Shown piece after piece: positions 1 to 64,000 of a stretch of DNA of 64,000 bases; within the stretch, counting starts at the first letter, position 1; each line of letters opens with the position of its first letter. The notes beneath the pieces were generated by a model. That model did not search any database. It was not told the origin of the DNA and saw only the letters and a list, made by a program, of their open reading frames with translations. Source of the stretch: Pecten maximus (Eukaryota); contig NC_047020.1 in assembly GCF_902652985.1 (NCBI RefSeq), positions 27,404,001-27,468,000 on the forward strand, in the 5' to 3' direction. The translations under genes and the position numbers were made by a program.

Positions 1-3000
1 GGTTACAGTGGTTGTTGCCGTGGCTGAAGTGGTTGTTTCCTTGGTTGTAGAAGTTAATGAAGCTGTCACTGCAAATTTTAAATGAATCAAACTTTAACAA
101 CAGCTGTTTGCGAATATAATTATTTGTTTCAATTTACCAAAATTACATAAACACATAGTATGTTTTCCTTAGATATGTATTTTATTTCCATACAACAATG
201 TCCAAATATGAGGACTCTCGATGCAACAACATGACTATCATCCTTATAGAATACGAAATTTAATCCTAACACTTGCAACAAAGTTTCTAACTTGGGCTTA
301 TGTAAATAATACGGTTAAAAATCTAGCATGGCATTCCTGACTTCTTACTGGATTTCACTGGATTTACCTACCTACTTTATCTTCGGGAAACTAAAACATT
401 TTCTTATCTGTTTTGTTATTGGTGCTAACTCCATCCTTTTCACTTAAGTCAGTTGTTCATCAATACCCAAAATTAAAACTCACCAGAAGTAACTTCCAAA
501 GCAGAAACGTCTATATTGGACAAAGGTCCAGCAGCTATATTCTGCTGAATTATAGCAAGCTTGACATCAATTGCTGAATATCCTGTGTTTTCTGACCTTT
601 CAGAAATGCTAAATGTTATTGTCAAATGACATATCACACTTCCAGAACTGGAAAAAGAAAAGAAAAAAAAAAAATCAAAATTGCACTTCATTGCAATGTT
701 AAACAAAACAAGAGGCCCATAGACCCTCCTTCAATCACCTGTTTCTTTATATGTCTAATTTACACAGAAAATCTTATATAGACAGGAATTTAATCTTTCT
801 TCATATTAGGAGCAATGAGGGAAGTATATGTACTTCACGATTTAATCGTTGTAACAACATAGACTCCTACGGAAGTATTTTAATGTTTATGTGAATATTG
901 CAAGTGTCCATACTTTGTTTAGGACCACTTGTTGTCTATACTTTTCTCAAAGTATTGGAATCTACCTGATGCAGAAAAATTAGTGTTAATATAATTTTGA
1001 AGAAGATTTTGCGTCTAACCACCAGGCGATATAACATTTATGGGTAACTTCACTACTAGGTATAGCGAAGTCCCAATTCAAACTCAAAATAAATTAAATG
1101 AGGACGTAATATCAACAAATTATAGACTTGCATGTAAAAGTACAAGGATAATAAGACCAGGTACTCCGGAAGAGTAAACGTCTTCTGCTTCATCAACAAC
1201 ACTTACCATACAAATCTAGGTCACGTGCAGGCTCAGTCACAATATCAAATGAGAGTTAAGTTAGTGTTAGCTGAACTAGTCATATCAACAAGCAACCAAC
1301 GCCTAACATTATATCTCAGACGGAATTCTTTTTCTAAATTAGATCATGATGTCGACCATAAAATGTTCTTGATCTTGATCCCTCGAAATCCTGTGCTGTA
1401 AGTGTCTCTGTCATGGAAATCTTGATAATAGGAGCAATGCATTGAATATCGAATTAATTGGAATATGTAAACAATTGATGCATGGGTGTTGTTATCTTTG
1501 TAGGGAAACTTTACCATTGGGAAAATGAAATCATCATGCTTAGCATACAACTTAGTTGTAAACTGTCCCTGTTAATTTACATTGTAAGTAAAAATCGAGA
1601 GGCTGAGCCTGTATTGTACTTGATTTCACGTTCTACAGAGTATATCCGTTCAACATGGTCAATAACTTTTTCAGTAGTAAGAAGTTTAGATATTAGTGAA
1701 CAACTACTCGAGCCAGCCATAAAACGTTGTTTATAAGGATTTATGAACCCAGTACAAACGAGTTGGATTCGCATGCTTCTCACAATCAGGGAATTTTGAA
1801 AGATTTCAATACTGACAAAGTGATCGCTGGTGGTAATGTGTAAGTAGGATTACTCTGGTTTTCGAGTAAGTCTAGTTATTTTTGTGAGCAAGGAATGTAC
1901 AATAGTGTTACAGACGAGGATCAAATTATCTTATCTGCAGGCACAACCACAAACCTGGCATATATATCTTTTAGTATGGTTATGACATCGAGAAAACAAA
2001 TCAGTGTTTTGTTATACATCGTGGGTTCTAAGCTTTTTAGAATAAGCAACTTACAATTAATTTAGTACAAGTGATTCAAATCTTGTCAGAAAGTTGATTA
2101 TGTTATGGAAGCAGCTCATAAGAGAGAGATTACTGACTCACTGTGGTATTTAATATCAACCCTAGATTATTAACCTTTCATCAACCTGGATATAGTTTGA
2201 ACATTGCACCAATCCTAAGAGTGTAAAGTTACTTAATGGTATTTTAATCATTCTTAAAAACTAGTTAACATACCTGAAACTACTGACAGCTGCACTTTCA
2301 AATGAATTACTCAGATTGCTTGCTCCAAATATGGCGTTAGTCTGCAAATAAAACAGAATGGTAGGTAGCAACGAAGTAGCCAATCTCTTACACTCGATGA
2401 GATATCTATATATAGAACATACTTATGAGAGATTATATTTTTCTCTTCTTTTTCCTCTTTCTCTGAATCATTTAAAAGTGAAACATTTACAGGGAATATG
2501 TAGGTAAACCAATCAATTCGAATATAACCACTTTTTCTGATCATTCTCAGAATAAAGGTAAGTGAAAATCTTTATATCAAGTTTGAGAAAATCCTTTTTC
2601 TACTTCTAAAAATATAACGATAATAAACTTTGACGAAATCCAACGCGACGGCCTGTCCGCAATGTCCGCCATTTCGTTTTCCATACCTTTCTCTTAATTA
2701 AACCGGCACATCTGACTTTGAGGAATAATGATGGCGGGCTAAAATTTGAGGCAGTTTGTGAAGAAAAGACATTGCCAAAAGATGTTATTATGAACACAAA
2801 GGTGTTCTAGGCGATTTGAGTGTATCCCAGAGGATGACCACGGGTAATGATATCAAATGATCTCTTTGACACTCAATGTTAAAAAATATAGCTTCTATGT
2901 GACACTTATCAAACTTCTAAAACAAATGAATAAAACTTTTTTTCTCATACATCAGAAATGACTTGGCTCTCTAGGTTGGAATATGCTGTGCTACTCGAGT

Positions 3001-6000
3001 CTGCAAGATCTGCATTCCAAGTCACTCCAAGCATTCTTATTTGAGCACTAAACTCTGAAATCATACAAAGTTAAATTAATACGAATAACAGTACATGATG
3101 TATCTCAATGTTCGAACCATGCATTTTGTAACAATTTTTTTAGGTTGTATTTGAGAACTATATCAATATTTAACAATGGAAGGATAGTACATATACATGT
3201 ACAATATGCTAAAGATGCATACACAAATATGAATTGATATGAAAAATATATACATGCAATGTTTTTCCTGATGAAAACAAATGTAATTGAAATTTACAAA
3301 TAACTATTTTTAACATAGAGACTGCGCTATAAAACGTACTGTCAGCAATGATTCTTAATATAAAAATCATACTTCAAATGAGGCATAGTAAACCACAAAT
3401 GAATACAAGAAACTAATTTGAAATAGATCATAATACTTCTGACAGCATTTCCCTACCTGGCTGCATGTCGGGGGGGAAATGTGCTCTGGCGCATCGGTAT
3501 TAATAGCAGAATCGGCTATGTCCTTTTTATCAACGCAAGTATATTTAATTTTTTTGTGTGTTCCGATGCTGATTACATAGATATTCTAACTTGATACGTA
3601 TATCAAATGTAAGAATATGACTCATGTTGATATTCGGTTGGGTTTCTCCGTAGAAGTTTCGCGAATTTTTGTTTGTTTTATTCTTCAATAAAGTCTTCAA
3701 TGAGATGGTTTAGCTTTCAACCGAATTTCATATAAGATAATTTATAAATCTTACTATCAAAATCGCACCGAACATTTTAGCATTATTTTGTTGCTTATTA
3801 CCAAAGTAATTTAAACCATAACTACACACTTCTTTTTGATGGCCAAACTTGCCCACAAATTGTATACCGTTGCTTTCTTTGCGCAAACATCACGTAACGT
3901 TGTACGGTCCCACAACGGAACTGATCGATGTCCATCTCTAATTAACTCACCCACAGAGGTAGAAGATGATGTATCTGAGCTAAGTTCATCAACAGAAGCA
4001 GCTGTAAAAAAGGAGATTGTAAGGTGGATGTTTGTTTAGATTTGATTTTGTATTCAAATCATTTGCTATTGTCAATAGATATATGCTTTGCAATCATTTG
4101 ATCTTTATTATAGCATACTTGCCGACATTCCCTTATTAGAAAAGAGAAGCCTGTAAGTTTATCTTTATTTTAAACATATCTTAGTTTTATTAGTATCAAT
4201 TTATATATTCATATAAGAGATAAGCATATGATTCCTCTTTTTTAATATATACTTACTTCCAAAATAGACCCCAACTCCTATCAATGCAGCGATCACTAAG
4301 ACACTTCCTGCTAAAGCGAGGGCAATATAGAGCTTTCTTCGTGAATGCTGAGATCCTGTAAATACAGAAGGTATGTAAATTCTAGATGGACCTCGAAAGT
4401 CATTCAGTAAAATCGTATCATTGTGCTAGACTGTTTTGGAAAGATATCAGGTTTGAAGATAGAGGGGGAAAAGTATTTTGGGCGCAGATGTTTATCAGCA
4501 TACATGAAATAAAATAGGGGGTGGGAGAGGATGGGGTGGGATGGGGTTACCCGATTAGATTTACCTTTCTTTGGAAATAAACTCTTCGGTTAATTTGGAT
4601 GAAATGTCAAAGATTTAAGATTAAATTGCTAGACACAAATATTACTGGTCAAAGAGAATTCGCACTCCCTTTAAGTAGAATTGTTGCTCCAATCAATTCT
4701 AATACCAAAAATAAATCATCTATATATTTTTTATCCCTAATCCTTGTATAGAAAAAATAGACTGTTAAACAAAAACACTAACTTTACCTGGCTATTCTGT
4801 ACGTTAAGATTTTTAACAAATGCTTCCTTTACTTGACTTTTAACAACATTGCCAGCATGAACGTATAGTTCCTGTGGTGAGGTTGGACAAGTGAAATAGG
4901 TGGTAATATTCTAGACCAATATAAAATTTGAATGCTTTGTGACCATCGAAATATAATCATAAACATACCTTCATAAACGTTTAAGTCGTTTTACGACTTT
5001 CCAAATAACGTTAATGTGTACATGTAGCTTACACGCTTACAAACGACAATGGGGAAAATTAAACACTGACCCGGTATACTTTGATATAAAAATGTAATAA
5101 ATACAATATTTAACAGTATCTTCAGTAATACCAAATACATTTCACTCGTGTGGCTAATATTTTGCTGCGCAGTCTTGAAAAAATATCAAAATATTAACCT
5201 AACTCGTGAAATATATTTGGCACCATTGGATACACTGTAGGACATCCCCTATATATTAAGCTTAGTGAGCATGGCCCCTGTATCACACTCATAGTGGCTA
5301 TACATAGAAGTGAAATGAACAAAACTAATAGACCCAGTGGCATAAATGGTAATATTTACGTTCATTTTATAGTTTGAATAACAATAACTAATAAAGGTTC
5401 GTTATGAAACGCGTTTACGAATTTTGATTGTCATCATTTAAAAATTCGAATATCCTTCGTCATTTAACTTAGTTAAATATCGCCTGTGTCATACTCGAGT
5501 AATTCAATTTTGCAGCAGGGATGACGGTTATAATGAAGTGTGAAATTTGGTAAAAAGAGGGAAGGAAAAACAAAAACAAAAACGAGGAAGGAAAATGGAT
5601 ACAGCATAAACCCGAAAACGAAAAATAAATTACATACAAACAATACACAATCAGCAAAATAACTAATATATATATGCAATATGCCTAATTTTCCACATTG
5701 AGGATCGACTCGTCCGTCAATCAAAGAACAACCTGACAGGTTACTCTGGTGGGTTTATAACTATGGGTTTTAAAACTATCATTATTAGGATACGGAGATG
5801 ATATACTCGCTTTTACGAGCCAATGACATGATCACGAATATTTTATCCTTGAAAAAAATAAGACATTGGTAAATATTATTCGCAAAATGAAATGCGATAA
5901 AGTCTTTCGTCAGACTGTACCGTCGTTAACGGACTTACTACAGTTATCAAATGTTATTTCGACGATAATTGTTCAGAATAGATTATATGCTACATAATAC

Positions 6001-8880
6001 AGATGAATGGTTACGTGATCGAAGGTGAACATCGAATTAGAAGGGAATAGCCAATAAAATCAATGGGCGATGTAGACAATATTTTCAACTTAAATACCTT
6101 TACCATTTACATGCTATATATACACACGAAATCAACTTTGAAAATGTTTTACTTAGCTGCTACGCAATATCAACCACACATCTTTGTATGAAGAAATATA
6201 GCACAGCTATTCTGGATTGATTAATAAAAATAAGTCTACTTGTAAGAATTTAAGAACGTGTTTTGACTTAAAATTTGATAAAAAAAAAAAAAAAAAAACT
6301 TCCTCAAAGAAAGGCTATTTATTTACGAATGTATTTATTTATTTATTTATTCATTTATTTATCTATTTATTTTGTTATTACGAGGACATTCTATAAAACG
6401 TGTATACAGTAATTAATATTTGCCTTATGATTTAACTTTAAGCCTTTAAAATAACTTGAGTTACCTCCCCTTAAATGTTTTAGCAACATTGCCAAAAGTG
6501 TATGTTAATGATTATAATAAGATAAATAAATAATTTAACTTTTTGGCATAGTAATACATGCATTCCTAAGTATCATTAAACATCGATTTATCAATGTTTA
6601 AAAGACTCATATGGAATATGTCATTTGATTGGCGATGTGGGACTTTGGCAGTTAGATATGTTGTTTTTTTTATTTTCTTTTGTGTAATAAAAGTTCTTCA
6701 TACACTCGTATTTATACTGAATTCATCTTACATATTCAGTCTTAATCATCTTCACCTTATTATGTTTCAGACCTAAAGATCAACATCACTTGAACCAAAT
6801 CAAAGAAAAGAAATAGAACTTCAGAAGGTTTCCACTATTTTATCTATTTGGCTGCACGCCAGTCAGACCCTCTGTGAACAATATTAAGTATCTTCCCCTA
6901 ATTATGCTCAAGACAAAATATAAGAGGGGTCTCCGCGCGCACCATTCAATGAGTCTATGTTAAATTTATAGTTTCTCTACTTTTATTACTGATTTTATAA
7001 ATACTGCAAACGTACATATTTCAGCGCTTTTCCCTCTTGAAGCAGTGTGCTTATTATATTATGTATGTGCTTATACTACAGAAAACAGGAGAATGCGCCT
7101 ATTCTTTATTGTGCCAATGTTATGATTTGGATATGAGCAAAAATTTGAAAATTTGCGCCAAAATCAATAAGTCAACAATTTATATGGACTATTCACCGTG
7201 AATCTATTAACTGGGAGCGTTTCCTGAGGATATTAATCTTATCAATAATAAATGCAAGGCCATAATTCATTTACGATGCAGCATCATTAAATCAGCCTGG
7301 TATGTTCCGTTTGGGTTTATAGGACTATGAACCGAAATGAGTATGAATACGAAAATGAAATTGATATAAACAAACAATATAAATGTATGTCACACCTAAC
7401 TCCTTACAGACGAGAAGTTATAGAAATGTTGGTGCTTTATTTATTCTCATTGAATTACCATATTGTATTACTTTCTGGACAGAACCGAATAAAATCGTTG
7501 GAACATGTAAGTGTCCTGGATACAAGTACATGTATATGCTTTAATTAGTAATGACCCACTGTCCTCCTTGATTTTCGGAATAAGTTGGCATATCGTCTGA
7601 AATAAATAAGCTATTGTCGCCGACGTAACCATGGAAACACGACCTACCTTTATCTGGAGAAAGATGATTTTTACCCTTATGAACATATCTTTCCATGGCG
7701 ACCCCATCACTCAGTTTTCAAACAACGAACATGGCTATGCAGCAAGACGTAATAAACACACGATGTCATTTATGATAACGACAGTTATTCCCTGTGTGGT
7801 TTTATATCACTTTTAGGCAATAACAGCGCAAAAGAAGGGAAGGTTTGAACTGATTCATGATACAATTGTGTTAACGCCAGCTATTTTGCAGCTTTATTTC
7901 AACGTCTCCGTTCTAGGAGAAAGCGCCTGAAAATTTTCAATCGCGGAAAAGGGAGTGCGCGTTATTGGCTTTTTCGCAATTTGGACATATTCCAGAGGCT
8001 CTTATTTTTCATTTGATTTCCAATCGTAATTATTATTTTCATAGATGGTTAGGGGCGAAAAGGTAAATATATGTATTGACCTGCATCCCGTTTCGGGTTA
8101 TACCTAACTCTGTTCATGCTATTTCCTGAATGTAGTGGGCGTTCAAATGCCTATAACTCAAAACGGAATGTTGTTTAAGTGTTGACTAATATTAAGATCG
8201 TCATAATGTCATTACTCTTCCGATGTATGACTCAATAGTATCAAATACATTTTTTGAATTTACATAGTTCAACCACCATATGACTTTATACTTAGTATCA
8301 TGTGACCTATTAGAGAATGTACATTCTTAATCAAGAAAACGTTTGGAGAATGAAACAAAATAATTGACAAGTTTTACTGACCTGAAGGAGAGCCAGGAAT
8401 AACAAGATTATCATCCTTATACACAGGGAAAGAAGGTTCAGGAGGTGGGGTCCAAATGTTCCTCTTTTCATATATTTGTTCATCAGGCGGAGGACTGAAC
8501 GACAATTCAAAAGTTTTTTCCTTTCCATTTTGCATCAATGAATGAGATTGAAAACTTAAAGGTGGAGCAGACCAACCGCACACTGGATGTTCTGTAAAAA
8601 ACGATGATCCAGGCACCCAGGTAGGAACATCTGGCACAGAGGCTAAATCGTCGTCCTCATCAAAGCCTTCCAACTTCAATTTCTGCCATTCTGAGGGCCA
8701 CTTTAGCTCTTCGGAACCTGGACGGGATGAAAGTTGTCCATCCTTTTTTGTATATTCTGGGAGGGAAATCGACGTCACGCGTTTTCCTGATGGTGCAGGT
8801 TTCTTCTTCTTTCTTTCATTTACTTTTAATCCAGGTTGCGGATTAAACGCTGCCACCTGTACATTCTTTACAGAAGGCAT
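1..8880 (-). CDS. Type II transmembrane SEA-domain protein with Thr-rich stalk, 3'-partial. Coding exons 8880-8382, 4355-4257, 4001-3951, 3054-2951, 2341-2274, 647-484, 68-<1 (351 codons in window)
   Basis: All introns are GT-AG and the phases chain (1,1,1,0,2,1). The protein has a Pro-rich cytoplasmic N-terminus (ORF 8374-8880), then RRK plus a hydrophobic helix LYIALALAGSVLVIAALIGVGVYFG. A SEA signature follows (EFSAQIRMLGVTWNADLADSSSTAYSNLESQV ... FSSGSVICHLTITF), then VTASLTSTTKETTTSATATTTVT. This architecture resembles TTSP/enteropeptidase-type or mucin-like proteins; downstream domains lie outside the window. Confidence 0.88.
1150..1800 (-). mobile_element. Decayed Penelope-like retroelement fragment (RT C-terminus plus 3' terminal motif), in a SEA-gene intron
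   Basis: Frameshifted peptides IDHVERIYSVEREIK and TTKLYAKHDDFIFPMVKFPY..QLIRYSMHCSYYQDFHDR resemble the IYP.ELEIK / LYDKRDDF.F.IVNFP..SQLIRY.RACS motifs of invertebrate Penelope-like RTs. Confidence 0.7.
5097..5258. mobile_element. Short palindromic MITE-like element
   Basis: Imperfect inverted repeat: CCAAATACATTTCAC..GCTAATATTTTG versus CAAAATATTAAC..GTGAAATATATTTGG. Confidence 0.5.
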
Positions 8881-10452
8881 ACCGCCAAACTCCTTGAATT
8901 AACTAGCAATGGAGAGACAGGATACTTCTAAACTGACTTCATATACATTTAATTTGAGAATGCGTAATGGTAGTTAAATCCTGTCATTAGTACTGACAGT
9001 ACAATGGTAGTTAGATAGCTGGGACAGCTCACTTAGATACGTAATGTCAAGGTCGTATCACAAGTCACTGTCATTCCTCTCACCTGACAGGTACGGCTAA
9101 ATCTAGGTATGCAGATCACTATATATTAACCAAGTTATATAAACCGTCCAATCCTGTGCTCACTTGGCATACCTGTTGGAACGTATTGATTAACTTGCTA
9201 GTTGATGATCCAACAGACAGAACAACTTAAACATTGTCCTAAAAACCAGTGTACCCTTGCGTGTGATTTTTTATGTGAGGGTGTGTATACACATGTAAAG
9301 GGCCAATGTATAAAAGTATAAAAAAAAAAAAAAACAGGGGGCGTTAAAAACCGGGACATTCGACCGTGACCTCAGCTAACAAACTGTATAGATTTAACGG
9401 AATTTATTATTTAACTCATCGTGTAAAAGTAATGATGATGATGATAATAATGATTTTTTTAAAACCTACTCTAATAAGCAATACATGGTTTTCCTAGTAA
9501 AATACGTGAACATATGTATTGTAAAACATATACAAACAATATTTGTCATGCTTGTGATAGAAAACTTCAGAGGGCAAGTACACGTGGATATTGATAAAAG
9601 AATTATAAAAACAGTTTCCTTATCACTATTTTACCAAAGCGTATCACTATGTACTTTGTTTTAAATGAGAGTGCAACAAGTGTACCGATGTGGTTACAGT
9701 GGAGTGCGTTCTAAGTCAATAGCTTTTTTCGAGGATCATAATATATGAGAACTTGGATTTTCATTCTATCAGTAACTTACGAGAAATGATTGCTATACAA
9801 TTAATGAAAAAATGTAATCTGTGATTGTGTCATTTTTTTGCTTATGCCCTTGTCAATAGGTTATATTCACAATAATGAATTTTGTACAGGCTCAAGTTTG
9901 TTAAGTAAGATATGATATTTGAAATGATAATGATAAGATGTAAACAGATGCACAATCCATTTTACCTGACTTTTCAGAACATAGGCAGTGTAAAATTTCT
10001 TTACAGAACTTTCAGTCTGTTAAAAACCGATTGTTTACATTTTTATCTGGTAGCCGCTGACGGACTACAGTAAATACAGTCTAGATGTTGTACAGAACAT
10101 GCAAACACTTTGTAAAAGAAAAGCCAAGTGTTATGCTAGAAAATGCAATATGCTGGAGCGCAATCACCAAAACATTTCACCATATACATTGCCTGTGACA
10201 TATGTTTTGAGCTTAAGCGAGATATCCTTCTTGTATTAGAACACTATCAACAAGGAATTACTGGAAACATTACTAATACAGTATGAGTCCATTCATTGGA
10301 AGTCATTTTTCTCAATACTGAAAGGTTTTTTTTTTCAAATTCATTCAATTTCTTATTACAGAAATAAATAAAAAAAAAATAGACGTTCATATTTATTTCC
10401 TCTTAATGCAGTGGGCATTCATATAACATAACCGGAAACGGAATGCAGACTA

Positions 10453-10617
10453 TTTGGTTTGGTTTGGTTTGGTTTGATTTCAACAGCTAAGGTCATTTAA
10501 GGACGCGGGCTGTGGTATGTTTGTGTTATGTCTCCTTGTGATATATATATATATTGCCGATTTATAGTGCTACCTCCCTGAAGCATCTGCCGACGACACC
10601 CAGTCACATTATACTGC
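10453..10617 (-). mobile_element. Truncated 3' end of the SINE family seen at 17577-18111
   Basis: Reverse complement matches the 3' part of that SINE (CAGTATAATGTGAC, GAGGTAGCACTATAAATC, ATCACAAGGAGAC, GTCCTTAAATGACCTTAGCTGTTG) and its (AAACC)n tail. Confidence 0.8.
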
Positions 10618-11175
10618 CAAATGCAGACTAATACTTGTATCAAATTTCCGTCCCTTACCATACACGAAAAATTGATTACGACAAAAAATTAAAATAAAAT
10701 AAGTGGAAACGTCCATAGCACGTGCCCGACTTCTAGCCGCAGAAAGTTTTCCCACTCTTTTTCTTGGAGATAAGAGGGAAATTGCTATCGTAGAAAGTGT
10801 TTGTATCGTGAATCGGTTTCAAACCTTTTCAATGTTTATTGTCCATGTCATTATCATATATTTACATATATGATATTGTATGTTTATTACGTCACATTGC
10901 GGAAGCATGTCCACTGAATTTGAAAAGTAAGTAGTAAGGTCGTCACGGAAATTATCTCTGCGTCCAGTTTGTTAAAATTGCAGAAAAGGCTGTTGCTTGA
11001 ATTAGTTTAATGAAAGCCGAATACATGCATGTATGGCTGGTAGACTACATTTTCCAAAGAGGGTACGAGTAATATTATTTTTCCCCAGATAGCAAGATGG
11101 TATGTCGTATCATGAGGCGAAAACATTTTTTTTTTTTTTTTTTTTTTAAGTATATGTTTTTGGTTGCCAGCCCTG

Positions 11176-12192
11176 GTTGGGGTCTGTGGGCGAAGCCTTA
11201 GTGGTGTCTGTTGGCGAAGCCTTGGTGGAGTCTGTGGGCGAAGCCTTGGTGGAGTCTGTGGGCGAAGCCTTGGTGGAGTCTGTGGGCGAAGCCTTAGTGA
11301 AGTCTGTTCGCGAAGCCTTAGTGGAGTTTGTGGGCGAAGCCTTAGTGAAGTCTGTTCGCGAAGCCTTAGTGAAGTCTTTTGGCGAAGCCTTTGTGGAGTC
11401 TGTAGGCGAAACCTTGGTGGGGTCTGTGGGCGAAGCCTTAGAGGTGTCTGTTGGCGAAGCCTTGGTGGAGTCTGTGGGCGAAGCCTTAGTGGAGTCTGTG
11501 GGCGAAGCCTTAGTGGAGTCTGTGGGCGAAGCCTTTGTGGAGTCTGTTGGCGAAGCCTTAGTGGAGTCTGTTCGCGAAGCCTTAGTGGAGTCTGTGGGCG
11601 AAGCCTTAGTGGAGTCTGTGGGCGAAGCCTCAGTGGAGTCTGTGGGCGAAGCCTTTGTGGAGTCTGTGGGCGAAGCTTTTGTGGAGTCTGTGGGCGAAGC
11701 CTTTGTGGAGTCTGTGGGCGAAGCCTTAGTGGAGTCTGTGGGTGAAGCCTTAGTGGAGTCTGTGGGCGAAGCCTTAGTGGAGTCTGTGGGCGAAGCCTTT
11801 GTGGAGTCTGTTCGCGAAGCCTTAGTGGAGTCTGTGGGCGAAGCCTTAGTGGAGTCTGTGGGCGAAGCCTTAGTTGAGTCTGTTGGCGAAGCCTTAGTGG
11901 AGTCTGTGGGCGAAGCCTTTGTGGAGTCTGTTGGCGAAGCCTTAGTGGAGTCTGTTGGCGAAGCCTTAGTGGAGTCTGTGGGCGAAGCCTTAGTGGGGTC
12001 TGTGGGCGAAGCCTTTGTGGAGTCTGTTGGCGAAGCCTTAGTGGAGTCTGTGGGCGAAGCCTTAGTGGAGTCTGTGGGCAAAGCCATAGTGGAGTCTGTG
12101 GGTAAAGCCTTAGTGGAGTCTGTTGGCGAAGCCTTAGTGGAGTCTGTGGGCAAAGCCTTAGTGGAGACTGTGGGCGAAGCCTTGGTGGAGTC
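11176..12192. repeat. 24-bp minisatellite (GTGGAGTCTGTGGGCGAAGCCTTA)n, left block
   Basis: About 42 tandem copies; produces the (VESVGEAL)n and (TDSTKASP)n ORFs. Confidence 0.97.
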
Positions 12193-12565
12193 TGTCACGA
12201 TGGCATGTATTTATATATATGTATATGTATGTGTTGTGGCTGTTTTGTTTGTGAATCATGTGCGCGTATTTGTATGGCACGAATGTAAGTATGGATAGAG
12301 CGGAAGTGCACGTGCGGAAGTTTTGGAAGCGTCACTACAGGTAAGGTATGCCGTGAGAAATGGCCGTGTTTTGCTTACCTGTAGTCGGGTGACATTATTA
12401 ACGTGGATACAGGCACGAAATTCAGACTGTGATGAGTAACTAATGTTATAAGATTATATTTACTTCACTAATTCAGTTCTTTTAGTGTCTCGTATTCCGG
12501 GTAAATGTATTTCTAGTATATGTTTGAACGTGCGGTCCAATCTGCGTAGCATTGAATAGACATAG

Positions 12566-12692
12566 TGTAGCGGAACTGGACCGGGTCGATCGTCGGCGAC
12601 CAGGTAGCTCAATTGGTAGAGCATCTGGCTAATGTTCGGAGGTCCCGGGTTCGAACCCCGGTCTGGCCGTGCATTTTCCCACTCCTATTACA
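12566..12692 (+). mobile_element. 127-bp TG..CA mini-LTR containing a tRNA-derived sequence (tRNA-bearing TRIM-type solo LTR)
   Basis: TGTAGCGGA...TCCTATTACA flanked by a perfect CATAG duplication (12561-12565 and 12693-12697), with an internal tRNA cloverleaf. Confidence 0.8.
12598..12669 (+). pseudogene. tRNA-like sequence with anticodon AAT (Ile-like) inside the mini-LTR; Pol III A and B boxes intact
   Basis: Acceptor GACCAGG/TCTGGCC (one mismatch), D stem GCTC/GAGC, anticodon arm TCTGG-CTAATGT-TCGGA, T arm CCGGG-TTCGAAC-CCCGG. Confidence 0.7.
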
Positions 12693-13566
12693 CATAGAAT
12701 GCATGTTTATGTATTGTGTGTATGGTGGTATTTTCATATTTAATTTGGTAAAGTTATATTCCAATCTGTATTATAACATATATGGTACCTATATTGCATT
12801 AGTAGTAAATATGTGTATGAATGTCCATATACCGGTAAACTAGGTCAGTACGGAAGCTTTGATGCGCCATATTTGAACTATTGTCCATAGTGCTAGTAGT
12901 GTTAGCAATACTGTTTTATATAAATACTTAGTAATATGAGTGCATATATTAACAATATATAAAGTGAGGAATTGTCAAGTGTTTTGTTGTGTGTGTTTTG
13001 AAGCTTTCCATGTTGGAGTGAGATCGATCCTTGTACCAATCAGGACACTGCAAACCACTACGGCTTCGGCAACAGGACCGGTTATGGACCAAGATCAGCC
13101 ACAGGAAGTTTGTTGGTAATCACAGGCGGGTCATGGTATCCAAAGGCTTAGGGATCGACACAGCAGACATTCTAGTTGGATTGTCTTTGGTTAACTAGCT
13201 ACAAACCTTGGCTGGTAACCATATATACGTAACCTGCGGGATTAGTATATAGTGAGGAGGATCTTTGTGTCAATCACCCTAGATGAGACGCGCGCGGGAG
13301 AACGCTGTGGTCCGGTTCAGCTTCAATGCATTGATTCTTGTTCGTGAGGAGAACTTATACTGTGAGCTGTGACGTACTGTGACGTGCTGTACTGAACTTT
13401 TATATGTGGAACTTTATGGGTTTGTTAGAGGTTCTGAGAGTGAGCATGATTGTGCTTTGGTGTTTATATGCATTTGTATATAATAAATGTAAATATTTCT
13501 TGTACTAGTTCTAGTGTAATTATTTCATTTTCAAATACCTAAATCTGACGCTTGTCTTACGTTACA

Positions 13567-15183
13567 GAGTATGTGGGCGAAGCCTTAGTGGAGTCTGTGG
13601 GCGAAGCCTTAGTGGAGTCTGTTGGCGAAGCCTTGGTGGAGTCTGTGGGCGAAGCCTTAGTGGAGTCTGTGGGCGAAGCCTTGGTGGAGACTGTGGGCGA
13701 AGCCTTGGTGGAGTCTGTAGGCGAAGCCTTGGTGGAGACTGTGGGCGAAGCCTTGGTGGAGTCTGTGGGCGAAGCCTTGGTGGAGTCTGTAGGCGAAGCC
13801 TTAGTGGAGTCTGTGGGCGAAGCCTTAGTGGAGTCTGTAGGCGAAGCCTTAGTGGAGTCTGTGGGCGAAGCCTTGGTGGAGACTGTGGGCGAAGCCTTAG
13901 TGGAGTCTGTTGGCGAAGCCTTGGTGGAGTCTGTAGGCGAAGCCTTAGTGGAGTCTGTGGGCGAAGCCTTAGTGGAGTCTGTGGGCGAAGCCTTGGTGGA
14001 GACTGTGGGCGAAGCCTTAGTGGAGTCTGTGGGCGAAGCCTTGGTGGAGTCTGTAGGCGAAGCCTTAGTGGAGTCTGTGGGCGAAGCCTTGGTGGAGACT
14101 GTGGGCGAAGCCTTAGTGGAGTCTGTGGGCGAAGCCTTGGTGGAGACTGTGGGCGAAGCCTTGGTGGAGACTGTGGGCGAAGCCTTGGTGGAGTCTGTAG
14201 GCGAAGCCTTGGTGGAGACTGTGGGCGAAGCCTTGGTGGAGTCTGTGGGCGAAGCCTTGGTGGAGTCTGTAGGCGAAGCCTTAGTGGAGTCTGTGGGCGA
14301 AGCCTTAGTGGAGTCTGTAGGCGAAGCCTTAGTGGAGTCTGTGGGCGAAGCCTTGGTGGAGACTGTGGGCGAAGCCTTAGTGGAGTCTGTTGGCGAAGCC
14401 TTGGTGGAGTCTGTGGGCGAAGCCTTGGTGGAGTCTGTGGGCGAAGCCTTAGTGGAGTCTGTGGGCAAAGCCTTAGTGGAGACTGTGGGCGAAGCCTTAG
14501 TGGAGACTGTGGGCGAAGCCTTGGTGGAGTCTGTCACTCTGTAGGCGAAGCCTTAGTGGAGTCTGTGGGCGAAGCCTTAGTGGAGTCTGTAGGCGAAGCC
14601 TTAGTGGAGTCTGTTGGCGAAGCCTTGGTGGAGTCTGTGGGCGAAGCCTTAGTGGAGTCTGTGGGCGAAGCCTTTGTGGAATCTGTAGGCGAAGCCTTAG
14701 TGGAGTCTGTGGGCGAAGCCTTAGTGGAGTCTGTAGGCGAAGCCTTAGTGGAGTCTGTGGGCGAAGCCTTGGTGGAGTCTGTGGGCGAAGCCTTGGTGGA
14801 GACTGTGGGCGAAACCTTAGTGGAGTCTGTGGGCGAAGCCTTAGTGGTGTCTGTTGGCGAAACCTTGGTGGGGTCTGTGGGCGAAGCCTTAGTGGAGTCT
14901 GTGGGCGAAACCTTGGTGGGGTCTGTGGGCGAAGCCTTAGTGGAGTCTGTGGGCGAAGCCTTGGTGGAGTCTGTGGGCGAAGCCTTAGTGGAGTCTGTGG
15001 GCGAAGCCTTGGTGGAGTCTGTGGGCGAAGCCTTGGTGGAGACTGTGGGCGAAACCTTAGTGGAGTCTGTGGGCGAAGCCTTAGTGGAGTCTGTGGGCGA
15101 AGCCTTAGTGGAGTCTGTGGGCGAAACCTTAGTGGAGTCTGTGGGCGAAGCCTTTGTGGAGTCTGTGGGCGAAGCCTCGGTGG
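13567..15183. repeat. 24-bp minisatellite, right block
   Basis: About 67 copies of the same unit, with a register break at 14532-14537. Confidence 0.97.
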
Positions 15184-15247
15184 CTATATGTGTAAACATA
15201 CATTGTATGTCATACTCAGGCCTCAACACTTTATGAATCCTTGCTTC

Positions 15248-15400
15248 AGATGAAGTTCGCCAGCCTCTTGTCCAATTTCGCATTGGCGAACGTGTCCGCA
15301 GCTTTTCAAAAATCAAAATCCTTATCTCTGGGTATATGTAATATTGTCAGGGCCGACATTCTATCTGTTTTCATCGAATCTTCCTTCGCTATCAATTCAA
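15248..15400 (-). mobile_element. Decayed hAT-family transposase C-terminus (end of the dimerisation domain)
   Basis: Minus-strand translation SMKTDRMSALTILHIPRDKDFDF*KAADTFANAKLDKRLANFI* resembles the TM..ERLS.LA.LHIHRD.DID...VID.FA..K.RRL end of hAT/ZMYM1-like transposases; contains an in-frame stop. Confidence 0.6.
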
Positions 15401-15778
15401 GATACCTTGACAGAGACACAGTGTAACTCAGGATATGTTATTCCACCACCAATCTAATGATTCAACCCACAGAATCGCACATCTAGCTTCCCACCTGCCT
15501 TATCATCGTTATCATCCATTAAGTTTTCAATTCTGCTTAAGACAACTGCGGGAGATGTTTTAAATGTTATGAGGGCGTCAGCCCTGCTCGAGTCCTAAGT
15601 TTAGTTCTTTTCTCCATGTCGTGCCGTACGTTTTTGCTGGTGGGCGTTGGGTGGTAACTAATCTTGTGCGTAGATTCCCAAGTGGACTTTGAAGGGAAAA
15701 TGGACACTGTTATCTCTAAATTCATGGTCCGGACGGGTTTTTAAGTCATACTCGATTAACGCAAATTTGCTTGTAAGC

Positions 15779-17100
15779 TCACTCACACACCCTTCCTTAC
15801 GCCCAAACCCTCACTCACACAACCTTCCTTACGCCCAAACTCTCACACACCCTTCCTTACGCCTAAACCCTCACACACACAACCTTCCTTACGCCCAAAC
15901 ACTCACACACCCTTCCTTACGCCTAAACCCTCACTCACACAACCTTCCTTACGCCCAAACACTCACATACCCTTCCTTACGCACAGACCGTCACTCACAC
16001 ACTCTTCCTTACGCACAGACCGTCACTCACACACCCTTCCTTACGCCCAAACACTCACACACCCTTCCTTACGCACAGACCGTCACACACCCTTCCTTAC
16101 GCCTAAACCCTCACTCACACAACCTTCCTTACGCCCAAACCCTCACACATCCTTCCTTACGCCTAAACCCTCACTCACACAACCTTCCTTACGCCCAAAC
16201 ACTCACATACCCTTCCTTATGCACAGACCGTCACTCACACACCCTTCCTTACGCCCATACCATCACACACCCTCCCTTACGCCCAAACCCTCACACACCC
16301 TTCCTTACGCCAAAACCCTCACTCACACACCCTTCCTTACGCCCACACCCTCACACACCCTTCCTTACGCCCAAACCCTCACTCACACACCCTTCCTTAC
16401 GCCCATACCCTCACACACCCTTCCTTACGCCCAAACCCTCACATACCCTTCCTTACGCCCATACCCTCACACACCCTTCCTTACGCACATACCCTCACAC
16501 ACCCTTCCTGACGCCCAAACCCTCACTCACATACCCTTCCTTGCGCCCAAACCCTCACTCACACACCCTTCCTTACGCCCAAACCCTCACACACCCTTCC
16601 TTACGCCCAAACCCTCACATACCCTTCCTTACGCCCAAACCCTCACACACACACCCTTCCTTACGCCCAAACCCTCACTCACATACCCTTCCTTACGCCA
16701 AACACTCACGCACCCTTCCTTACGCACATACCCTCACACACCCTTCCTTACGCAAAAATCCTCACTCACATACCCTTCCTTACGCACAGACCGTCACTCA
16801 CACACTCTTCCTTACGCACAGACCGTCACTCACACACCCTTCCTTACGCACATACCCTCACACACCCTTCCTTACGCCCAAACCCTCACTCACATACCCT
16901 TCCTTACGCCCAATCACTCACACACCCTTCCTTACGCACAGACCGTCACTCACACACCCTTCCTTACGCCCAAACCCTCACACACCCTTCCTTACGCCCA
17001 AACACTCACGCACCCTTCCTTACGCACATACCCTCACACACCCTTCCTTACGCAAAAATCCTCACTCACATACCCTTTCATACGCATAGACCCTCATTTA
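15779..17100. repeat. C/A-rich minisatellite with roughly 28-32 bp variable units (CACACACCCTTCCTTACGCCCAAACCCT)
   Basis: Tandem copies with CA/CACT slippage variants. Confidence 0.95.
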
Positions 17101-17576
17101 TACGCATAATATTTAGGTCCATTCTATAATGCAACTTTATTCCATGTTTTGGTCGGAATAAAGTTGATACTTATTTTGAGAATCTGAAATAAACACACAC
17201 AAAAACACCCAGATTCCGAGCATCCCTAAAACTGCGGATGATAATCCGTAAGTGACAGGTATGTTGAGATGTCCGTTATATTATCTAATTAAGCCAAGCT
17301 TGGTTAAAGTTGGACTTTCACTTTTTGAGAAAAGTATCGGGACCAAGTTTTGTTTTGCGTATATTTATGTACATATATTTCTATATGTCATTAGGAACCT
17401 GCAAGTGAAAATCTGGAATTCGCCATTTTGTATATAGGTGTACTCTTTTATATACACGTAACGTGTGTCCATCATCGGAAGTTCGTTATTTTTAGTTTTG
17501 AGATTAAAAATTGTTGCAGATTGTAACAGGTATTGCAGATTACTCTTCTATTTAACTATATCACAGCCATGCCATT

Positions 17577-18111
17577 CTGCCCTGTAGGTAGGGCGTAAGA
17601 ATTGTACATGCTGCCCCCATTGCATGATCGTAAGAGGCGACTAAATTTGGGATCTTATCTTTTCTCTTCTTTCTGAACAACTTTCTTCTTCCTAATGTCT
17701 TCCTTGACAATGCCTCACTTTTGGTCTTCAGTTGAGCGTTCGCCCCTGTGAGGAAGACTTTGGGTTCTGTCCCCTGGCCGAGACATACCAGAGTCATTAA
17801 AAATGGTAGCTGCTACTCCTGCTTAGCGCTCAGCATTTTGGGAGTGGGACGACTGGTTGGCCCGTTGTCAGTATAATGTGACCAGTTGGGGTGTCCTGCT
17901 GGGTGTCTTCGGCAGTATGCTTCAGTGAGGTAGCACTATAAATCAGCAAAAGTTCCGGCCTATCACAAGGAGACTTAACACGAACATACCGCAGTCTCCC
18001 AAAACACACATACGCACTCACCACACGCATGCATGTCGCACGCACGGGAGGCCGTCCTTAAGTGACCTTAGCTGTTAATAGGACGTTAAACAAATAAACC
18101 AAACCAAACCA
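17577..18111 (+). mobile_element. Composite SINE (Meta-like 5' segment, tRNA-like head, V-domain-like body, (AAACC)n tail) with 8-bp TSD
   Basis: TSD ATGCCATT at 17569-17576 and 18112-18119. Contains GATCGTAAGAGGCGACTAAA (MetaSINE-like motif) and CATACCAGAGTCATTAAAAATGGTAGCTGCTACTCCTGCTTAGCGCTCAGCA (V-SINE-like). A second partial copy lies at 10453-10617. Confidence 0.8.
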
Positions 18112-19539
18112 ATGCCATTGTGTAATAATTTTATGAATATGTTCATTGACAAGTGACATTTAAATAAAATGAATCTTAGTTTAATTTTCCGATACAGGAT
18201 CTCAAGATCCTCTACACCGGGATCGAACATTATTTCATAGAGATGTATACACAACAATGTACGCGTATATAAAATATATACCTACAGTTATATTTAGGAC
18301 ATGATGTGTACTTGTGGTGTACCCTACATACGGTTGGGTTCGTCCTATATAGGGCATGCCCAGTTGTGGGTCAATGTTACATTACGTGTACAATGCTGTC
18401 CACACAATGTCAACCGGTTTTAACCAGATGTTGAACCCGATAACATTGGCCGTTTTGGCGTGCTATATACCCTACTCGACGAAAAATGTTCCGATTGAAT
18501 ACTGGAATGTTTTATGACCTGTTTATTTAGATTTTTACACAAACGTTCATGTGGATTTGTTTTGTGGCGAGCTGAATAGGCTATACAGCAATTTAAATCT
18601 AAAACATAATAGCTATAGAATTCATCAACATTCGATCCTCTATATCTTACATAGTGACACTAGTATAAAAATACTCGACAAAATTAACACATAAAGATTC
18701 CTATTAAGAACACAAATGACCTTGTAACCTCGTTTTTTTTATTCCCAAATGACGTGATGTGATTAAGCTAGACCGGGATGTTTTTAATCAATAATTCCAA
18801 CGGAGACCTCAGGGTTACATCAAAATTTTCCTTGCGGGCATTTTTATTTCGCCACTGACCAAGATGCAACGCTTAATCTATAAATCAAACGAGTATAACA
18901 TAGCTATAAGAAGTTTGATTAGCATTCTATGAAATCAACTGAGGGATGAGATGACGTAGGTGGTCACGTGGTCAGTTTTGAATGTATCGATGCATACATT
19001 AATGAAATATATTACGCTCATGTAATTGTATTATTAGATATATATTCTGACTTTTTCAAAGCCACTAGGGTTGGGATGAAAGGGAGGGCATCCCTCAGAA
19101 TTAAGTTGTTTTTTTTTTTTGTTTTTTTTTTTACCATCAATCTTCTAATTACTTTGTGATTCTCGTTTAATTTGTTAATTCTATCAAATCACCATAATAA
19201 GAGATTTCATGAGATTTTAGAGTGTAACATACAGAAAAATGGAGCAAACACTATTTTTCCCAAAATTATAACATTCCTATTATTATATACATATATTTGT
19301 AGCGGACCATGAAATCAATATGGGATACCATTAATAACTTTTTTGTTAACTATGAAATACGAGGCTCACAACATATCAATCAACCCTCGTACTCATCATA
19401 TATGTTTGATACATAATAGCATAGTCCTTAAATATATATACTTTTAACTGTCAGCTATCACATACTGTAAAAAACATTTAACATTGTTCAACAGGCTCTC
19501 CCTGAAAAATGTACGATATGATCCTGTGAATGTATCACA

Positions 19540-20760
19540 TCCTTCCTATAAATTTTTGGGAATGAAGTGGCGTTGGACCATCCAGCTGTCGTAAGAATTG
19601 TGTCCATCGACGAGCCGCACTAGCTGCAGCAGTCCTAGATAAATCGGCTGAGAATTTTTTTAATGTATTCATTCTAGCTCAAAATGTTTAATCCATCTAC
19701 TGACCGTATCCCTGCTAACGACCTTGTGCGGTTTCATCGTACTCATAAAAAGTCTTGACCCTACCCGTATATCAGCTTATACGTATGCTTCTAATGTTTC
19801 ATAATACAAAGAGCAGGATCTGAACAAGCTGGCAAAGATAAACCATGTAAATGTCGACCAGGTTTACTGGTTTTTAACAAAGAAAAGTATCTAATAACTA
19901 CTTTAGACCTACGATACTTATATCATCTAAATCTTATAAATGTAAAGATTGTTCTCTTCGACTACTAAGTAATACTAATAAGGTAACTATTTTCCAAGTT
20001 AGCTGCTTCAAAGTTAAACCTTCAAATGCATACAACGTTTTCATAAATTTTAATACTACAGACACATCCCATGTTTCATAGGTCTTTGGGAGTACAGGTA
20101 TTTTTTACAAGCACGTCCTTTACATACCGTTGCACTAATAAATTGTCTCCTATCTTACGAGTTTTTCCTGTTAGTCCACATAGTGAGGAACTAGATGGAC
20201 GGGCTGTGTTTAAAGCAATATAACCAAGATGCCTATCAAAACAGTGATAGACATCTTGGTTATGGTGCCATAAACACAGCCCGTTCAGCATTTGATCCAT
20301 CTTTCAATGTAGCACTTCATTGAAAGGTGGATCAAATGAATCACTCTACTACAGCTCACAAAATAGCCCCCAACCGCTGCTCACAAAATAGCCACCAATA
20401 TTAATATAAGTCCATATACTGTCTTTTTGTGGACTGATGTCAAGATGCTTCGATGATCTAGATAGCGTCCTGCGATATTCCTCTGTTTTCAAGCAGTATA
20501 CCGATAAACGGAAACAGCTAAGACTCAACTTTCTCAGTGGATAATGTCGACTTGGTTGTGTTAGCATGACAGAAGTCTGGCGATGTTGTGGTAAAGAACT
20601 TTCAGTTTCAAGCTACAAGTGTGCTTGGGGAATCGAAATATGTCTACTTCTTGACTCTACAGTGTCATCCAACACTGCAGCTCAAGCAAAGTATCATTTG
20701 ACATCATAAACCTTTCGTCATAATCACCAACATTACATTTTAACACACTATGATGGTATC
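19540..20760 (-). mobile_element. Decayed DIRS-type tyrosine-recombinase retrotransposon fragment
   Basis: Peptides LGYIALNTARPSSSSL..IGDNLLVQRYVKDV (compare GLGYSALNTARSALS..G.HPLV.RFMKG) and MDTILTTAGWSNATSF..FYR (YR box II region); many stops and frameshifts. Confidence 0.72.
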
Positions 20761-21849
20761 CTTCTCTATTTCAAGAGACTTATAATGTAATAAGGCATAT
20801 AACATTCCTAAATCCAAAGCGACCATTTTCCCCTATCAGCTGGGAAATCTCGCGCATACAGTCACTTCTTATTTGTTCTGATGTGTACACTACGATTTGA
20901 GAGTCTGTGAGAGAAAATACCGCCTATATCACTATTGCCAGCTACTGTACACGTAATTGTTTTATTGAACAGTTAATCACATTTTAGTCATGATTAGTGG
21001 TATATTTATGTTTTAAATGGCCAAATACGGCCTGGTTATACTTAGTTTGATACAGCTTGATTTCATTTTGTGATACAGGAAAATCCTCTACACCGGGCTT
21101 GAACATGATTTCATAAAATATACACGTAATTCAATGTTGATCAAGTCTGCTTTTTTATATATTGAGGGCTCTCTATGTTTTCGTAACATTTAAATTACGA
21201 CACAATTACAAAACAGTTTTTGATAAATGCAATTACAATCGGAAAACTGAACGACTTCGGGGAATCTCTAATGCGGTTTTCCCCCCAAGAATGGCGGTGC
21301 AGCCCAGTGTCGATCAGATGTACTTACATGTATTGCTGCCGCGAAGGCAAAGAATAGGAGTGGGCAAAATTACGACATCATTTACGACTTACAGAGTCAC
21401 GTCAGTTAAACAAAAATAAAAGATGAGTTAAACGTGACAAGCCACCACGCAGTGAAACTTCTCGGCATTTGATAAACAAAACCATGTTTTTCGGTTTATC
21501 ATCCATGGGTTCGCGTTCTGTTTTCAATTGCTTGTTACCTACTTTACTTATGAATTATTGACGTATGTGAGCAGATTCGAGGGTATCTAAATGGAGATAA
21601 ATCTCTAGGGGATTATGAAGTATAGCTTGATAAAGTTTTGTATCTATGACAGGCGTTGACAGATTGCGCTGATACCACATCTTCTGGAAGACTGTTCCAT
21701 AATCGTACTTTCCATAGAGAAAAGAAATGTGTTTTTATTGAATATTTGAGAGCTATGGATACAGTTTTTAATGACCTCTGGTACAATGTCTTTCAGAATG
21801 ATCCTATCACATTTTAAAGAAATCGGAGGTCTTTCTGTCTTATACATAA

Positions 21850-22260
21850 CTTGTTACTTTGTATACCTCTATGACATCTCCTTTGTCTATCATTATAGGT
21901 CATTTTAATTTCTTTCAATCGTTCCGAATATGTCAGATCCCTGAACCATGGTATCTGTTTAGCTGCCCTCCTTTGAATCCCTTCTAACATATCAATATGT
22001 TAAACCGTATGTGGGTACCAACCCGAATTCACGTGCTGTAAATGAACTCTAACAAGAGTTTTATAGAAATGCGGGAAAGCACGTCCTTCATGTATTGAAA
22101 GTTTCGTCGTATTACAGGGAACATGGATTTTTCAACGTGTGCACCGCGTATTTGGTCTTCAAAAATAAGGACATACTAATTTATTGCTGACAAGTGCTAA
22201 TTTCTAGCCCTGAACGTCTCTATTATAGATATTTTGAAATCATGGTTTAATGGTGAATTA
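21850..22260 (-). mobile_element. Decayed CR1/L2-group LINE ORF2 3' fragment
   Basis: IRRNFQYM, FYKTLVRVHLQHVNSGWYPH and IDMLEGIQRRAAKQIPWFRDLTYSERLK match the post-RT region of CR1-like elements. Confidence 0.78.
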
Positions 22261-23494
22261 AGATAATTTGATATGTATTGTACATATACACCCACATTGG
22301 CATAATACCAAAATACCTCAACTGTATTGTTAAATGTCTTGACCTTGAACTTGAACTTATGCCGTAAAATCGACACTTATGCATCACGCCCTACATGGTA
22401 GACTCGCCCTTTGTAGGGCATGAGTATGTACCCTTATTGTGTTAATGGCAAAATATCAGGCCAGTTTAAATGAGATGTTGAACCCGATAGCTTTGCCAAT
22501 TTGGCGTGCTATACACTTTTCGACAATGTTCCATTTTAAACTGGTTGTTCGGCCATGACTAGAACAAACCGGTTTTTATGCTCTATTTACTTTTTTCTTT
22601 GTCTACAATTGTTCTTATGAATGCTTTCTGTCACGAGCTGATTAAAAACAACACCTTTTATATACATAATTAAAACGTATTATCAATGTAATAGACTATA
22701 ATTAAAAACAACTTTTATGACCTCGTCCCCATTTTAATGTATAATAGAGCGACCTTAAGTGCTGTTCCCGTGTCCTCAATCTTTGGAGAACAAAACATTG
22801 TGTTGGGTTTGTAAGACAAAGGGAAAAAACAATTACAGAATGTTTCGCACTTACCATTCAGTTCACAGTGACCTTTGTTAATTTTACCTAATATTTTTTT
22901 ACTTATGTGTCCTGTTTAATTACCCATTGTTATAAAACGGAGTAAAATAGTGTGTTCTTGTTTTATGAAAAATATATATATAATAATCTCCTATTGATAT
23001 GTTACATTAATACTTATAATGTAATATCTACAGAGTTAACTAAAATAATAATGATGATAACATGACTCTTTATTAATTACCTAGTTATATATCTCGCCTG
23101 TTTTATTTTAAAGTTTTTGGTGTAAGTTTTTTTTTAAAGATTCATATAAAGTCCATTAGTATACACACTCCCCTTTTTTGACAAAATAATGTGGAAATAT
23201 TGAGATATTTGATCAAATTTTTACCATTGTTTTTTGTTTTTGTTTTTGGTTTTGTTTTGTTTTTTGTTTTTGTTTTTGTTTTTACTTTTAAGTATTTTGG
23301 ATCTAATTGTATTCACGTTTTTACATTATTACATTGATCAGATGTTACTTATGAGGTAACGGCAAAATTATAAAGATTTATATATATATATATATAAGTA
23401 TGTATAATTTCACCGTGTTTTGGAATTTTGCATTTAAACACACGATAAAGTTTGTCAAAGGGTTCCAAGTGCATGATCATAAACCCCTCATCGC

Positions 23495-24149
23495 ATCGTT
23501 ACGAGTAACCGAGAGCTAATGCTGTCACCCCGGCGTCGGCGTCGGCGTCGGAGTTGGCGTCCCACCCCAAAACTTTAAAGTTTTTGGGGTAAGTTTTTGG
23601 AAAGCTTGCAAGTCTAAAAGTATACACCTCATGCCCTTCTTATTTGGTTTATACATTTATTAGAGGTCTAGGAGTGATGTTATGGCAAAATCATGCAGAC
23701 AAAATTTGTTTTTTTCGCATTTTACCATTTTGTAGACTTAACTTTTTTGGCACCAAAACTCACTTTAAAGTTTTTAGGGTCAGTTTTTGGAAAGATTGTA
23801 AGTCCAAAAGTATACACCTCATGCCCTTCTAAATTGGTTTGTACATTTATTAGAGGTCTAGGAGTGATGTTATGGGAAAATCATGCAGACATTTTTTTTT
23901 CGCATTTTACCATTTTGTGGACTTAACTTTTTCGGCACCAAAACTCACTTTAAAGATTTTGGGGGTTAGTTTTAGAAAGCTTGTAAGTCCACACCCTTCT
24001 TATTTGGTTTATACATCCATTAGAGGTCTAGGAGCGATATTATGTGACATACAATTTCAAAATGACATGCTTATACATCCATAAAAAATGAATGCATAGT
24101 GTGATTGCTGCCGCCGGTGAGCTTTCGCAATCATTGATTGCACTTGTTT
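23495..24149 (+). mobile_element. Helentron-associated non-autonomous element (HINE/pearl-like)
   Basis: 5' (GGCGTC)n microsatellite, about 2.5 internal tandem units of roughly 190 bp, and a 3' GGTGAGC plus hairpin GCAATCATTGATTGC ending in CACTTGTT. Confidence 0.7.
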
Positions 24150-26556
24150 AATACATGCAACCATATTATGTCTAGGTATGATAAAACGACAATTTGGTGT
24201 TGAACATTTTTTAAAGGTTCGAAACAAGGCAAACATTCATCCCGATTTTAATTTCCAATTGATATAAATGATTTAGAAGATTTAACTAATCATTAAAGGT
24301 TTTGTCCTTTGTTTTCCAGGTATTGGTACAGAACATATCTTACATATCTAAATGATTATAAGTATCATAACATATATCTACGCGAGTATAAAGATAACAA
24401 CATACATATATCTACGAGATTATATAGATAATAACAAATATCTACGCGTGTATATAGATTATAACACATTTCTATCCGTGTATATAGATTATAACATATA
24501 TATACCCGTGTATATAGATTATAATATATTTCTACCCGTGTATATAGATTATAACATATATCTAACCGTGTATATATATTATAACATATATCTACCCGTG
24601 TATATAGATTATAATACATTTCTACCCGTGTATATAGATTATAATATATATCTACGTGAGTATATAGATTATAACATATATCTACCCGTGTATATAGATT
24701 ATAATATATATCTACCCGTGTATATAGATTATAACATATATCTACCCGTGTATATAGATTATAACATATATCTACCCGTGAATATAGATTATAATACATT
24801 TCTACCCGTGTATATAGATTATAACATATATCTACCCGTGTATATAGATTATAACATATATCTACCCGTGTATATAGATTATAATATGTATCTACCCGTG
24901 TATATAGATTATAACATATATCTACCCGTGTATATAGATTATAATATATATCTACCCGTGTATATAGATTATAACATATATCTACCCGTGTATATAGATT
25001 ATAACATATATCTACCCGTGTATATAGATTATAACATATATACCGTGTATATAGATTATAATATATATCTACCCGTGTATATAGATTATAATATATATCT
25101 ACCCGTGTATATAGATTATAATATATTTCTACCCGTGTATATAGATTATAACATATCTAACCGTGTATATAGATTATAATATATAGCTATCCGTGTATAT
25201 AGATTATAACATATATCCATCCGTGTATATAGATTATAACATATATCTACGCTAGTATGTAAATTATAATATATATCTACCCGTGTATATAGATTATAAC
25301 ATATATCTACGCGTGTATATAGATTATCACATATATCTACCCGTGTATATAGATTATAATATATTTCTACCCGTGTATATGGATTATAATATATATCTAC
25401 CCGTGTATATAGATTATAATAGATTTCTACCCATGTATATAGATTATAATATATATCTACCTGTGTATATAGATTATAATATATATCTACCCGTGTATAT
25501 AGATTATAATAGATTTCTACCCATGTATATAGATTATAATATATATCTACCTGTGTATATAGATTATAACATATATCTACCCGTGTATATAGATTATAAT
25601 ATATTTCTACCCGTGTATATAGATTATAACATATCTAACCGTGTATATAGATTATAATATATAGCTATCCGTGTATATAGATTATAACATATATTCATCC
25701 GTGTATATAGATTATAACATATATCTACGCTAGTATGTAAATTATAATATATATCTACCCGTGTATATAGATTATAACATATATCTACGCGTGTATATAG
25801 ATTATAACATATATTTACCCGTGTATATAGATTATAATATATTTCTACCCGTGTATATATATTATAATATATATCTACCCGTGTATATAGATTATAATAG
25901 ATTTCTACCCGTGTATATAGATTATTATATATATCTACCTGTGTATATAGATTATAACATATATCTACCCGTGTATATATATTATAACATACAGTATATC
26001 TACCCGTGTATATAGATAATAACATATATCTTCCCGTGTATATAGATTATAACATATATCTACCCGTGTATATAGATTATAACATATATCTACCCGTGTA
26101 TATAGATTATAATATGTATCTACCCGTGTATATAGATTATAACATATATCTACCCGTGAATATAGATTATAATATATATCTACCCGTGTATATAGATTAT
26201 AACATTTATCTACCCGTGTATATAGATTATAATATGTATCTACCCGTGTATATAGATTATAACATATATCTACCCGTGTATATAGATTATAATATATATC
26301 TACCCGTGTATATAGATTATAATATATATCTACCCGTGTATATAGACTATAATATAGATCTACCCGTGTATATAGATTATAATATATATCTACCCGTGTA
26401 TATAGATTATAACATATATCTACCCGTGAATATAGATTATAATATATATCTACCCGTGTATATAGATTATAATATATATCTACCCGTGTATATAGATTAT
26501 AATATATATCTACCCGTGTATATAGATTATAATATATATCTACCCGTGTATATAGA

Positions 26557-27332
26557 GAATAATACATACCTTTTTCCATGGAAAAAGGTATGTTTTATTC
26601 AATTTATTGTATTCTTGGTAATAAATCACAGAACATTAATCAAAACAACAATTATAACTTGACAAGAAAAATCAGATTCAAATTTTTAATGTATTGAATT
26701 ATAAACACTTTATAATATTGAAGTTTTTTAAGTCTTTATGAAGTTCATATCTGTCAAATTTATAATGATTTCTAAATAAGTTCCTTTCCAAAGGTGTTTC
26801 TACCATGTCACTGATCAAGGATCAAGAATAAACATTGATTTGAATCAGTCAGAATCACTGTCAATTATCATCCTTGCTCTTTTCCTGCCCCTACATGTAC
26901 TTGCTACATGTACCCCGAGACCCCAATACAACAATTGGTTAACATCGGCTTGTACGACCTCTCCTATTGTAAAGTTTAAGTTATCAATATCCTCGGTTAC
27001 CATGTGTTCCATCTCGGCGAGATATTCTAGCTCTGCAATTCGTGCTGCAAGCGAATTTAAAATCTTCTCTCCCATGTCCTCATTCCTTCGTCTACTCGAC
27101 GCCATGTTGTTTGTTTTGGTTTCGCTGACAACACAGCACCTACGTCAAAACCCGAGAGACCCGAATAGTTTGATGAGACGCAAAATTTAGAGGTGTTCCG
27201 CGAAGAGGGCCAATACAGGGTTTGGGGTGCATTACTGAATCAATAATGCATGGGTAAGGATTACGGATCGGGAGATTTAGCGCCATAATGCATATGCAAA
27301 AAAACCTGTGTTTATTACTAAGTATACAATAA
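26557..27332 (-). mobile_element. 776-bp unclassified insertion flanked by ATAGA direct repeats (Crypton-like or Helitron-like non-autonomous element)
   Basis: The satellite unit is split at ATAGA (26552-26556 and 27333-27337). Perfect 30-bp palindrome at 26564-26593. No TIR, LTR or polyA tail. Confidence 0.7.
26845..27105 (-). CDS. Intronless 86-aa protein of unknown function carried by the insertion
   Basis: Strong start context AACAACATGGCG, non-repetitive and GC-richer than its flanks, amphipathic LNSLAARIAELEYLAEM, C-terminal RGRKRAR plus DSDSD, and two downstream AATAAA signals at about 26595-26610 on the minus strand. Confidence 0.5.
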   Translation of the reverse strand: MASSRRRNEDMGEKILNSLAARIAELEYLAEMEHMVTEDIDNLNFTIGEVVQADVNQLLYWGLGVHVASTCRGRKRARMIIDSDSD

Positions 27333-30004
27333 ATAGATTATAACATATATCTACCCGTGTATATAGATTATAATAGATTTCTACCCGTGTATATAGATTA
27401 TAATATATATCTACCTGTGTATATAGATTATAACATATATCTACCCGTGTATATAGATTATAACATATTTCTACCGGTGTATATAGATTATAACATATCT
27501 AACCGTGTATATAGATTATAATATATAGCTATCCGTGTATATAGATTATAACATATATTCATCCGTGTATATAGATTATAACATATATCTACCCGTGTAT
27601 ATAGATTATAACATATATCTACCCGTGTATATAGATTATAATATATATCTACCCGTGTATATAGATTATAATATATATCTACCCGTGTATATAGATTATA
27701 ATATATATCTACCCGTGTATATAGATTATAATATGTATCTACCCGTGTATATAGATTATAACATATATCTACCCGTGTATATAGATTATAATATATATCT
27801 ACCCGTGTATATAGATTATAATACATTTCTACCCGTGTATATAGATTATAACATATATCTACCCGTGTATATAGATTATAATATATATCTACCCGTGTAT
27901 ATAGATTATAACATATATCTACCCGTGTATATATATTATAACATATCTAACCGTGTATATAGATTATAATATATATCTACCCGTGTATATAGATTATAAC
28001 ATATATCTACCCGTGTATATAGATTATAATATATATATAACCGTGGATATAGATTATAATATATTTCTACCCGTGTATATAGATTATAACATATATCTAC
28101 CCGTGTATATAGATTATAACATATATCTACCCGTGTATATAGATTATAATATATATATAACCGTGGATATAGATTATAATATATTTCTACCCGTGTATAT
28201 AGATTATAACATATATCTAACCGTGTATATAGATTATAACATATATCTACCCGTGTATATAGATTATAACATATATACCGTGTATATAGATTATAACATA
28301 TATCTACCCGTGTATATAGATTATAACATATATCTACCCGTGTATATAGATTATAACATATATCTACCCGTGTATATAGATTATAATATATATCTACCTG
28401 TGTATATAGATTATAACATATATCTATCCGTGTATATAGATTATAACATATATCTACCCGTGTATATAGATTATAATATATATCTACCCGTGTATATAGA
28501 TTATAACATATATCTATCCGTGTATATAGATTATAACATATATCTACGCTAGTATGTAAATTATAATATATATCTACCCGTGTATATAGATTATAATATA
28601 TATCTACCTGTGTATATAGATTATAATATATATCTACCCGTGTATATAGATTATAACAAATATCTACCCGTGTTTATAGATTATAATATATTTCTACCCG
28701 TGTATATAGATTATAATATATATCTACCCTTGTATATATATTATAACATACAGTATATCTACCCGTGTATATAGATAATAACATATATCTTCCCGTGTAT
28801 ATAGATTATTACATATATCTACCCGTGTATATAGATTATAATATGTATCTACCCGTGTATATAGATTATAACATATATCTACCCGTGAATATAGATTATA
28901 ATATATATCTACCCGTGTATATAGATTATAATATGTATCTACCCGTGTATATAGATTATAACATATATCTACCCGTGTATATAGATTATAACATATATCT
29001 ACCCGTGTATATAGATTATAATATATATCTACCCGTGTATATAGATTATAACATATATCTACCCGTGTATATAGATTATAACATATATCTACCCGTGTAT
29101 ATAGATTATAATATATATCTACCCGTGTATATAGATTATAACATATTTCTACCCGTGTATATAGATTATAACATATATCTACCTGTGTATATTGATTATA
29201 ATATATATCTACCCGTGTATATAGATTATAATATATTTCTACGCGTGTATAAATATCTAATCACAGACTAAACACGTGAGTTTTAATCCATTCTTGAATT
29301 TGGTTTTCGACTACCTGGTAGCAGATAGTTAGCAGTTCCACAAAATGGTTTCCACCTTTCCGAAGCACATTTAACAACAAGTCATAGTACGAGAGTTTGG
29401 AATACAACACAGGGATTCTTTTTTCGGTCGTAGTGATCATGACGGCTGGTAGAAGGTGACACATCCCTGTAAATACTGAGCAACTATTCCATTTATTGCA
29501 TAACAATTCATAGCGAACATATCTGACGGTAAATCAGCAGGGAGAAGAGAAAATATATCCAGAAAAAAACCGTGATCTTCCTGTATCGACATAAATTTGA
29601 TCGTGGAAGACATCTAAAAGAAAAGCGACGAAAAGAGGGCCCCTGTAGAATTAATGTATCACTAACATTTCTCCTATTTAAGGGACGCTGAATGAAACAG
29701 TATTTAACATTAATTTGAAACAATGCCAAGATCTTTAATCTCCCATTTCTATCCTTCCTACCCCTCCGTTCTGTACTATGTGTTCTTATTTTAGCGCCCC
29801 TAGAAACAAGTCCTCCATATGACCCTAACTGCTACAAAGACACACTAAGGCATCGCAAACGACACAAATCTCCTCGCTTGCCAACAGCAACTCGTTCCAG
29901 GTAGCTCGTACCTGACTAATAAACAGGAATTATACGTCATTGTATGCCTCGATTGTCCCACTTTGTAAGGTTAAAGTCAAAATTAACAAAAAATTAAAAT
30001 TTAA

Positions 30005-30136
30005 NNNNNNNNNNNNNNNNNNNNNNNNNNNNNNNNNNNNNNNNNNNNNNNNNNNNNNNNNNNNNNNNNNNNNNNNNNNNNNNNNNNNNNNNNNNNNNNN
30101 NNNNNNNNNNNNNNNNNNNNNNNNNNNNNNNNNNNN
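30005..30136. other. Assembly gap (132 N)
   Basis: Run of N. Confidence 1.
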
Positions 30137-32704
30137 TGGAACACTCTGTATACATACAGTACAATACAGACATGTGTAAGTATTAATGCATTGCAAAACA
30201 AATGATTAAATTTCGCTAGTCTCAAATTCACCTAGATAGCCCAAGAAACACTCTTTCTACCAAATGATCAGAAAATATATCTGGTATATTATAGACTCAA
30301 TTCCAATTTGGCTATAAACTAATTTGTTAATCGGTTGGAGAAGCAATAAAGATTGTTAGGCCTATATCAATTTCCCTAAATCTAATGTTTTTGACCCGAA
30401 AATACTGCAAAAAATGCAACTAAATACCAGGTCTGTTTGGAATAACATTGATACTTTTTGGGAAGCTGTCCATATTGACAGCATCCTAATTTCGAGAGTC
30501 AATGGGCCAGAAATTATGTATGATATTCCGTAAATGAAGACTGTGTTGATATGTCCATTATGTGATCTAACTTCATACCAAGTTTGGATAAGGTTGGACT
30601 TACACTTTATTAGCAAAACGTTTCGAGGTATTCTCGCACTTGCTGACGATTTATCAAAATCTGTCATAAAATGAATTCGCCAGATCGATGACATTTTTTT
30701 TTAAAATGACTGTACATGTGTCATTGATCTTAACGTTGGTACCTTGACAAACAAGCTCGAGAGGATAACAAATCGGCAATTATATCTGTTCTACATTTCT
30801 CTCACCCCAGGAGGTATGTTATCTTGAATCAATGCCATGATTTCATGAGAACAATAAAATGTTATGGAGTGACATTACATCGCAGTAGCTGTAAACAAAA
30901 TACACTGTTTAAGGCATAATCTGACGACTATTGTTAATTAACACAAAGATACGAATAATGACGTCATCACTATTTGAAAGTACATATACATATATCCATT
31001 GTACTGACCCTATGTGCGAGCGGTTATTACACCATTTTAGTGGAAGTGGACTGCCGTATGTATTCATAAATAAAATATACACTTATACATCAGATATGAA
31101 CGATATACCACAATAGTTACTAGTACATTGTACTATAGGTATTCAGGTGAGTTAGTATTCAGTCAATAAAGGATCACTAGGTACAATCACAGTCGTTTGC
31201 ATCAGGTTAGTATTGATATAAAAAGCACATAGTTAGAGTAGGGGCTAATTTTTTTTCTATAGATACTAAATAGATGCAGACGCCTGTGGTACATTTATGA
31301 TGAATTGCATTTCTTTTCCCATTGCCCAATTAACCAATCAGTTAGGTCCAAGTTCTATCTACAGATTTCGGATATCTTTTATCCTGCTCTAAGTGAATCC
31401 GCGAATTTTACTAATACCATGTCGTCGTCAAATATAAAGAGCATACTTCAGACCTGTTAATTTACTAAACAGTCATTAGAGCTAAGGAACACAGATCCCC
31501 ATCCAGTTTGATTTAGTATATTGTATACATTTTATTGATAGTCCCATTCTGTCCATGTTTTACCATTAAGTTACATTTTTTATTACAAAAGTGCTAATAA
31601 AGTTTAATTGAATTGAATTTAAAGTGACATCACGTCGGTGAAATGATCTTATGCTACGAAAATAAAAGTAAACGGCAATCTTTTATTTTTCTGAACTGGT
31701 AAATGTTATAACGTTTATCTTAATGAGACACTTAAAAGTCCGAAGATAACTCAAAGTTCTTAAAAAGTAAACCACTTGAAAATGTTTTAACTTCGACCTG
31801 AAGTAGGAAAATTGATCGCCATAGCTAATGAACAAAACAAAATGACTGATGGCGGAAAGGTACATTGAAAACGGAATGGGCAAGGAAAAGGATGTCAATG
31901 ACAGTGAATATCATAAAAATTGGCAACCAGATGGAAAGATGGAGGAGAGCAAAGTAGGCCGCCTCGTTGAGTCGAACGAGGAATTCGCCTTGCTTCTAAT
32001 CGACACTCGACAACTTGTCAAGTTCCGTAATGTTGTATACTTAACAGTTATTCTGTAACTGGAATAGAATGATTGAGATTTCAGAGTACGTATACCCAGC
32101 GAAAACATAGTCACGTATCAAATCATTTTCTGTTTGAGGCAATTCATTAAATCTTAATCATCAAGTGAGTGAAATAAATGATATTTACAAATAAATTAAA
32201 AGCACGGTATCGTCAACTCATGAGGTATGTGAATTTATTTATCGATACATTCCACAATTTTATTTCCCGATGTGGAAAAGTAAACGGTGGCATTGTCCCG
32301 TTTAAAATACTACGCATGTCAATCAGCAGGCGAAAAAGCTTTAACTGCGCGTTTTATCGCGTGCACTTTTTCGTACAAAAAGCGCGAAAACAATTTCGGA
32401 CTTTATAAATATAAAGAAAGATTTTTGGGGGGTGAAATTTTGATGAATAACTGTGCAACTTATCTATTTAACTCTACAGTGACATTCCGGTTATCTGTAG
32501 TTAGACAACAAGGGGGGATTATGCCCCATTGACTTATTATTGTAATTACAATTTATTGATATATTGCGAATATTTATCCGTTTTTAAACACATTTTGAAT
32601 TATAATGGTTGGCACGTAACAGACATGTTGATTCCACAAGGTGGCCATAGTTCAATTCCTCGACTGAACTGTAATAACACGTACAGTACAATACACATTG
32701 TGGC

Positions 32705-34030
32705 ACCAAACACCATTTTTGTTATTGTATTTGATCGAGAAATCGTTATATGGGTCATATACAATGTATATATTTATATTCTATTCTATTTTTAGAGTGG
32801 GTTCAGGTATATATAGGTACAAGCTATGTCAAGGAGGGTTATGTATTGATCAGTATCCACATCAATTCAATTCTTTTATTTCATTTGGCCGTAGGCCAAT
32901 CAGTTAAATACAAACATTATACAAAATACAACATGGATATACCAGGCGGAGAGGTCACCCATGTCGTGCTGTCAACCAAAAACAAAAGCCAATGACTCTT
33001 TTCATTTCTAGCAAATCAAATGTTATCGAATGACTCTTTTTGGATCATAATTATCTCGTCATAACTAGACCATAACTTAAATAATGATATCAACCCACAC
33101 CGGTGTACTTCAGGGAGCACATTGGCCAAGGCGACCCGCTGAGGTAGACCAACCTTTTCAACAATCAAGCCATATATACAGACGGAATTTGAAGTTCACA
33201 CCTTTTCGCCTGTTTACACCCCAGTAAAACTATGTATTCACATACAGAAACAGAGAAGTTCTGAGTATGACTTTTTTGTTTAACACGGTATGTATGATAA
33301 AATACCCATGCCTTGACATTCTTATTTCTTTGGTGTAATGAAATACTGAAGAAATAAACGAACCGTAATAATAGGTACATTACACATTTTCGCACCCAGC
33401 ACTGTTTTGTTTTGTATTTTTATCGAGAAATCGTTAAATGGATGACATGACTAGCCCATTTTTATAGTGGGTTCAAATATGTATATAGGTATATACATAG
33501 CCAGGTTATGTAGGGTTACGCCAATATATTGATCAATATTCAATTCAATCCAATTCTTTTATTACCGTTGGCCTCACGGCCAATCAGTTAAACACAAATA
33601 TCTCACCGAGAAGTCACCCGGGTCGTGCAGTCAACCAAAATCAAAAGCCAATGGCCCTTCCCATTTGAAGCATGTCAGATGTAATCGAATGCATCTTTTT
33701 CTTCATATGATGTTAAAGCATTGTCGGGAGATTTGGACTGTCGCCACTAAATCAGAACTTGAATAATGACTTCGAACGACACCAGTGTATACATAATACA
33801 CATGTATATGCCACTTTAACAACGTCTAGCCAAATGTACAGACGGAATTTGAAACACACACCTTTTCGCCTGATTACACCCCAGTAGAACTATGTATTTA
33901 CATAAAGAACCAGATAAGTTCCGAGTATGACTGTTGTTTCACACAGTATATATTATCAAATACCCATGCATTGGCATTCTTCCCTTAGTGTAATGAAATA
34001 CTCTAAAAGAATCCATCACCTGAAGAAATA
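32705..34030. repeat. Diverged non-coding tandem duplication with a period of about 690 bp
   Basis: Colinear shared blocks in both halves: ATCGAGAAATCGTTA, GGCCAATCAGTTAAA, GTCAACCAAAA..AAAGCCAATG, CAGACGGAATTTGAA..CACACCTTTTCGCCTG.TTACACCCCAGTA. Confidence 0.85.
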
Positions 34031-35113
34031 AAATCATGATTGCTAGACAGTTATTTTACAATGAACCTCAACATGATGTTGTATGGCATGTGATAGACGT
34101 ATATTGAATTCACAATATATAATAGTAAATCAAAATCGTCACCTGGCTATCTATATGACAGCGCTAGCCCCAATCCGAACACCTTCGAAATGCTTCACAT
34201 ATATAGCCATAGGTGCAGGAATATGTCAGAAATCATGCATTTTATTCGCCATCAAAATGTTTCAAACATATTAGTATTACTTATTCCATTTGCCTATAAC
34301 AAGGAATCGTTTCTTTTATATTTAAACGTATTTTATTTGTCAAAACACAAATGAAATTAGACACAAATATAAAACTTATAAGCATAAATGATGAAATGAA
34401 TATGCATGACCGAAAATAATAAGGACAATTGATGATGATGTGGACATGTCAAAAATAGATATAAGATAAAATTTACCATATACATATGTCATATTATGAA
34501 GTCACTTGTACCCGCATGGCTGGATTGAATAAGAGTTAACTTACAATGTATAACTATGGAGATACATTTTATTATTATTATTATTTAAGTGCATTTAATT
34601 AAATTGCTTGCTCTAATAGAATTTTCAAATAGTATTCATTGTTATTAGGATCAACAATAGTGAATGCTGCACATATACACAAAACGTGCTGCGTGTATTC
34701 CAAATAAACTTCAATTATCAGAGTTAATGACTATATTATTGATTGACATATTCATATGTATGCATGTATGCAATTACAGATAATATAAATAAATATTCCA
34801 ACAGATTGCTAGCTTCGATAGACTCAGAATATTAAAATACATTACATTATGTTAAAATATCTTTCAAATAGCATCATGAAAAAAGAGATAGTAGAAAAAT
34901 TGAATATTAAATCCAAATATTTTATCAACTACGTTCTTTTTATCAATTTAAAATCGGATTTTAGTTGTAATATGGTACATAGAATAAAAAAAAAAGGCAC
35001 TGTAAAAATTTGTCCTCCCTTACGCTCAAAAATGATTTGAATATGGGAAATGCCTCTTAAAAGATTCAAATAGCCCGCTGAGGCAACTTTAAGGGCGTAT
35101 AGTAAAATATCCA

Positions 35114-36348
35114 TTGAACTCTGTTCAGGAATTTATTAGAAAAAATCAACAAACATTTAATCACGAACAAATTATTTTATTACCAGCTATACCCCTAAAT
35201 CTTAAACATATTCTAGTAAACAAAAAAGGTGCACACGAATTTTACAGAACCCTTTGTAAAAATAATTCAAAACCCACAGCTCAAAGAAAATGGTACCAGA
35301 TTTTTAATTTTAATGAAGAAACATGGAAAGAAATATACATCTCCCCTTTCAAAACAACCATTAGTTCGAAACTTCATTGGCTTCAGTATAGAATAAATCA
35401 CAGAACACTCACTACAAAGTCTTTTCTTTTTAAAATTGGTAAGTCGAATAACAATTGATGTTCCTTCTGTAAAACTCATCCTGAAACAATAACACACATA
35501 TTATGGGAATGTGACCATGTATCCAATCTTATTGAAAGACTTAGAATAAACATTATCAGTAAGAATCTTGGTTTAAGATTTAATAAACAAAAATTCATTT
35601 TTGGCACATTCATCAATAAGCAACAAAAGTTTAATTTAGACAACCTTATCATTTTAATTATAAAACAATTCATATACAAAAACAAATGCCTGGAAATAGA
35701 TCTAAATCTTGACAATCTAAAAAATCACATTAAATTTGAGTTAAGAGCACATAAAATTCTCATTTCAACTATGAACTATACAAATAAGAACATCATATTA
35801 CTCAAATAAACGATTGGTTACAAATTTAAGCTTGGTTCCAACACATCAATATTTCTAGATCTTTCAGAGTACAACAAACCATATAGGAAGTCAGTAGAGT
35901 GAGCAACTTATAAACAAATAACTGTAACCGAAATACTAATTCACTGATATTTGTTAGACCAGTCTACAATGTCCTTGTCCATATGTCCATGTCTTTATGT
36001 GTATACAGAAATCCATTTTGTTTTTGTTATTTGCTCATCTTGTCTTTGTTGTTGTTGTTCCCCCTCCCTCCAAATCTCCACCCTTATTCCAGTCTATTAC
36101 ATTCTTTGCTATTCTATAACGTTTCAATCAAAGATAAAGTCAGTATACTTTAATAATAAATCCAACTACCTCATTCAGTTAATCTAATACATTTTGTATA
36201 TCATAATATATTTTTATACCACCAGGGAGAATGCTATGTTGATGTAAAGTATATATTGTATGTAATGCTTTCCCATTTGTATATATGTATGTTATTGTAT
36301 GTCTTGTAAAAAAAAATCAAAATGAATGAAAAATAAATTTTTAAAAAA
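35114..36348 (+). mobile_element. 5'-truncated L1/Tx1-clade LINE (ORF2 zinc-knuckle C-terminus, 3'UTR and A-rich tail)
   Basis: KW..W..IY..PFKTTISSKLHWLQYRINHRTLTT..LFKIG, then a stop, then CSFCKTHPETITHILWEC (zf-RVT). AATAAA and an A-run at 36332-36348. Confidence 0.88.
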
Positions 36349-38637
36349 GCCAACATTACATTATGTTAAAATATCTTTCAAATAGCCTCATGAAAAAAAG
36401 AGATAGTAGTAAAATCGAACAACAGTTTCTTGGTCGTTGGGGTATCTCGTTGAACGTTGACTGATATGTTTATAGTCGTCTGTAATAAATATGCTAATAA
36501 AATTTCAACAGGGCATGCCATTCTGATCGGACTATATTTAGGGAGACATATGCTGATAGAGCGAAAGATTAAAATATAAAATTAAAGTTTAAGTTAATGT
36601 CACGTATCACAATGGACAACTTTTGTCTTTTTAGTCCCATGGTGAATTAGAAATTCTTTTGGTCATTTACTCAATTTTAAGAAAAACCACGACCTTTTTA
36701 CAATAAGGATGCATCTGAAGTCAAACCATATCCGTCTTGGTCTACTGAGTATTAGGCCACAGCCGTACTTACTAGTCCAATGAGTAATGAGGAAGTAATA
36801 TCTACTTTTGCTTTGTAACAGGAAGTCCCCAGGTAAACGTGTGCGTCTGTATATCGACATTAATCACGGAAGATGTGATATATTATATCTGCAGGTGTGT
36901 TATACACAGGTAAGGTCATCCTCCAAATCTTATCTGAAGTTTTATACATATAGTTTGGTTATACCTGTACAGTATTGTTGCTGTCTTCTGCATGTGCAGG
37001 TATGATGGTAAACTCACTTATATACTGATATGGTTACAAGATACGTGGTGGTTTAACTCTACCCATTTCCAAGGTGACTACAGTTGTTACGGTTTACCAT
37101 GTGAAGGTTATGTTTAATGGGACAAAGTCTTATAATATTAGCTTAATAATGAGTAAATGTCGCCATGTCATTGTCGAAGGACAATGGAACATAATAACCC
37201 CTGTCTAGGCTAACACGATTACTTCCCTTAGTCCTATTGTTATCCATACTACCCGGTATTGATAGGTTAGACGATTCCGAGAAAAGTACATGTCAATACT
37301 CGTCATGCTTTCATGAAGAGTAAAATGATGCCTATTGTGAACAGCACACGAAAGATACGATATGGAAATGGATATGTTAAGAAGAGAAGAAAACTAATTT
37401 CCACCTGGCTGACTTCATTTGATGCTGGTATTCTGTAACAGTTATCCATGTTTGATGAACAATCACAAATTTAAAACAATTAAAAAAACAACAAAAAAAA
37501 ACCCAACAACAACAACAAAAATGCAAAAACAAAAAAACGCACACAATATAGATGTATTGGATGTTGAGCGAACACTGTATTTGATATGCGTCTTTATTAT
37601 CCCCACTGTCTCATATTTATGTTGTACGATCCCGCTTCAACACCCAGTTTCGATTACTTGATGACTATATGGACCTGAAATGTTATTACATAGAAGGCGA
37701 CGGAGGATAATACAAAAGTCGACCAAACAATGTCAAAATACCGACAAGGAAGTGCGACAGCCCACATACATATACAATGTGATTACAATCAATTGTTGTA
37801 TAATAGATTAAATGTATTCTGATATATAAATGATAATATATACGTGGGTATGTACAGAGATAGGACCTCCTCCGGTTAATACACTACAGTTTATATGTGA
37901 TAAAGTAAATTGGACGTCTTGAAAGGCAATAATTAAAATAGGATATATAAATCTTAGTCTCTATTTCGGGGACACTGGGGAAACCGTTGATGGCACCATT
38001 TCAATACTCACGATCTTTATATTTCTAGCTCTCTAGATCCCCCACTGCTCATTTTGGCGGGCACCTAGCAACGGTTAACCCTTAAGAAGCAAATACAGCT
38101 TTATCATATCTGGTGTGCATTCTAACAGGTGTAAAGTGTCACTTTAAGTGCATATTGGCACACACTATGGCTGTTGTACAGGTAATGTACCTCGTGTTAG
38201 GGATAATAACAAATAGTATTTGCTCACTAATAATATAAAGCTTCTTAGTTGTTTTATATTTTTATAAAATTATATTTTTCACATTCAACAAATCAATGTC
38301 GCGTTATTCCTCCTAAAAATCATAATGATAGCCCAAATAAAGCCTGGCTAAAAATAGTTGTTTTTTCTGAAAATAGATTATGAAGTATTTGTTCCTGCAT
38401 TGTCCAAAAAGTATGATAATTAATTTTTAACATCAACAAAGTCATATTAATAATAAATTATCAATCATTGCTTTTTGATCAGGCTTGTACAATGTTATCA
38501 TGTTAAAAGACAATTATATTTCCTTGTGCGACATGAAGGCATAGGAAGCTTGTATATATATGCCTGTTGGCTCCGTTTTGACCGTCCTCGTTTTAATTTT
38601 GAGGACGTGACTTAACACGTGTTTAGAATAGATTGGA

Positions 38638-38720
38638 ATGGCTGGTGTCGTCGGTGAAACAGAAGGCGCTTCTCCTCCCGAAACACCTAGTCTTATCACT
38701 GTACTACTTCATGGGTCTCC
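38638..38720 (+). mobile_element. Isolated terminal motif of the Penelope-like family, upstream of the first HSPA12 coding exon
   Basis: GGTGTCGTCGGTGAAACAGAAGGCGCTTCTCCTCCCGAAACACCTAGTCTTA aligns to the reverse complement of 1150-1202. Confidence 0.5.
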
Positions 38721-38902
38721 ATACAAATCTGTTTTATTCATATTTTGCCATTGTTCTATCGATTTTAAATTAAAATGTCGATACAAGCTAGTTATTTATA
38801 ACAGACCATTAACTTATATCTGAGAGAACTTTTAACGTGAGTATTACATGGTAAATATTATATAACGATTTTACTCATACCATTATCATCTTGCAGGATA
38901 CG

Positions 38903-41900
38903 ATGGAGTTTAACCCCATCATAGTTGCCGCCCTTGACTTCGGCACCACCTATTCTGGGTACGCCTTTCAGATGCGACATGACTACGAACGGGACCCACT
39001 AAAAATAAACACAAATTCATGGATTGGTAGTGGGAAACTGATGTCACAGAAAGCCCCTTCTTCCGTACTTCTCTCTCCGGACAAAAAATTCGATTCGTTT
39101 GGATATGATGCCGAAACCAAATATTCTGAATTGTCAGAGGAGAACAATCACAAAGGCTGGCTTTACTTCAGACACTTCAAAATGCTTCTACATAACAACA
39201 AGGCAAGCTGTTTGTAATGCTCCATTGAAATAATGTTATTGAATTTTAGCATACATAACAATATGATTGTTTAAGAATATTGAACAATTGTTTTGTTTTA
39301 TATACCATTTTACCAACAGTAAGCAGCCAGTATTGTTACTGTTTTTTGTTACGCATTCAACTTCATAAGGTAAATCTAACCAAAATGTAAGAATAAGCGG
39401 ATAACAAATTGATAAGGTATCTCACAAGCACAAGTCTAACAAGATTATACTAATAGTCCATAACAATCCTCCAATCATACAATGCGTTACATCCCTAACA
39501 ACTACATTTATTATTCTAAATGAAATATAATTACTCATACAATTTAATTACCTGCATGTTCGATTTGTGTCCAACCAGACACTTGGTCGGTCTACACTAA
39601 TAAAGGATATCAATGGGGAGATGATGCCGGCCAAGACCATCTTTTCCATGGCGATACGGTATCTGAGGGAACACCTCTTAGGCATGGCCCAGAAGCAGGT
39701 AGTAAGCGATTTGGATGAGGGTATGATCGGCTGGGTGATCACAGTACCGGCCATCTGGGACGAAGGTGCCAAACAGTTCATGAGGGAAGCGGCGCAAGTT
39801 GTACGTGCTTTTATATCTTAATATATTTTCTTTGTAGTGGAACTAGGATCCATTCCAAAAATATCGTAGTTCTTTTTCTCAACAACAGAATGCTATCAAG
39901 CATAATTCTAGGTTTAGGTGCAAACTCACCACGAATGAGATGCTATTCCGCGATCCGGTGATAACAACCATTTGTTTTAATGTATTTTACTCTCATTCAA
40001 CTTTATACAAGTAATGCTCTGATAATTTTACTTAATAAGGAAGTTACGATTGTGTGTTTGGCTTAAGATACTTCTGTAGATTATAATTTATCGTAACGTG
40101 TAATCAAGGGAAATCAAATTTCAGTCAGACTGTTGTCTTAATCATTCAAGGCTTTGCAAACAACACAAACGATAATTGAGTTCTTCTTTTGACTTTATCA
40201 TCTTTAACAGTTATGGATTACATTTGTTAAGATCCACCTTTTTTGAGTGTAAATACAAATCCATCATAATCAGTAAATCACTTCATATTAAAGAGAAACC
40301 TCAACTCCCTCCTATCAAAATCTCCCACGCACAAGGCTTAGTATGAATGTTGCTGTACATATATTTAGAGAAAAACATGATATCACTTTGCTTCTGCAAA
40401 TTTTGACAAGCAGAAATGCACTGTATGATAATACATATATTAAGTTTACTGTTTTGTCTCCCAAAGGCCGGTATATGTACTGACTATCTCAAATTGGCGT
40501 TGGAGCCTGAGGCTGCCTCCCTGTACTGTATGAAAGAGCATGCCATTCGTGTGTGTGAAGAAAGCACGGGACGAACACCAACTCCATTGTTCGAGGAGGG
40601 TTCCAAGTTTATTGTGGTAGACATGGGAGGTTAGTACACATCCAGTTTTATCAATTAGTAATGTTACGCGTGTGTTATTTATCTCTATATTTAAGGCCAG
40701 GTACAAAATGTTGATGTTTATGATTATTTGATACAAGTCTACAAGGATTGTACAAAAGAAATATAAGATATAAGAACATTTTAATGCAAATTGAGTTGAG
40801 TCATACTTCTAGGGCTCTTCATTGATGCTAAGGACATACAGAGTTGTTACATAAGAGGCGACTAAGGGAATTGAAACAAGTCGAAGGAAATGTTAAAGTC
40901 TAAACGAGGAGGTGTAATAGCCGCATTAATATGAATATCAATATTAGATTCCAAAAGAACATATACTATTCTGAACCGTATAATCTGAACCGTGTCACTG
41001 TTCAAATAAGTTTTAATTTTTAAAAACGTGAAATACCTATAACAATGTATAGCAAATCTCGGGATCAATGATCACCAGAAGTGTCTACCACCTATTATCT
41101 AAAAACCGTTTTAAATCGCTCATTACATAACATCAACCGTAAACAAAGAGTCTTGTCTTATTGACAACATAAAATATATACTGTTTATGCCAAGATCTGA
41201 ATATTGATTAATATTATTATAAATCTGTGTAGTTCAGTAAATACATTACATTTTTTTTAAATAAGATTATAAAATTGCAGTTAAGTACAGATTCGTATTA
41301 TATTACAATGTCTACCCCTTTTGTAGGTTTTGTTTATATATACAAAACACAAGACTTTTGCTCTACAGGAGGAACAATTGATATGACAGTACACCAAATA
41401 ACAGACGGTCAACGCATCCGAGAGATCCGACGAGCGTCGGGCGGAGCATGTGGTGGCACCACAGTGGACAATGCTTTCCGAACGTTCTTACAGCAAGTTT
41501 TCGGCAACGAGGTCCTGGAGGCACTTAAGAAGGATTCTATGACAGACTATATCGAGTTGTTTAGAGATTTTGAGGTGAAGAAAAGGGCATTTAAATCCGA
41601 GTGTGGTAGGAAAATCGTGTTTCACATTCCAGTAGCACTAGTAGATCTGTATCACTCTATGACTGGCACTAAGCTTGCGGACAGTATCGAAAAGTCTACT
41701 AAGCTTTCCAAATGTGTTTCTATGAAAAGAGACAAAATGCATATTGGTTTCGAGGTGTGTACGGAGTTCTTCGGCGAGGCAGTATCAGGAACATTGAGTC
41801 ACGTGCTAGATATCATGACAGACGATATCACTATGGTAGTGTTAGTGGGTGGGTTCTCAGAATCGTCTCTCATACAGGCAAACTTCCAAGAGATGTTCCC

Positions 41901-42420
41901 AAACAAGTCCATCATCTGCCCACAGGATCCTGGACTGGCTGTTCTAAAAGGCGCTGTAATGTATGGGTTTGATCCCAGTCTCATCCAGTCCAGAGTTATG
42001 AAGTATACTTATGGTATAGAGGTGAACAATGTTTTTGAACCAAAAATGCATTCACCTGAATACAGATTCTGGAGCCCAAGAGACAACCAATGGTATTGTT
42101 CCAAATGCTTTGATGCGTTTGTCACGGCAGAAGAAGAGGTGAAGGATGGAAGCGTCGTGACAAAGTTCTACAGTCCTGGAAACAAACAAAATGAAGTGGA
42201 ATTCACTGTGTATGCCTCCAACCAGATACCAACTTACATCAACGAACCGTCCTGTTTCCAAATCGGCAAGATCAAAGTGCAACGCCCACCCCAAGGTTGG
42301 AATCCACAAGCTATGCTCCAGGTAGATATACTTTTTGGAGGCACAGAGTTCACTGTGAAGGTGTCAGATACTTGCCAAGGTTCATCGTATATAAACAAAT
42401 TCGACTTCTTGCGGTCATGA
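38903..42420 (+). CDS. HSPA12: Heat shock 70 kDa protein 12 (HSPA12A/B-like), 578 aa. Exons 38903-39202, 39579-39800, 40467-40629, 41369-42420
   Basis: Motifs AALDFGTTYSGYAF, FGYDAE..Y, WVITVPAIW..GAKQFMREAA, LALEPEAASLYC, VDMGGGTID, GGACGG, LVGGFSES, LAVLKGAV.YG and FGGTE. Exon phases 0,0,1 join without stops; the first intron is GC-AG. Confidence 0.95.
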
Positions 42421-42861
42421 CTTTGTAAAACAATTTTATATTCTTTATGTGAGTTTGATGCTGCTTAATGTGAAATGCTTAGTGCTGTACTTCTAGTGAC
42501 TTCCGGTTGCATATGTCCTCAGCTATTGCTAGAACGCAAAAAGCCCAAACAAATAAAACCAAACCTAATGTGCGTATACTGCCATACTTTGGCCAATTGG
42601 AGGACCGAGTATTCGCTAGTCAAGGCCATACACAACTAGATTTGATCAAGATCAAAACACGGGATTTCCAACAAGAAAATGATCGCAGACATGTTCTCGT
42701 TCTGACGAACGCTTTCTACGTTTTACCTACGATTTCTCTTCGTTTTCTCTTCGCTTCCCTTCTTTAACCAATCTTTAAAATAAGGTTTTCTTTCACATAC
42801 GATGAAAATAAACCGTTTTAAAAGAATTTGAATTTTTCGATTTTGTATCATTTGACCTCCG

Positions 42862-43780
42862 TGAATCGTGTATCTCGTACCTTGTATCGTGTAAAGTGTA
42901 CCTGTATCTCGTACCTTGTATCGTGTTTACTGTACTGTTAATAGTGTATCTCGTACCTTGTATCGTGTTAACTGTACTGTGAATTGTGTATCTCGTACCT
43001 TGTATCGTGTTTACTGAACAGTGAATCGTGTATCTCGTACCTTGTCCTGTTTACTGTACTGTGAATTGTGTATCCCGTACCTTGTATCGTGTTAACTGTA
43101 CTGTGAATTGTGTATCTCGTACCTTGTATCGTGTTTACTGAACTGTGAATCGTGTATCCCGTACCTTGTATCGTGTTAACTGTACTGTGAATTGTGTATC
43201 TCGTACCGTGTTTACTGTATTATGAATCCTGTTCCATGTATCGTGTATCCCGTATTGTATCATGTATCCAGTAACATTTATCGTCTATCCCGTATCGTGT
43301 ATTCCATAGCGTGTATAGCGTATCTGGTACCTTGTATCGTGTTTACTGTACCCTGTATCTCGTACCTTGTATCGTGTTTACTGAACCGTGAATCGTGTAT
43401 CTCGTACCTTGTATCGTGATCGTGTTTGTCATACCGTGTATCGTGTTTACTGAACCGTATATCGTGTATCCCGTACAACGTATCGTGAATCCTTAACGTG
43501 TATTGTGTAAACTGTACCATGTATCTCGTACCAAGTATCGTGTATAACGTACAGTGTAGCATGTATCTAGTAACATGTATCATGCATACCGTACCGTGTA
43601 TCTCGTACCAAGTACCTTGTATCTCGTACCAAGTATTGTGTATACCGTTCCGTGTTTCGTATGTACTGTACCGTATATAGTGTAGCCCACACCATGTATC
43701 GTGTTTACTGTATCGTACGTCGTGTATCCCGTAAAAATATTGCTAATCCTGTACCGTGTATCGTGTATACCATACCGTTA
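42862..43780. repeat. TGTATC-rich minisatellite (about 45-bp unit decaying into simpler repeats)
   Basis: Repeats of GTGTATCTCGTACCTTGTATCGTGTTTACTGTACTGTGAATT. Confidence 0.9.
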
Positions 43781-43810
43781 TCTTTGGTTTTTTGTTGTTG
43801 TTTTTTTTTG

Positions 43811-45010
43811 CAATTTGACCTTGAAACGTTGCATATATCTTCATAAGAGCATTTTCTTCTATAGATGATCAAAATAAACAGATTGTAAAAGAATTTGAAT
43901 TTTTTGATTTTTTGTCATTTGACCTCGGTGACCTTGAACGAAGGTCAAGGTCAATGAAAAGTAAAAGAATTTGTAGGCATCCTTATATGCTATTACTGTG
44001 CCAAATATCATATCTGTGTATGTAAAGATATTGCAGCAGAGGGTAATTAAGTGCATTTTTGGGACAAATTTGAATTTTGGCGGGAAAACGAACATTTTTT
44101 AAAGTGCCATATCTACGTCATTTTTTATCGCAGGACCATAAAACTTGCACAGTTCCTCTTAATTAAACATGCACTTTAAAATATATATTATATATTATAT
44201 AATTTTGTTTTTGAATTTTTGACCTTGATTTGACCTCAGGCTTAGACCTTGACCTTGACATGTTTTCTGATAACATGTTACAGAGAAAAGTCAGCCCTGA
44301 CCATAACCTACAAGATGAACCGATTGTGCAAGAAAAAAAACGAACTAACAAAGAGCTCCAGTTAAAAGATTTTTTTTAAATTTTAGTTTTTGGGATTATT
44401 TAACCTTGAATGAAGGTCAAGGTAAATGATAAGTGATAATTTTTGTAGCCATTCTTATATGCTATTGTTGTGCCAAAATTCAAGTCTGTAGGTGTATAGA
44501 TGACGGAGAAGAAGCATTTTAAGTGCATTTTTGCCTGATTTTTGAATTTTGGCGGGAAAAACTTTGAAATTTTCAAAGTGCCATATCTCCGTCATTTTTT
44601 ATCCGATTATCAAAAAATTTGCACACTCCGTCTCAGTGGTTCATGTTCTTTCAAGCGAGATGAAAAAATATTTAGTTTCAGAAATTTTTTTCCGACATTT
44701 TGTTTACCCCATAGCGAGGTCGTGACCTTGACATATTCTCTGATAACATGGCATGGGTAAAAGTTAGCCCCGACCATGATCTACAAGACGCACTAGGTGC
44801 GTATGGAATCGAACGATTTTTCATGAAGTTATGGTCGTTCTAAAATCGTTTTTAAAAAATCTATTTTTAGATCTGTGACCTTGACCTTTGAACGTACGAT
44901 CAACAAAATGTTAGTGTAATGTTCGGCTCGTAGTTCTCTATCATGTACTAAAATATGAACGTTTTGTCCGTTTCCGTTTTCGAACGAAAGTGTTATCAAG
45001 AAGTGTTAAG
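43811..45010. mobile_element. Helentron-associated (HINE-like) element with TGACCTTG motifs and internal duplication
   Basis: Repeated TGACCTTGA..AAGGTCAAGGTCA hairpins; two internal units of about 470 bp (43930-44330 and 44400-44790); a homologous stub at 42800-42862 before the minisatellite. Confidence 0.65.
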
Positions 45011-46189
45011 AATAATAATTAATTAAATAAGTATTTATATAATAATCCGAATTTTTATGTTAATGACCGTAGCGACCAAACAACAACTGTTCTGAATACA
45101 TATTGACAAAATTAGATGATCTGACCACACGGGGACATTGTACGATGTTTACTTGCCGAAATATACGCATTTTAATTCCAATCCAAACCGCCTCACAGCT
45201 TCGGGTCGCCATCTTTGCTCATATCAAAACATCTGTGCGTTTGAAAGAGTCAGTACTGCAAAGCTTCTAAATGATCTTGTGTTACAAATTTTAGGATTAT
45301 AATAGAAACGAAATATGGATTTTAAAATAATTTGATTTAAATTACTTATGCATTAGGTTAGCGAATCGTAGCAATTATTTACAATGCACTCTAACGTTGT
45401 AATATTCAAAGTGGGTAGTTCCATTTGTGCACAGGTGTGTTAACAAAACATAGTGATTAGGAATACTACTGTGTCCAGCAGGGTGCTGTTTTGGACCCTT
45501 CGTTTTTGTTACAATTTTATATTGACAACACATGGATTGTATCATTTATTTTTGATGCATGGTTTACACATATTCAAGTAACTATGTGATCAATTGTTCA
45601 CATGTTATGTCGCTAAATCTAGACCAGTATAAATACAAATGATGCAGCTGATGATGAGGTTTGTTACATTATTAACAACTAACAGATATACATGTACATG
45701 TATATATATAAAGCACCTATTTCCCCTAAATGACTATAGACTTGTCTGTAATCAATATGCTAATCAAAGTTCAACACAACAGGTAATTCTGGTCGGACTA
45801 TAGTAATACTGTAAAAGTACATATTTTAGCGGTAATATGATTTTAGTGCTTTTCGCGCCTTCCGTTCAATTATGTATCTGTAATTAAATGATATATATTG
45901 GATTATATGACAAGTATTATAAGTGCACCAAATCATCATTTTGCTAATATGTTTAAAAACGGTCGATTACGCCAAGAATAAATACATGGATACTGGTTCA
46001 TAAAACACCATTGTTTATATGTAGCTGAATGTAGATTTTACTGATACTTTACTTATTTTATGGTGTACTGTAGAGTGTCGTGTAGTAAACGCACTGTACA
46101 TTGATTTAATGTCACGAGTACTTAATATTGTCTTTTTACCGTTATGTCTGTGTCTCTCATTATGATCTTAAAGGCGTGAAAAAGAACAA

Positions 46190-48710
46190 ACAAGGGAAGA
46201 GAGCACCTTTAAATAGCAGTCTATTAAGAACCAATAAGGTAAGAGAGTGACATTACATTAAATAGCAATCTAGTAAGGACAAATAAGGGAGGAGAACACC
46301 TTTCAATAGCAGTCTAGTAAGGACAAATAAGGGAGGAGAGCACCTTTCAATAGCAGTCTAGTAAGGACAAATAAGGGAAGACAGCGCATTTAAATAGCAA
46401 TCTAGTAAGGACAAATAAGGGAAGACAGCGCATTTAAATAGCAATCTAGTAAGGACAAATAAGGGAGGAGAGCACCTTTCAATAGCAATCTAGTAAGGAC
46501 AAATAAGGGAAGAGAGAGCATTAAATAGCAACCTATTAAGGACAAATAAGGGAGGAGAGCAACTTTCAATAGCAATCTAGAAAGGACAAATAAGGGAGGA
46601 GAGCGCCTCTAAATAACAATCTAGAAAAGACAAATAAGGGAAGAGAGAGCATTAAATAGCAATATATTAAGGACAAATAAGGGAGGAGAGCACCTTTCAA
46701 TAGCAGTCTAGTAAGGACAAATAAGGGAAGAGAGAGCATTAAATAGCAGTCTAGTAAGGACAAATAAGGGAAGAGAGCGCATTTAAATAGCAATCTATTA
46801 AGGACAAATAAGGGAGGAGAGCGCATTTAAATAGCAATCTAGTAAGGACAAATAAGGGAAGAGAGCGCATTTAAATAGCAATCTAGTAAGGACAAATAAG
46901 GGAGGAGAGCGCATTTAAATAACAATCTAGTAAGGACAAATAAGGGAGGAGAGCGCATTTAAATAGCAATCTAGTAAGGACAAATAAGGGAGGAGAGAGC
47001 ATTAAATAGCAATCTAGTAAGGACAAATAAGGGAAGAGAGAGCATTTAAATAGCAATCTAGTAAGGACAAATAAGGGAGGAGAGCACCTCTAAATAACAA
47101 TCTATTAAGGACAAATAAGGGAGGAGAGCACCTCTAAATAACAATCTATTAAGGACAAATAAGGGAAGAGAGAGCATTAAATAGCAATCTAGTAAGGACA
47201 AATAAGGGAGGAGAGCGCCTCTAAATAACAATCTAGTAAGGACAAATAAGGGAGGAGAGCGCCTCTAAATAACAATCTAGAAAGGACAAATAAGGGAAGA
47301 GAGAGCATTAAATAGCAATCTATTAAGGACAAATAAGGGAGGAGAGCGCATTTAAATAGCAATCTAGTAAGGACAAATAAGGGAGGAGAGCGCCTCTAAA
47401 TAACAATCTAGAAAGGACAAATAAGGGAAGAGAGAGCATTAAATAGCAATCTATTAAGGACAAATAAGGGAGGAGAGCACCTTTCAATAGCAGTCTAGTA
47501 AGGACAAATAAGGGAGGAGAGCACCTTTCAATAGCAGTCTAGTAAGGACAAATAAGGGAAGAGAGCGCATTTAAATAGCAATCTAGTAAGGACAAATAAG
47601 GGAGGAGGGCAACTTTCAATAGCAGTCTAGTAAGGACAAATAAGGGAGGAGGGCACCTTTCAATAGCAGTCTAGTAAGGACAAATAAGGGAGGAGGGCAA
47701 CTTTCAATAGCAGTCTAGTAAGGACAAATAAGGGAGGAGAGCACCTTTACATTAAGCAAATATACTTCTTGCAAGGATAAGTAAGAGAGGAGAGCGCCTC
47801 TAAATAGCAATCTAGTAAGGACAAATAATGAAAATGAGAGCATTTAAATAGATATCTAGTCAGGACAAATAATGGAACAGAGAGCATTTAAAATGCAATT
47901 TGGTAAGGATAAATAAGGGAGGAGAGCGCCTTTAAATAGCATCTAGTAAGGATAAACAAGGGAACATAGCGCATTTATAAAGCAACCTAGTAAGGACAAA
48001 TAACGGAAGGAGCTCCTTTATATAGCAACCTAGTAAGGATAAATAACGGAAGGGGCTCCTTTATATAGCAACCTAGTAAGGATAAATAACGGAAGGAGCT
48101 CCTTTATATAGCAACCTAGTCAGGATAAATAACAGAAGGAGCTCCTTTATATAGCAACCTAGTAAGGATAAATAACAGGAGCTCCTTTATATAGCAACTT
48201 AGTAAGGATAAATAACAGAAGGGGCTCCTTTATATAGCAACCTAGTAAGGATAAATAACAGAAGGAGCTCCTTTATATAGCAACCTAGTAAGGATAAATA
48301 ACAGAAGGGGCTCCTTTATATAGCAACCTAGTAAGGACAAATAACGGAAGGGGCTCCTTTATATAGCAACCTAGTAAGGATAAATAAGAGAAGGAGCTCC
48401 TTTATATAGCAACCTAGTAAGGATAAATAACAGAAGGAGCTCCTTTATATAGCAACCTAGTAAGGATAAATAACAGAAGGGGCTCCTTTAAATAGCAACC
48501 TAGTAAGGACAAATAACGGAAGGGGCTCCTTTATATAGCAAACTAGTAAGGATAAATAACAGAAGGGGCTCCTTTATATAGCAACCTAGTGAGGATAAAT
48601 AACGGAAGGAGCTCCTTTATATAGCAACCTAGTAAGGATAAATAACGGAAGGAGCTCCTTTATATAGCAACCTAGTGAGGATAAATAACAGAAGGGGCTC
48701 CTTTAAATAA
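46190..48710. repeat. 44-bp satellite grading into a related 43-bp variant
   Basis: TAGTAAGGACAAATAAGGGAGGAGAGCACCTTTCAATAGCAGTC up to about 47750; TAGTAAGGATAAATAACGGAAGGGGCTCCTTTATATAGCAACC from about 47990. Confidence 0.96.
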
Positions 48711-49379
48711 GGGAAAAGATCAAACAATAATACCAAAGTCGTTTGCATCCGGTAAGTATTTATAGAAAAATATTACCCCTCACTCCTAGTAGAATAGTAA
48801 CCAAATGGTGACGCCTGTGGTAATACATATTAAAAGTATATGAAAAATAATGAGGAAACTGCATCATTCAACTGTTTCGCCATTTTAGATCGGGTGGAAA
48901 TAATCCCTTCTAACAACGTATCAGCATGTGAACATGCATTACTCAGTTGCTGAACACCATCATGGTGTTGTCTACTTCAAATTTGTAAAAGCAGATCATG
49001 CATCATTCCGATTTATCAGAGTTACTTCCCTTTTTGACATTTTGTCAGTACGAGAATGATTTTTATGTACCTACACTCCAAACCTCAATTCACATTCCAA
49101 TCTAAGTGGTTTCAATGACTATGATATTGTATAGGCATTATAGTATCTTCTGTTCATAGTTGTTGGTTTTCATGTACAGATATAATTATACATTGTATAG
49201 TCAAAATTATCTACTGTGCCATGCTAGTCTGGACAATACTGTGATAGTCAGTAGAACTGGGCTAGTCCCTGTTGTCGTTTGATTTTCAGTGTAACCATCT
49301 TAAGTGTCACCACTTAGGGTTTTATCAACAAAATGTCAGGAATTTTTTTTTGGCCTGGACACTTTCATTTCTGTGACAC

Positions 49380-50490
49380 CTATAGTTAATCCAAACACTG
49401 ATTTATATTTCACTATAACCTAGTTAGTCCAAATACTGATTTATGTTTCACTATAACCTAGTTAGTCCAAACACTGATTTATGTTTCACTATAACCTAGT
49501 TTGTCCAAACACTGATTTATATTTCAATATAACCTAGTTAGTCCAAACACTGATTTGTGTTTCACTATAACCTAGTTAGTCCAAACACTGATTTATGTTT
49601 CAATATAACCTAGTTAGTCCAAACACTGATTTATATTTCACTGTAACCTAGTTAGTCCAAATACTGATTTATATTTCACTGTAACCTAGTTAGTCCAAAC
49701 ACTGATTTATGTTTCACTATAACCTAGTTAGTCCAAACACTGATTTATATTTCAATATAACCTAGTTAGTCCAAACACTGATTTATGTTTCACTACAACC
49801 TAGTTAGTCCAAATACTGATTTATGTTTCACTATAACCTAGTTTGTCCAAACACTGATTTATGTTTCACTATAACCTAGTTTGTCCAAACACTGATTTAT
49901 ATTTCAATATAACCTAGTTAGTCCAAACACTGATTTATGTTTCACTATAACCTAGTTTGTCCAAACACTGATTTATGTTTCACTATAACCTAGTTAGTCC
50001 AAACACTGATTTATGTTTCAATATAGCCTAGTTAGTCCAAACACTGATTTATGTTTCACTATAACCTAGTTTGTCCAAACACTGATTTATATTTCAATAT
50101 AACCTAGTTAGTCCAAACACTGATTTATATTTCACTGTAACCTAGTTAGTCCAAATACTGATTTATGTTTCACTATAACCTAGTTAGTCCAAACACTGAT
50201 TTATGTTTCAATATAACCTAGTTAGTCCAAACACTGATTTATGTTTCACTATAACCTAGTTTGTCCAAACACTGATTTTTTTTCATTATAACCTAGTTCT
50301 GATTTGTTTCCCTATAACCTATATATAGCTATAGTTAGCCTGAATAATGATTTGTTTCACTCAAACCTAGTTAATCTGAACACAGATTTGTGTTTCCCTT
50401 TAACCTAGTTAATCTGAACACAGATTTGTGTTTCACTATAACCTAGTTAATCTGAACAGATTTGTGTCTCACTATAACCTAGTTAGCCTT
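49380..50490. repeat. 38-bp minisatellite
   Basis: (ATAACCTAGTTAGTCCAAACACTGATTTATGTTTCACT)n. Confidence 0.96.
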
Positions 50491-50989
50491 GAAACTTTGT
50501 CCTGTTGTGGACACACTGTCTTGCATGTACAATTGAAAACATGCCTTCTCATGACTTATGTGAGCTAATTCGTCTTTAAAATATCAACCCTAGAATAAAC
50601 AACTCGGACAATGATACAAGTAAAAACATTTTGTTGTCAGCATAACTTAATCTGTTATAAAACAATATTACAGTAAAATTTACATCACTTGCATTATTAC
50701 AAACTTTAACACGAACCTATATGTTTATCTTTCTAGCAAATCTAGTGACCACTACTACACTAGTATTTGTTTAATCCAACATTCCTGAGGACTAGAACAT
50801 AACCCTAACTCATATGAGTTTCAAATTAATAGCCATTTTACAGTTTTGAAAAGCTGAAAATGCAACAAGGTGATGGCAATATATTAAAATAGAAAAAAAT
50901 AATTGAATGAATTTCAAACTTTCATGGAACAATATGTATCCTTTTCTAAAAATGCGTGGACAATATGTACTTGTGTACATATACATTCT

Positions 50990-51375
50990 TGAAAATAGAA
51001 TACTTAAAATTTCCTGTAAGTGCCTCTGTGTTGTGTTATTGTAGCAATAGCGTGGAGAATACAACTAGGAACCATGGAAAACCTACACATGAAGTTTTAG
51101 GAATATCCTTCCAGTACTTATCAAGAAATAGCGAAAACAAACTTCAATTCTCAAAATCCAAGATGGCCTCATGTCGGCCATTTTGTTTTTCCGAGTAAAA
51201 AATCTAAATTGAAATTGCACAACTAAGCACCAAGGGGAATCTACACATGAAGTTTGAGAAATGACCCTCTCTAGTACTAAAATAGAGATAACAGGGATTG
51301 TTTATGGAGGGACGGACAACAGACGAGCAACTGACGGACCACGGATGCAGGGCGATTCTGAAGATGGTGGGCTTA
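50990..51375 (-). mobile_element. Degraded HINE-like fragment; a related fragment lies at about 56230-56600
   Basis: CCAAGATGGCC..GGCCATTTTGTTT hairpin, CTACACATGAAGTTT internal repeat, and a GGAC microsatellite near the end. Confidence 0.5.
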
Positions 51376-52414
51376 AAATCTACTGGTCAAATGTGAGGAT
51401 GATGAATATGAGTGACTAATACTGAGCACCATATTTTTTTAACATTTACACTGCTAATTTCTACATGTATATACACAATATAACCATATGTAACAAATAT
51501 AAATTAGCAAAAGGAGAAGGCAGCCACAGACAACCAGAGCTCTTAACAGTAAAAAATATATGTAATGGATTCAGTACATAAGGATCCAACCAACCAAATA
51601 CAATATACCATAGGTAAACAGGGCATCATGGTATTTCCAATGAAAGTTCTAGAGTGCGAAGAGATATTGTAAAGAGTATGATGTTTCCATTTAAAAAGAA
51701 CAGCAAGGAGTGAAAAAAAAATTTGTATACACCACATGTATTAAATATGCCTGTATGGCATGAAATATTTGTGTGTACTTCCTTTCGTGGTTTGGAGCTT
51801 TCAAATTTTTTCATAGGTACAAACTTTCATTGGTAGTACATGCAACAATAATGCATACAGAAATATCTGTTATTCTTATATTTGTGGTTCCAAAGCAACC
51901 ACCAAAACAATAAAAGTTTATACATAACAAACATTCCATGTTATACTGTATGCATATTTATAATGACTTAACCATGAAATCTTCAAATATTTCAATAGAA
52001 AGCTTAAGGTAAATGAATCAAAAACCTAACATCCAAACAAAATGTACAAAAATGTAATTAACACAAAACAGGTGGTTCTCTACATCAACAACTATATTGT
52101 ATCATTGTATTGCACTATAATGGCATCTTTTCATGGTGATGTGATACCAAAAGGATGGACAAGATGTATTTCCATTGATCACCATTGGCAACTGGTCAGT
52201 TTCATATCACAAACTACAAAGTATTATCAGATTTAGGAATGCCTACTGGTATGAAGTAATGTGTAACAAAAACTATCCATAGGTTTGGTATTTTTTGCTT
52301 GTCAATGTTGTCACAGTACATCAAATGTCATAACATTATGACGTCAGACAGCAAGCACAAGTAAGTTCAGCAAATTTGAAATTCTAATTAAAAGTGTCTA
52401 AAATCATATTAATC

Positions 52415-53650
52415 CAAAGTTTACGTGTTGGGCCCATCCCCTACATTATGTCAAAGTTTATTTGTTAGGCCCATCCCCTGCATTGTGTCAGAATTTATGT
52501 GTTGGGCCCATCCCTTATATTGTGCCAAAGTTTATGTGTTGGGCCCATCCCCTGCATTGTGTCAGAATTTATGTGTTGGGCCCATCCCCTACATTGTGCC
52601 AAAGTTTATGTGTAGGGGCCATCCCCTGCATTGTGTCAGAATTTATGTGTTGGGCCATCCCTTACATTGTACCAAAGTTTATGTGTTGGGCCCATCCCCT
52701 ACATTGTGCCAAAGTTTATGTGTTGGGCCCATCCTCTGCATTGTGTCAGAATTTATGTGTAGGGGCCATCCCCTACATTGTGCCAAAGGTTATGTGTTGG
52801 GCCCATCCCCTACATTGTACCAAAGGTTATGTGTTGGGCCCATCCCCTACATTGTGTCAGAGTTTATGTGTTGGACCCATCCCTTACATTGTACCAAAGT
52901 TTATGTGTTGGGCCATCCCTTACATTGTGCCAAAGTTTATGTGTAGGGGCCATCCCTTACATTGTGTCAGAGTTTATGTGTTGGACCCATCCCTTACATT
53001 GTACCAAAGTTTATGTGTTGGACCCATCCCTTACATTGTACCAAAGTTTATGTGTTGGGCCCATCCCCTACATTGTGTCAAAGTTTATGTGTTGGGCCCA
53101 TCCCCTACATTGTGCCAAAGGTTATGTGTTGGGCCATCCCTTACATTGTACCAAAGTTTATGTGTTGGGCCCATCCCTTACATTGTGTCAGAGTTTATGT
53201 GTAGGGGCCATCCCTTATATTGTGTCAGAGTTTATGTGTAGGGCCCATCCCCTACATTGTGCCAAAGTTTATGTGTTGGACCCATCCCTTACATTGTACC
53301 AAAGTTTATGTGTTGGGCCCATCCCTTACATTGTGTCAGAGTTTATGTGTAGGGCCCATCCCCTACATTGTGCCAAAGTTTATGTGTTGGACCCATCCCT
53401 TACATTGTACCAAAGTTTATGTGTTGGGCCCATCCCCTACATTGTGCCAAAGTTTATGTGTTGGGCCATCCCTTACATTGTGCCAAAGTTTATGTGTTGG
53501 GCCCATCACTTACATTGTGCCAAAGTTTATGTGTTGGGCCTATCCCTTACATTGTGTCAGAGTTTATGTGTTGGGCCCATCCCCTACATTGTGTCAAAGT
53601 TTATGTGTTGGGCCCATCACTTACATTGTGTCAAAGTTTATGTGTAGGTC
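52415..53650. repeat. 37-bp minisatellite
   Basis: (AAGTTTATGTGTTGGGCCCATCCCCTACATTGTGCCA)n. Confidence 0.96.
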
Positions 53651-54279
53651 CCCTGGGCTTGTTACAGGATAAATATATAGTGGCATTACATTTTCAGGCA
53701 CTTGAAAAAAAAAATATTAAAAATCCTTTAAAATCTAAGAGTCTACAAATAAACATCTTGTTTTTAAAAGTAAAAACACTAAATCTCACACTTTCTCAAA
53801 TCACTTATTTTTCTGGCAACATATAAACACATAAATAATTAAATATCCACTGTTCCTTTTCTTAGAGGAAATGTAATGTGATATGTTCACAAACATATGA
53901 CTCCATTAACAAATATGAAGCAGTCCTTGATCTCTAAACTCTGAAGGTTTTGCCTGCTTTGTATTGCACATATATTGTCCAACAAGTTACTTGGTACTGG
54001 GATAAACTGACGAAACATGAGATCTGTTCTTCAAATCCAGATCAAATTGCACGGAAAAAAGTAAGTCAAATAGTTTATATACATCTAGTATATTTTCAAA
54101 AATATTAAAAAATTAAAAAATAAAACTTTACATGTAGATTAAAAATGATCAATATTACCGGTTTGATGATTATTTTGCCAATTTTCAGATGTTTCTAAAA
54201 CGAATATCAATTCAAAAACTATGCCTATACTCCCAGTAACTATGCTGTTTGGCCAAAGCAATGCTTACTAATACCATAT

Positions 54280-54830
54280 GACTAGAATAATCAGCTAAAC
54301 ATATCCATCTGACCAAGTGATAGCTTCAGTGTTCACTAAAAGCTTCAGTTTCCATCTAACAGGATGTGATAAAAGTCGCTGTCTGTCTGACTAGGATAAT
54401 AGCTTCAGTGTCTATTTTACTAGAATATTATAATTCACTTTCTATCTGGACCAGTAGCTTAAATGTCCATCTAGAAGCTTCACTTTGCATCTAACAAGAA
54501 TGATAAATTCACAGTCTCTAACTGGAAGAGTAATTAATTCTGCTGCGTCTGACTGAGTGGAGTAGCAGTTTATGTGTCTATCTCACTAGGAAGGATAAAA
54601 TGTGCTGTGTCTGTCAGACTGGAATGAGCTTTAGTGTTCATCTCACTAGGAATAATAAAATGCAGTGTGTCTGTCAGACTGGAGTGATGTTTAGTGTCCA
54701 TCTCACTAGGAATGATAAAATGCACTGTGTCTGTCAGTCTAGAGTCAGCTTTAGTGTCCATCTCACTAGGAATAATAAAATGCAGTGTGTCTGTCAGACT
54801 GGAATGCGCTTAAATGTCCATCTCACCCGA
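54280..54830. repeat. 60-bp tandem repeat in the presumed 3'UTR of the WD40 gene
   Basis: About 4-5 good copies at 54570-54830 (CATCTCACTAGGAATAATAAAATGCAGTGTGTCTGTCAGACTGGA...), decaying leftward. Confidence 0.85.
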
Positions 54831-54839
54831 GTTATAATT

Positions 54840-57800
54840 TCATCTTGTCCACCTGACTAAAGTGATGAAGTTATGTTCTGTAGCAATAGCTAGCACCGGT
54901 CCATTGCCATCGTCTCCAATGGCGACAGAGTTAACATGTTCTGAATCTGTATCATAAACAGCTACAGGCCTGGATAAGTCTATGTTGAACAGGTCTTTGT
55001 CCTCCTTCACTAGGTACAGGAAAACTTTACCTGGAGTTTGGAAATATAATGTCAAGTAATTTACATGGAATATTAATCAAATGTTTAAAATTTAAAATTG
55101 ATTTTCTACATCATACCAACAAAATTTGACAATATATCTAAGACAGAAACACCAGAAATCTGAATTTTCAATTATTCAAGCTCCTAACACTTTTCTATAA
55201 ATAACAACTTTTTTTCTCCACCAAGGACTTAGGAGGGTTTTTAACCCACTCAAGAAGTTCCTCCTCCAATGGAGACTACATATTTGTTTGTCAGCTGGTT
55301 TTATTGCCCTGTGAACAGCCAATGTCATTTTTAAGCGGGCTCCCCTTGTAGTAGTTGGTGACTACCTCCTTGAACAATATATGGGAGGCCTGTCACATGC
55401 CATCCAGAGCAATTAGGGTGAAGTATCTTGCCCATGGGCACAAACCCAACAGCACAGACCAGTCTATTTCTGAGCTTCTCGAGAAACACAAACCGACATG
55501 GGTAAGGAGTGTTGAACCATGTACCGGGTATCTTCACCTGAGGTTACGTGGCTAGTGTTCTAACTGACTCTGCTATCGCAGCACTGGAGACTAGGAAAGG
55601 CCTACCAGAAGATCCAATGGCCATGGTTGCAGTACCTCACTTCCTAATATCACCATGTTAGGAGTGACCCTGGTGCTTCTATGCTTCTTTGGCATGCATG
55701 AAATGCCATCTTGATTACAGGCAAGTAATAGTCCCAGGTATAATCTTTACCTTGTACACAACAGTGTACCATTTTTTTTATCACATATCCGAACAAATGC
55801 ATAACCAAACAAATGCCCTTTGAGCAGTTCAGGGTATATAGTGTCCTAAAGTTATGTATATGTTTCCATTGTTACATAATATCTCCTTGACATGACGAAG
55901 TTCTACAGTTGAAAAATTATATACTGATGCATCAATCTCTTAATACTTAAGATACCCCAGTAAAGGAAGTACTAAAGCAAAGTACTAAGTAATGGATACG
56001 TTTTAAATCAACCTAGAGACATTCATACATACCAGACTTGGCCCCGATTACTAAGATGTTGACTCTCCAGGCAATACACTCTGGAATGACATTTATGGCT
56101 TCGTACACATTGTGTTGTTTGAATTCCTTCAGATCCAGGGAAACACAAAGCATGCCATCATCTGTAATACACAGTAATACCAGCTAAATATGTTTATTTC
56201 TACATCAAATCTTTACATGTCAACATTCAAGATGACCACTTGCCGTCCATCTTGTTGTCCCAATCTGTCTCAAAAATAATACATCCAGCCACATCATGGA
56301 ACAAAAATTAACCTAGATTTGATCCATCAAATACAACAATATTCAAATCAGAATCCAAAATGGCTGCTTTTGGCAATTTCTTCTGATCAGTCTTAAAATT
56401 CAACCTACAGAAAAAGAGATTAAGGGGAACATACAGATGAACGGAAAGATCTATGCAATGATTCCTTAGAAAACTTCCAAAATGAAACCAAAATCAGTCT
56501 CAAAATCGAACATATCATTTTAGGAACCAAGAGAACCTAAATTAGAAATCTCTTTCCAGTACTTCACTAGGAATAGCGATAAAAGAATTAAGGAGTGCTG
56601 GGTCACAACTAGTATAGACAAAGGACAACCTGAACAGGCCAACCATCTATGATCCTCAATATTCAAAGCCTACTCATGTATTTCTACCAGCATGATGGTC
56701 AATCATAATAAGCTGGAAATAGTTCATTCATAACTTTTTGAGATAAGAACATAACAAATCCACAAAAATACATGCTTCTGCATATCACCAGGATTAAGCA
56801 AACATGAAGTATTATACTTGTAATTATTAATCAATGTAGAGTTAAACACAATTGTTGACACTGATGTCGGAAAAGTAACTGATACATCAGGCTTCATGAC
56901 TGTCTCATGTGAAACCGTAAATTATGAGATAGATTCATCGATGGAGAAAGAAGGCAAACATATTCAGATCAATATATTTTGTTTTATTTTATTATTATTA
57001 TTTTCCATTGTGGATTAGACATTCAAAAGTTGGGGGTGGGCTTATTCCCGAATATGAGCCTATGCAGGAAAAGTGAAAAACAGGGGGAGGGGGGGCTTAT
57101 CCCCGAGCATGGGCTGGGCTTATACTCAGTAAAATACGATAGTAGACTATGAAGAAAGAAAGGCCTGATCTTTACATCATTACCAGTATACCTGGTTCAT
57201 ATAGAGGATCTTCTCACCTGTCAGACATACTGCTTTATCATCACGGAAAAGGATAGTTTTGACTGCTGCTCCAAATACACACAAGATAACAGGTCGGTCC
57301 TGTTTACAATTTCTGTTTTGATCGGTCCCTTTGTACAGAAATAAGTTACCAATATCATCACTTGCCAGCACCTGTATCGAACACAAAAAAACCTTTAAAA
57401 CCATGTATGTGTATTCACAACCTTTTCATGTCTTGATCTTATTTTGTTCCTGTTACAGATGAGTCAATCAAAACAAATATTTTACCATGCATACAAACAA
57501 ATATATTAGTTTTTGTCTCATTTTGGGAAGAAAATTGGTGAATTGGGAAAGATTTTTTCAGGCATTAACTACAAATTTTGGGGAATTTGGCTTAAATATG
57601 AAATAATTTCAATTGGGAATGGGGTCCATTAATGGCCCTAAAAAGCCCACAGAAAAAGCCCTGGGTGGGCATAGGAGCAAATTGAGTCTTATAACATGAT
57701 AATGTTTTAACTAAAACACTCCATTCTTTCTTGACTTAAGTAAACACAATAGTCTGACAAGTTGTCATGCCAACAACCTTACATCTATCAAAGTAAATTA

Positions 57801-60800
57801 GGGTTCATAATCTGACAAACATTTACTTCAATGAAGATGTATGAGCTGACTGGATACATAATACTATGATTTACTAAATTCACTTCGTGAAAAGAAGTAC
57901 TGAATTATCAATAAAAGAATTATCATTTTTTGCTTAACTAACATTTTTAAACCTCTTAAATATATCAAATTTATGGTTGTAACATACATAATCATTTGTG
58001 AAATTTAGTGAAGAGTATTGCAGACAAGATCAGTGGTGATTGAACCTTGTTTCGATGTAGAGCGACTGCGAGTATGTTGGTTGACTCCTGGCCAGCCAAG
58101 TCCTGTCGACACCGGAGTTTAGCCTTTAGCTCCCGGCGATAGTCTATATCCCACACAGGATGTCCCTGAAGGAAGCTACAGTTGGCTGCTGCCACAAATG
58201 TTAGGCCACTACAACTACAAAATGAATCCCATAAATCTTTTAGTTTAATAGTTAGATTAAGATTGCTTGTACTATATTTACCTGAAATCAAGTTAATAGT
58301 ATTATTATACATTGACCATAGTTACTGGACATAGCTGACCTATATTATTGTTGACTTGCAATTACCATGCAGACCTGTAGTTAACCTGTAATCACCTGTA
58401 ACAGCTTACCAGTAGTTACCTAATGGTTTACCTTTAAAGTTACTTACCAGTTTACCTGTATAGTTACCACATCAGTTTACCTGTATAGTTACCACACCAG
58501 TTTACCTGTATAGTTACCACACCAGTTTACCTGTATAGTAACCACATCAGTTTACCTGTATAGTTACCACATCAGTTTACCTGTATAGTTACCACACCAG
58601 TTTACCTGTATAGTTACCACACCAGTTTACCTGTATAGTTACCACACCAGTATACCTGTATAGTTACCACACCAGTTTACCTGTATAGTTACCACATCAG
58701 TTTACCTGTATAGTTACCACACCAGTTTACCTGTATAGTTACCACACCAGTTTACCTGTATAGTTACCACACCAGTTTACCTGTATAGTTACCACACCAG
58801 TTTACCTGTATAGTTACCACACCAGTATACCTGTATAGTTACCACACCAGTTTACCTGTATAGTTACCACATCAGTTTACCTGTATAGTTACCACACCAG
58901 TTTACCTGTATAGTTACCACATCAGTATACCTGTATAGTTACCACACCAGTTTACCTGTATAGTTACCACATCAGTTTACCTGTATAGTTACCACATCAG
59001 TATACCTGTATAGTTACCACACCAGTTTACCTGTATAGTTACCGCATCAGTTTACCTGTATAGTTACCACATCAGTTTACCTGTATAGTTACCACACCAG
59101 TTTACCTGTATAGTTACCAAACCAGTTTACCTGTATAGTTACCACATCAGTTTACCTGTATAGTTACCACACCAGTTTACCTGTATAGTTACCACACCAG
59201 TTTACCTGTATAGTTACCACACCAGTTAACCTGTATAGTTACCAAACCAGTTTACCTGTATAGTTACCAAACCAGTTTACCTGTATAGTTACCACATCAG
59301 TTTACCTGTATAGTTACCAAACCAGATTACCTGTATAGTTACCACATCAGTTTACCTGTATAGTTACCACACCAGTTTACCTGTATAGTTACCACACCAG
59401 TTTACCTGTATAGTTACCACACCAGTTTACCTGTATAGTTACCACACCAGTTTACCTGTATAGTTACCACACCAGTTTACCTGTATAGTTACCACATCAG
59501 TTTACCTGTAAAGTTACCACACCAGTTTACCTGTATAGTTACCACACCAGTTTACACACATGTATAGTTACCAAACCCGTTTAAATACATGTATAGTTAC
59601 CACACCAGTTTACATTTATATTTACTTACCAGTTTACCTGTATAGTTACCAAACCAGTTTACCTGTATAGTTACCACACCAGCTTACCTGTATAGTTACC
59701 ACACCAGTTTACCTGTATAGTTACCAAACCAGTTTACCTCTATAGTTACCACACCAGTTTACCTGTATAGTTACCAAACCAGTTTACCTGTATAGTTACC
59801 ACAACAGCTTACCTGTATAGTTACCACACCAGTTTACACACATGTATAGTTACCAAACCCATTTAAATACATGTATAGTTACCACACCAGTTTACATTTA
59901 TATTTACTTACCAGTTTACCTGTATAGTTACCACACCATTTAACCTGTATATTTACCCTACCAGTTTACCTGTATATTTACCTATCAGTTAATCTGTATA
60001 TAAACCTACCAGTTTACCTGTATATAAACCTACCAGTTTACCTGTATATTTACCTACCAGTTTACCTGTATAATTACCTACTAGTTTACCTGAGGTAATC
60101 TGATTTGATTGACCTATATGTGTACAGTACTTACCTGACAGAGTTCACTTGTTTGCTGAAGTAAGAGATTTTGGTGGACTGCTCTGTTGTCATGTCATTG
60201 AGGATGAGAGAGGAATCCTTGGAAGTTGAGATGACAAACATGTCATTAATGCCCAATAGGAGGTGATTTACTGTCAAACCTAAAAACAATCAATATCACA
60301 AGACTTGTCCTTTAAAATAATTTAAATTGACAAAACCTTATTATCAGTAAAAATATGTTGTTTAAATTTAGAATTGATATATATCCCTTTCCAAAATTAT
60401 GCTAAAAGAAGAAGAAAAGCTTAAACCATTCAAGATTTTTCTGTTAGTTGCTGATGTCTGCAAGATGTCTTATCACATTCATATAACTCTCATTATATTT
60501 ATAAATGCTCTCATTACATTGACAACACTCATTACATTTATAACTCTCATTACATTTATAACTCCCATTACATTTATAACTCCCATTACATTTATGACTC
60601 TCATTACATGGACAACACTCATTACATTTATAACTCCCATTACATTTATAACTCTCATTACATTTATAACTCCCATTACATGGACAACACTCATTACATT
60701 TATGACTCCCATTACATTTATAACTCTCATTACATTTATAACTCTCATTACATTTATAACTCCCATTACATTTATAACTCCCATTACATTTATAACTCCC

Positions 60801-63426
60801 ATTACATTTATAACTCCCATTACATTTATAGCTCCCATTAAATTTATAACTCCCATTACATTTATAACACTCATTACATTTATAGCTCCCATTACATTTG
60901 TAACACTCATTACATTTATAAAGCTCTCTCATTACATTTATAACTCCCATTACATTTATAGCTCCCATTACATTTATAGCTCCCATTACATTTGTAACAC
61001 TCATTACATTTATAAAGCTCTCTCATTACATTTATAACTCCCATTACATTTATAGCTCCCATTACATTTATAAAGCTCTCTCATTACATTTGTAACACTC
61101 ATTACATTTATAAAGCTCTCTCATTACATTTATAACTCCCATTACATTTATAACTCCCCTTACATTTATAACTACCATTACATTTATAACTCCCATTACA
61201 TTTATAGCTCTCATTACATTTATAGCACTCATTACATTTATGACTCATTACATTTATGACTCTCATTACATTTATAACTCGCATTACATTTATAACTCCC
61301 ATTACATTTATAACTCTCATTACATTTATAAAGCTCTCTCATTACATTTACAACTCCCATTACATTTATAACTCTCATTACATTTATAGCTCCCATTACA
61401 TTTATAGCTCCCATTACATTTATGACTCATTACATTTATGACTCATTACATTTATGACTCTCATTACATTTATAACTCCCATTACATTTATAAATGCTCT
61501 CATTACATTGACAACACTCATTACACTCATTACATTTATGACTCTCATTACATTTATGACTCTCATTACATTTATAACTCCCATTACATTTATGACTCTC
61601 ATTACATTTATCACTCTCATTACATTTATAACTCCCATTACATTTATAACTCCCATTACATTTATAAAGCTCTCATTACATTTATGACTCTCATTACATT
61701 TATGACTCCCATTACATTTATAACTCTCATTACATTTATAGCTCTCATTACATTTATAACACTCATTACATTTATGACTCATTACATTTATGACTCTCAT
61801 TACATTTATAACTCGCATTACATTTATAACTCCCATTACATTTATAGCTCCCATTACATTTATAGCTCCCATTACATATAACTCCCATTACATTTATAAC
61901 TCCCATTACATTCATAAAGCTCTCTCATTACATTTATAACTACCATTACATTTATAACTCCCATTACATTTATAGCTCCCATTACATTTGTAACACATTA
62001 CATTTATAAAGCTCTCTCATTACATTTATAACTCTCACTACATTTATAACTCCCATTACATTTATAGCTCCCATTACATTTATAGCTCCCATTACATTTA
62101 TAACTCTCATTACATTTATAACTCCCATTACATTTATAACTCCCATTACATTTATAAAGCTCTCTCATTACATTTATAACTCTCATTACATTTATAACTC
62201 CCATTACATTTATAGCTCCCATTAAATTTATAACTCCCATTACATTTATAACTTCCATTACATTTATAGCTCCCATTACATTTATAAAGCTCTCTCCCAT
62301 TACATTTATAACTCCCATTACATTTATAAAGCTCTCTCATTACATTTATAACTCCCATTACATTTATAACTCCCATTACATTTATAACTCCCATTACATT
62401 TATAAAGCTCTCTCATTACATTTATAACTCACATTACATTTATAACTCACATTACATTTATAACTCCCATTACATTTATAACTCCCATTACATGTATAAC
62501 TCTCATTACATTTATAACTCTCATTACATTTATAACTCCCATTACATTTATAACTCTCATTACATTTATAACTCTCATTACATTTATAACTCCCATTACA
62601 TGGACAACACTCATTACATTTATAACTCACATTACATTTATAACTCTCATTACATTTATAGCTCCCATTACATTTATAACTCCCATTACATTTATAACTC
62701 TCATTACATTTATAACTCCCATTACATTTATAACTCTCATTACATTTATAACTCCCATTACATTTATAACTCTCATTACATTTATAACTCTCATTACATT
62801 TAAACTCCCATACATTTATAATCTCCCATTTACATTTATAACCTCTCATTACTTATGACTCCCATTACATTTATAACTTAATCCCATTACATTTATAACC
62901 TCCGCATTAACATTTATACTTCATTACATTTATGACTTCATTACATTTATAAAGCTCTCTCATTACATTTATAACTCCCATTACATTTATGACTCCCATT
63001 ACATTTATGACTCCCATTACATTTATAACTCTCTTTACATTTATAACACTCATTACATTTATGACTCATTACATTTATGACTCTCATTACATTTATAACT
63101 CTCATTACATTGACAACACTCATTACATTTATGACTCTCATTACATTTATAACTCTCATTACATTGACAACACTCATTACATTTATGACTCTCATTACAT
63201 TTATAACTCCTATTACATTTATAAAGCTCTCATTACATTAATAATACTCATTACATTATAGATAAGTCTCATTACATCTAAAACCTTAACAACTAACCAG
63301 CCCGAGTGACAGCCAGATCTGTAACCATCCTCTGATGCTGGTGGAGTGTAGTATTCTTGATGCACACATCAATGTTTTCCCAGGATATTACCCTGCCATC
63401 CTCATGTCCACTTAAAAGGACATTAT
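54840..63426 (-). CDS. WD40-like beta-propeller protein, 5'-partial (possibly F-box/WD type). Exons 63426-63298, 60279-60135, 58214-58046, 57371-57218, 56161-56033, 55030-54840
   Basis: GT-AG introns with chained phases (1,2,0,1,1) give about 305 open codons. WD-like blades include VLLSGHEDGRVISW, HQRMVTDL, FVISTSKDSSLILND, VLASDDIGNLFLY, LVIGAKSGKVFLY and HVNSVAI. Stop TGA at 54840. Confidence 0.85.
55283..55580 (-). mobile_element. CORE-type tRNA-derived SINE (degraded), intronic
   Basis: Minus strand shows a tRNA-like head GCGATAGCAGAGTCAGTTAG, a CORE-like block CCCATGGGCAAGATACTTCACCCTAATTGCTC, and an (ACAA)n tail. Confidence 0.7.
58440..60091. repeat. 25-bp intronic minisatellite
   Basis: (CCAGTTTACCTGTATAGTTACCACA)n. 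Confidence 0.97.
60480..63280. repeat. 18-bp intronic minisatellite
   Basis: (ACTCCCATTACATTTATA)n; source of the ITFITP, GSYKCN and GVINVM ORFs. Confidence 0.97.
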
Positions 63427-64000
63427 CTTTAACAGATATAAATCAATGTGACTTTATTAGAGTAATTTAGGGTGAAGAGGTGGGGTGGGACATTTTTGGT
63501 CTTATTCCCACTACCCGATGACAAATAGTATTGTTTCTACTTTTAAAACTTCCTCATAAATTGTTTTCTTCACCTTGTATTCAATTGACAATGCAATATG
63601 TATTAGCTCAACAAAAATCTATTGTAAACATGTACTGTAAAGTCTCTTACAGGGTACATTTTTCAAAACAATCAATTTTGAGTACATTGTATAAATAAAT
63701 ATTAATGTATAATGTACCTGGAATACTGGACATAACTTTAAACAAATTCACAGACACAATTCCGAAGAGTGAAAATCCTTTGTAGTGTATATTTTTACCT
63801 TAAACTCATATATTTATATTTGTTTCAAACAAGTTTTATAACAAAGCATGCAGTCAGTACATCCTAAAATATTTTTGTCTGTTCAATTTATAAAATACCA
63901 ATTTATGAACATTTGTACAACTGCATTACACACTTAAACCTAGTAAGTTTTATTTTCTAAAAATATGAAAAGTTAGTACACTGTACATGAATATATTTAC

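What the first reader, a model, noticed from the sequence alone, without database searches (positions are those of the whole stretch)
12561..12697. Miniature LTR built around an almost intact tRNA cloverleaf, with an upstream segment antisense to its own B-box arm
Seen: a 127-bp element with TGTA..TACA ends and a perfect 5-bp TSD (CATAG), which is an integrase signature; it has no SINE-like tail. It contains a foldable tRNA (anticodon AAT) with intact A and B boxes and a TTTT just downstream (12674-12677) that could terminate Pol III. Upstream GACCGGGTCGA (12579-12589) is largely complementary to the T-arm TCGAACCCCGGTC. Known: Cassandra TRIMs carry 5S rRNA in their LTRs, and from memory tRNA-bearing non-autonomous LTR elements (Ajax) have been reported in molluscs, so the class may not be new. 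Inference: a Pol III-driven, integrase-mobilised tRNA mimic in which a longer transcript could switch between the cloverleaf and an alternative hairpin.
Basis: partly seen in the sequence, partly recalled or inferred. Interest (0 to 1): 0.75.

Follow-up and report, generated by a model that had tools for sequence, protein, structure and literature searches.

The report
Helenus solo LTR with end-pairing helix
This 127-base piece is the leftover end-repeat of a tiny gene-less jumping element that carries a tRNA look-alike, a kind described in bivalves in 2024 as Helenus; the only likely news is an unlisted sub-family, a predicted RNA helix joining the two ends of full-length copies, and one hybrid copy that points to its likely Gypsy helper.

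Summary
The sequence is as described, but it is a known kind of element. It is the solo LTR of a TRIM. The genome holds two-LTR copies with a tRNA-His primer site and a polypurine tract, and the LTR is 118/129 identical to the published Helenus-2_PeMa type. The class is Helenus; Ajax carries 5S rRNA.

The family duplicates 4 bp (55 of 68 closed copies; 5 bp in 2), and its anticodon is AGT (108 of 119 scored LTRs). This His-primed internal part is not among the paper's bivalve consensuses.

The antisense segment is real and conserved. In modelled full-length RNA it pairs, together with the PPT, with the T-arm and U5 of the other (5') LTR in 28 of 28 copies. Letters change in compensating pairs between families. 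A cross-family swap test and a joint RNAalifold did not confirm this. One chimeric insertion links the family to a His-primed Gypsy. Pol III transcription is untested. The scan has already reported Helenus solo LTRs on other DNA.

The parts
12561..12565 (+). left target-site duplication CATAG (5 bp; family norm is 4 bp)
   Evidence: empty sites; family tally
12566..12692 (+). solo LTR of a His-primed Helenus TRIM family
   Evidence: two-LTR copies with PBS and PPT; 118/129 to the Helenus-2_PeMa-type LTR
12566..12589 (+).
   Evidence: prediction only
12598..12669 (+). tRNA-like cassette, inferred R region; acceptor mismatch at pair 2
12605..12616 (+). Pol III box A-like motif
   Evidence: sequence; matched in 119 of 137 His-type LTRs; function untested
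12631..12633 (+). anticodon AAT, a minority G-to-A variant of the family's AGT
12648..12658 (+). Pol III box B-like motif (T-loop)
   Evidence: sequence; matched in 108 of 137; function untested
12651..12686 (+). T-arm, trailer and U5 pyrimidine tract; predicted 5' strand of the long-range helix (partner of U3 and of the PPT)
12674..12677 (+). T4 run, candidate leaky Pol III terminator (T4 in 44 and T5 in 82 of 137 LTRs)
   Evidence: termination untested
12693..12697 (+). right target-site duplication CATAG
12193..13566 (+). host sequence: a lone LTR of an unrelated Gypsy-type element (integrase before RT, SCAN domain in relatives), itself sitting in a 24-bp minisatellite

Best explanation
The element is the solo LTR of a gene-less, tRNA-His-primed miniature LTR retrotransposon of the Helenus kind, which is likely transcribed by RNA polymerase III from its tRNA-like cassette and likely copied by a Gypsy helper. 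Shown: full copies are LTR, a 113-127 bp internal part with primer site and polypurine tract, then LTR, with 4-bp duplications. The window copy sits inside another element's LTR. Inferred: (1) Pol III starts at the tRNA in the 5' LTR, sometimes reads through the T4/T5 run and stops at the one in the 3' LTR, so the tRNA body serves as R. (2) In that RNA the PPT plus the first 24 bases of U3 pair with the T-arm, trailer and U5 of the 5' LTR in a helix of about 33 bp. (3) A His-primed Gypsy family in the same genome supplies the proteins. (4) LTR-LTR recombination left this single LTR.
For: Structure: 19 of the first 29 distinct loci hold two or three LTRs around an internal part with a PBS-like start and PPT end. 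There are 299 exact matches to the LTR 3' signature and 177 to the internal signature. The PBS matches the tRNA-His 3' end printed in Kojima's Fig. S2. The TSD is 4 bp in 55 of 68. The LTR is 118/129 identical to an in-genome copy that reads like Helenus-2_PeMa-LTR by eye. Helix: in 15 of 15 His-type and 13 of 13 Lys-type modelled transcripts the PPT/U3 block pairs with the 5' LTR (12-34 expected pairs) and not with its own LTR (0.0). Shuffle z is -2.0 to -6.3 (His), -3.4 to -4.6 (Lys) and -2.9 to -4.5 (type 3), 6 copies each. In a fixed register, PPT position -3 is G-U in His and T-A in types 3 and 5, and position -4 is A-U against G-C. RNAalifold recovers the helix within His and within types 3+5. 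The Gypsy LTR shows none (z 0.24). Helper: L015 joins the TRIM LTR and a full tRNA-His primer copy to the R-U5 of a Gypsy LTR, starting 27 bp after its TATA motif, all inside one TATA duplication. That Gypsy has a His PBS, a 4-bp TSD, RT and integrase, shares the last 10 LTR bases with the TRIM, and carries in U5 a motif found in 38 of 46 His-type and 0 of 43 Lys-primed internal parts.
Against: There are no data on transcription start, strand or polymerase: RNA-run contigs hold the family but cannot show these. The cross-family swap test was not specific: own-family pairing was best in only 2 of 6 rows by energy, and the normalised matrix was also mixed. RNAalifold on a joint four-family MAFFT alignment did not recover the helix (the alignment is out of register). 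The helix is weak in type 5 (3 of 6 copies with z below -2.5) and absent in type 1 (0 of 6) and type 4 (1 copy). Lys-type copies leave PPT positions -2 and -5 unpaired in the fixed register, and a common His variant breaks -5 in 11 of 42. The families share ancestry, so the compensating changes are few independent events. The helper link rests on one chimera, and another copy (L007) abuts a gag-protease piece of a different Gypsy. His/Lys hybrids also exist, so co-packaging may not be helper-specific.
Confidence: 0.8

Rival explanations
1. Same element, but the U3/T-arm and PPT/U5 complementarity is a neutral relic of an old fold-back copying event plus purine/pyrimidine composition, with no role in replication.
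For: Fold-back junctions through the T-loop occur in this family (L065, L066). U3 12579-12591 also resembles the tRNA's own 5' end (10 of 13 by eye). The swap test was not specific and type 1 lacks the helix.
Against: Block-wise shuffles keep composition, yet z reaches -6.3. Both sides change together between families. By eye the pairing persists with other letters in oyster and pearl-oyster consensuses such as Helenus-2C_CGi and Helenus-4_PiIm (not computed).
Confidence: 0.3
2. One reading: a longer transcript across one LTR switches between the cloverleaf and a local U3/T-arm hairpin, which may govern termination at the 3' LTR.
For: An isolated LTR folds with U3 on the T-arm (about 24 expected pairs). 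The hairpin would end just before the T run, and during synthesis the 3' LTR could form it locally.
Against: In full transcripts the 5' LTR outcompetes the local partner in 28 of 28 copies. The pairing extends into the PPT, which lies outside any single LTR. A Pol III start at the tRNA excludes U3 from a solo-LTR transcript.
Confidence: 0.12
3. The cassette is a working tRNA gene or tRNA mimic (Ile-AAT) kept for the host.
For: ARAGORN and Rfam score it as a tRNA. Kojima does not exclude function for a few families.
Against: AAT is a minority change from AGT, and there is an A-C mismatch in the acceptor stem. The window copy carries a further anticodon-stem change. The Helenus-2_PeMa type is not among the bivalve families listed as possibly tRNA-coding in Fig. 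S1.
Confidence: 0.03
4. An ordinary tRNA-derived SINE, or a separate 5-bp-TSD (Copia/BEL-mobilised) class.
For: tRNA head with A and B boxes; this copy has a 5-bp duplication.
Against: Fixed length (107 of 137 LTRs are 127 bp), two-LTR copies with PBS and PPT, and 4-bp TSD in 55 of 68.
Confidence: 0.01

Closest known systems
Helenus-2_PeMa and Helenus-1_ArIr (scallop Helenus, TRIMp3; Kojima 2024, PMC10886601; main text parts 1-4 and 6 of 6, supplement parts 1, 5-7 and 9-11 of 11 read)
   Same: tRNA-like cassette with AGT anticodon in a 127-130 bp LTR, TG..CA ends, 4-bp TSD, PBS and PPT, solo LTRs. The window LTR is 118/129 identical to the in-genome Helenus-2_PeMa type, which has 164 LTR-PBS junctions in this genome.
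   Different: The published pair is tRNA-Lys-primed with a 90-93 bp internal part. This family is tRNA-His-primed with a 113-127 bp internal part (66/125 to the Lys type) that is in none of the bivalve consensuses read. The paper's text has 0 hits for 'hairpin' or 'inverted' and names animal helpers only by PBS likeness.
Helenus-3, -4 and -5_PeMa (His-primed scallop Helenus)
   Same: His PBS, the internal GAACCTGGGTT motif and a stem-loop before the PPT. Types 3 and 5 show the same helix register.
   Different: Longer LTRs with a different U3. Internal parts are only about 56-60% identical to this family's.
Cassandra TRIM (plants; PMC7215508, passages read)
   Same: Pol III-type promoter inside the LTR, tandem arrays, and a predicted 'super-hairpin' with the LTRs paired and PBS near PPT.
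   Different: 5S rRNA rather than tRNA. The passages read describe LTR self-complementarity, not a PPT/U5 register with compensating changes.
Ty1 CYC5/CYC3 pairing (PMC3592414, passages read)
   Same: A long-range 5'-3' RNA pairing needed for reverse transcription. A functional analogy only.
   Different: An autonomous Pol II element with no sequence relation; its pairing was tested by experiment, whereas the one here is predicted.
Ajax
   Same: TRIM with a small-RNA promoter; 5-bp TSD like this one copy.
   Different: 5S-derived, nemertean and Leu-primed. This element is tRNA-derived with a 4-bp family TSD.

Membership tests
Helenus (animal) | tRNA-like sequence with boxes A and B inside the LTR | tested here: met
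   box A in 119 and box B in 108 of 137 LTRs
Helenus (animal) | two LTRs around a short non-coding internal part, total under 1 kb | tested here: met
   about 370-bp elements
Helenus (animal) | PBS complementary to a tRNA 3' end | tested here: met
   matches tRNA-His in Fig. S2; 36 of 46 copies carry a 1-base insertion in it
Helenus (animal) | PPT before the 3' LTR | tested here: met
Helenus (animal) | 4-bp TSD | tested here: met
   55 of 68 exact and 6 with one mismatch; the window copy is one of 2 exceptions with 5 bp
Helenus (animal) | mobilised by a Gypsy element | tested here: inconclusive
   one TRIM/Gypsy chimera, shared PBS type, TSD length and LTR end
TRIMp3 | transcribed by RNA polymerase III | not testable with these tools
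   only assembled contigs available; also unvalidated for Helenus in the paper
Helenus-2_PeMa (exact family) | tRNA-Lys PBS and 90-bp internal part | tested here: not met
   His PBS and a different internal part; sister family
Ajax / Cassandra | 5S rRNA-derived promoter in the LTR | tested here: not met
   Rfam finds tRNA and no 5S
tRNA-derived SINE | starts at the tRNA head, simple-repeat tail, variable-length TSD | tested here: not met
   32 bp precede the tRNA; fixed length, no tail, 4-bp TSD
Repbase/Dfam entries after 2024 | identity to a deposited consensus | not testable with these tools
   libraries not available; only the paper's supplement was compared

The most novel reading that the evidence does not exclude
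One lineage of bivalve Helenus has kept, with compensating changes, an RNA helix that zips the polypurine tract and U3 onto the tRNA T-arm and U5 of the other LTR, closing the genome into a loop so that a tRNA body works as the R region for strand transfer. His-primed families also share a short near-palindromic motif with the U5 of a Gypsy helper, which would act as the dimer or packaging signal, and a fossil chimera records the two RNAs in one particle. This would give the first named helper and cis-signals for an animal TRIMp3.
Probability: 0.4. Interest if true: 0.55.

Novelty: new member of a known kind. Interest (0 to 1): 0.35.

Why it matters
As a class it is published, so the element itself adds one more Helenus family and a reminder that such LTRs are mis-called as tRNA genes (ARAGORN calls this one tRNA-Ile). 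The paper states that it is not known how a TRIM's dependence on its helper is maintained. The predicted end-joining helix, the shared motif and the chimera give three specific, testable answers in a 330-nt RNA that is easy to probe in vitro.

Tried and rejected
Relatives outside the genome: the pattern scan gave 1 metagenome locus (L100, an oyster-type LTR with a degraded internal part), 0 in viral contigs and 0 in prokaryote genomes, so cross-species covariation could not be computed.

Cross-family swap of helix halves: not specific. RNAalifold over four families: helix not recovered.

Idea that the 5-bp duplication is 4 bp plus a leftover G from the PPT: it fits the letters (both 5-bp cases end in G) but is disfavoured, because G follows the TSD in only 7 of 82 sites while G ends it in 34 of 82. 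A rare 5-bp stagger is more likely, and the empty site cannot separate the two.

Idea that L015 or L007 are autonomous elements with a tRNA LTR: rejected. L015 is a short chimera, and L007 has no 5' LTR or PBS in 9.9 kb upstream. More TRIM/Gypsy chimeras: 5 LTRs are followed by a full primer copy, and only 1 continues into the Gypsy LTR.

RNA runs: contigs cover the family, but the window's flanks are almost uncovered and no listed piece bridges this copy's junctions; this says nothing about expression. Absence of T4 runs in internal parts (1 of 104 copies) was judged weak, since it reflects about four independent sequences.

Full report
OBSERVATION. The 127-bp element (12566-12692), its TGTA..TACA ends, the CATAG duplication, the tRNA-like cassette, the T4 run and the upstream antisense segment are all at the stated places. 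The insertion is real. It lies inside a lone 1.4-kb LTR of another element (12193-13566), and 3 of 7 paralogous loci fetched show the empty site with a single pentamer; the other 4 are a more distant subfamily. Taken alone the fold is unremarkable: z -1.26 for the LTR, and 29 of 2000 shuffles match the U3/T-arm duplex.

WHAT IT IS. The genome (918 Mb) holds many near-identical copies. Among the first 29 distinct loci, 19 carry two or three LTRs around an internal part that begins with a primer-binding site and ends in a polypurine tract. Exact-match counts are 299 for the LTR 3' signature and 177 for the internal signature; both are lower bounds. Of 85 His-type elements parsed, 17 were open at one end and set aside. 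Of the 68 closed ones, 55 have an exact 4-bp duplication, 6 have 4 bp with one mismatch, 2 have 5 bp (the window copy and L166), 1 has 5 bp with one mismatch and 4 have none. Target sites favour TA-NNNN-TA (82 sites, His and Lys types pooled). Paired LTRs differ by a median of 3 bases in 127 (32 elements, 3 with none), so the family was active recently. The anticodon is AGT in 108 of 119 scored LTRs and AAT in 5. The 3' CA end was required by my parser, so its constancy is not independent evidence.

KNOWN CLASS. This is Helenus (Kojima 2024, PMC10886601; I read main-text parts 1-4 and 6 of 6 and supplement parts 1, 5-7 and 9-11 of 11). Helenus elements are TRIMs with a tRNA-like LTR, a 4-bp TSD in animals, and 51 families in bivalves. 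The window LTR is 118/129 identical to an in-genome copy that matches Helenus-2_PeMa-LTR by eye. That Lys-primed family has 164 LTR-PBS junctions here, and relatives of the paper's scallop types 1, 3, 4 and 5 are present too, so the host is inferred to be a scallop-type bivalve. The window's family has a His-type primer site (Fig. S2) and an internal part found in none of the bivalve consensuses read (string searches 0 hits, which line breaks could defeat). It is an unlisted sister family. Repbase and Dfam could not be checked. Earlier scan notes report Helenus solo LTRs in flatworm, fungal and other genomes (untested by me); none matched this sequence.

THE ANTISENSE SEGMENT. An exact GACCGGGTCGA or its wobble variant stands in 101 of 137 His-type and 61 of 68 Lys-type LTRs. 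I folded the RNA that Pol III would make from real two-LTR copies, from tRNA +1 in the 5' LTR to the T run in the 3' LTR. The PPT and first 24 bases of U3 pair with the T-arm, trailer and U5 of the 5' LTR in 15 of 15 His and 13 of 13 Lys copies (12-34 expected pairs) and with their own LTR in none (the first 16 copies of each family were tried and length-mismatched ones dropped). Against shuffles that keep PPT and U3 composition, z is -2.0 to -6.3 (His), -3.4 to -4.6 (Lys), -2.9 to -4.5 (type 3), -0.5 to -2.9 (type 5), -1.4 (type 4, one copy) and about 0 (type 1); 6 copies per family. In a register anchored on the LTR's first base, PPT -3 is G-U in His (39 of 42) and T-A in types 3 and 5 (13 of 14, 4 of 5), and -4 is A-U (38 of 42) against G-C (13 of 14, 3 of 5). 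RNAalifold recovers 33 pairs within His (no two-sided changes) and 15 within types 3+5. By eye, oyster and pearl-oyster consensuses keep the pairing with other letters (not computed).

AGAINST THE HELIX. The swap test favoured the own family in only 2 of 6 rows, and the four-family alignment did not yield the helix. Lys copies leave -2 and -5 unpaired in the fixed register. The changes are few independent events. Kojima's text has no 'hairpin' or 'inverted'. Five searches bearing on prior art listed no paper whose title or abstract describes this helix for Helenus. A super-hairpin is predicted for Cassandra (PMC7215508, passages), and Ty1 needs a 5'-3' pairing (PMC3592414, passages). The idea therefore has precedent.

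THE HELPER. L015 reads TRIM LTR, then a full tRNA-His primer copy, then the last 374 or so bases of a different, 681-bp LTR starting 27 bases after its TATA motif, all within one TATA duplication. This is what a mis-aimed second strand transfer between co-packaged RNAs would leave (inference from standard LTR reverse transcription). That LTR bounds a 7.7-kb element with a His PBS, a 4-bp TSD, and RT and integrase domains in Gypsy order (L052; RNase H seen in a second copy, L054). It ends in the same 10 bases as the TRIM LTR (E 0.19 on its own). Its U5 carries GAACCTGGGTT, present in 38 of 46 His-type internal parts and 0 of 43 Lys-primed ones; its role is a guess. The link rests on one event. 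Hybrids between TRIM families (L067, L113, L146) and a junction to another Gypsy's gag-protease region (L007) show that template switching is not exclusive. PMC6934838 and PMC13570524 (passages) show that helpers are often untraceable and that TRIM chimeras are common. PMC12859917 (passages) only cites Helenus.

MECHANISM, BY STATUS. Shown: TRIM anatomy, integrase-type 4-bp duplications, recent activity, nesting. Predicted: the long-range helix. Inferred: Pol III start at the tRNA, leaky termination at the first T run (T4 in 44, T5 in 82 of 137), Gypsy help, and solo-LTR formation by recombination. RNA-run contigs contain the family but cannot give strand, start or polymerase. A working tRNA is unlikely: there is an acceptor mismatch and the anticodon is a minority variant.

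VERDICT. A real element of a published class: a new member of Helenus, with two modest extras (the end-joining helix and a candidate helper). Interest 0.35.

Noticed in passing
window 12193-13566; L269 934-8462: The host sequence is a lone LTR of a Gypsy-type element whose relatives have a Leu-type PBS and one 1511-aa frame with gag, SCAN and integrase before RT. This layout is recalled as Gmr1-like. L269's two LTRs are 99.9% identical.
   Followed up: partly
L015 1501-2016 (G000:C14): Chimera of TRIM LTR, full tRNA-His primer copy and Gypsy R-U5 within one 4-bp duplication.
   Followed up: yes
L065, L066, L068: LTRs followed by a long tRNA-His primer copy and, in some, an inverted piece of the element; they look like fold-back reverse-transcription products.
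   Followed up: partly
L067 1383-1997: Three-LTR hybrid with a His-type internal part and a second internal part with a third primer type (Arg-like, recalled) not seen in the paper's scallop list.
   Followed up: no
L146/L208, L113, L095: Elements whose two LTRs, or LTR and internal part, come from different Helenus families.
   Followed up: partly
internal parts of His, Lys, type 3 and type 5 elements (alignment A1, columns 133-154): A stem-loop just before the PPT with a C-G/G-C swap in 9 against 9 of 19 sequences.
   Followed up: no
L228, L240 and G000:C3:6469462, C5:11296923: More diverged Lys-primed LTR ends that may be further unlisted Helenus families.
   Followed up: no
L061 451-3234: Frames that by eye resemble a DIRS-like element (RT and tyrosine recombinase; recalled, not scanned) directly upstream of a Gypsy gag-pol.
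   Followed up: no
window 11178-15177, 24367-29251, 46182-48709, 58426-63277: The window is rich in long minisatellite arrays. The 24-bp array gives long repetitive open frames that are probably not genes.
   Followed up: no

What the first reader, a model, noticed from the sequence alone, without database searches (positions are those of the whole stretch)
26552..27337. Orphan mini-gene cassette inserted in a satellite: 86-aa ORF, perfect 30-bp terminal palindrome, 5-bp direct repeats, no transposase
Seen: 776 bp of unique DNA splits a satellite unit exactly at ATAGA, which is duplicated. On the minus strand it reads as a complete expression unit. An upstream region of about 230 bp holds a hairpin (TGCATTA-N9-TAATGCA, about 27228-27250) and a TGACGT motif. 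AACAACATGGCG then starts an intact 86-aa ORF with a helical acidic core, NLS-like RGRKRAR and a DSDSD tail. Two AATAAA signals follow, and then the palindrome ACATACCTTTTTCCATGGAAAAAGGTATGT 7 bp from the end. Known: tyrosine-recombinase Cryptons have short terminal direct repeats and no TIRs; Helitrons start with TC and end with a hairpin, and the minus strand here can be read as starting A|TCTATTTATTGTATAC. Inference: a non-autonomous mobile element that keeps a small nuclear cargo protein, possibly viral-like or an anti-silencing factor. This is the best candidate for an undescribed system in the window.
Basis: partly seen in the sequence, partly recalled or inferred. Interest (0 to 1): 0.8.

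Follow-up and report, generated by a model that had tools for sequence, protein, structure and literature searches.

The report
Deleted Crypton transposon copy in a satellite
The "orphan mini-gene cassette" is a short, internally deleted copy of a 2.8-kb tyrosine-recombinase (Crypton-type) jumping gene of a scallop-like genome, and its 86-aa reading frame is only the fused first and last pieces of the recombinase gene, so it is an ordinary defective transposon.

Summary
In detail: 781 bp (window 26552-27332, sense strand minus) interrupt one unit of a 30-bp satellite, carry an intact 86-aa ORF and end in a perfect 30-bp palindrome. The genome holds about 55-60 copies with identical ends. Two are full length (2.8 kb) and encode one three-exon tyrosine recombinase of the CryptonA/DUF3504 kind; all others are internal-deletion derivatives with different breakpoints. 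The 86-aa ORF is recombinase residues 1-57, 10 filler residues and the last 19 residues. It exists only in the window copy and one sister copy, and those two differ by two non-synonymous changes. ATAGA is not a target duplication: the left copy is the element's own conserved 3' end in every copy, and there is no TSD. The 30-bp palindrome is the collapsed stump of a roughly 140-nt terminal hairpin. Targets share TA-N6-T^ATA, and 15 of 32 insertions lie in minisatellites. One RNA run holds a spliced contig of the full-length gene. Helitron, DIRS and cargo-gene readings are rejected. It is a new member of a known kind. The junction-spanning hairpin architecture, shared with three other families, is the interesting residue, and other reports of this scan have already noted it.

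The parts
26552..27332 (-). Whole element: non-autonomous, internally deleted Crypton copy (781 bp). Sense strand is the window's minus strand.
   Evidence: The ends are defined by 32 aligned copies. Excision restores the 30-bp satellite unit.
27311..27332 (-). 5' terminal sequence TTATTGTATACTTAGTAATAAA, the outer arm of the junction-spanning inverted repeat
   Evidence: It is conserved in 58 genomic sites with at most 2 mismatches. It is the inverted repeat of 26604-26626 (I1).
27106..27310 (-). 5' untranslated / presumed promoter region, with the hairpin at 27228-27250 and TGACGT at 27142-27147
   Evidence: The region is identical in the sister copy L002. Its function was not tested.
26930..27105 (-). 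Start of the recombinase gene (residues 1-57 and part of codon 58), retained 5' of the deletion
   Evidence: It is identical apart from 2 residues to the N-terminus of the 233-aa exon-1 ORF of the full-length C11 copy. It matches reference positions 4-411 of the full-length element.
26906..26929 (-). 24-nt filler at the deletion junction. It encodes most of the 10 non-recombinase residues LLYWGLGVHV and contains a 15-nt copy (ATTGGGGTCTCGGGG) of the hairpin arm.
   Evidence: Compare the hairpin sequences.
26845..26905 (-). Last 19 codons of the recombinase (ASTCRGRKRARMIIDSDSD) plus its own stop codon
   Evidence: It is 100% identical to residues 179-197 of the C-terminal recombinase piece L031:957-1550(-).
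26627..26844 (-). 3' untranslated region of the recombinase gene
   Evidence: It is collinear with the full-length copies.
26604..26626 (-). 3' subterminal inverted copy of the 5' end (21 of 23 nt). It also holds one of the two AATAAA motifs.
   Evidence: I1. The same arrangement is seen in families L050 and L052.
26557..26600 (-). Collapsed terminal palindrome: a perfect 30-bp core at 26564-26593 with imperfect outer arms. It is the stump of a roughly 140-nt hairpin present in other copies.
   Evidence: The sister copy L002 has 99 extra nucleotides exactly at the palindrome centre.
26552..26556 (-). Element's own 3' terminal pentamer (sense TCTAT, plus-strand ATAGA). It was mistaken for half of a TSD.
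   Evidence: It is present before a variable flank in 31 of 32 copies; one copy has TCTAG.
27333..27337 (.). Satellite's own ATAGA: 5 nt of microhomology between the target and the element's end
   Evidence: It is part of the satellite consensus unit. Other insertions share only 1-3 nt.
24367..29251 (.). Host 30-bp satellite array (about 163 units), the target of the insertion

Best explanation
The insert is a non-autonomous, internal-deletion derivative of a 2.8-kb CryptonA-type DNA transposon.

The autonomous form carries one three-exon gene for a tyrosine recombinase of about 550 aa. The protein has a QRICH1-like N-domain and a DUF3504/phage-integrase catalytic domain.

Inferred mechanism, following the Goodwin/Kojima model for Cryptons: the recombinase excises the element as a circle. 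It then recombines the joined ends (...TTCTCTAT^TTATTG...) with a chromosomal pseudo-site of the form TA-N6-T^ATA. No target duplication results, only 1-5 nt of microhomology.

In the window, the satellite unit offered TTATAATCTAT^ATAC. This mimics the element's own end TTATTCTCTAT^, which explains the apparent ATAGA 'repeat'.

A deletion removed reference positions 412-2381 and left 24 nt of templated filler. By chance it joined recombinase codons 1-57 in frame to the last 19 codons, giving the 86-aa ORF. This derivative was then mobilised in trans at least once, because a sister copy sits on C19.

After or during insertion, the roughly 140-nt terminal hairpin of the window copy lost its centre symmetrically, leaving a perfect 30-bp palindrome.

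Shown: the copies, ends, breakpoints, gene identity, splicing and target consensus. Inferred: the circular intermediate, trans-mobilisation by the recombinase, and the role of the hairpin.
For: - **Copy number and ends.** There are 73 DNA matches, and 58 5' ends and 53 3' ends, all with identical termini.
- **Deletion series.** All short copies map to a 2817-nt reference (C9, L032:556-3372) as a 5' part plus a 3' part. There are at least 15 different breakpoint pairs, and several are shared by 2-4 loci.
- **Full-length copies.** The C9 and C11 copies are collinear. C11 is split by a nested LTR retrotransposon.
- **Protein identity.** The gene pieces hit PF25561 QRICH1 (32.8 bits, cutoff 30.8) and PF00589. 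They align at 32-46% identity with an intact 541-aa recombinase of the same genome. That protein and two further intact ones (541, 561 and 579 aa) hit DUF3504 at 1e-20 to 1e-30. The 541-aa one also hits QRICH1 chain 9hjt and the Tn1549 Int catalytic region in PDB.
- **Origin of the ORF.** The window ORF's first 57 and last 19 residues and its stop codon are those of the recombinase.
- **No conservation of the ORF.** It exists only in the window and L002; the other derivatives give different ORFs. Window and L002 differ at 5 of 781 nt. The two differences inside the ORF are both non-synonymous.
- **Target.** T at -1 in 32/32, T at +2 in 32/32, A at +3 in 29/32, A at -8 in 28/32 (p = 2e-9), T at -9 in 27/32. 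There is no TSD.
- **RNA.** An RNA-Seq contig (X20) removes two GT..AG introns exactly where the protein alignment breaks. Those joints are absent from the DNA run.
- **Literature.** Animal Cryptons and their non-autonomous derivatives are described in PMC3212892.
Against: - No intact autonomous copy of this family was found in the assembly. Both full-length copies carry TGA at the first catalytic Arg codon plus frameshifts. The source of recombinase for the recent copies is therefore not identified. An RNA contig from another sample has CGA at that codon, which hints at an intact allele elsewhere.
- No circle junction or head-to-tail dimer is present in the assembly.
- The end anatomy (5' end repeated inverted next to a 3' hairpin, insertion after T, no TSD) also looks like Helentron ends (PMC4067079).
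- Placement within the CryptonA clade rests on Pfam/PDB similarity, not on a tree with reference Cryptons.
Confidence: 0.9

Rival explanations
1. A non-autonomous Helitron/Helentron (rolling-circle element), with the palindrome as its 3' stem-loop.
For: There is no TSD. A hairpin lies close to the 3' end. The 5' terminal 22 nt are repeated inverted just upstream of the hairpin, like Helentron subTIRs plus a 3' stem-loop. The 5' flank always ends in T (Helentron anatomy from PMC4067079). The window copy alone can be read as A|TC...
Against: Full-length copies with the same termini are only 2.8 kb and encode a tyrosine recombinase and nothing else; there is no Rep, helicase or endonuclease. The ends are TTATTG... 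...CTCTAT, not TC...CTRR. The 3' flank begins with A in 22 of 32 copies and with T in only 6, so the site is not T^T or A^T. Three other families with the same architecture also encode only a recombinase.
Confidence: 0.03
2. The 86-aa ORF is a functional small nuclear protein. It could be cargo, or a truncated-recombinase regulator of transposition in the manner of P-element KP repressors.
For: The ORF is intact. It keeps the native start context, the N-terminal segment and the basic/acidic C-terminal tail of the recombinase. The 5' part of the family is present in RNA-run contigs.
Against: The ORF is present in only 2 of about 55 copies, and both come from one deletion event. Other derivatives terminate in unrelated frames. 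The two differences within the ORF between the two copies are both non-synonymous. Ten residues come from filler DNA. The window-type junction was not among the joints listed in the RNA runs.
Confidence: 0.05
3. A remnant of a DIRS/Ngaro-type tyrosine-recombinase retrotransposon.
For: It encodes a tyrosine recombinase. It also carries an internal inverse complement of its joined ends, which recalls the DIRS internal complementary region.
Against: There is no reverse transcriptase, RNase H or methyltransferase in the 2.8-kb full-length unit. The only RT found belongs to a separate nested LTR element with its own 626-bp LTRs. Both full-length genomic copies retain the two introns that the mRNA removes, so copies are made from DNA. 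Kojima and Jurka report that DUF3504 matches Crypton recombinases but not DIRS/Ngaro ones (PMC3212892).
Confidence: 0.02

Closest known systems
Non-autonomous animal Cryptons (CryptonI-1N1_RPro of Rhodnius, CryptonA-1N1/1N2_OL of medaka; Kojima & Jurka 2011, PMC3212892)
   Same: These are internal-deletion derivatives that keep a few hundred bp of both ends of a recombinase-only autonomous element. They have no TSD and no classical TIRs, outnumber the autonomous copies, and have a DUF3504-like recombinase.
   Different: This is a new family in a bivalve. The recombinase gene has two introns. The ends carry a roughly 140-nt palindrome plus an inverted copy of the 5' terminus, whereas that paper reports no terminal repeats for animal Cryptons. 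A target consensus could be derived here.
Helentron-associated interspersed elements (HINE/DINE-1; PMC4067079)
   Same: Short non-autonomous elements. The 5' terminal sequence is repeated inverted near the 3' end and followed by a 3' stem-loop. They insert next to T, make no TSD, and are often associated with tandem repeats.
   Different: Their autonomous partner encodes Rep/helicase(-endonuclease); here it encodes a tyrosine recombinase. The hairpin here is roughly an order of magnitude longer, and the target is not T^T.
Fungal Cryptons (CryptonF) with 4-6-bp terminal direct repeats (Goodwin model, as summarised in PMC3212892 and PMC13465315)
   Same: Short direct repeats at the ends reflect homology between the element's recombination site and the target, not duplication. 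The window's ATAGA and the GATAA of family L050 are of that kind.
   Different: In this family most insertions share only 1-3 nt. The protein domain structure differs (no GCR1_C domain).
Folded-DNA recombination sites of bacterial tyrosine recombinases (integron attC, CTX-phage attP); from my own knowledge, not tested here
   Same: A long imperfect hairpin with a small bulge at or near the crossover point, and recombination with a weakly conserved duplex partner without long homology.
   Different: There is no evidence here that the hairpin is used in folded form. Both strands fold equally well in silico.

Membership tests
Crypton (CryptonA, DUF3504-type tyrosine-recombinase DNA transposon) | The autonomous copy encodes a tyrosine recombinase with the R..HxxR..H..Y catalytic residues | tested here: met
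   The exon pieces align with intact relatives and with Tn1549 Int. NHSVRKT (HxxR), GHKS and NNY are present. The first Arg codon is TGA in both assembly copies and CGA in an RNA contig. The family therefore has the motif, but the assembled copies are dead.
Crypton (CryptonA, DUF3504-type tyrosine-recombinase DNA transposon) | Similarity of the recombinase to DUF3504 / QRICH1-type domains rather than to DIRS/Ngaro recombinases | tested here: met
   The N-terminal piece hits PF25561 at 32.8 bits (cutoff 30.8). Relatives at 32-46% identity hit PF12012 at 1e-20 to 1e-30, and one of them hits PDB QRICH1 9hjt at 3.9e-12. The family's own DUF3504 region is split by introns and a stop, so it was not scored as one piece.
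Crypton (CryptonA, DUF3504-type tyrosine-recombinase DNA transposon) | No reverse transcriptase or second transposase; DNA-level transposition | tested here: met
   The 2.8-kb unit holds only the recombinase gene. Genomic copies keep the introns that the mRNA removes.
Crypton (CryptonA, DUF3504-type tyrosine-recombinase DNA transposon) | No TSD and no long terminal repeats; at most short microhomology with the target | tested here: met
   32 insertions, several inside tandem arrays that reconstruct the empty site, show 0 bp gained or lost and 1-5 nt of shared sequence.
Crypton (CryptonA, DUF3504-type tyrosine-recombinase DNA transposon) | Extrachromosomal circular intermediate | not testable with these tools
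   There is no head-to-tail junction in the assembly. Raw reads were not available, only contigs.
Crypton (CryptonA, DUF3504-type tyrosine-recombinase DNA transposon) | Phylogenetic placement among reference CryptonA recombinases | not tested
   No Repbase references were at hand, and the large protein search was not spent on this.
Helitron / Helentron | The autonomous partner encodes Rep/helicase | tested here: not met
   Full-length copies encode only a tyrosine recombinase.
Helitron / Helentron | 5' TC ... 3' CTRR with A^T insertion (Helitron), or T^T insertion (Helentron) | tested here: not met
   The ends are TTATTG ... CTCTAT. The flanks are T^A in 22 of 32 copies and T^T in 6 of 32.
Helitron / Helentron | Subterminal inverted repeat plus a 3' stem-loop | tested here: met
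   This is a resemblance of form only.
DIRS/Ngaro tyrosine-recombinase retrotransposons | RT/RNase H gene and terminal repeats with an internal complementary region | tested here: not met
   The unit has no RT. The RT found belongs to a nested LTR element.
TIR (DDE) transposon / MITE | Terminal inverted repeats at both extreme ends and a fixed-length TSD | tested here: not met
   The inverted copy of the 5' end is subterminal, up to about 170 nt from the 3' end in copies with the full hairpin. There is no TSD.
Host or cargo protein-coding gene (86-aa ORF) | ORF conserved across copies with signs of purifying selection | tested here: not met
   The ORF is present in 2 copies of one deletion lineage. 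The differences are 2 non-synonymous and 0 synonymous.

The most novel reading that the evidence does not exclude
The recombination site of these animal Cryptons exists only after the ends are joined. It would be a roughly 200-nt interrupted hairpin or cruciform, made of the outer 13-22-nt inverted repeat, a small asymmetric bulge that holds the crossover, and the 130-170-nt palindrome. The recombinase would read it in folded form, as in integron attC or CTX-phage attP. It would recombine this site with TA-N6-T^ATA pseudo-sites, which are concentrated in AT-rich minisatellites. Under this reading the window copy, with its hairpin apex lost, would be immobile.
Probability: 0.2. Interest if true: 0.6.

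Novelty: new member of a known kind. Interest (0 to 1): 0.3.

Why it matters
For this finding, the result removes a false lead. There is no orphan gene and no new kind of system. There is only a dead deletion copy of a Crypton, whose ORF, 'NLS', 'TSD' and perfect palindrome all have mundane origins.

The family is still a useful specimen. Crypton transposition has never been reconstituted, and animal Cryptons are described as lacking recognisable ends. Here the ends, a target consensus, exact empty sites (from insertions in tandem arrays), a deletion series, a spliced transcript and a conserved junction-spanning hairpin are all defined. Together these give concrete substrates for a transposition assay.

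Tried and rejected
- **Helitron/Helentron reading.** I considered it first because of the end anatomy. I dropped it once the long copies turned out to encode a tyrosine recombinase.
- **The 11.5-kb C11 copy as an autonomous element with extra genes.** The extra 8.7 kb is a nested LTR retrotransposon with gag, RT, RNase H, integrase and 626-bp LTRs. I only described it.
- **Head-to-tail junction.** None was found in the assembly.
- **Genome-wide baseline for tandem-repeat content.** The minisatellite preference therefore stays semi-quantitative. It is 15 of 32, against 30% in this one window (p = 0.035). By my own rough normal-approximation estimate (no tool run) it is about p = 0.01 against 27% total annotated repeats (PMC7191990).
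- **Strand asymmetry of the hairpin.** The six full hairpins folded on both strands differ by 3 kcal/mol or less, so this is inconclusive.
- **Rfam on the element.** Nothing came near the gathering scores.
- **Literature on a Crypton-minisatellite link or Crypton palindromes.** Searches found nothing relevant.
- **Steps not run.** The large protein searches, structure prediction and complex prediction were not used, because Pfam and PDB similarity had already settled the protein's identity.
- **Spliced model.** The three exons were never joined into a spliced model for any search. They were handled separately by reference.
Full report
**What is in the window**

A 30-bp satellite (array 24367-29251, about 163 units) is interrupted by unique DNA. 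On the minus strand the insert contains:
- an intact 86-aa ORF at 26845-27105;
- a small hairpin at 27228-27250;
- a TGACGT motif and two AATAAA motifs;
- a perfect 30-bp palindrome at 26564-26593.

ATAGA occurs at both borders. Removing 781 bp restores a consensus satellite unit exactly.

**It is a multi-copy element with defined ends**

A search of the window's own genome gave 73 matches at 97-100% identity. G000 has 918,306,378 bases in 3983 contigs. These figures, and the 60.1-Mb longest scaffold, equal those published for the king scallop Pecten maximus (PMC7191990). The species name is an inference from those numbers only.

Pattern searches count 58 5' ends and 53 3' ends. Aligning the ends of 32 copies gave these results:
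- The sense strand is the window's minus strand.
- Every copy starts with TTATTGTATACTTAGTAATAAA.
- Every copy ends with ...GGTATGTATTATTCTCTAT, one of them with ...TCTAG.

The 'left' ATAGA (26552-26556) is thus the element's own 3' pentamer. It precedes unrelated flanks in all copies, and the other flank varies. There is no target-site duplication.

Where a copy lies in a tandem array, the neighbouring units reconstruct the empty site. They show that no base was gained or lost (window, L010, L012, L013, L016, L022, L026). The window's second ATAGA belongs to the satellite, so here 5 nt of the target happen to equal the element's end.

**The parent element and its gene**

Two copies are long. 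C9 (L032:559-3369) is 2.81 kb. C11 is the same element split by an 8.7-kb nested LTR retrotransposon with 626-bp LTRs (gag/PNMA, RT, RNase H and integrase). I only describe that retrotransposon.

The element carries a single gene on its sense strand:
- The first piece (233-aa ORF in C11) begins MASSRRRNEDMGEKILNS... and hits the QRICH1 domain PF25561 above threshold.
- The last piece (197 aa) hits Phage_integrase and ends ...ASTCRGRKRARMIIDSDSD.
- tblastn with an intact 541-aa relative from the same genome aligns three blocks, separated by 242 and 338 nt.
- An RNA-Seq contig (run X20) joins exactly those blocks. It removes L032 1486-1726 (GT..AG) and an intron ending at 2266. Neither joint is present in the DNA run (splice sites read).

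The motifs FGM[R]SRKEH, NHSVRKT, GHKS and NNY correspond to the R, HxxR, H and Y of tyrosine recombinases.

Three intact relatives in the genome (541, 579 and 561 aa) hit DUF3504, Phage_integrase and QRICH1 in Pfam. The 541-aa one also hits the QRICH1 structure 9hjt in PDB. Kojima and Jurka showed that DUF3504 is the recombinase of animal Cryptons (CryptonA), and that such Cryptons have non-autonomous derivatives (PMC3212892).

The unit has no RT, and both genomic full-length copies retain the introns. This excludes a DIRS-like retroelement.

**What the 86-aa ORF is**

Mapped on the 2817-nt reference, every short copy is a 5' part plus a 3' part. The pairs of breakpoints vary widely: the 5' part ends between positions 195 and 741, and the 3' part starts between 2028 and 2620. 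Some pairs are shared by 2-4 loci. This is a classical deletion series with secondary amplification.

The window copy keeps reference positions 4-411 and 2382-2709, joined by 24 nt of filler. The filler contains a 15-nt copy of the hairpin arm. The ORF is therefore:
- recombinase residues 1-57;
- 10 junction/filler residues (LLYWGLGVHV);
- the last 19 recombinase residues with the native stop.

Only the window and its sister copy on C19 (L002, same breakpoints and filler) have this ORF. Every other derivative runs into a different frame or lacks the start.

Window and L002 differ at 5 of 781 positions. The two differences in the ORF are both non-synonymous, K32M and E40D in the window. The 'NLS' and the acidic tail are the normal C-terminus of these recombinases. 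Nothing indicates a selected cargo protein.

**What the palindrome is**

In other copies the two arms of the window's palindrome are separated. The full structure is a roughly 140-nt near-perfect hairpin. It folds at -72 to -81 kcal/mol with z about -16 to -20.

Its centre is unstable. Copies show different symmetric or asymmetric losses, and some show corrected or flipped apices. The window copy lacks 99 nt exactly at the centre relative to L002, which is why its remnant is a perfect palindrome.

Directly internal to the hairpin lies an inverted copy of the 5' terminal 22 nt (26604-26626 versus 27311-27332). If the ends are joined, the outer repeat, a small bulge (ATAGA against AAT) and the hairpin form one long interrupted inverted repeat. 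The crossover point lies at the bulge.

**Targets**

Across 32 insertions the flanks show T at -9 (27), A at -8 (28, p = 2e-9), T at -1 (32), A at +1 (22), T at +2 (32) and A at +3 (29). The consensus is TA-N6-T^ATA.

The window's site, TTATAATCTAT^ATAC, departs from this at -9/-8. Instead it mimics the element's own end, TTATTCTCTAT^.

Fifteen of 32 insertions lie inside minisatellite arrays of unrelated sequence with periods of 13-93 bp. I could not obtain a genome-wide baseline. Against the 30% tandem-repeat content of this one window, p = 0.035. Total annotated repeats in the published assembly are 27%. I take the preference as suggestive only.

**Activity**

Both assembled full-length copies are dead:
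- They share TGA at the first catalytic Arg codon.
- C9 has a 4-nt insertion in exon 1 and a stop in exon 3.
- C11 has frameshifts and the nested retrotransposon in intron 2.

The spliced RNA contig from another sample has CGA at the Arg codon (place 1788). A less damaged allele may therefore exist in the population.

RNA runs also contain contigs with deletion-derivative joints: 774>2603, 788>2958 and 1068>2972. Two of these correspond to breakpoint pairs seen as DNA in the assembly. The window-type joint was not among those listed. Contigs cannot give expression levels, and DNA carry-over cannot be excluded except for the spliced contig.

**Beyond the finding**

Three other recombinase-only families of the same genome have 35-45% amino-acid identity to this one. 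All carry a 130-180-nt palindrome 0-7 nt from one terminus.

In L050 and L052 the first 13 nt of the 5' end are repeated inverted right next to the palindrome, and all three 5' ends begin with TTAT. L050 sits in a 41-bp satellite with GATAA at both ends, and L051 sits in a widely dispersed satellite.

The papers I could read state that animal Cryptons have no terminal repeats or lack a description of them (PMC3212892, PMC13465315). Earlier notes of this scan on other windows of the same genome describe the same hairpin ends and the internal complement of the joined ends. These are AI notes, not independent evidence. I reached the architecture from this family's copies before reading them.

**Verdict**

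The finding is a real, well-delimited feature, but an ordinary one: a defective non-autonomous CryptonA copy. Its ORF, its 'direct repeats' and its perfect palindrome are by-products of a deletion, of microhomology at a recombinase pseudo-site, and of hairpin collapse.

Noticed in passing
L050:1453-4187, L051:1973 onward, L052:1829-4360 (loci from C7, C16, C13): Three other Crypton families with intact 541-579-aa recombinases share the end architecture: a 130-180-nt palindrome 0-7 nt from a terminus. In L050 and L052 there is also an inverted copy of the TTAT... 5' end next to the palindrome. L050 and L051 also sit inside satellites; L050 has GATAA at both ends.
   Followed up: partly
L032:1788 (C9 copy) and the same codon in the C11 copy: The first catalytic Arg codon is TGA in both assembled full-length copies and in DNA run X11, but CGA in a spliced RNA contig of run X20. 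An intact allele may segregate in the population.
   Followed up: partly
L031:1848 to L037:1211 (C11:20607347-20616210): A Gypsy-type LTR retrotransposon (gag/PNMA, RT, RNase H, integrase; 626-bp LTRs 99.8% identical) is nested in intron 2 of the full-length Crypton copy.
   Followed up: partly
hairpin apices in L002, L009, L016, L028 and others: In most copies the hairpin apex reads, on the strand antisense to the gene, GGGCC-GAA(G)-GGCCC with a tandem AA/GA mismatch just below it. Some copies have the mismatch corrected or the apex rearranged. The two strands fold equally well in silico.
   Followed up: partly
window 1-64000: About 30% of the window is minisatellite arrays of unrelated units with periods of 18-60 bp. 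Examples are 11178-12195, 13567-15177, 15778-17096, 46182-48709, 49383-50486, 52414-53652, 58426-60092 and 60482-63277.
   Followed up: no
window 12196-13566: A 1.37-kb stretch of non-repeat DNA separates two arrays of the same 24-bp unit. It is possibly another insertion into an array. It has no recombinase similarity.
   Followed up: no
window 20196-20287: An isolated inverted repeat with 43-nt arms (86% complementary) and a 6-nt spacer, of unknown nature.
   Followed up: no
L049 (C18:26064601-26067723), L036/L045 (C1:38.53 Mb): These copies have rearranged or partly duplicated 3' hairpin regions: extra inverted pieces of reference positions 2581-2814.
   Followed up: no
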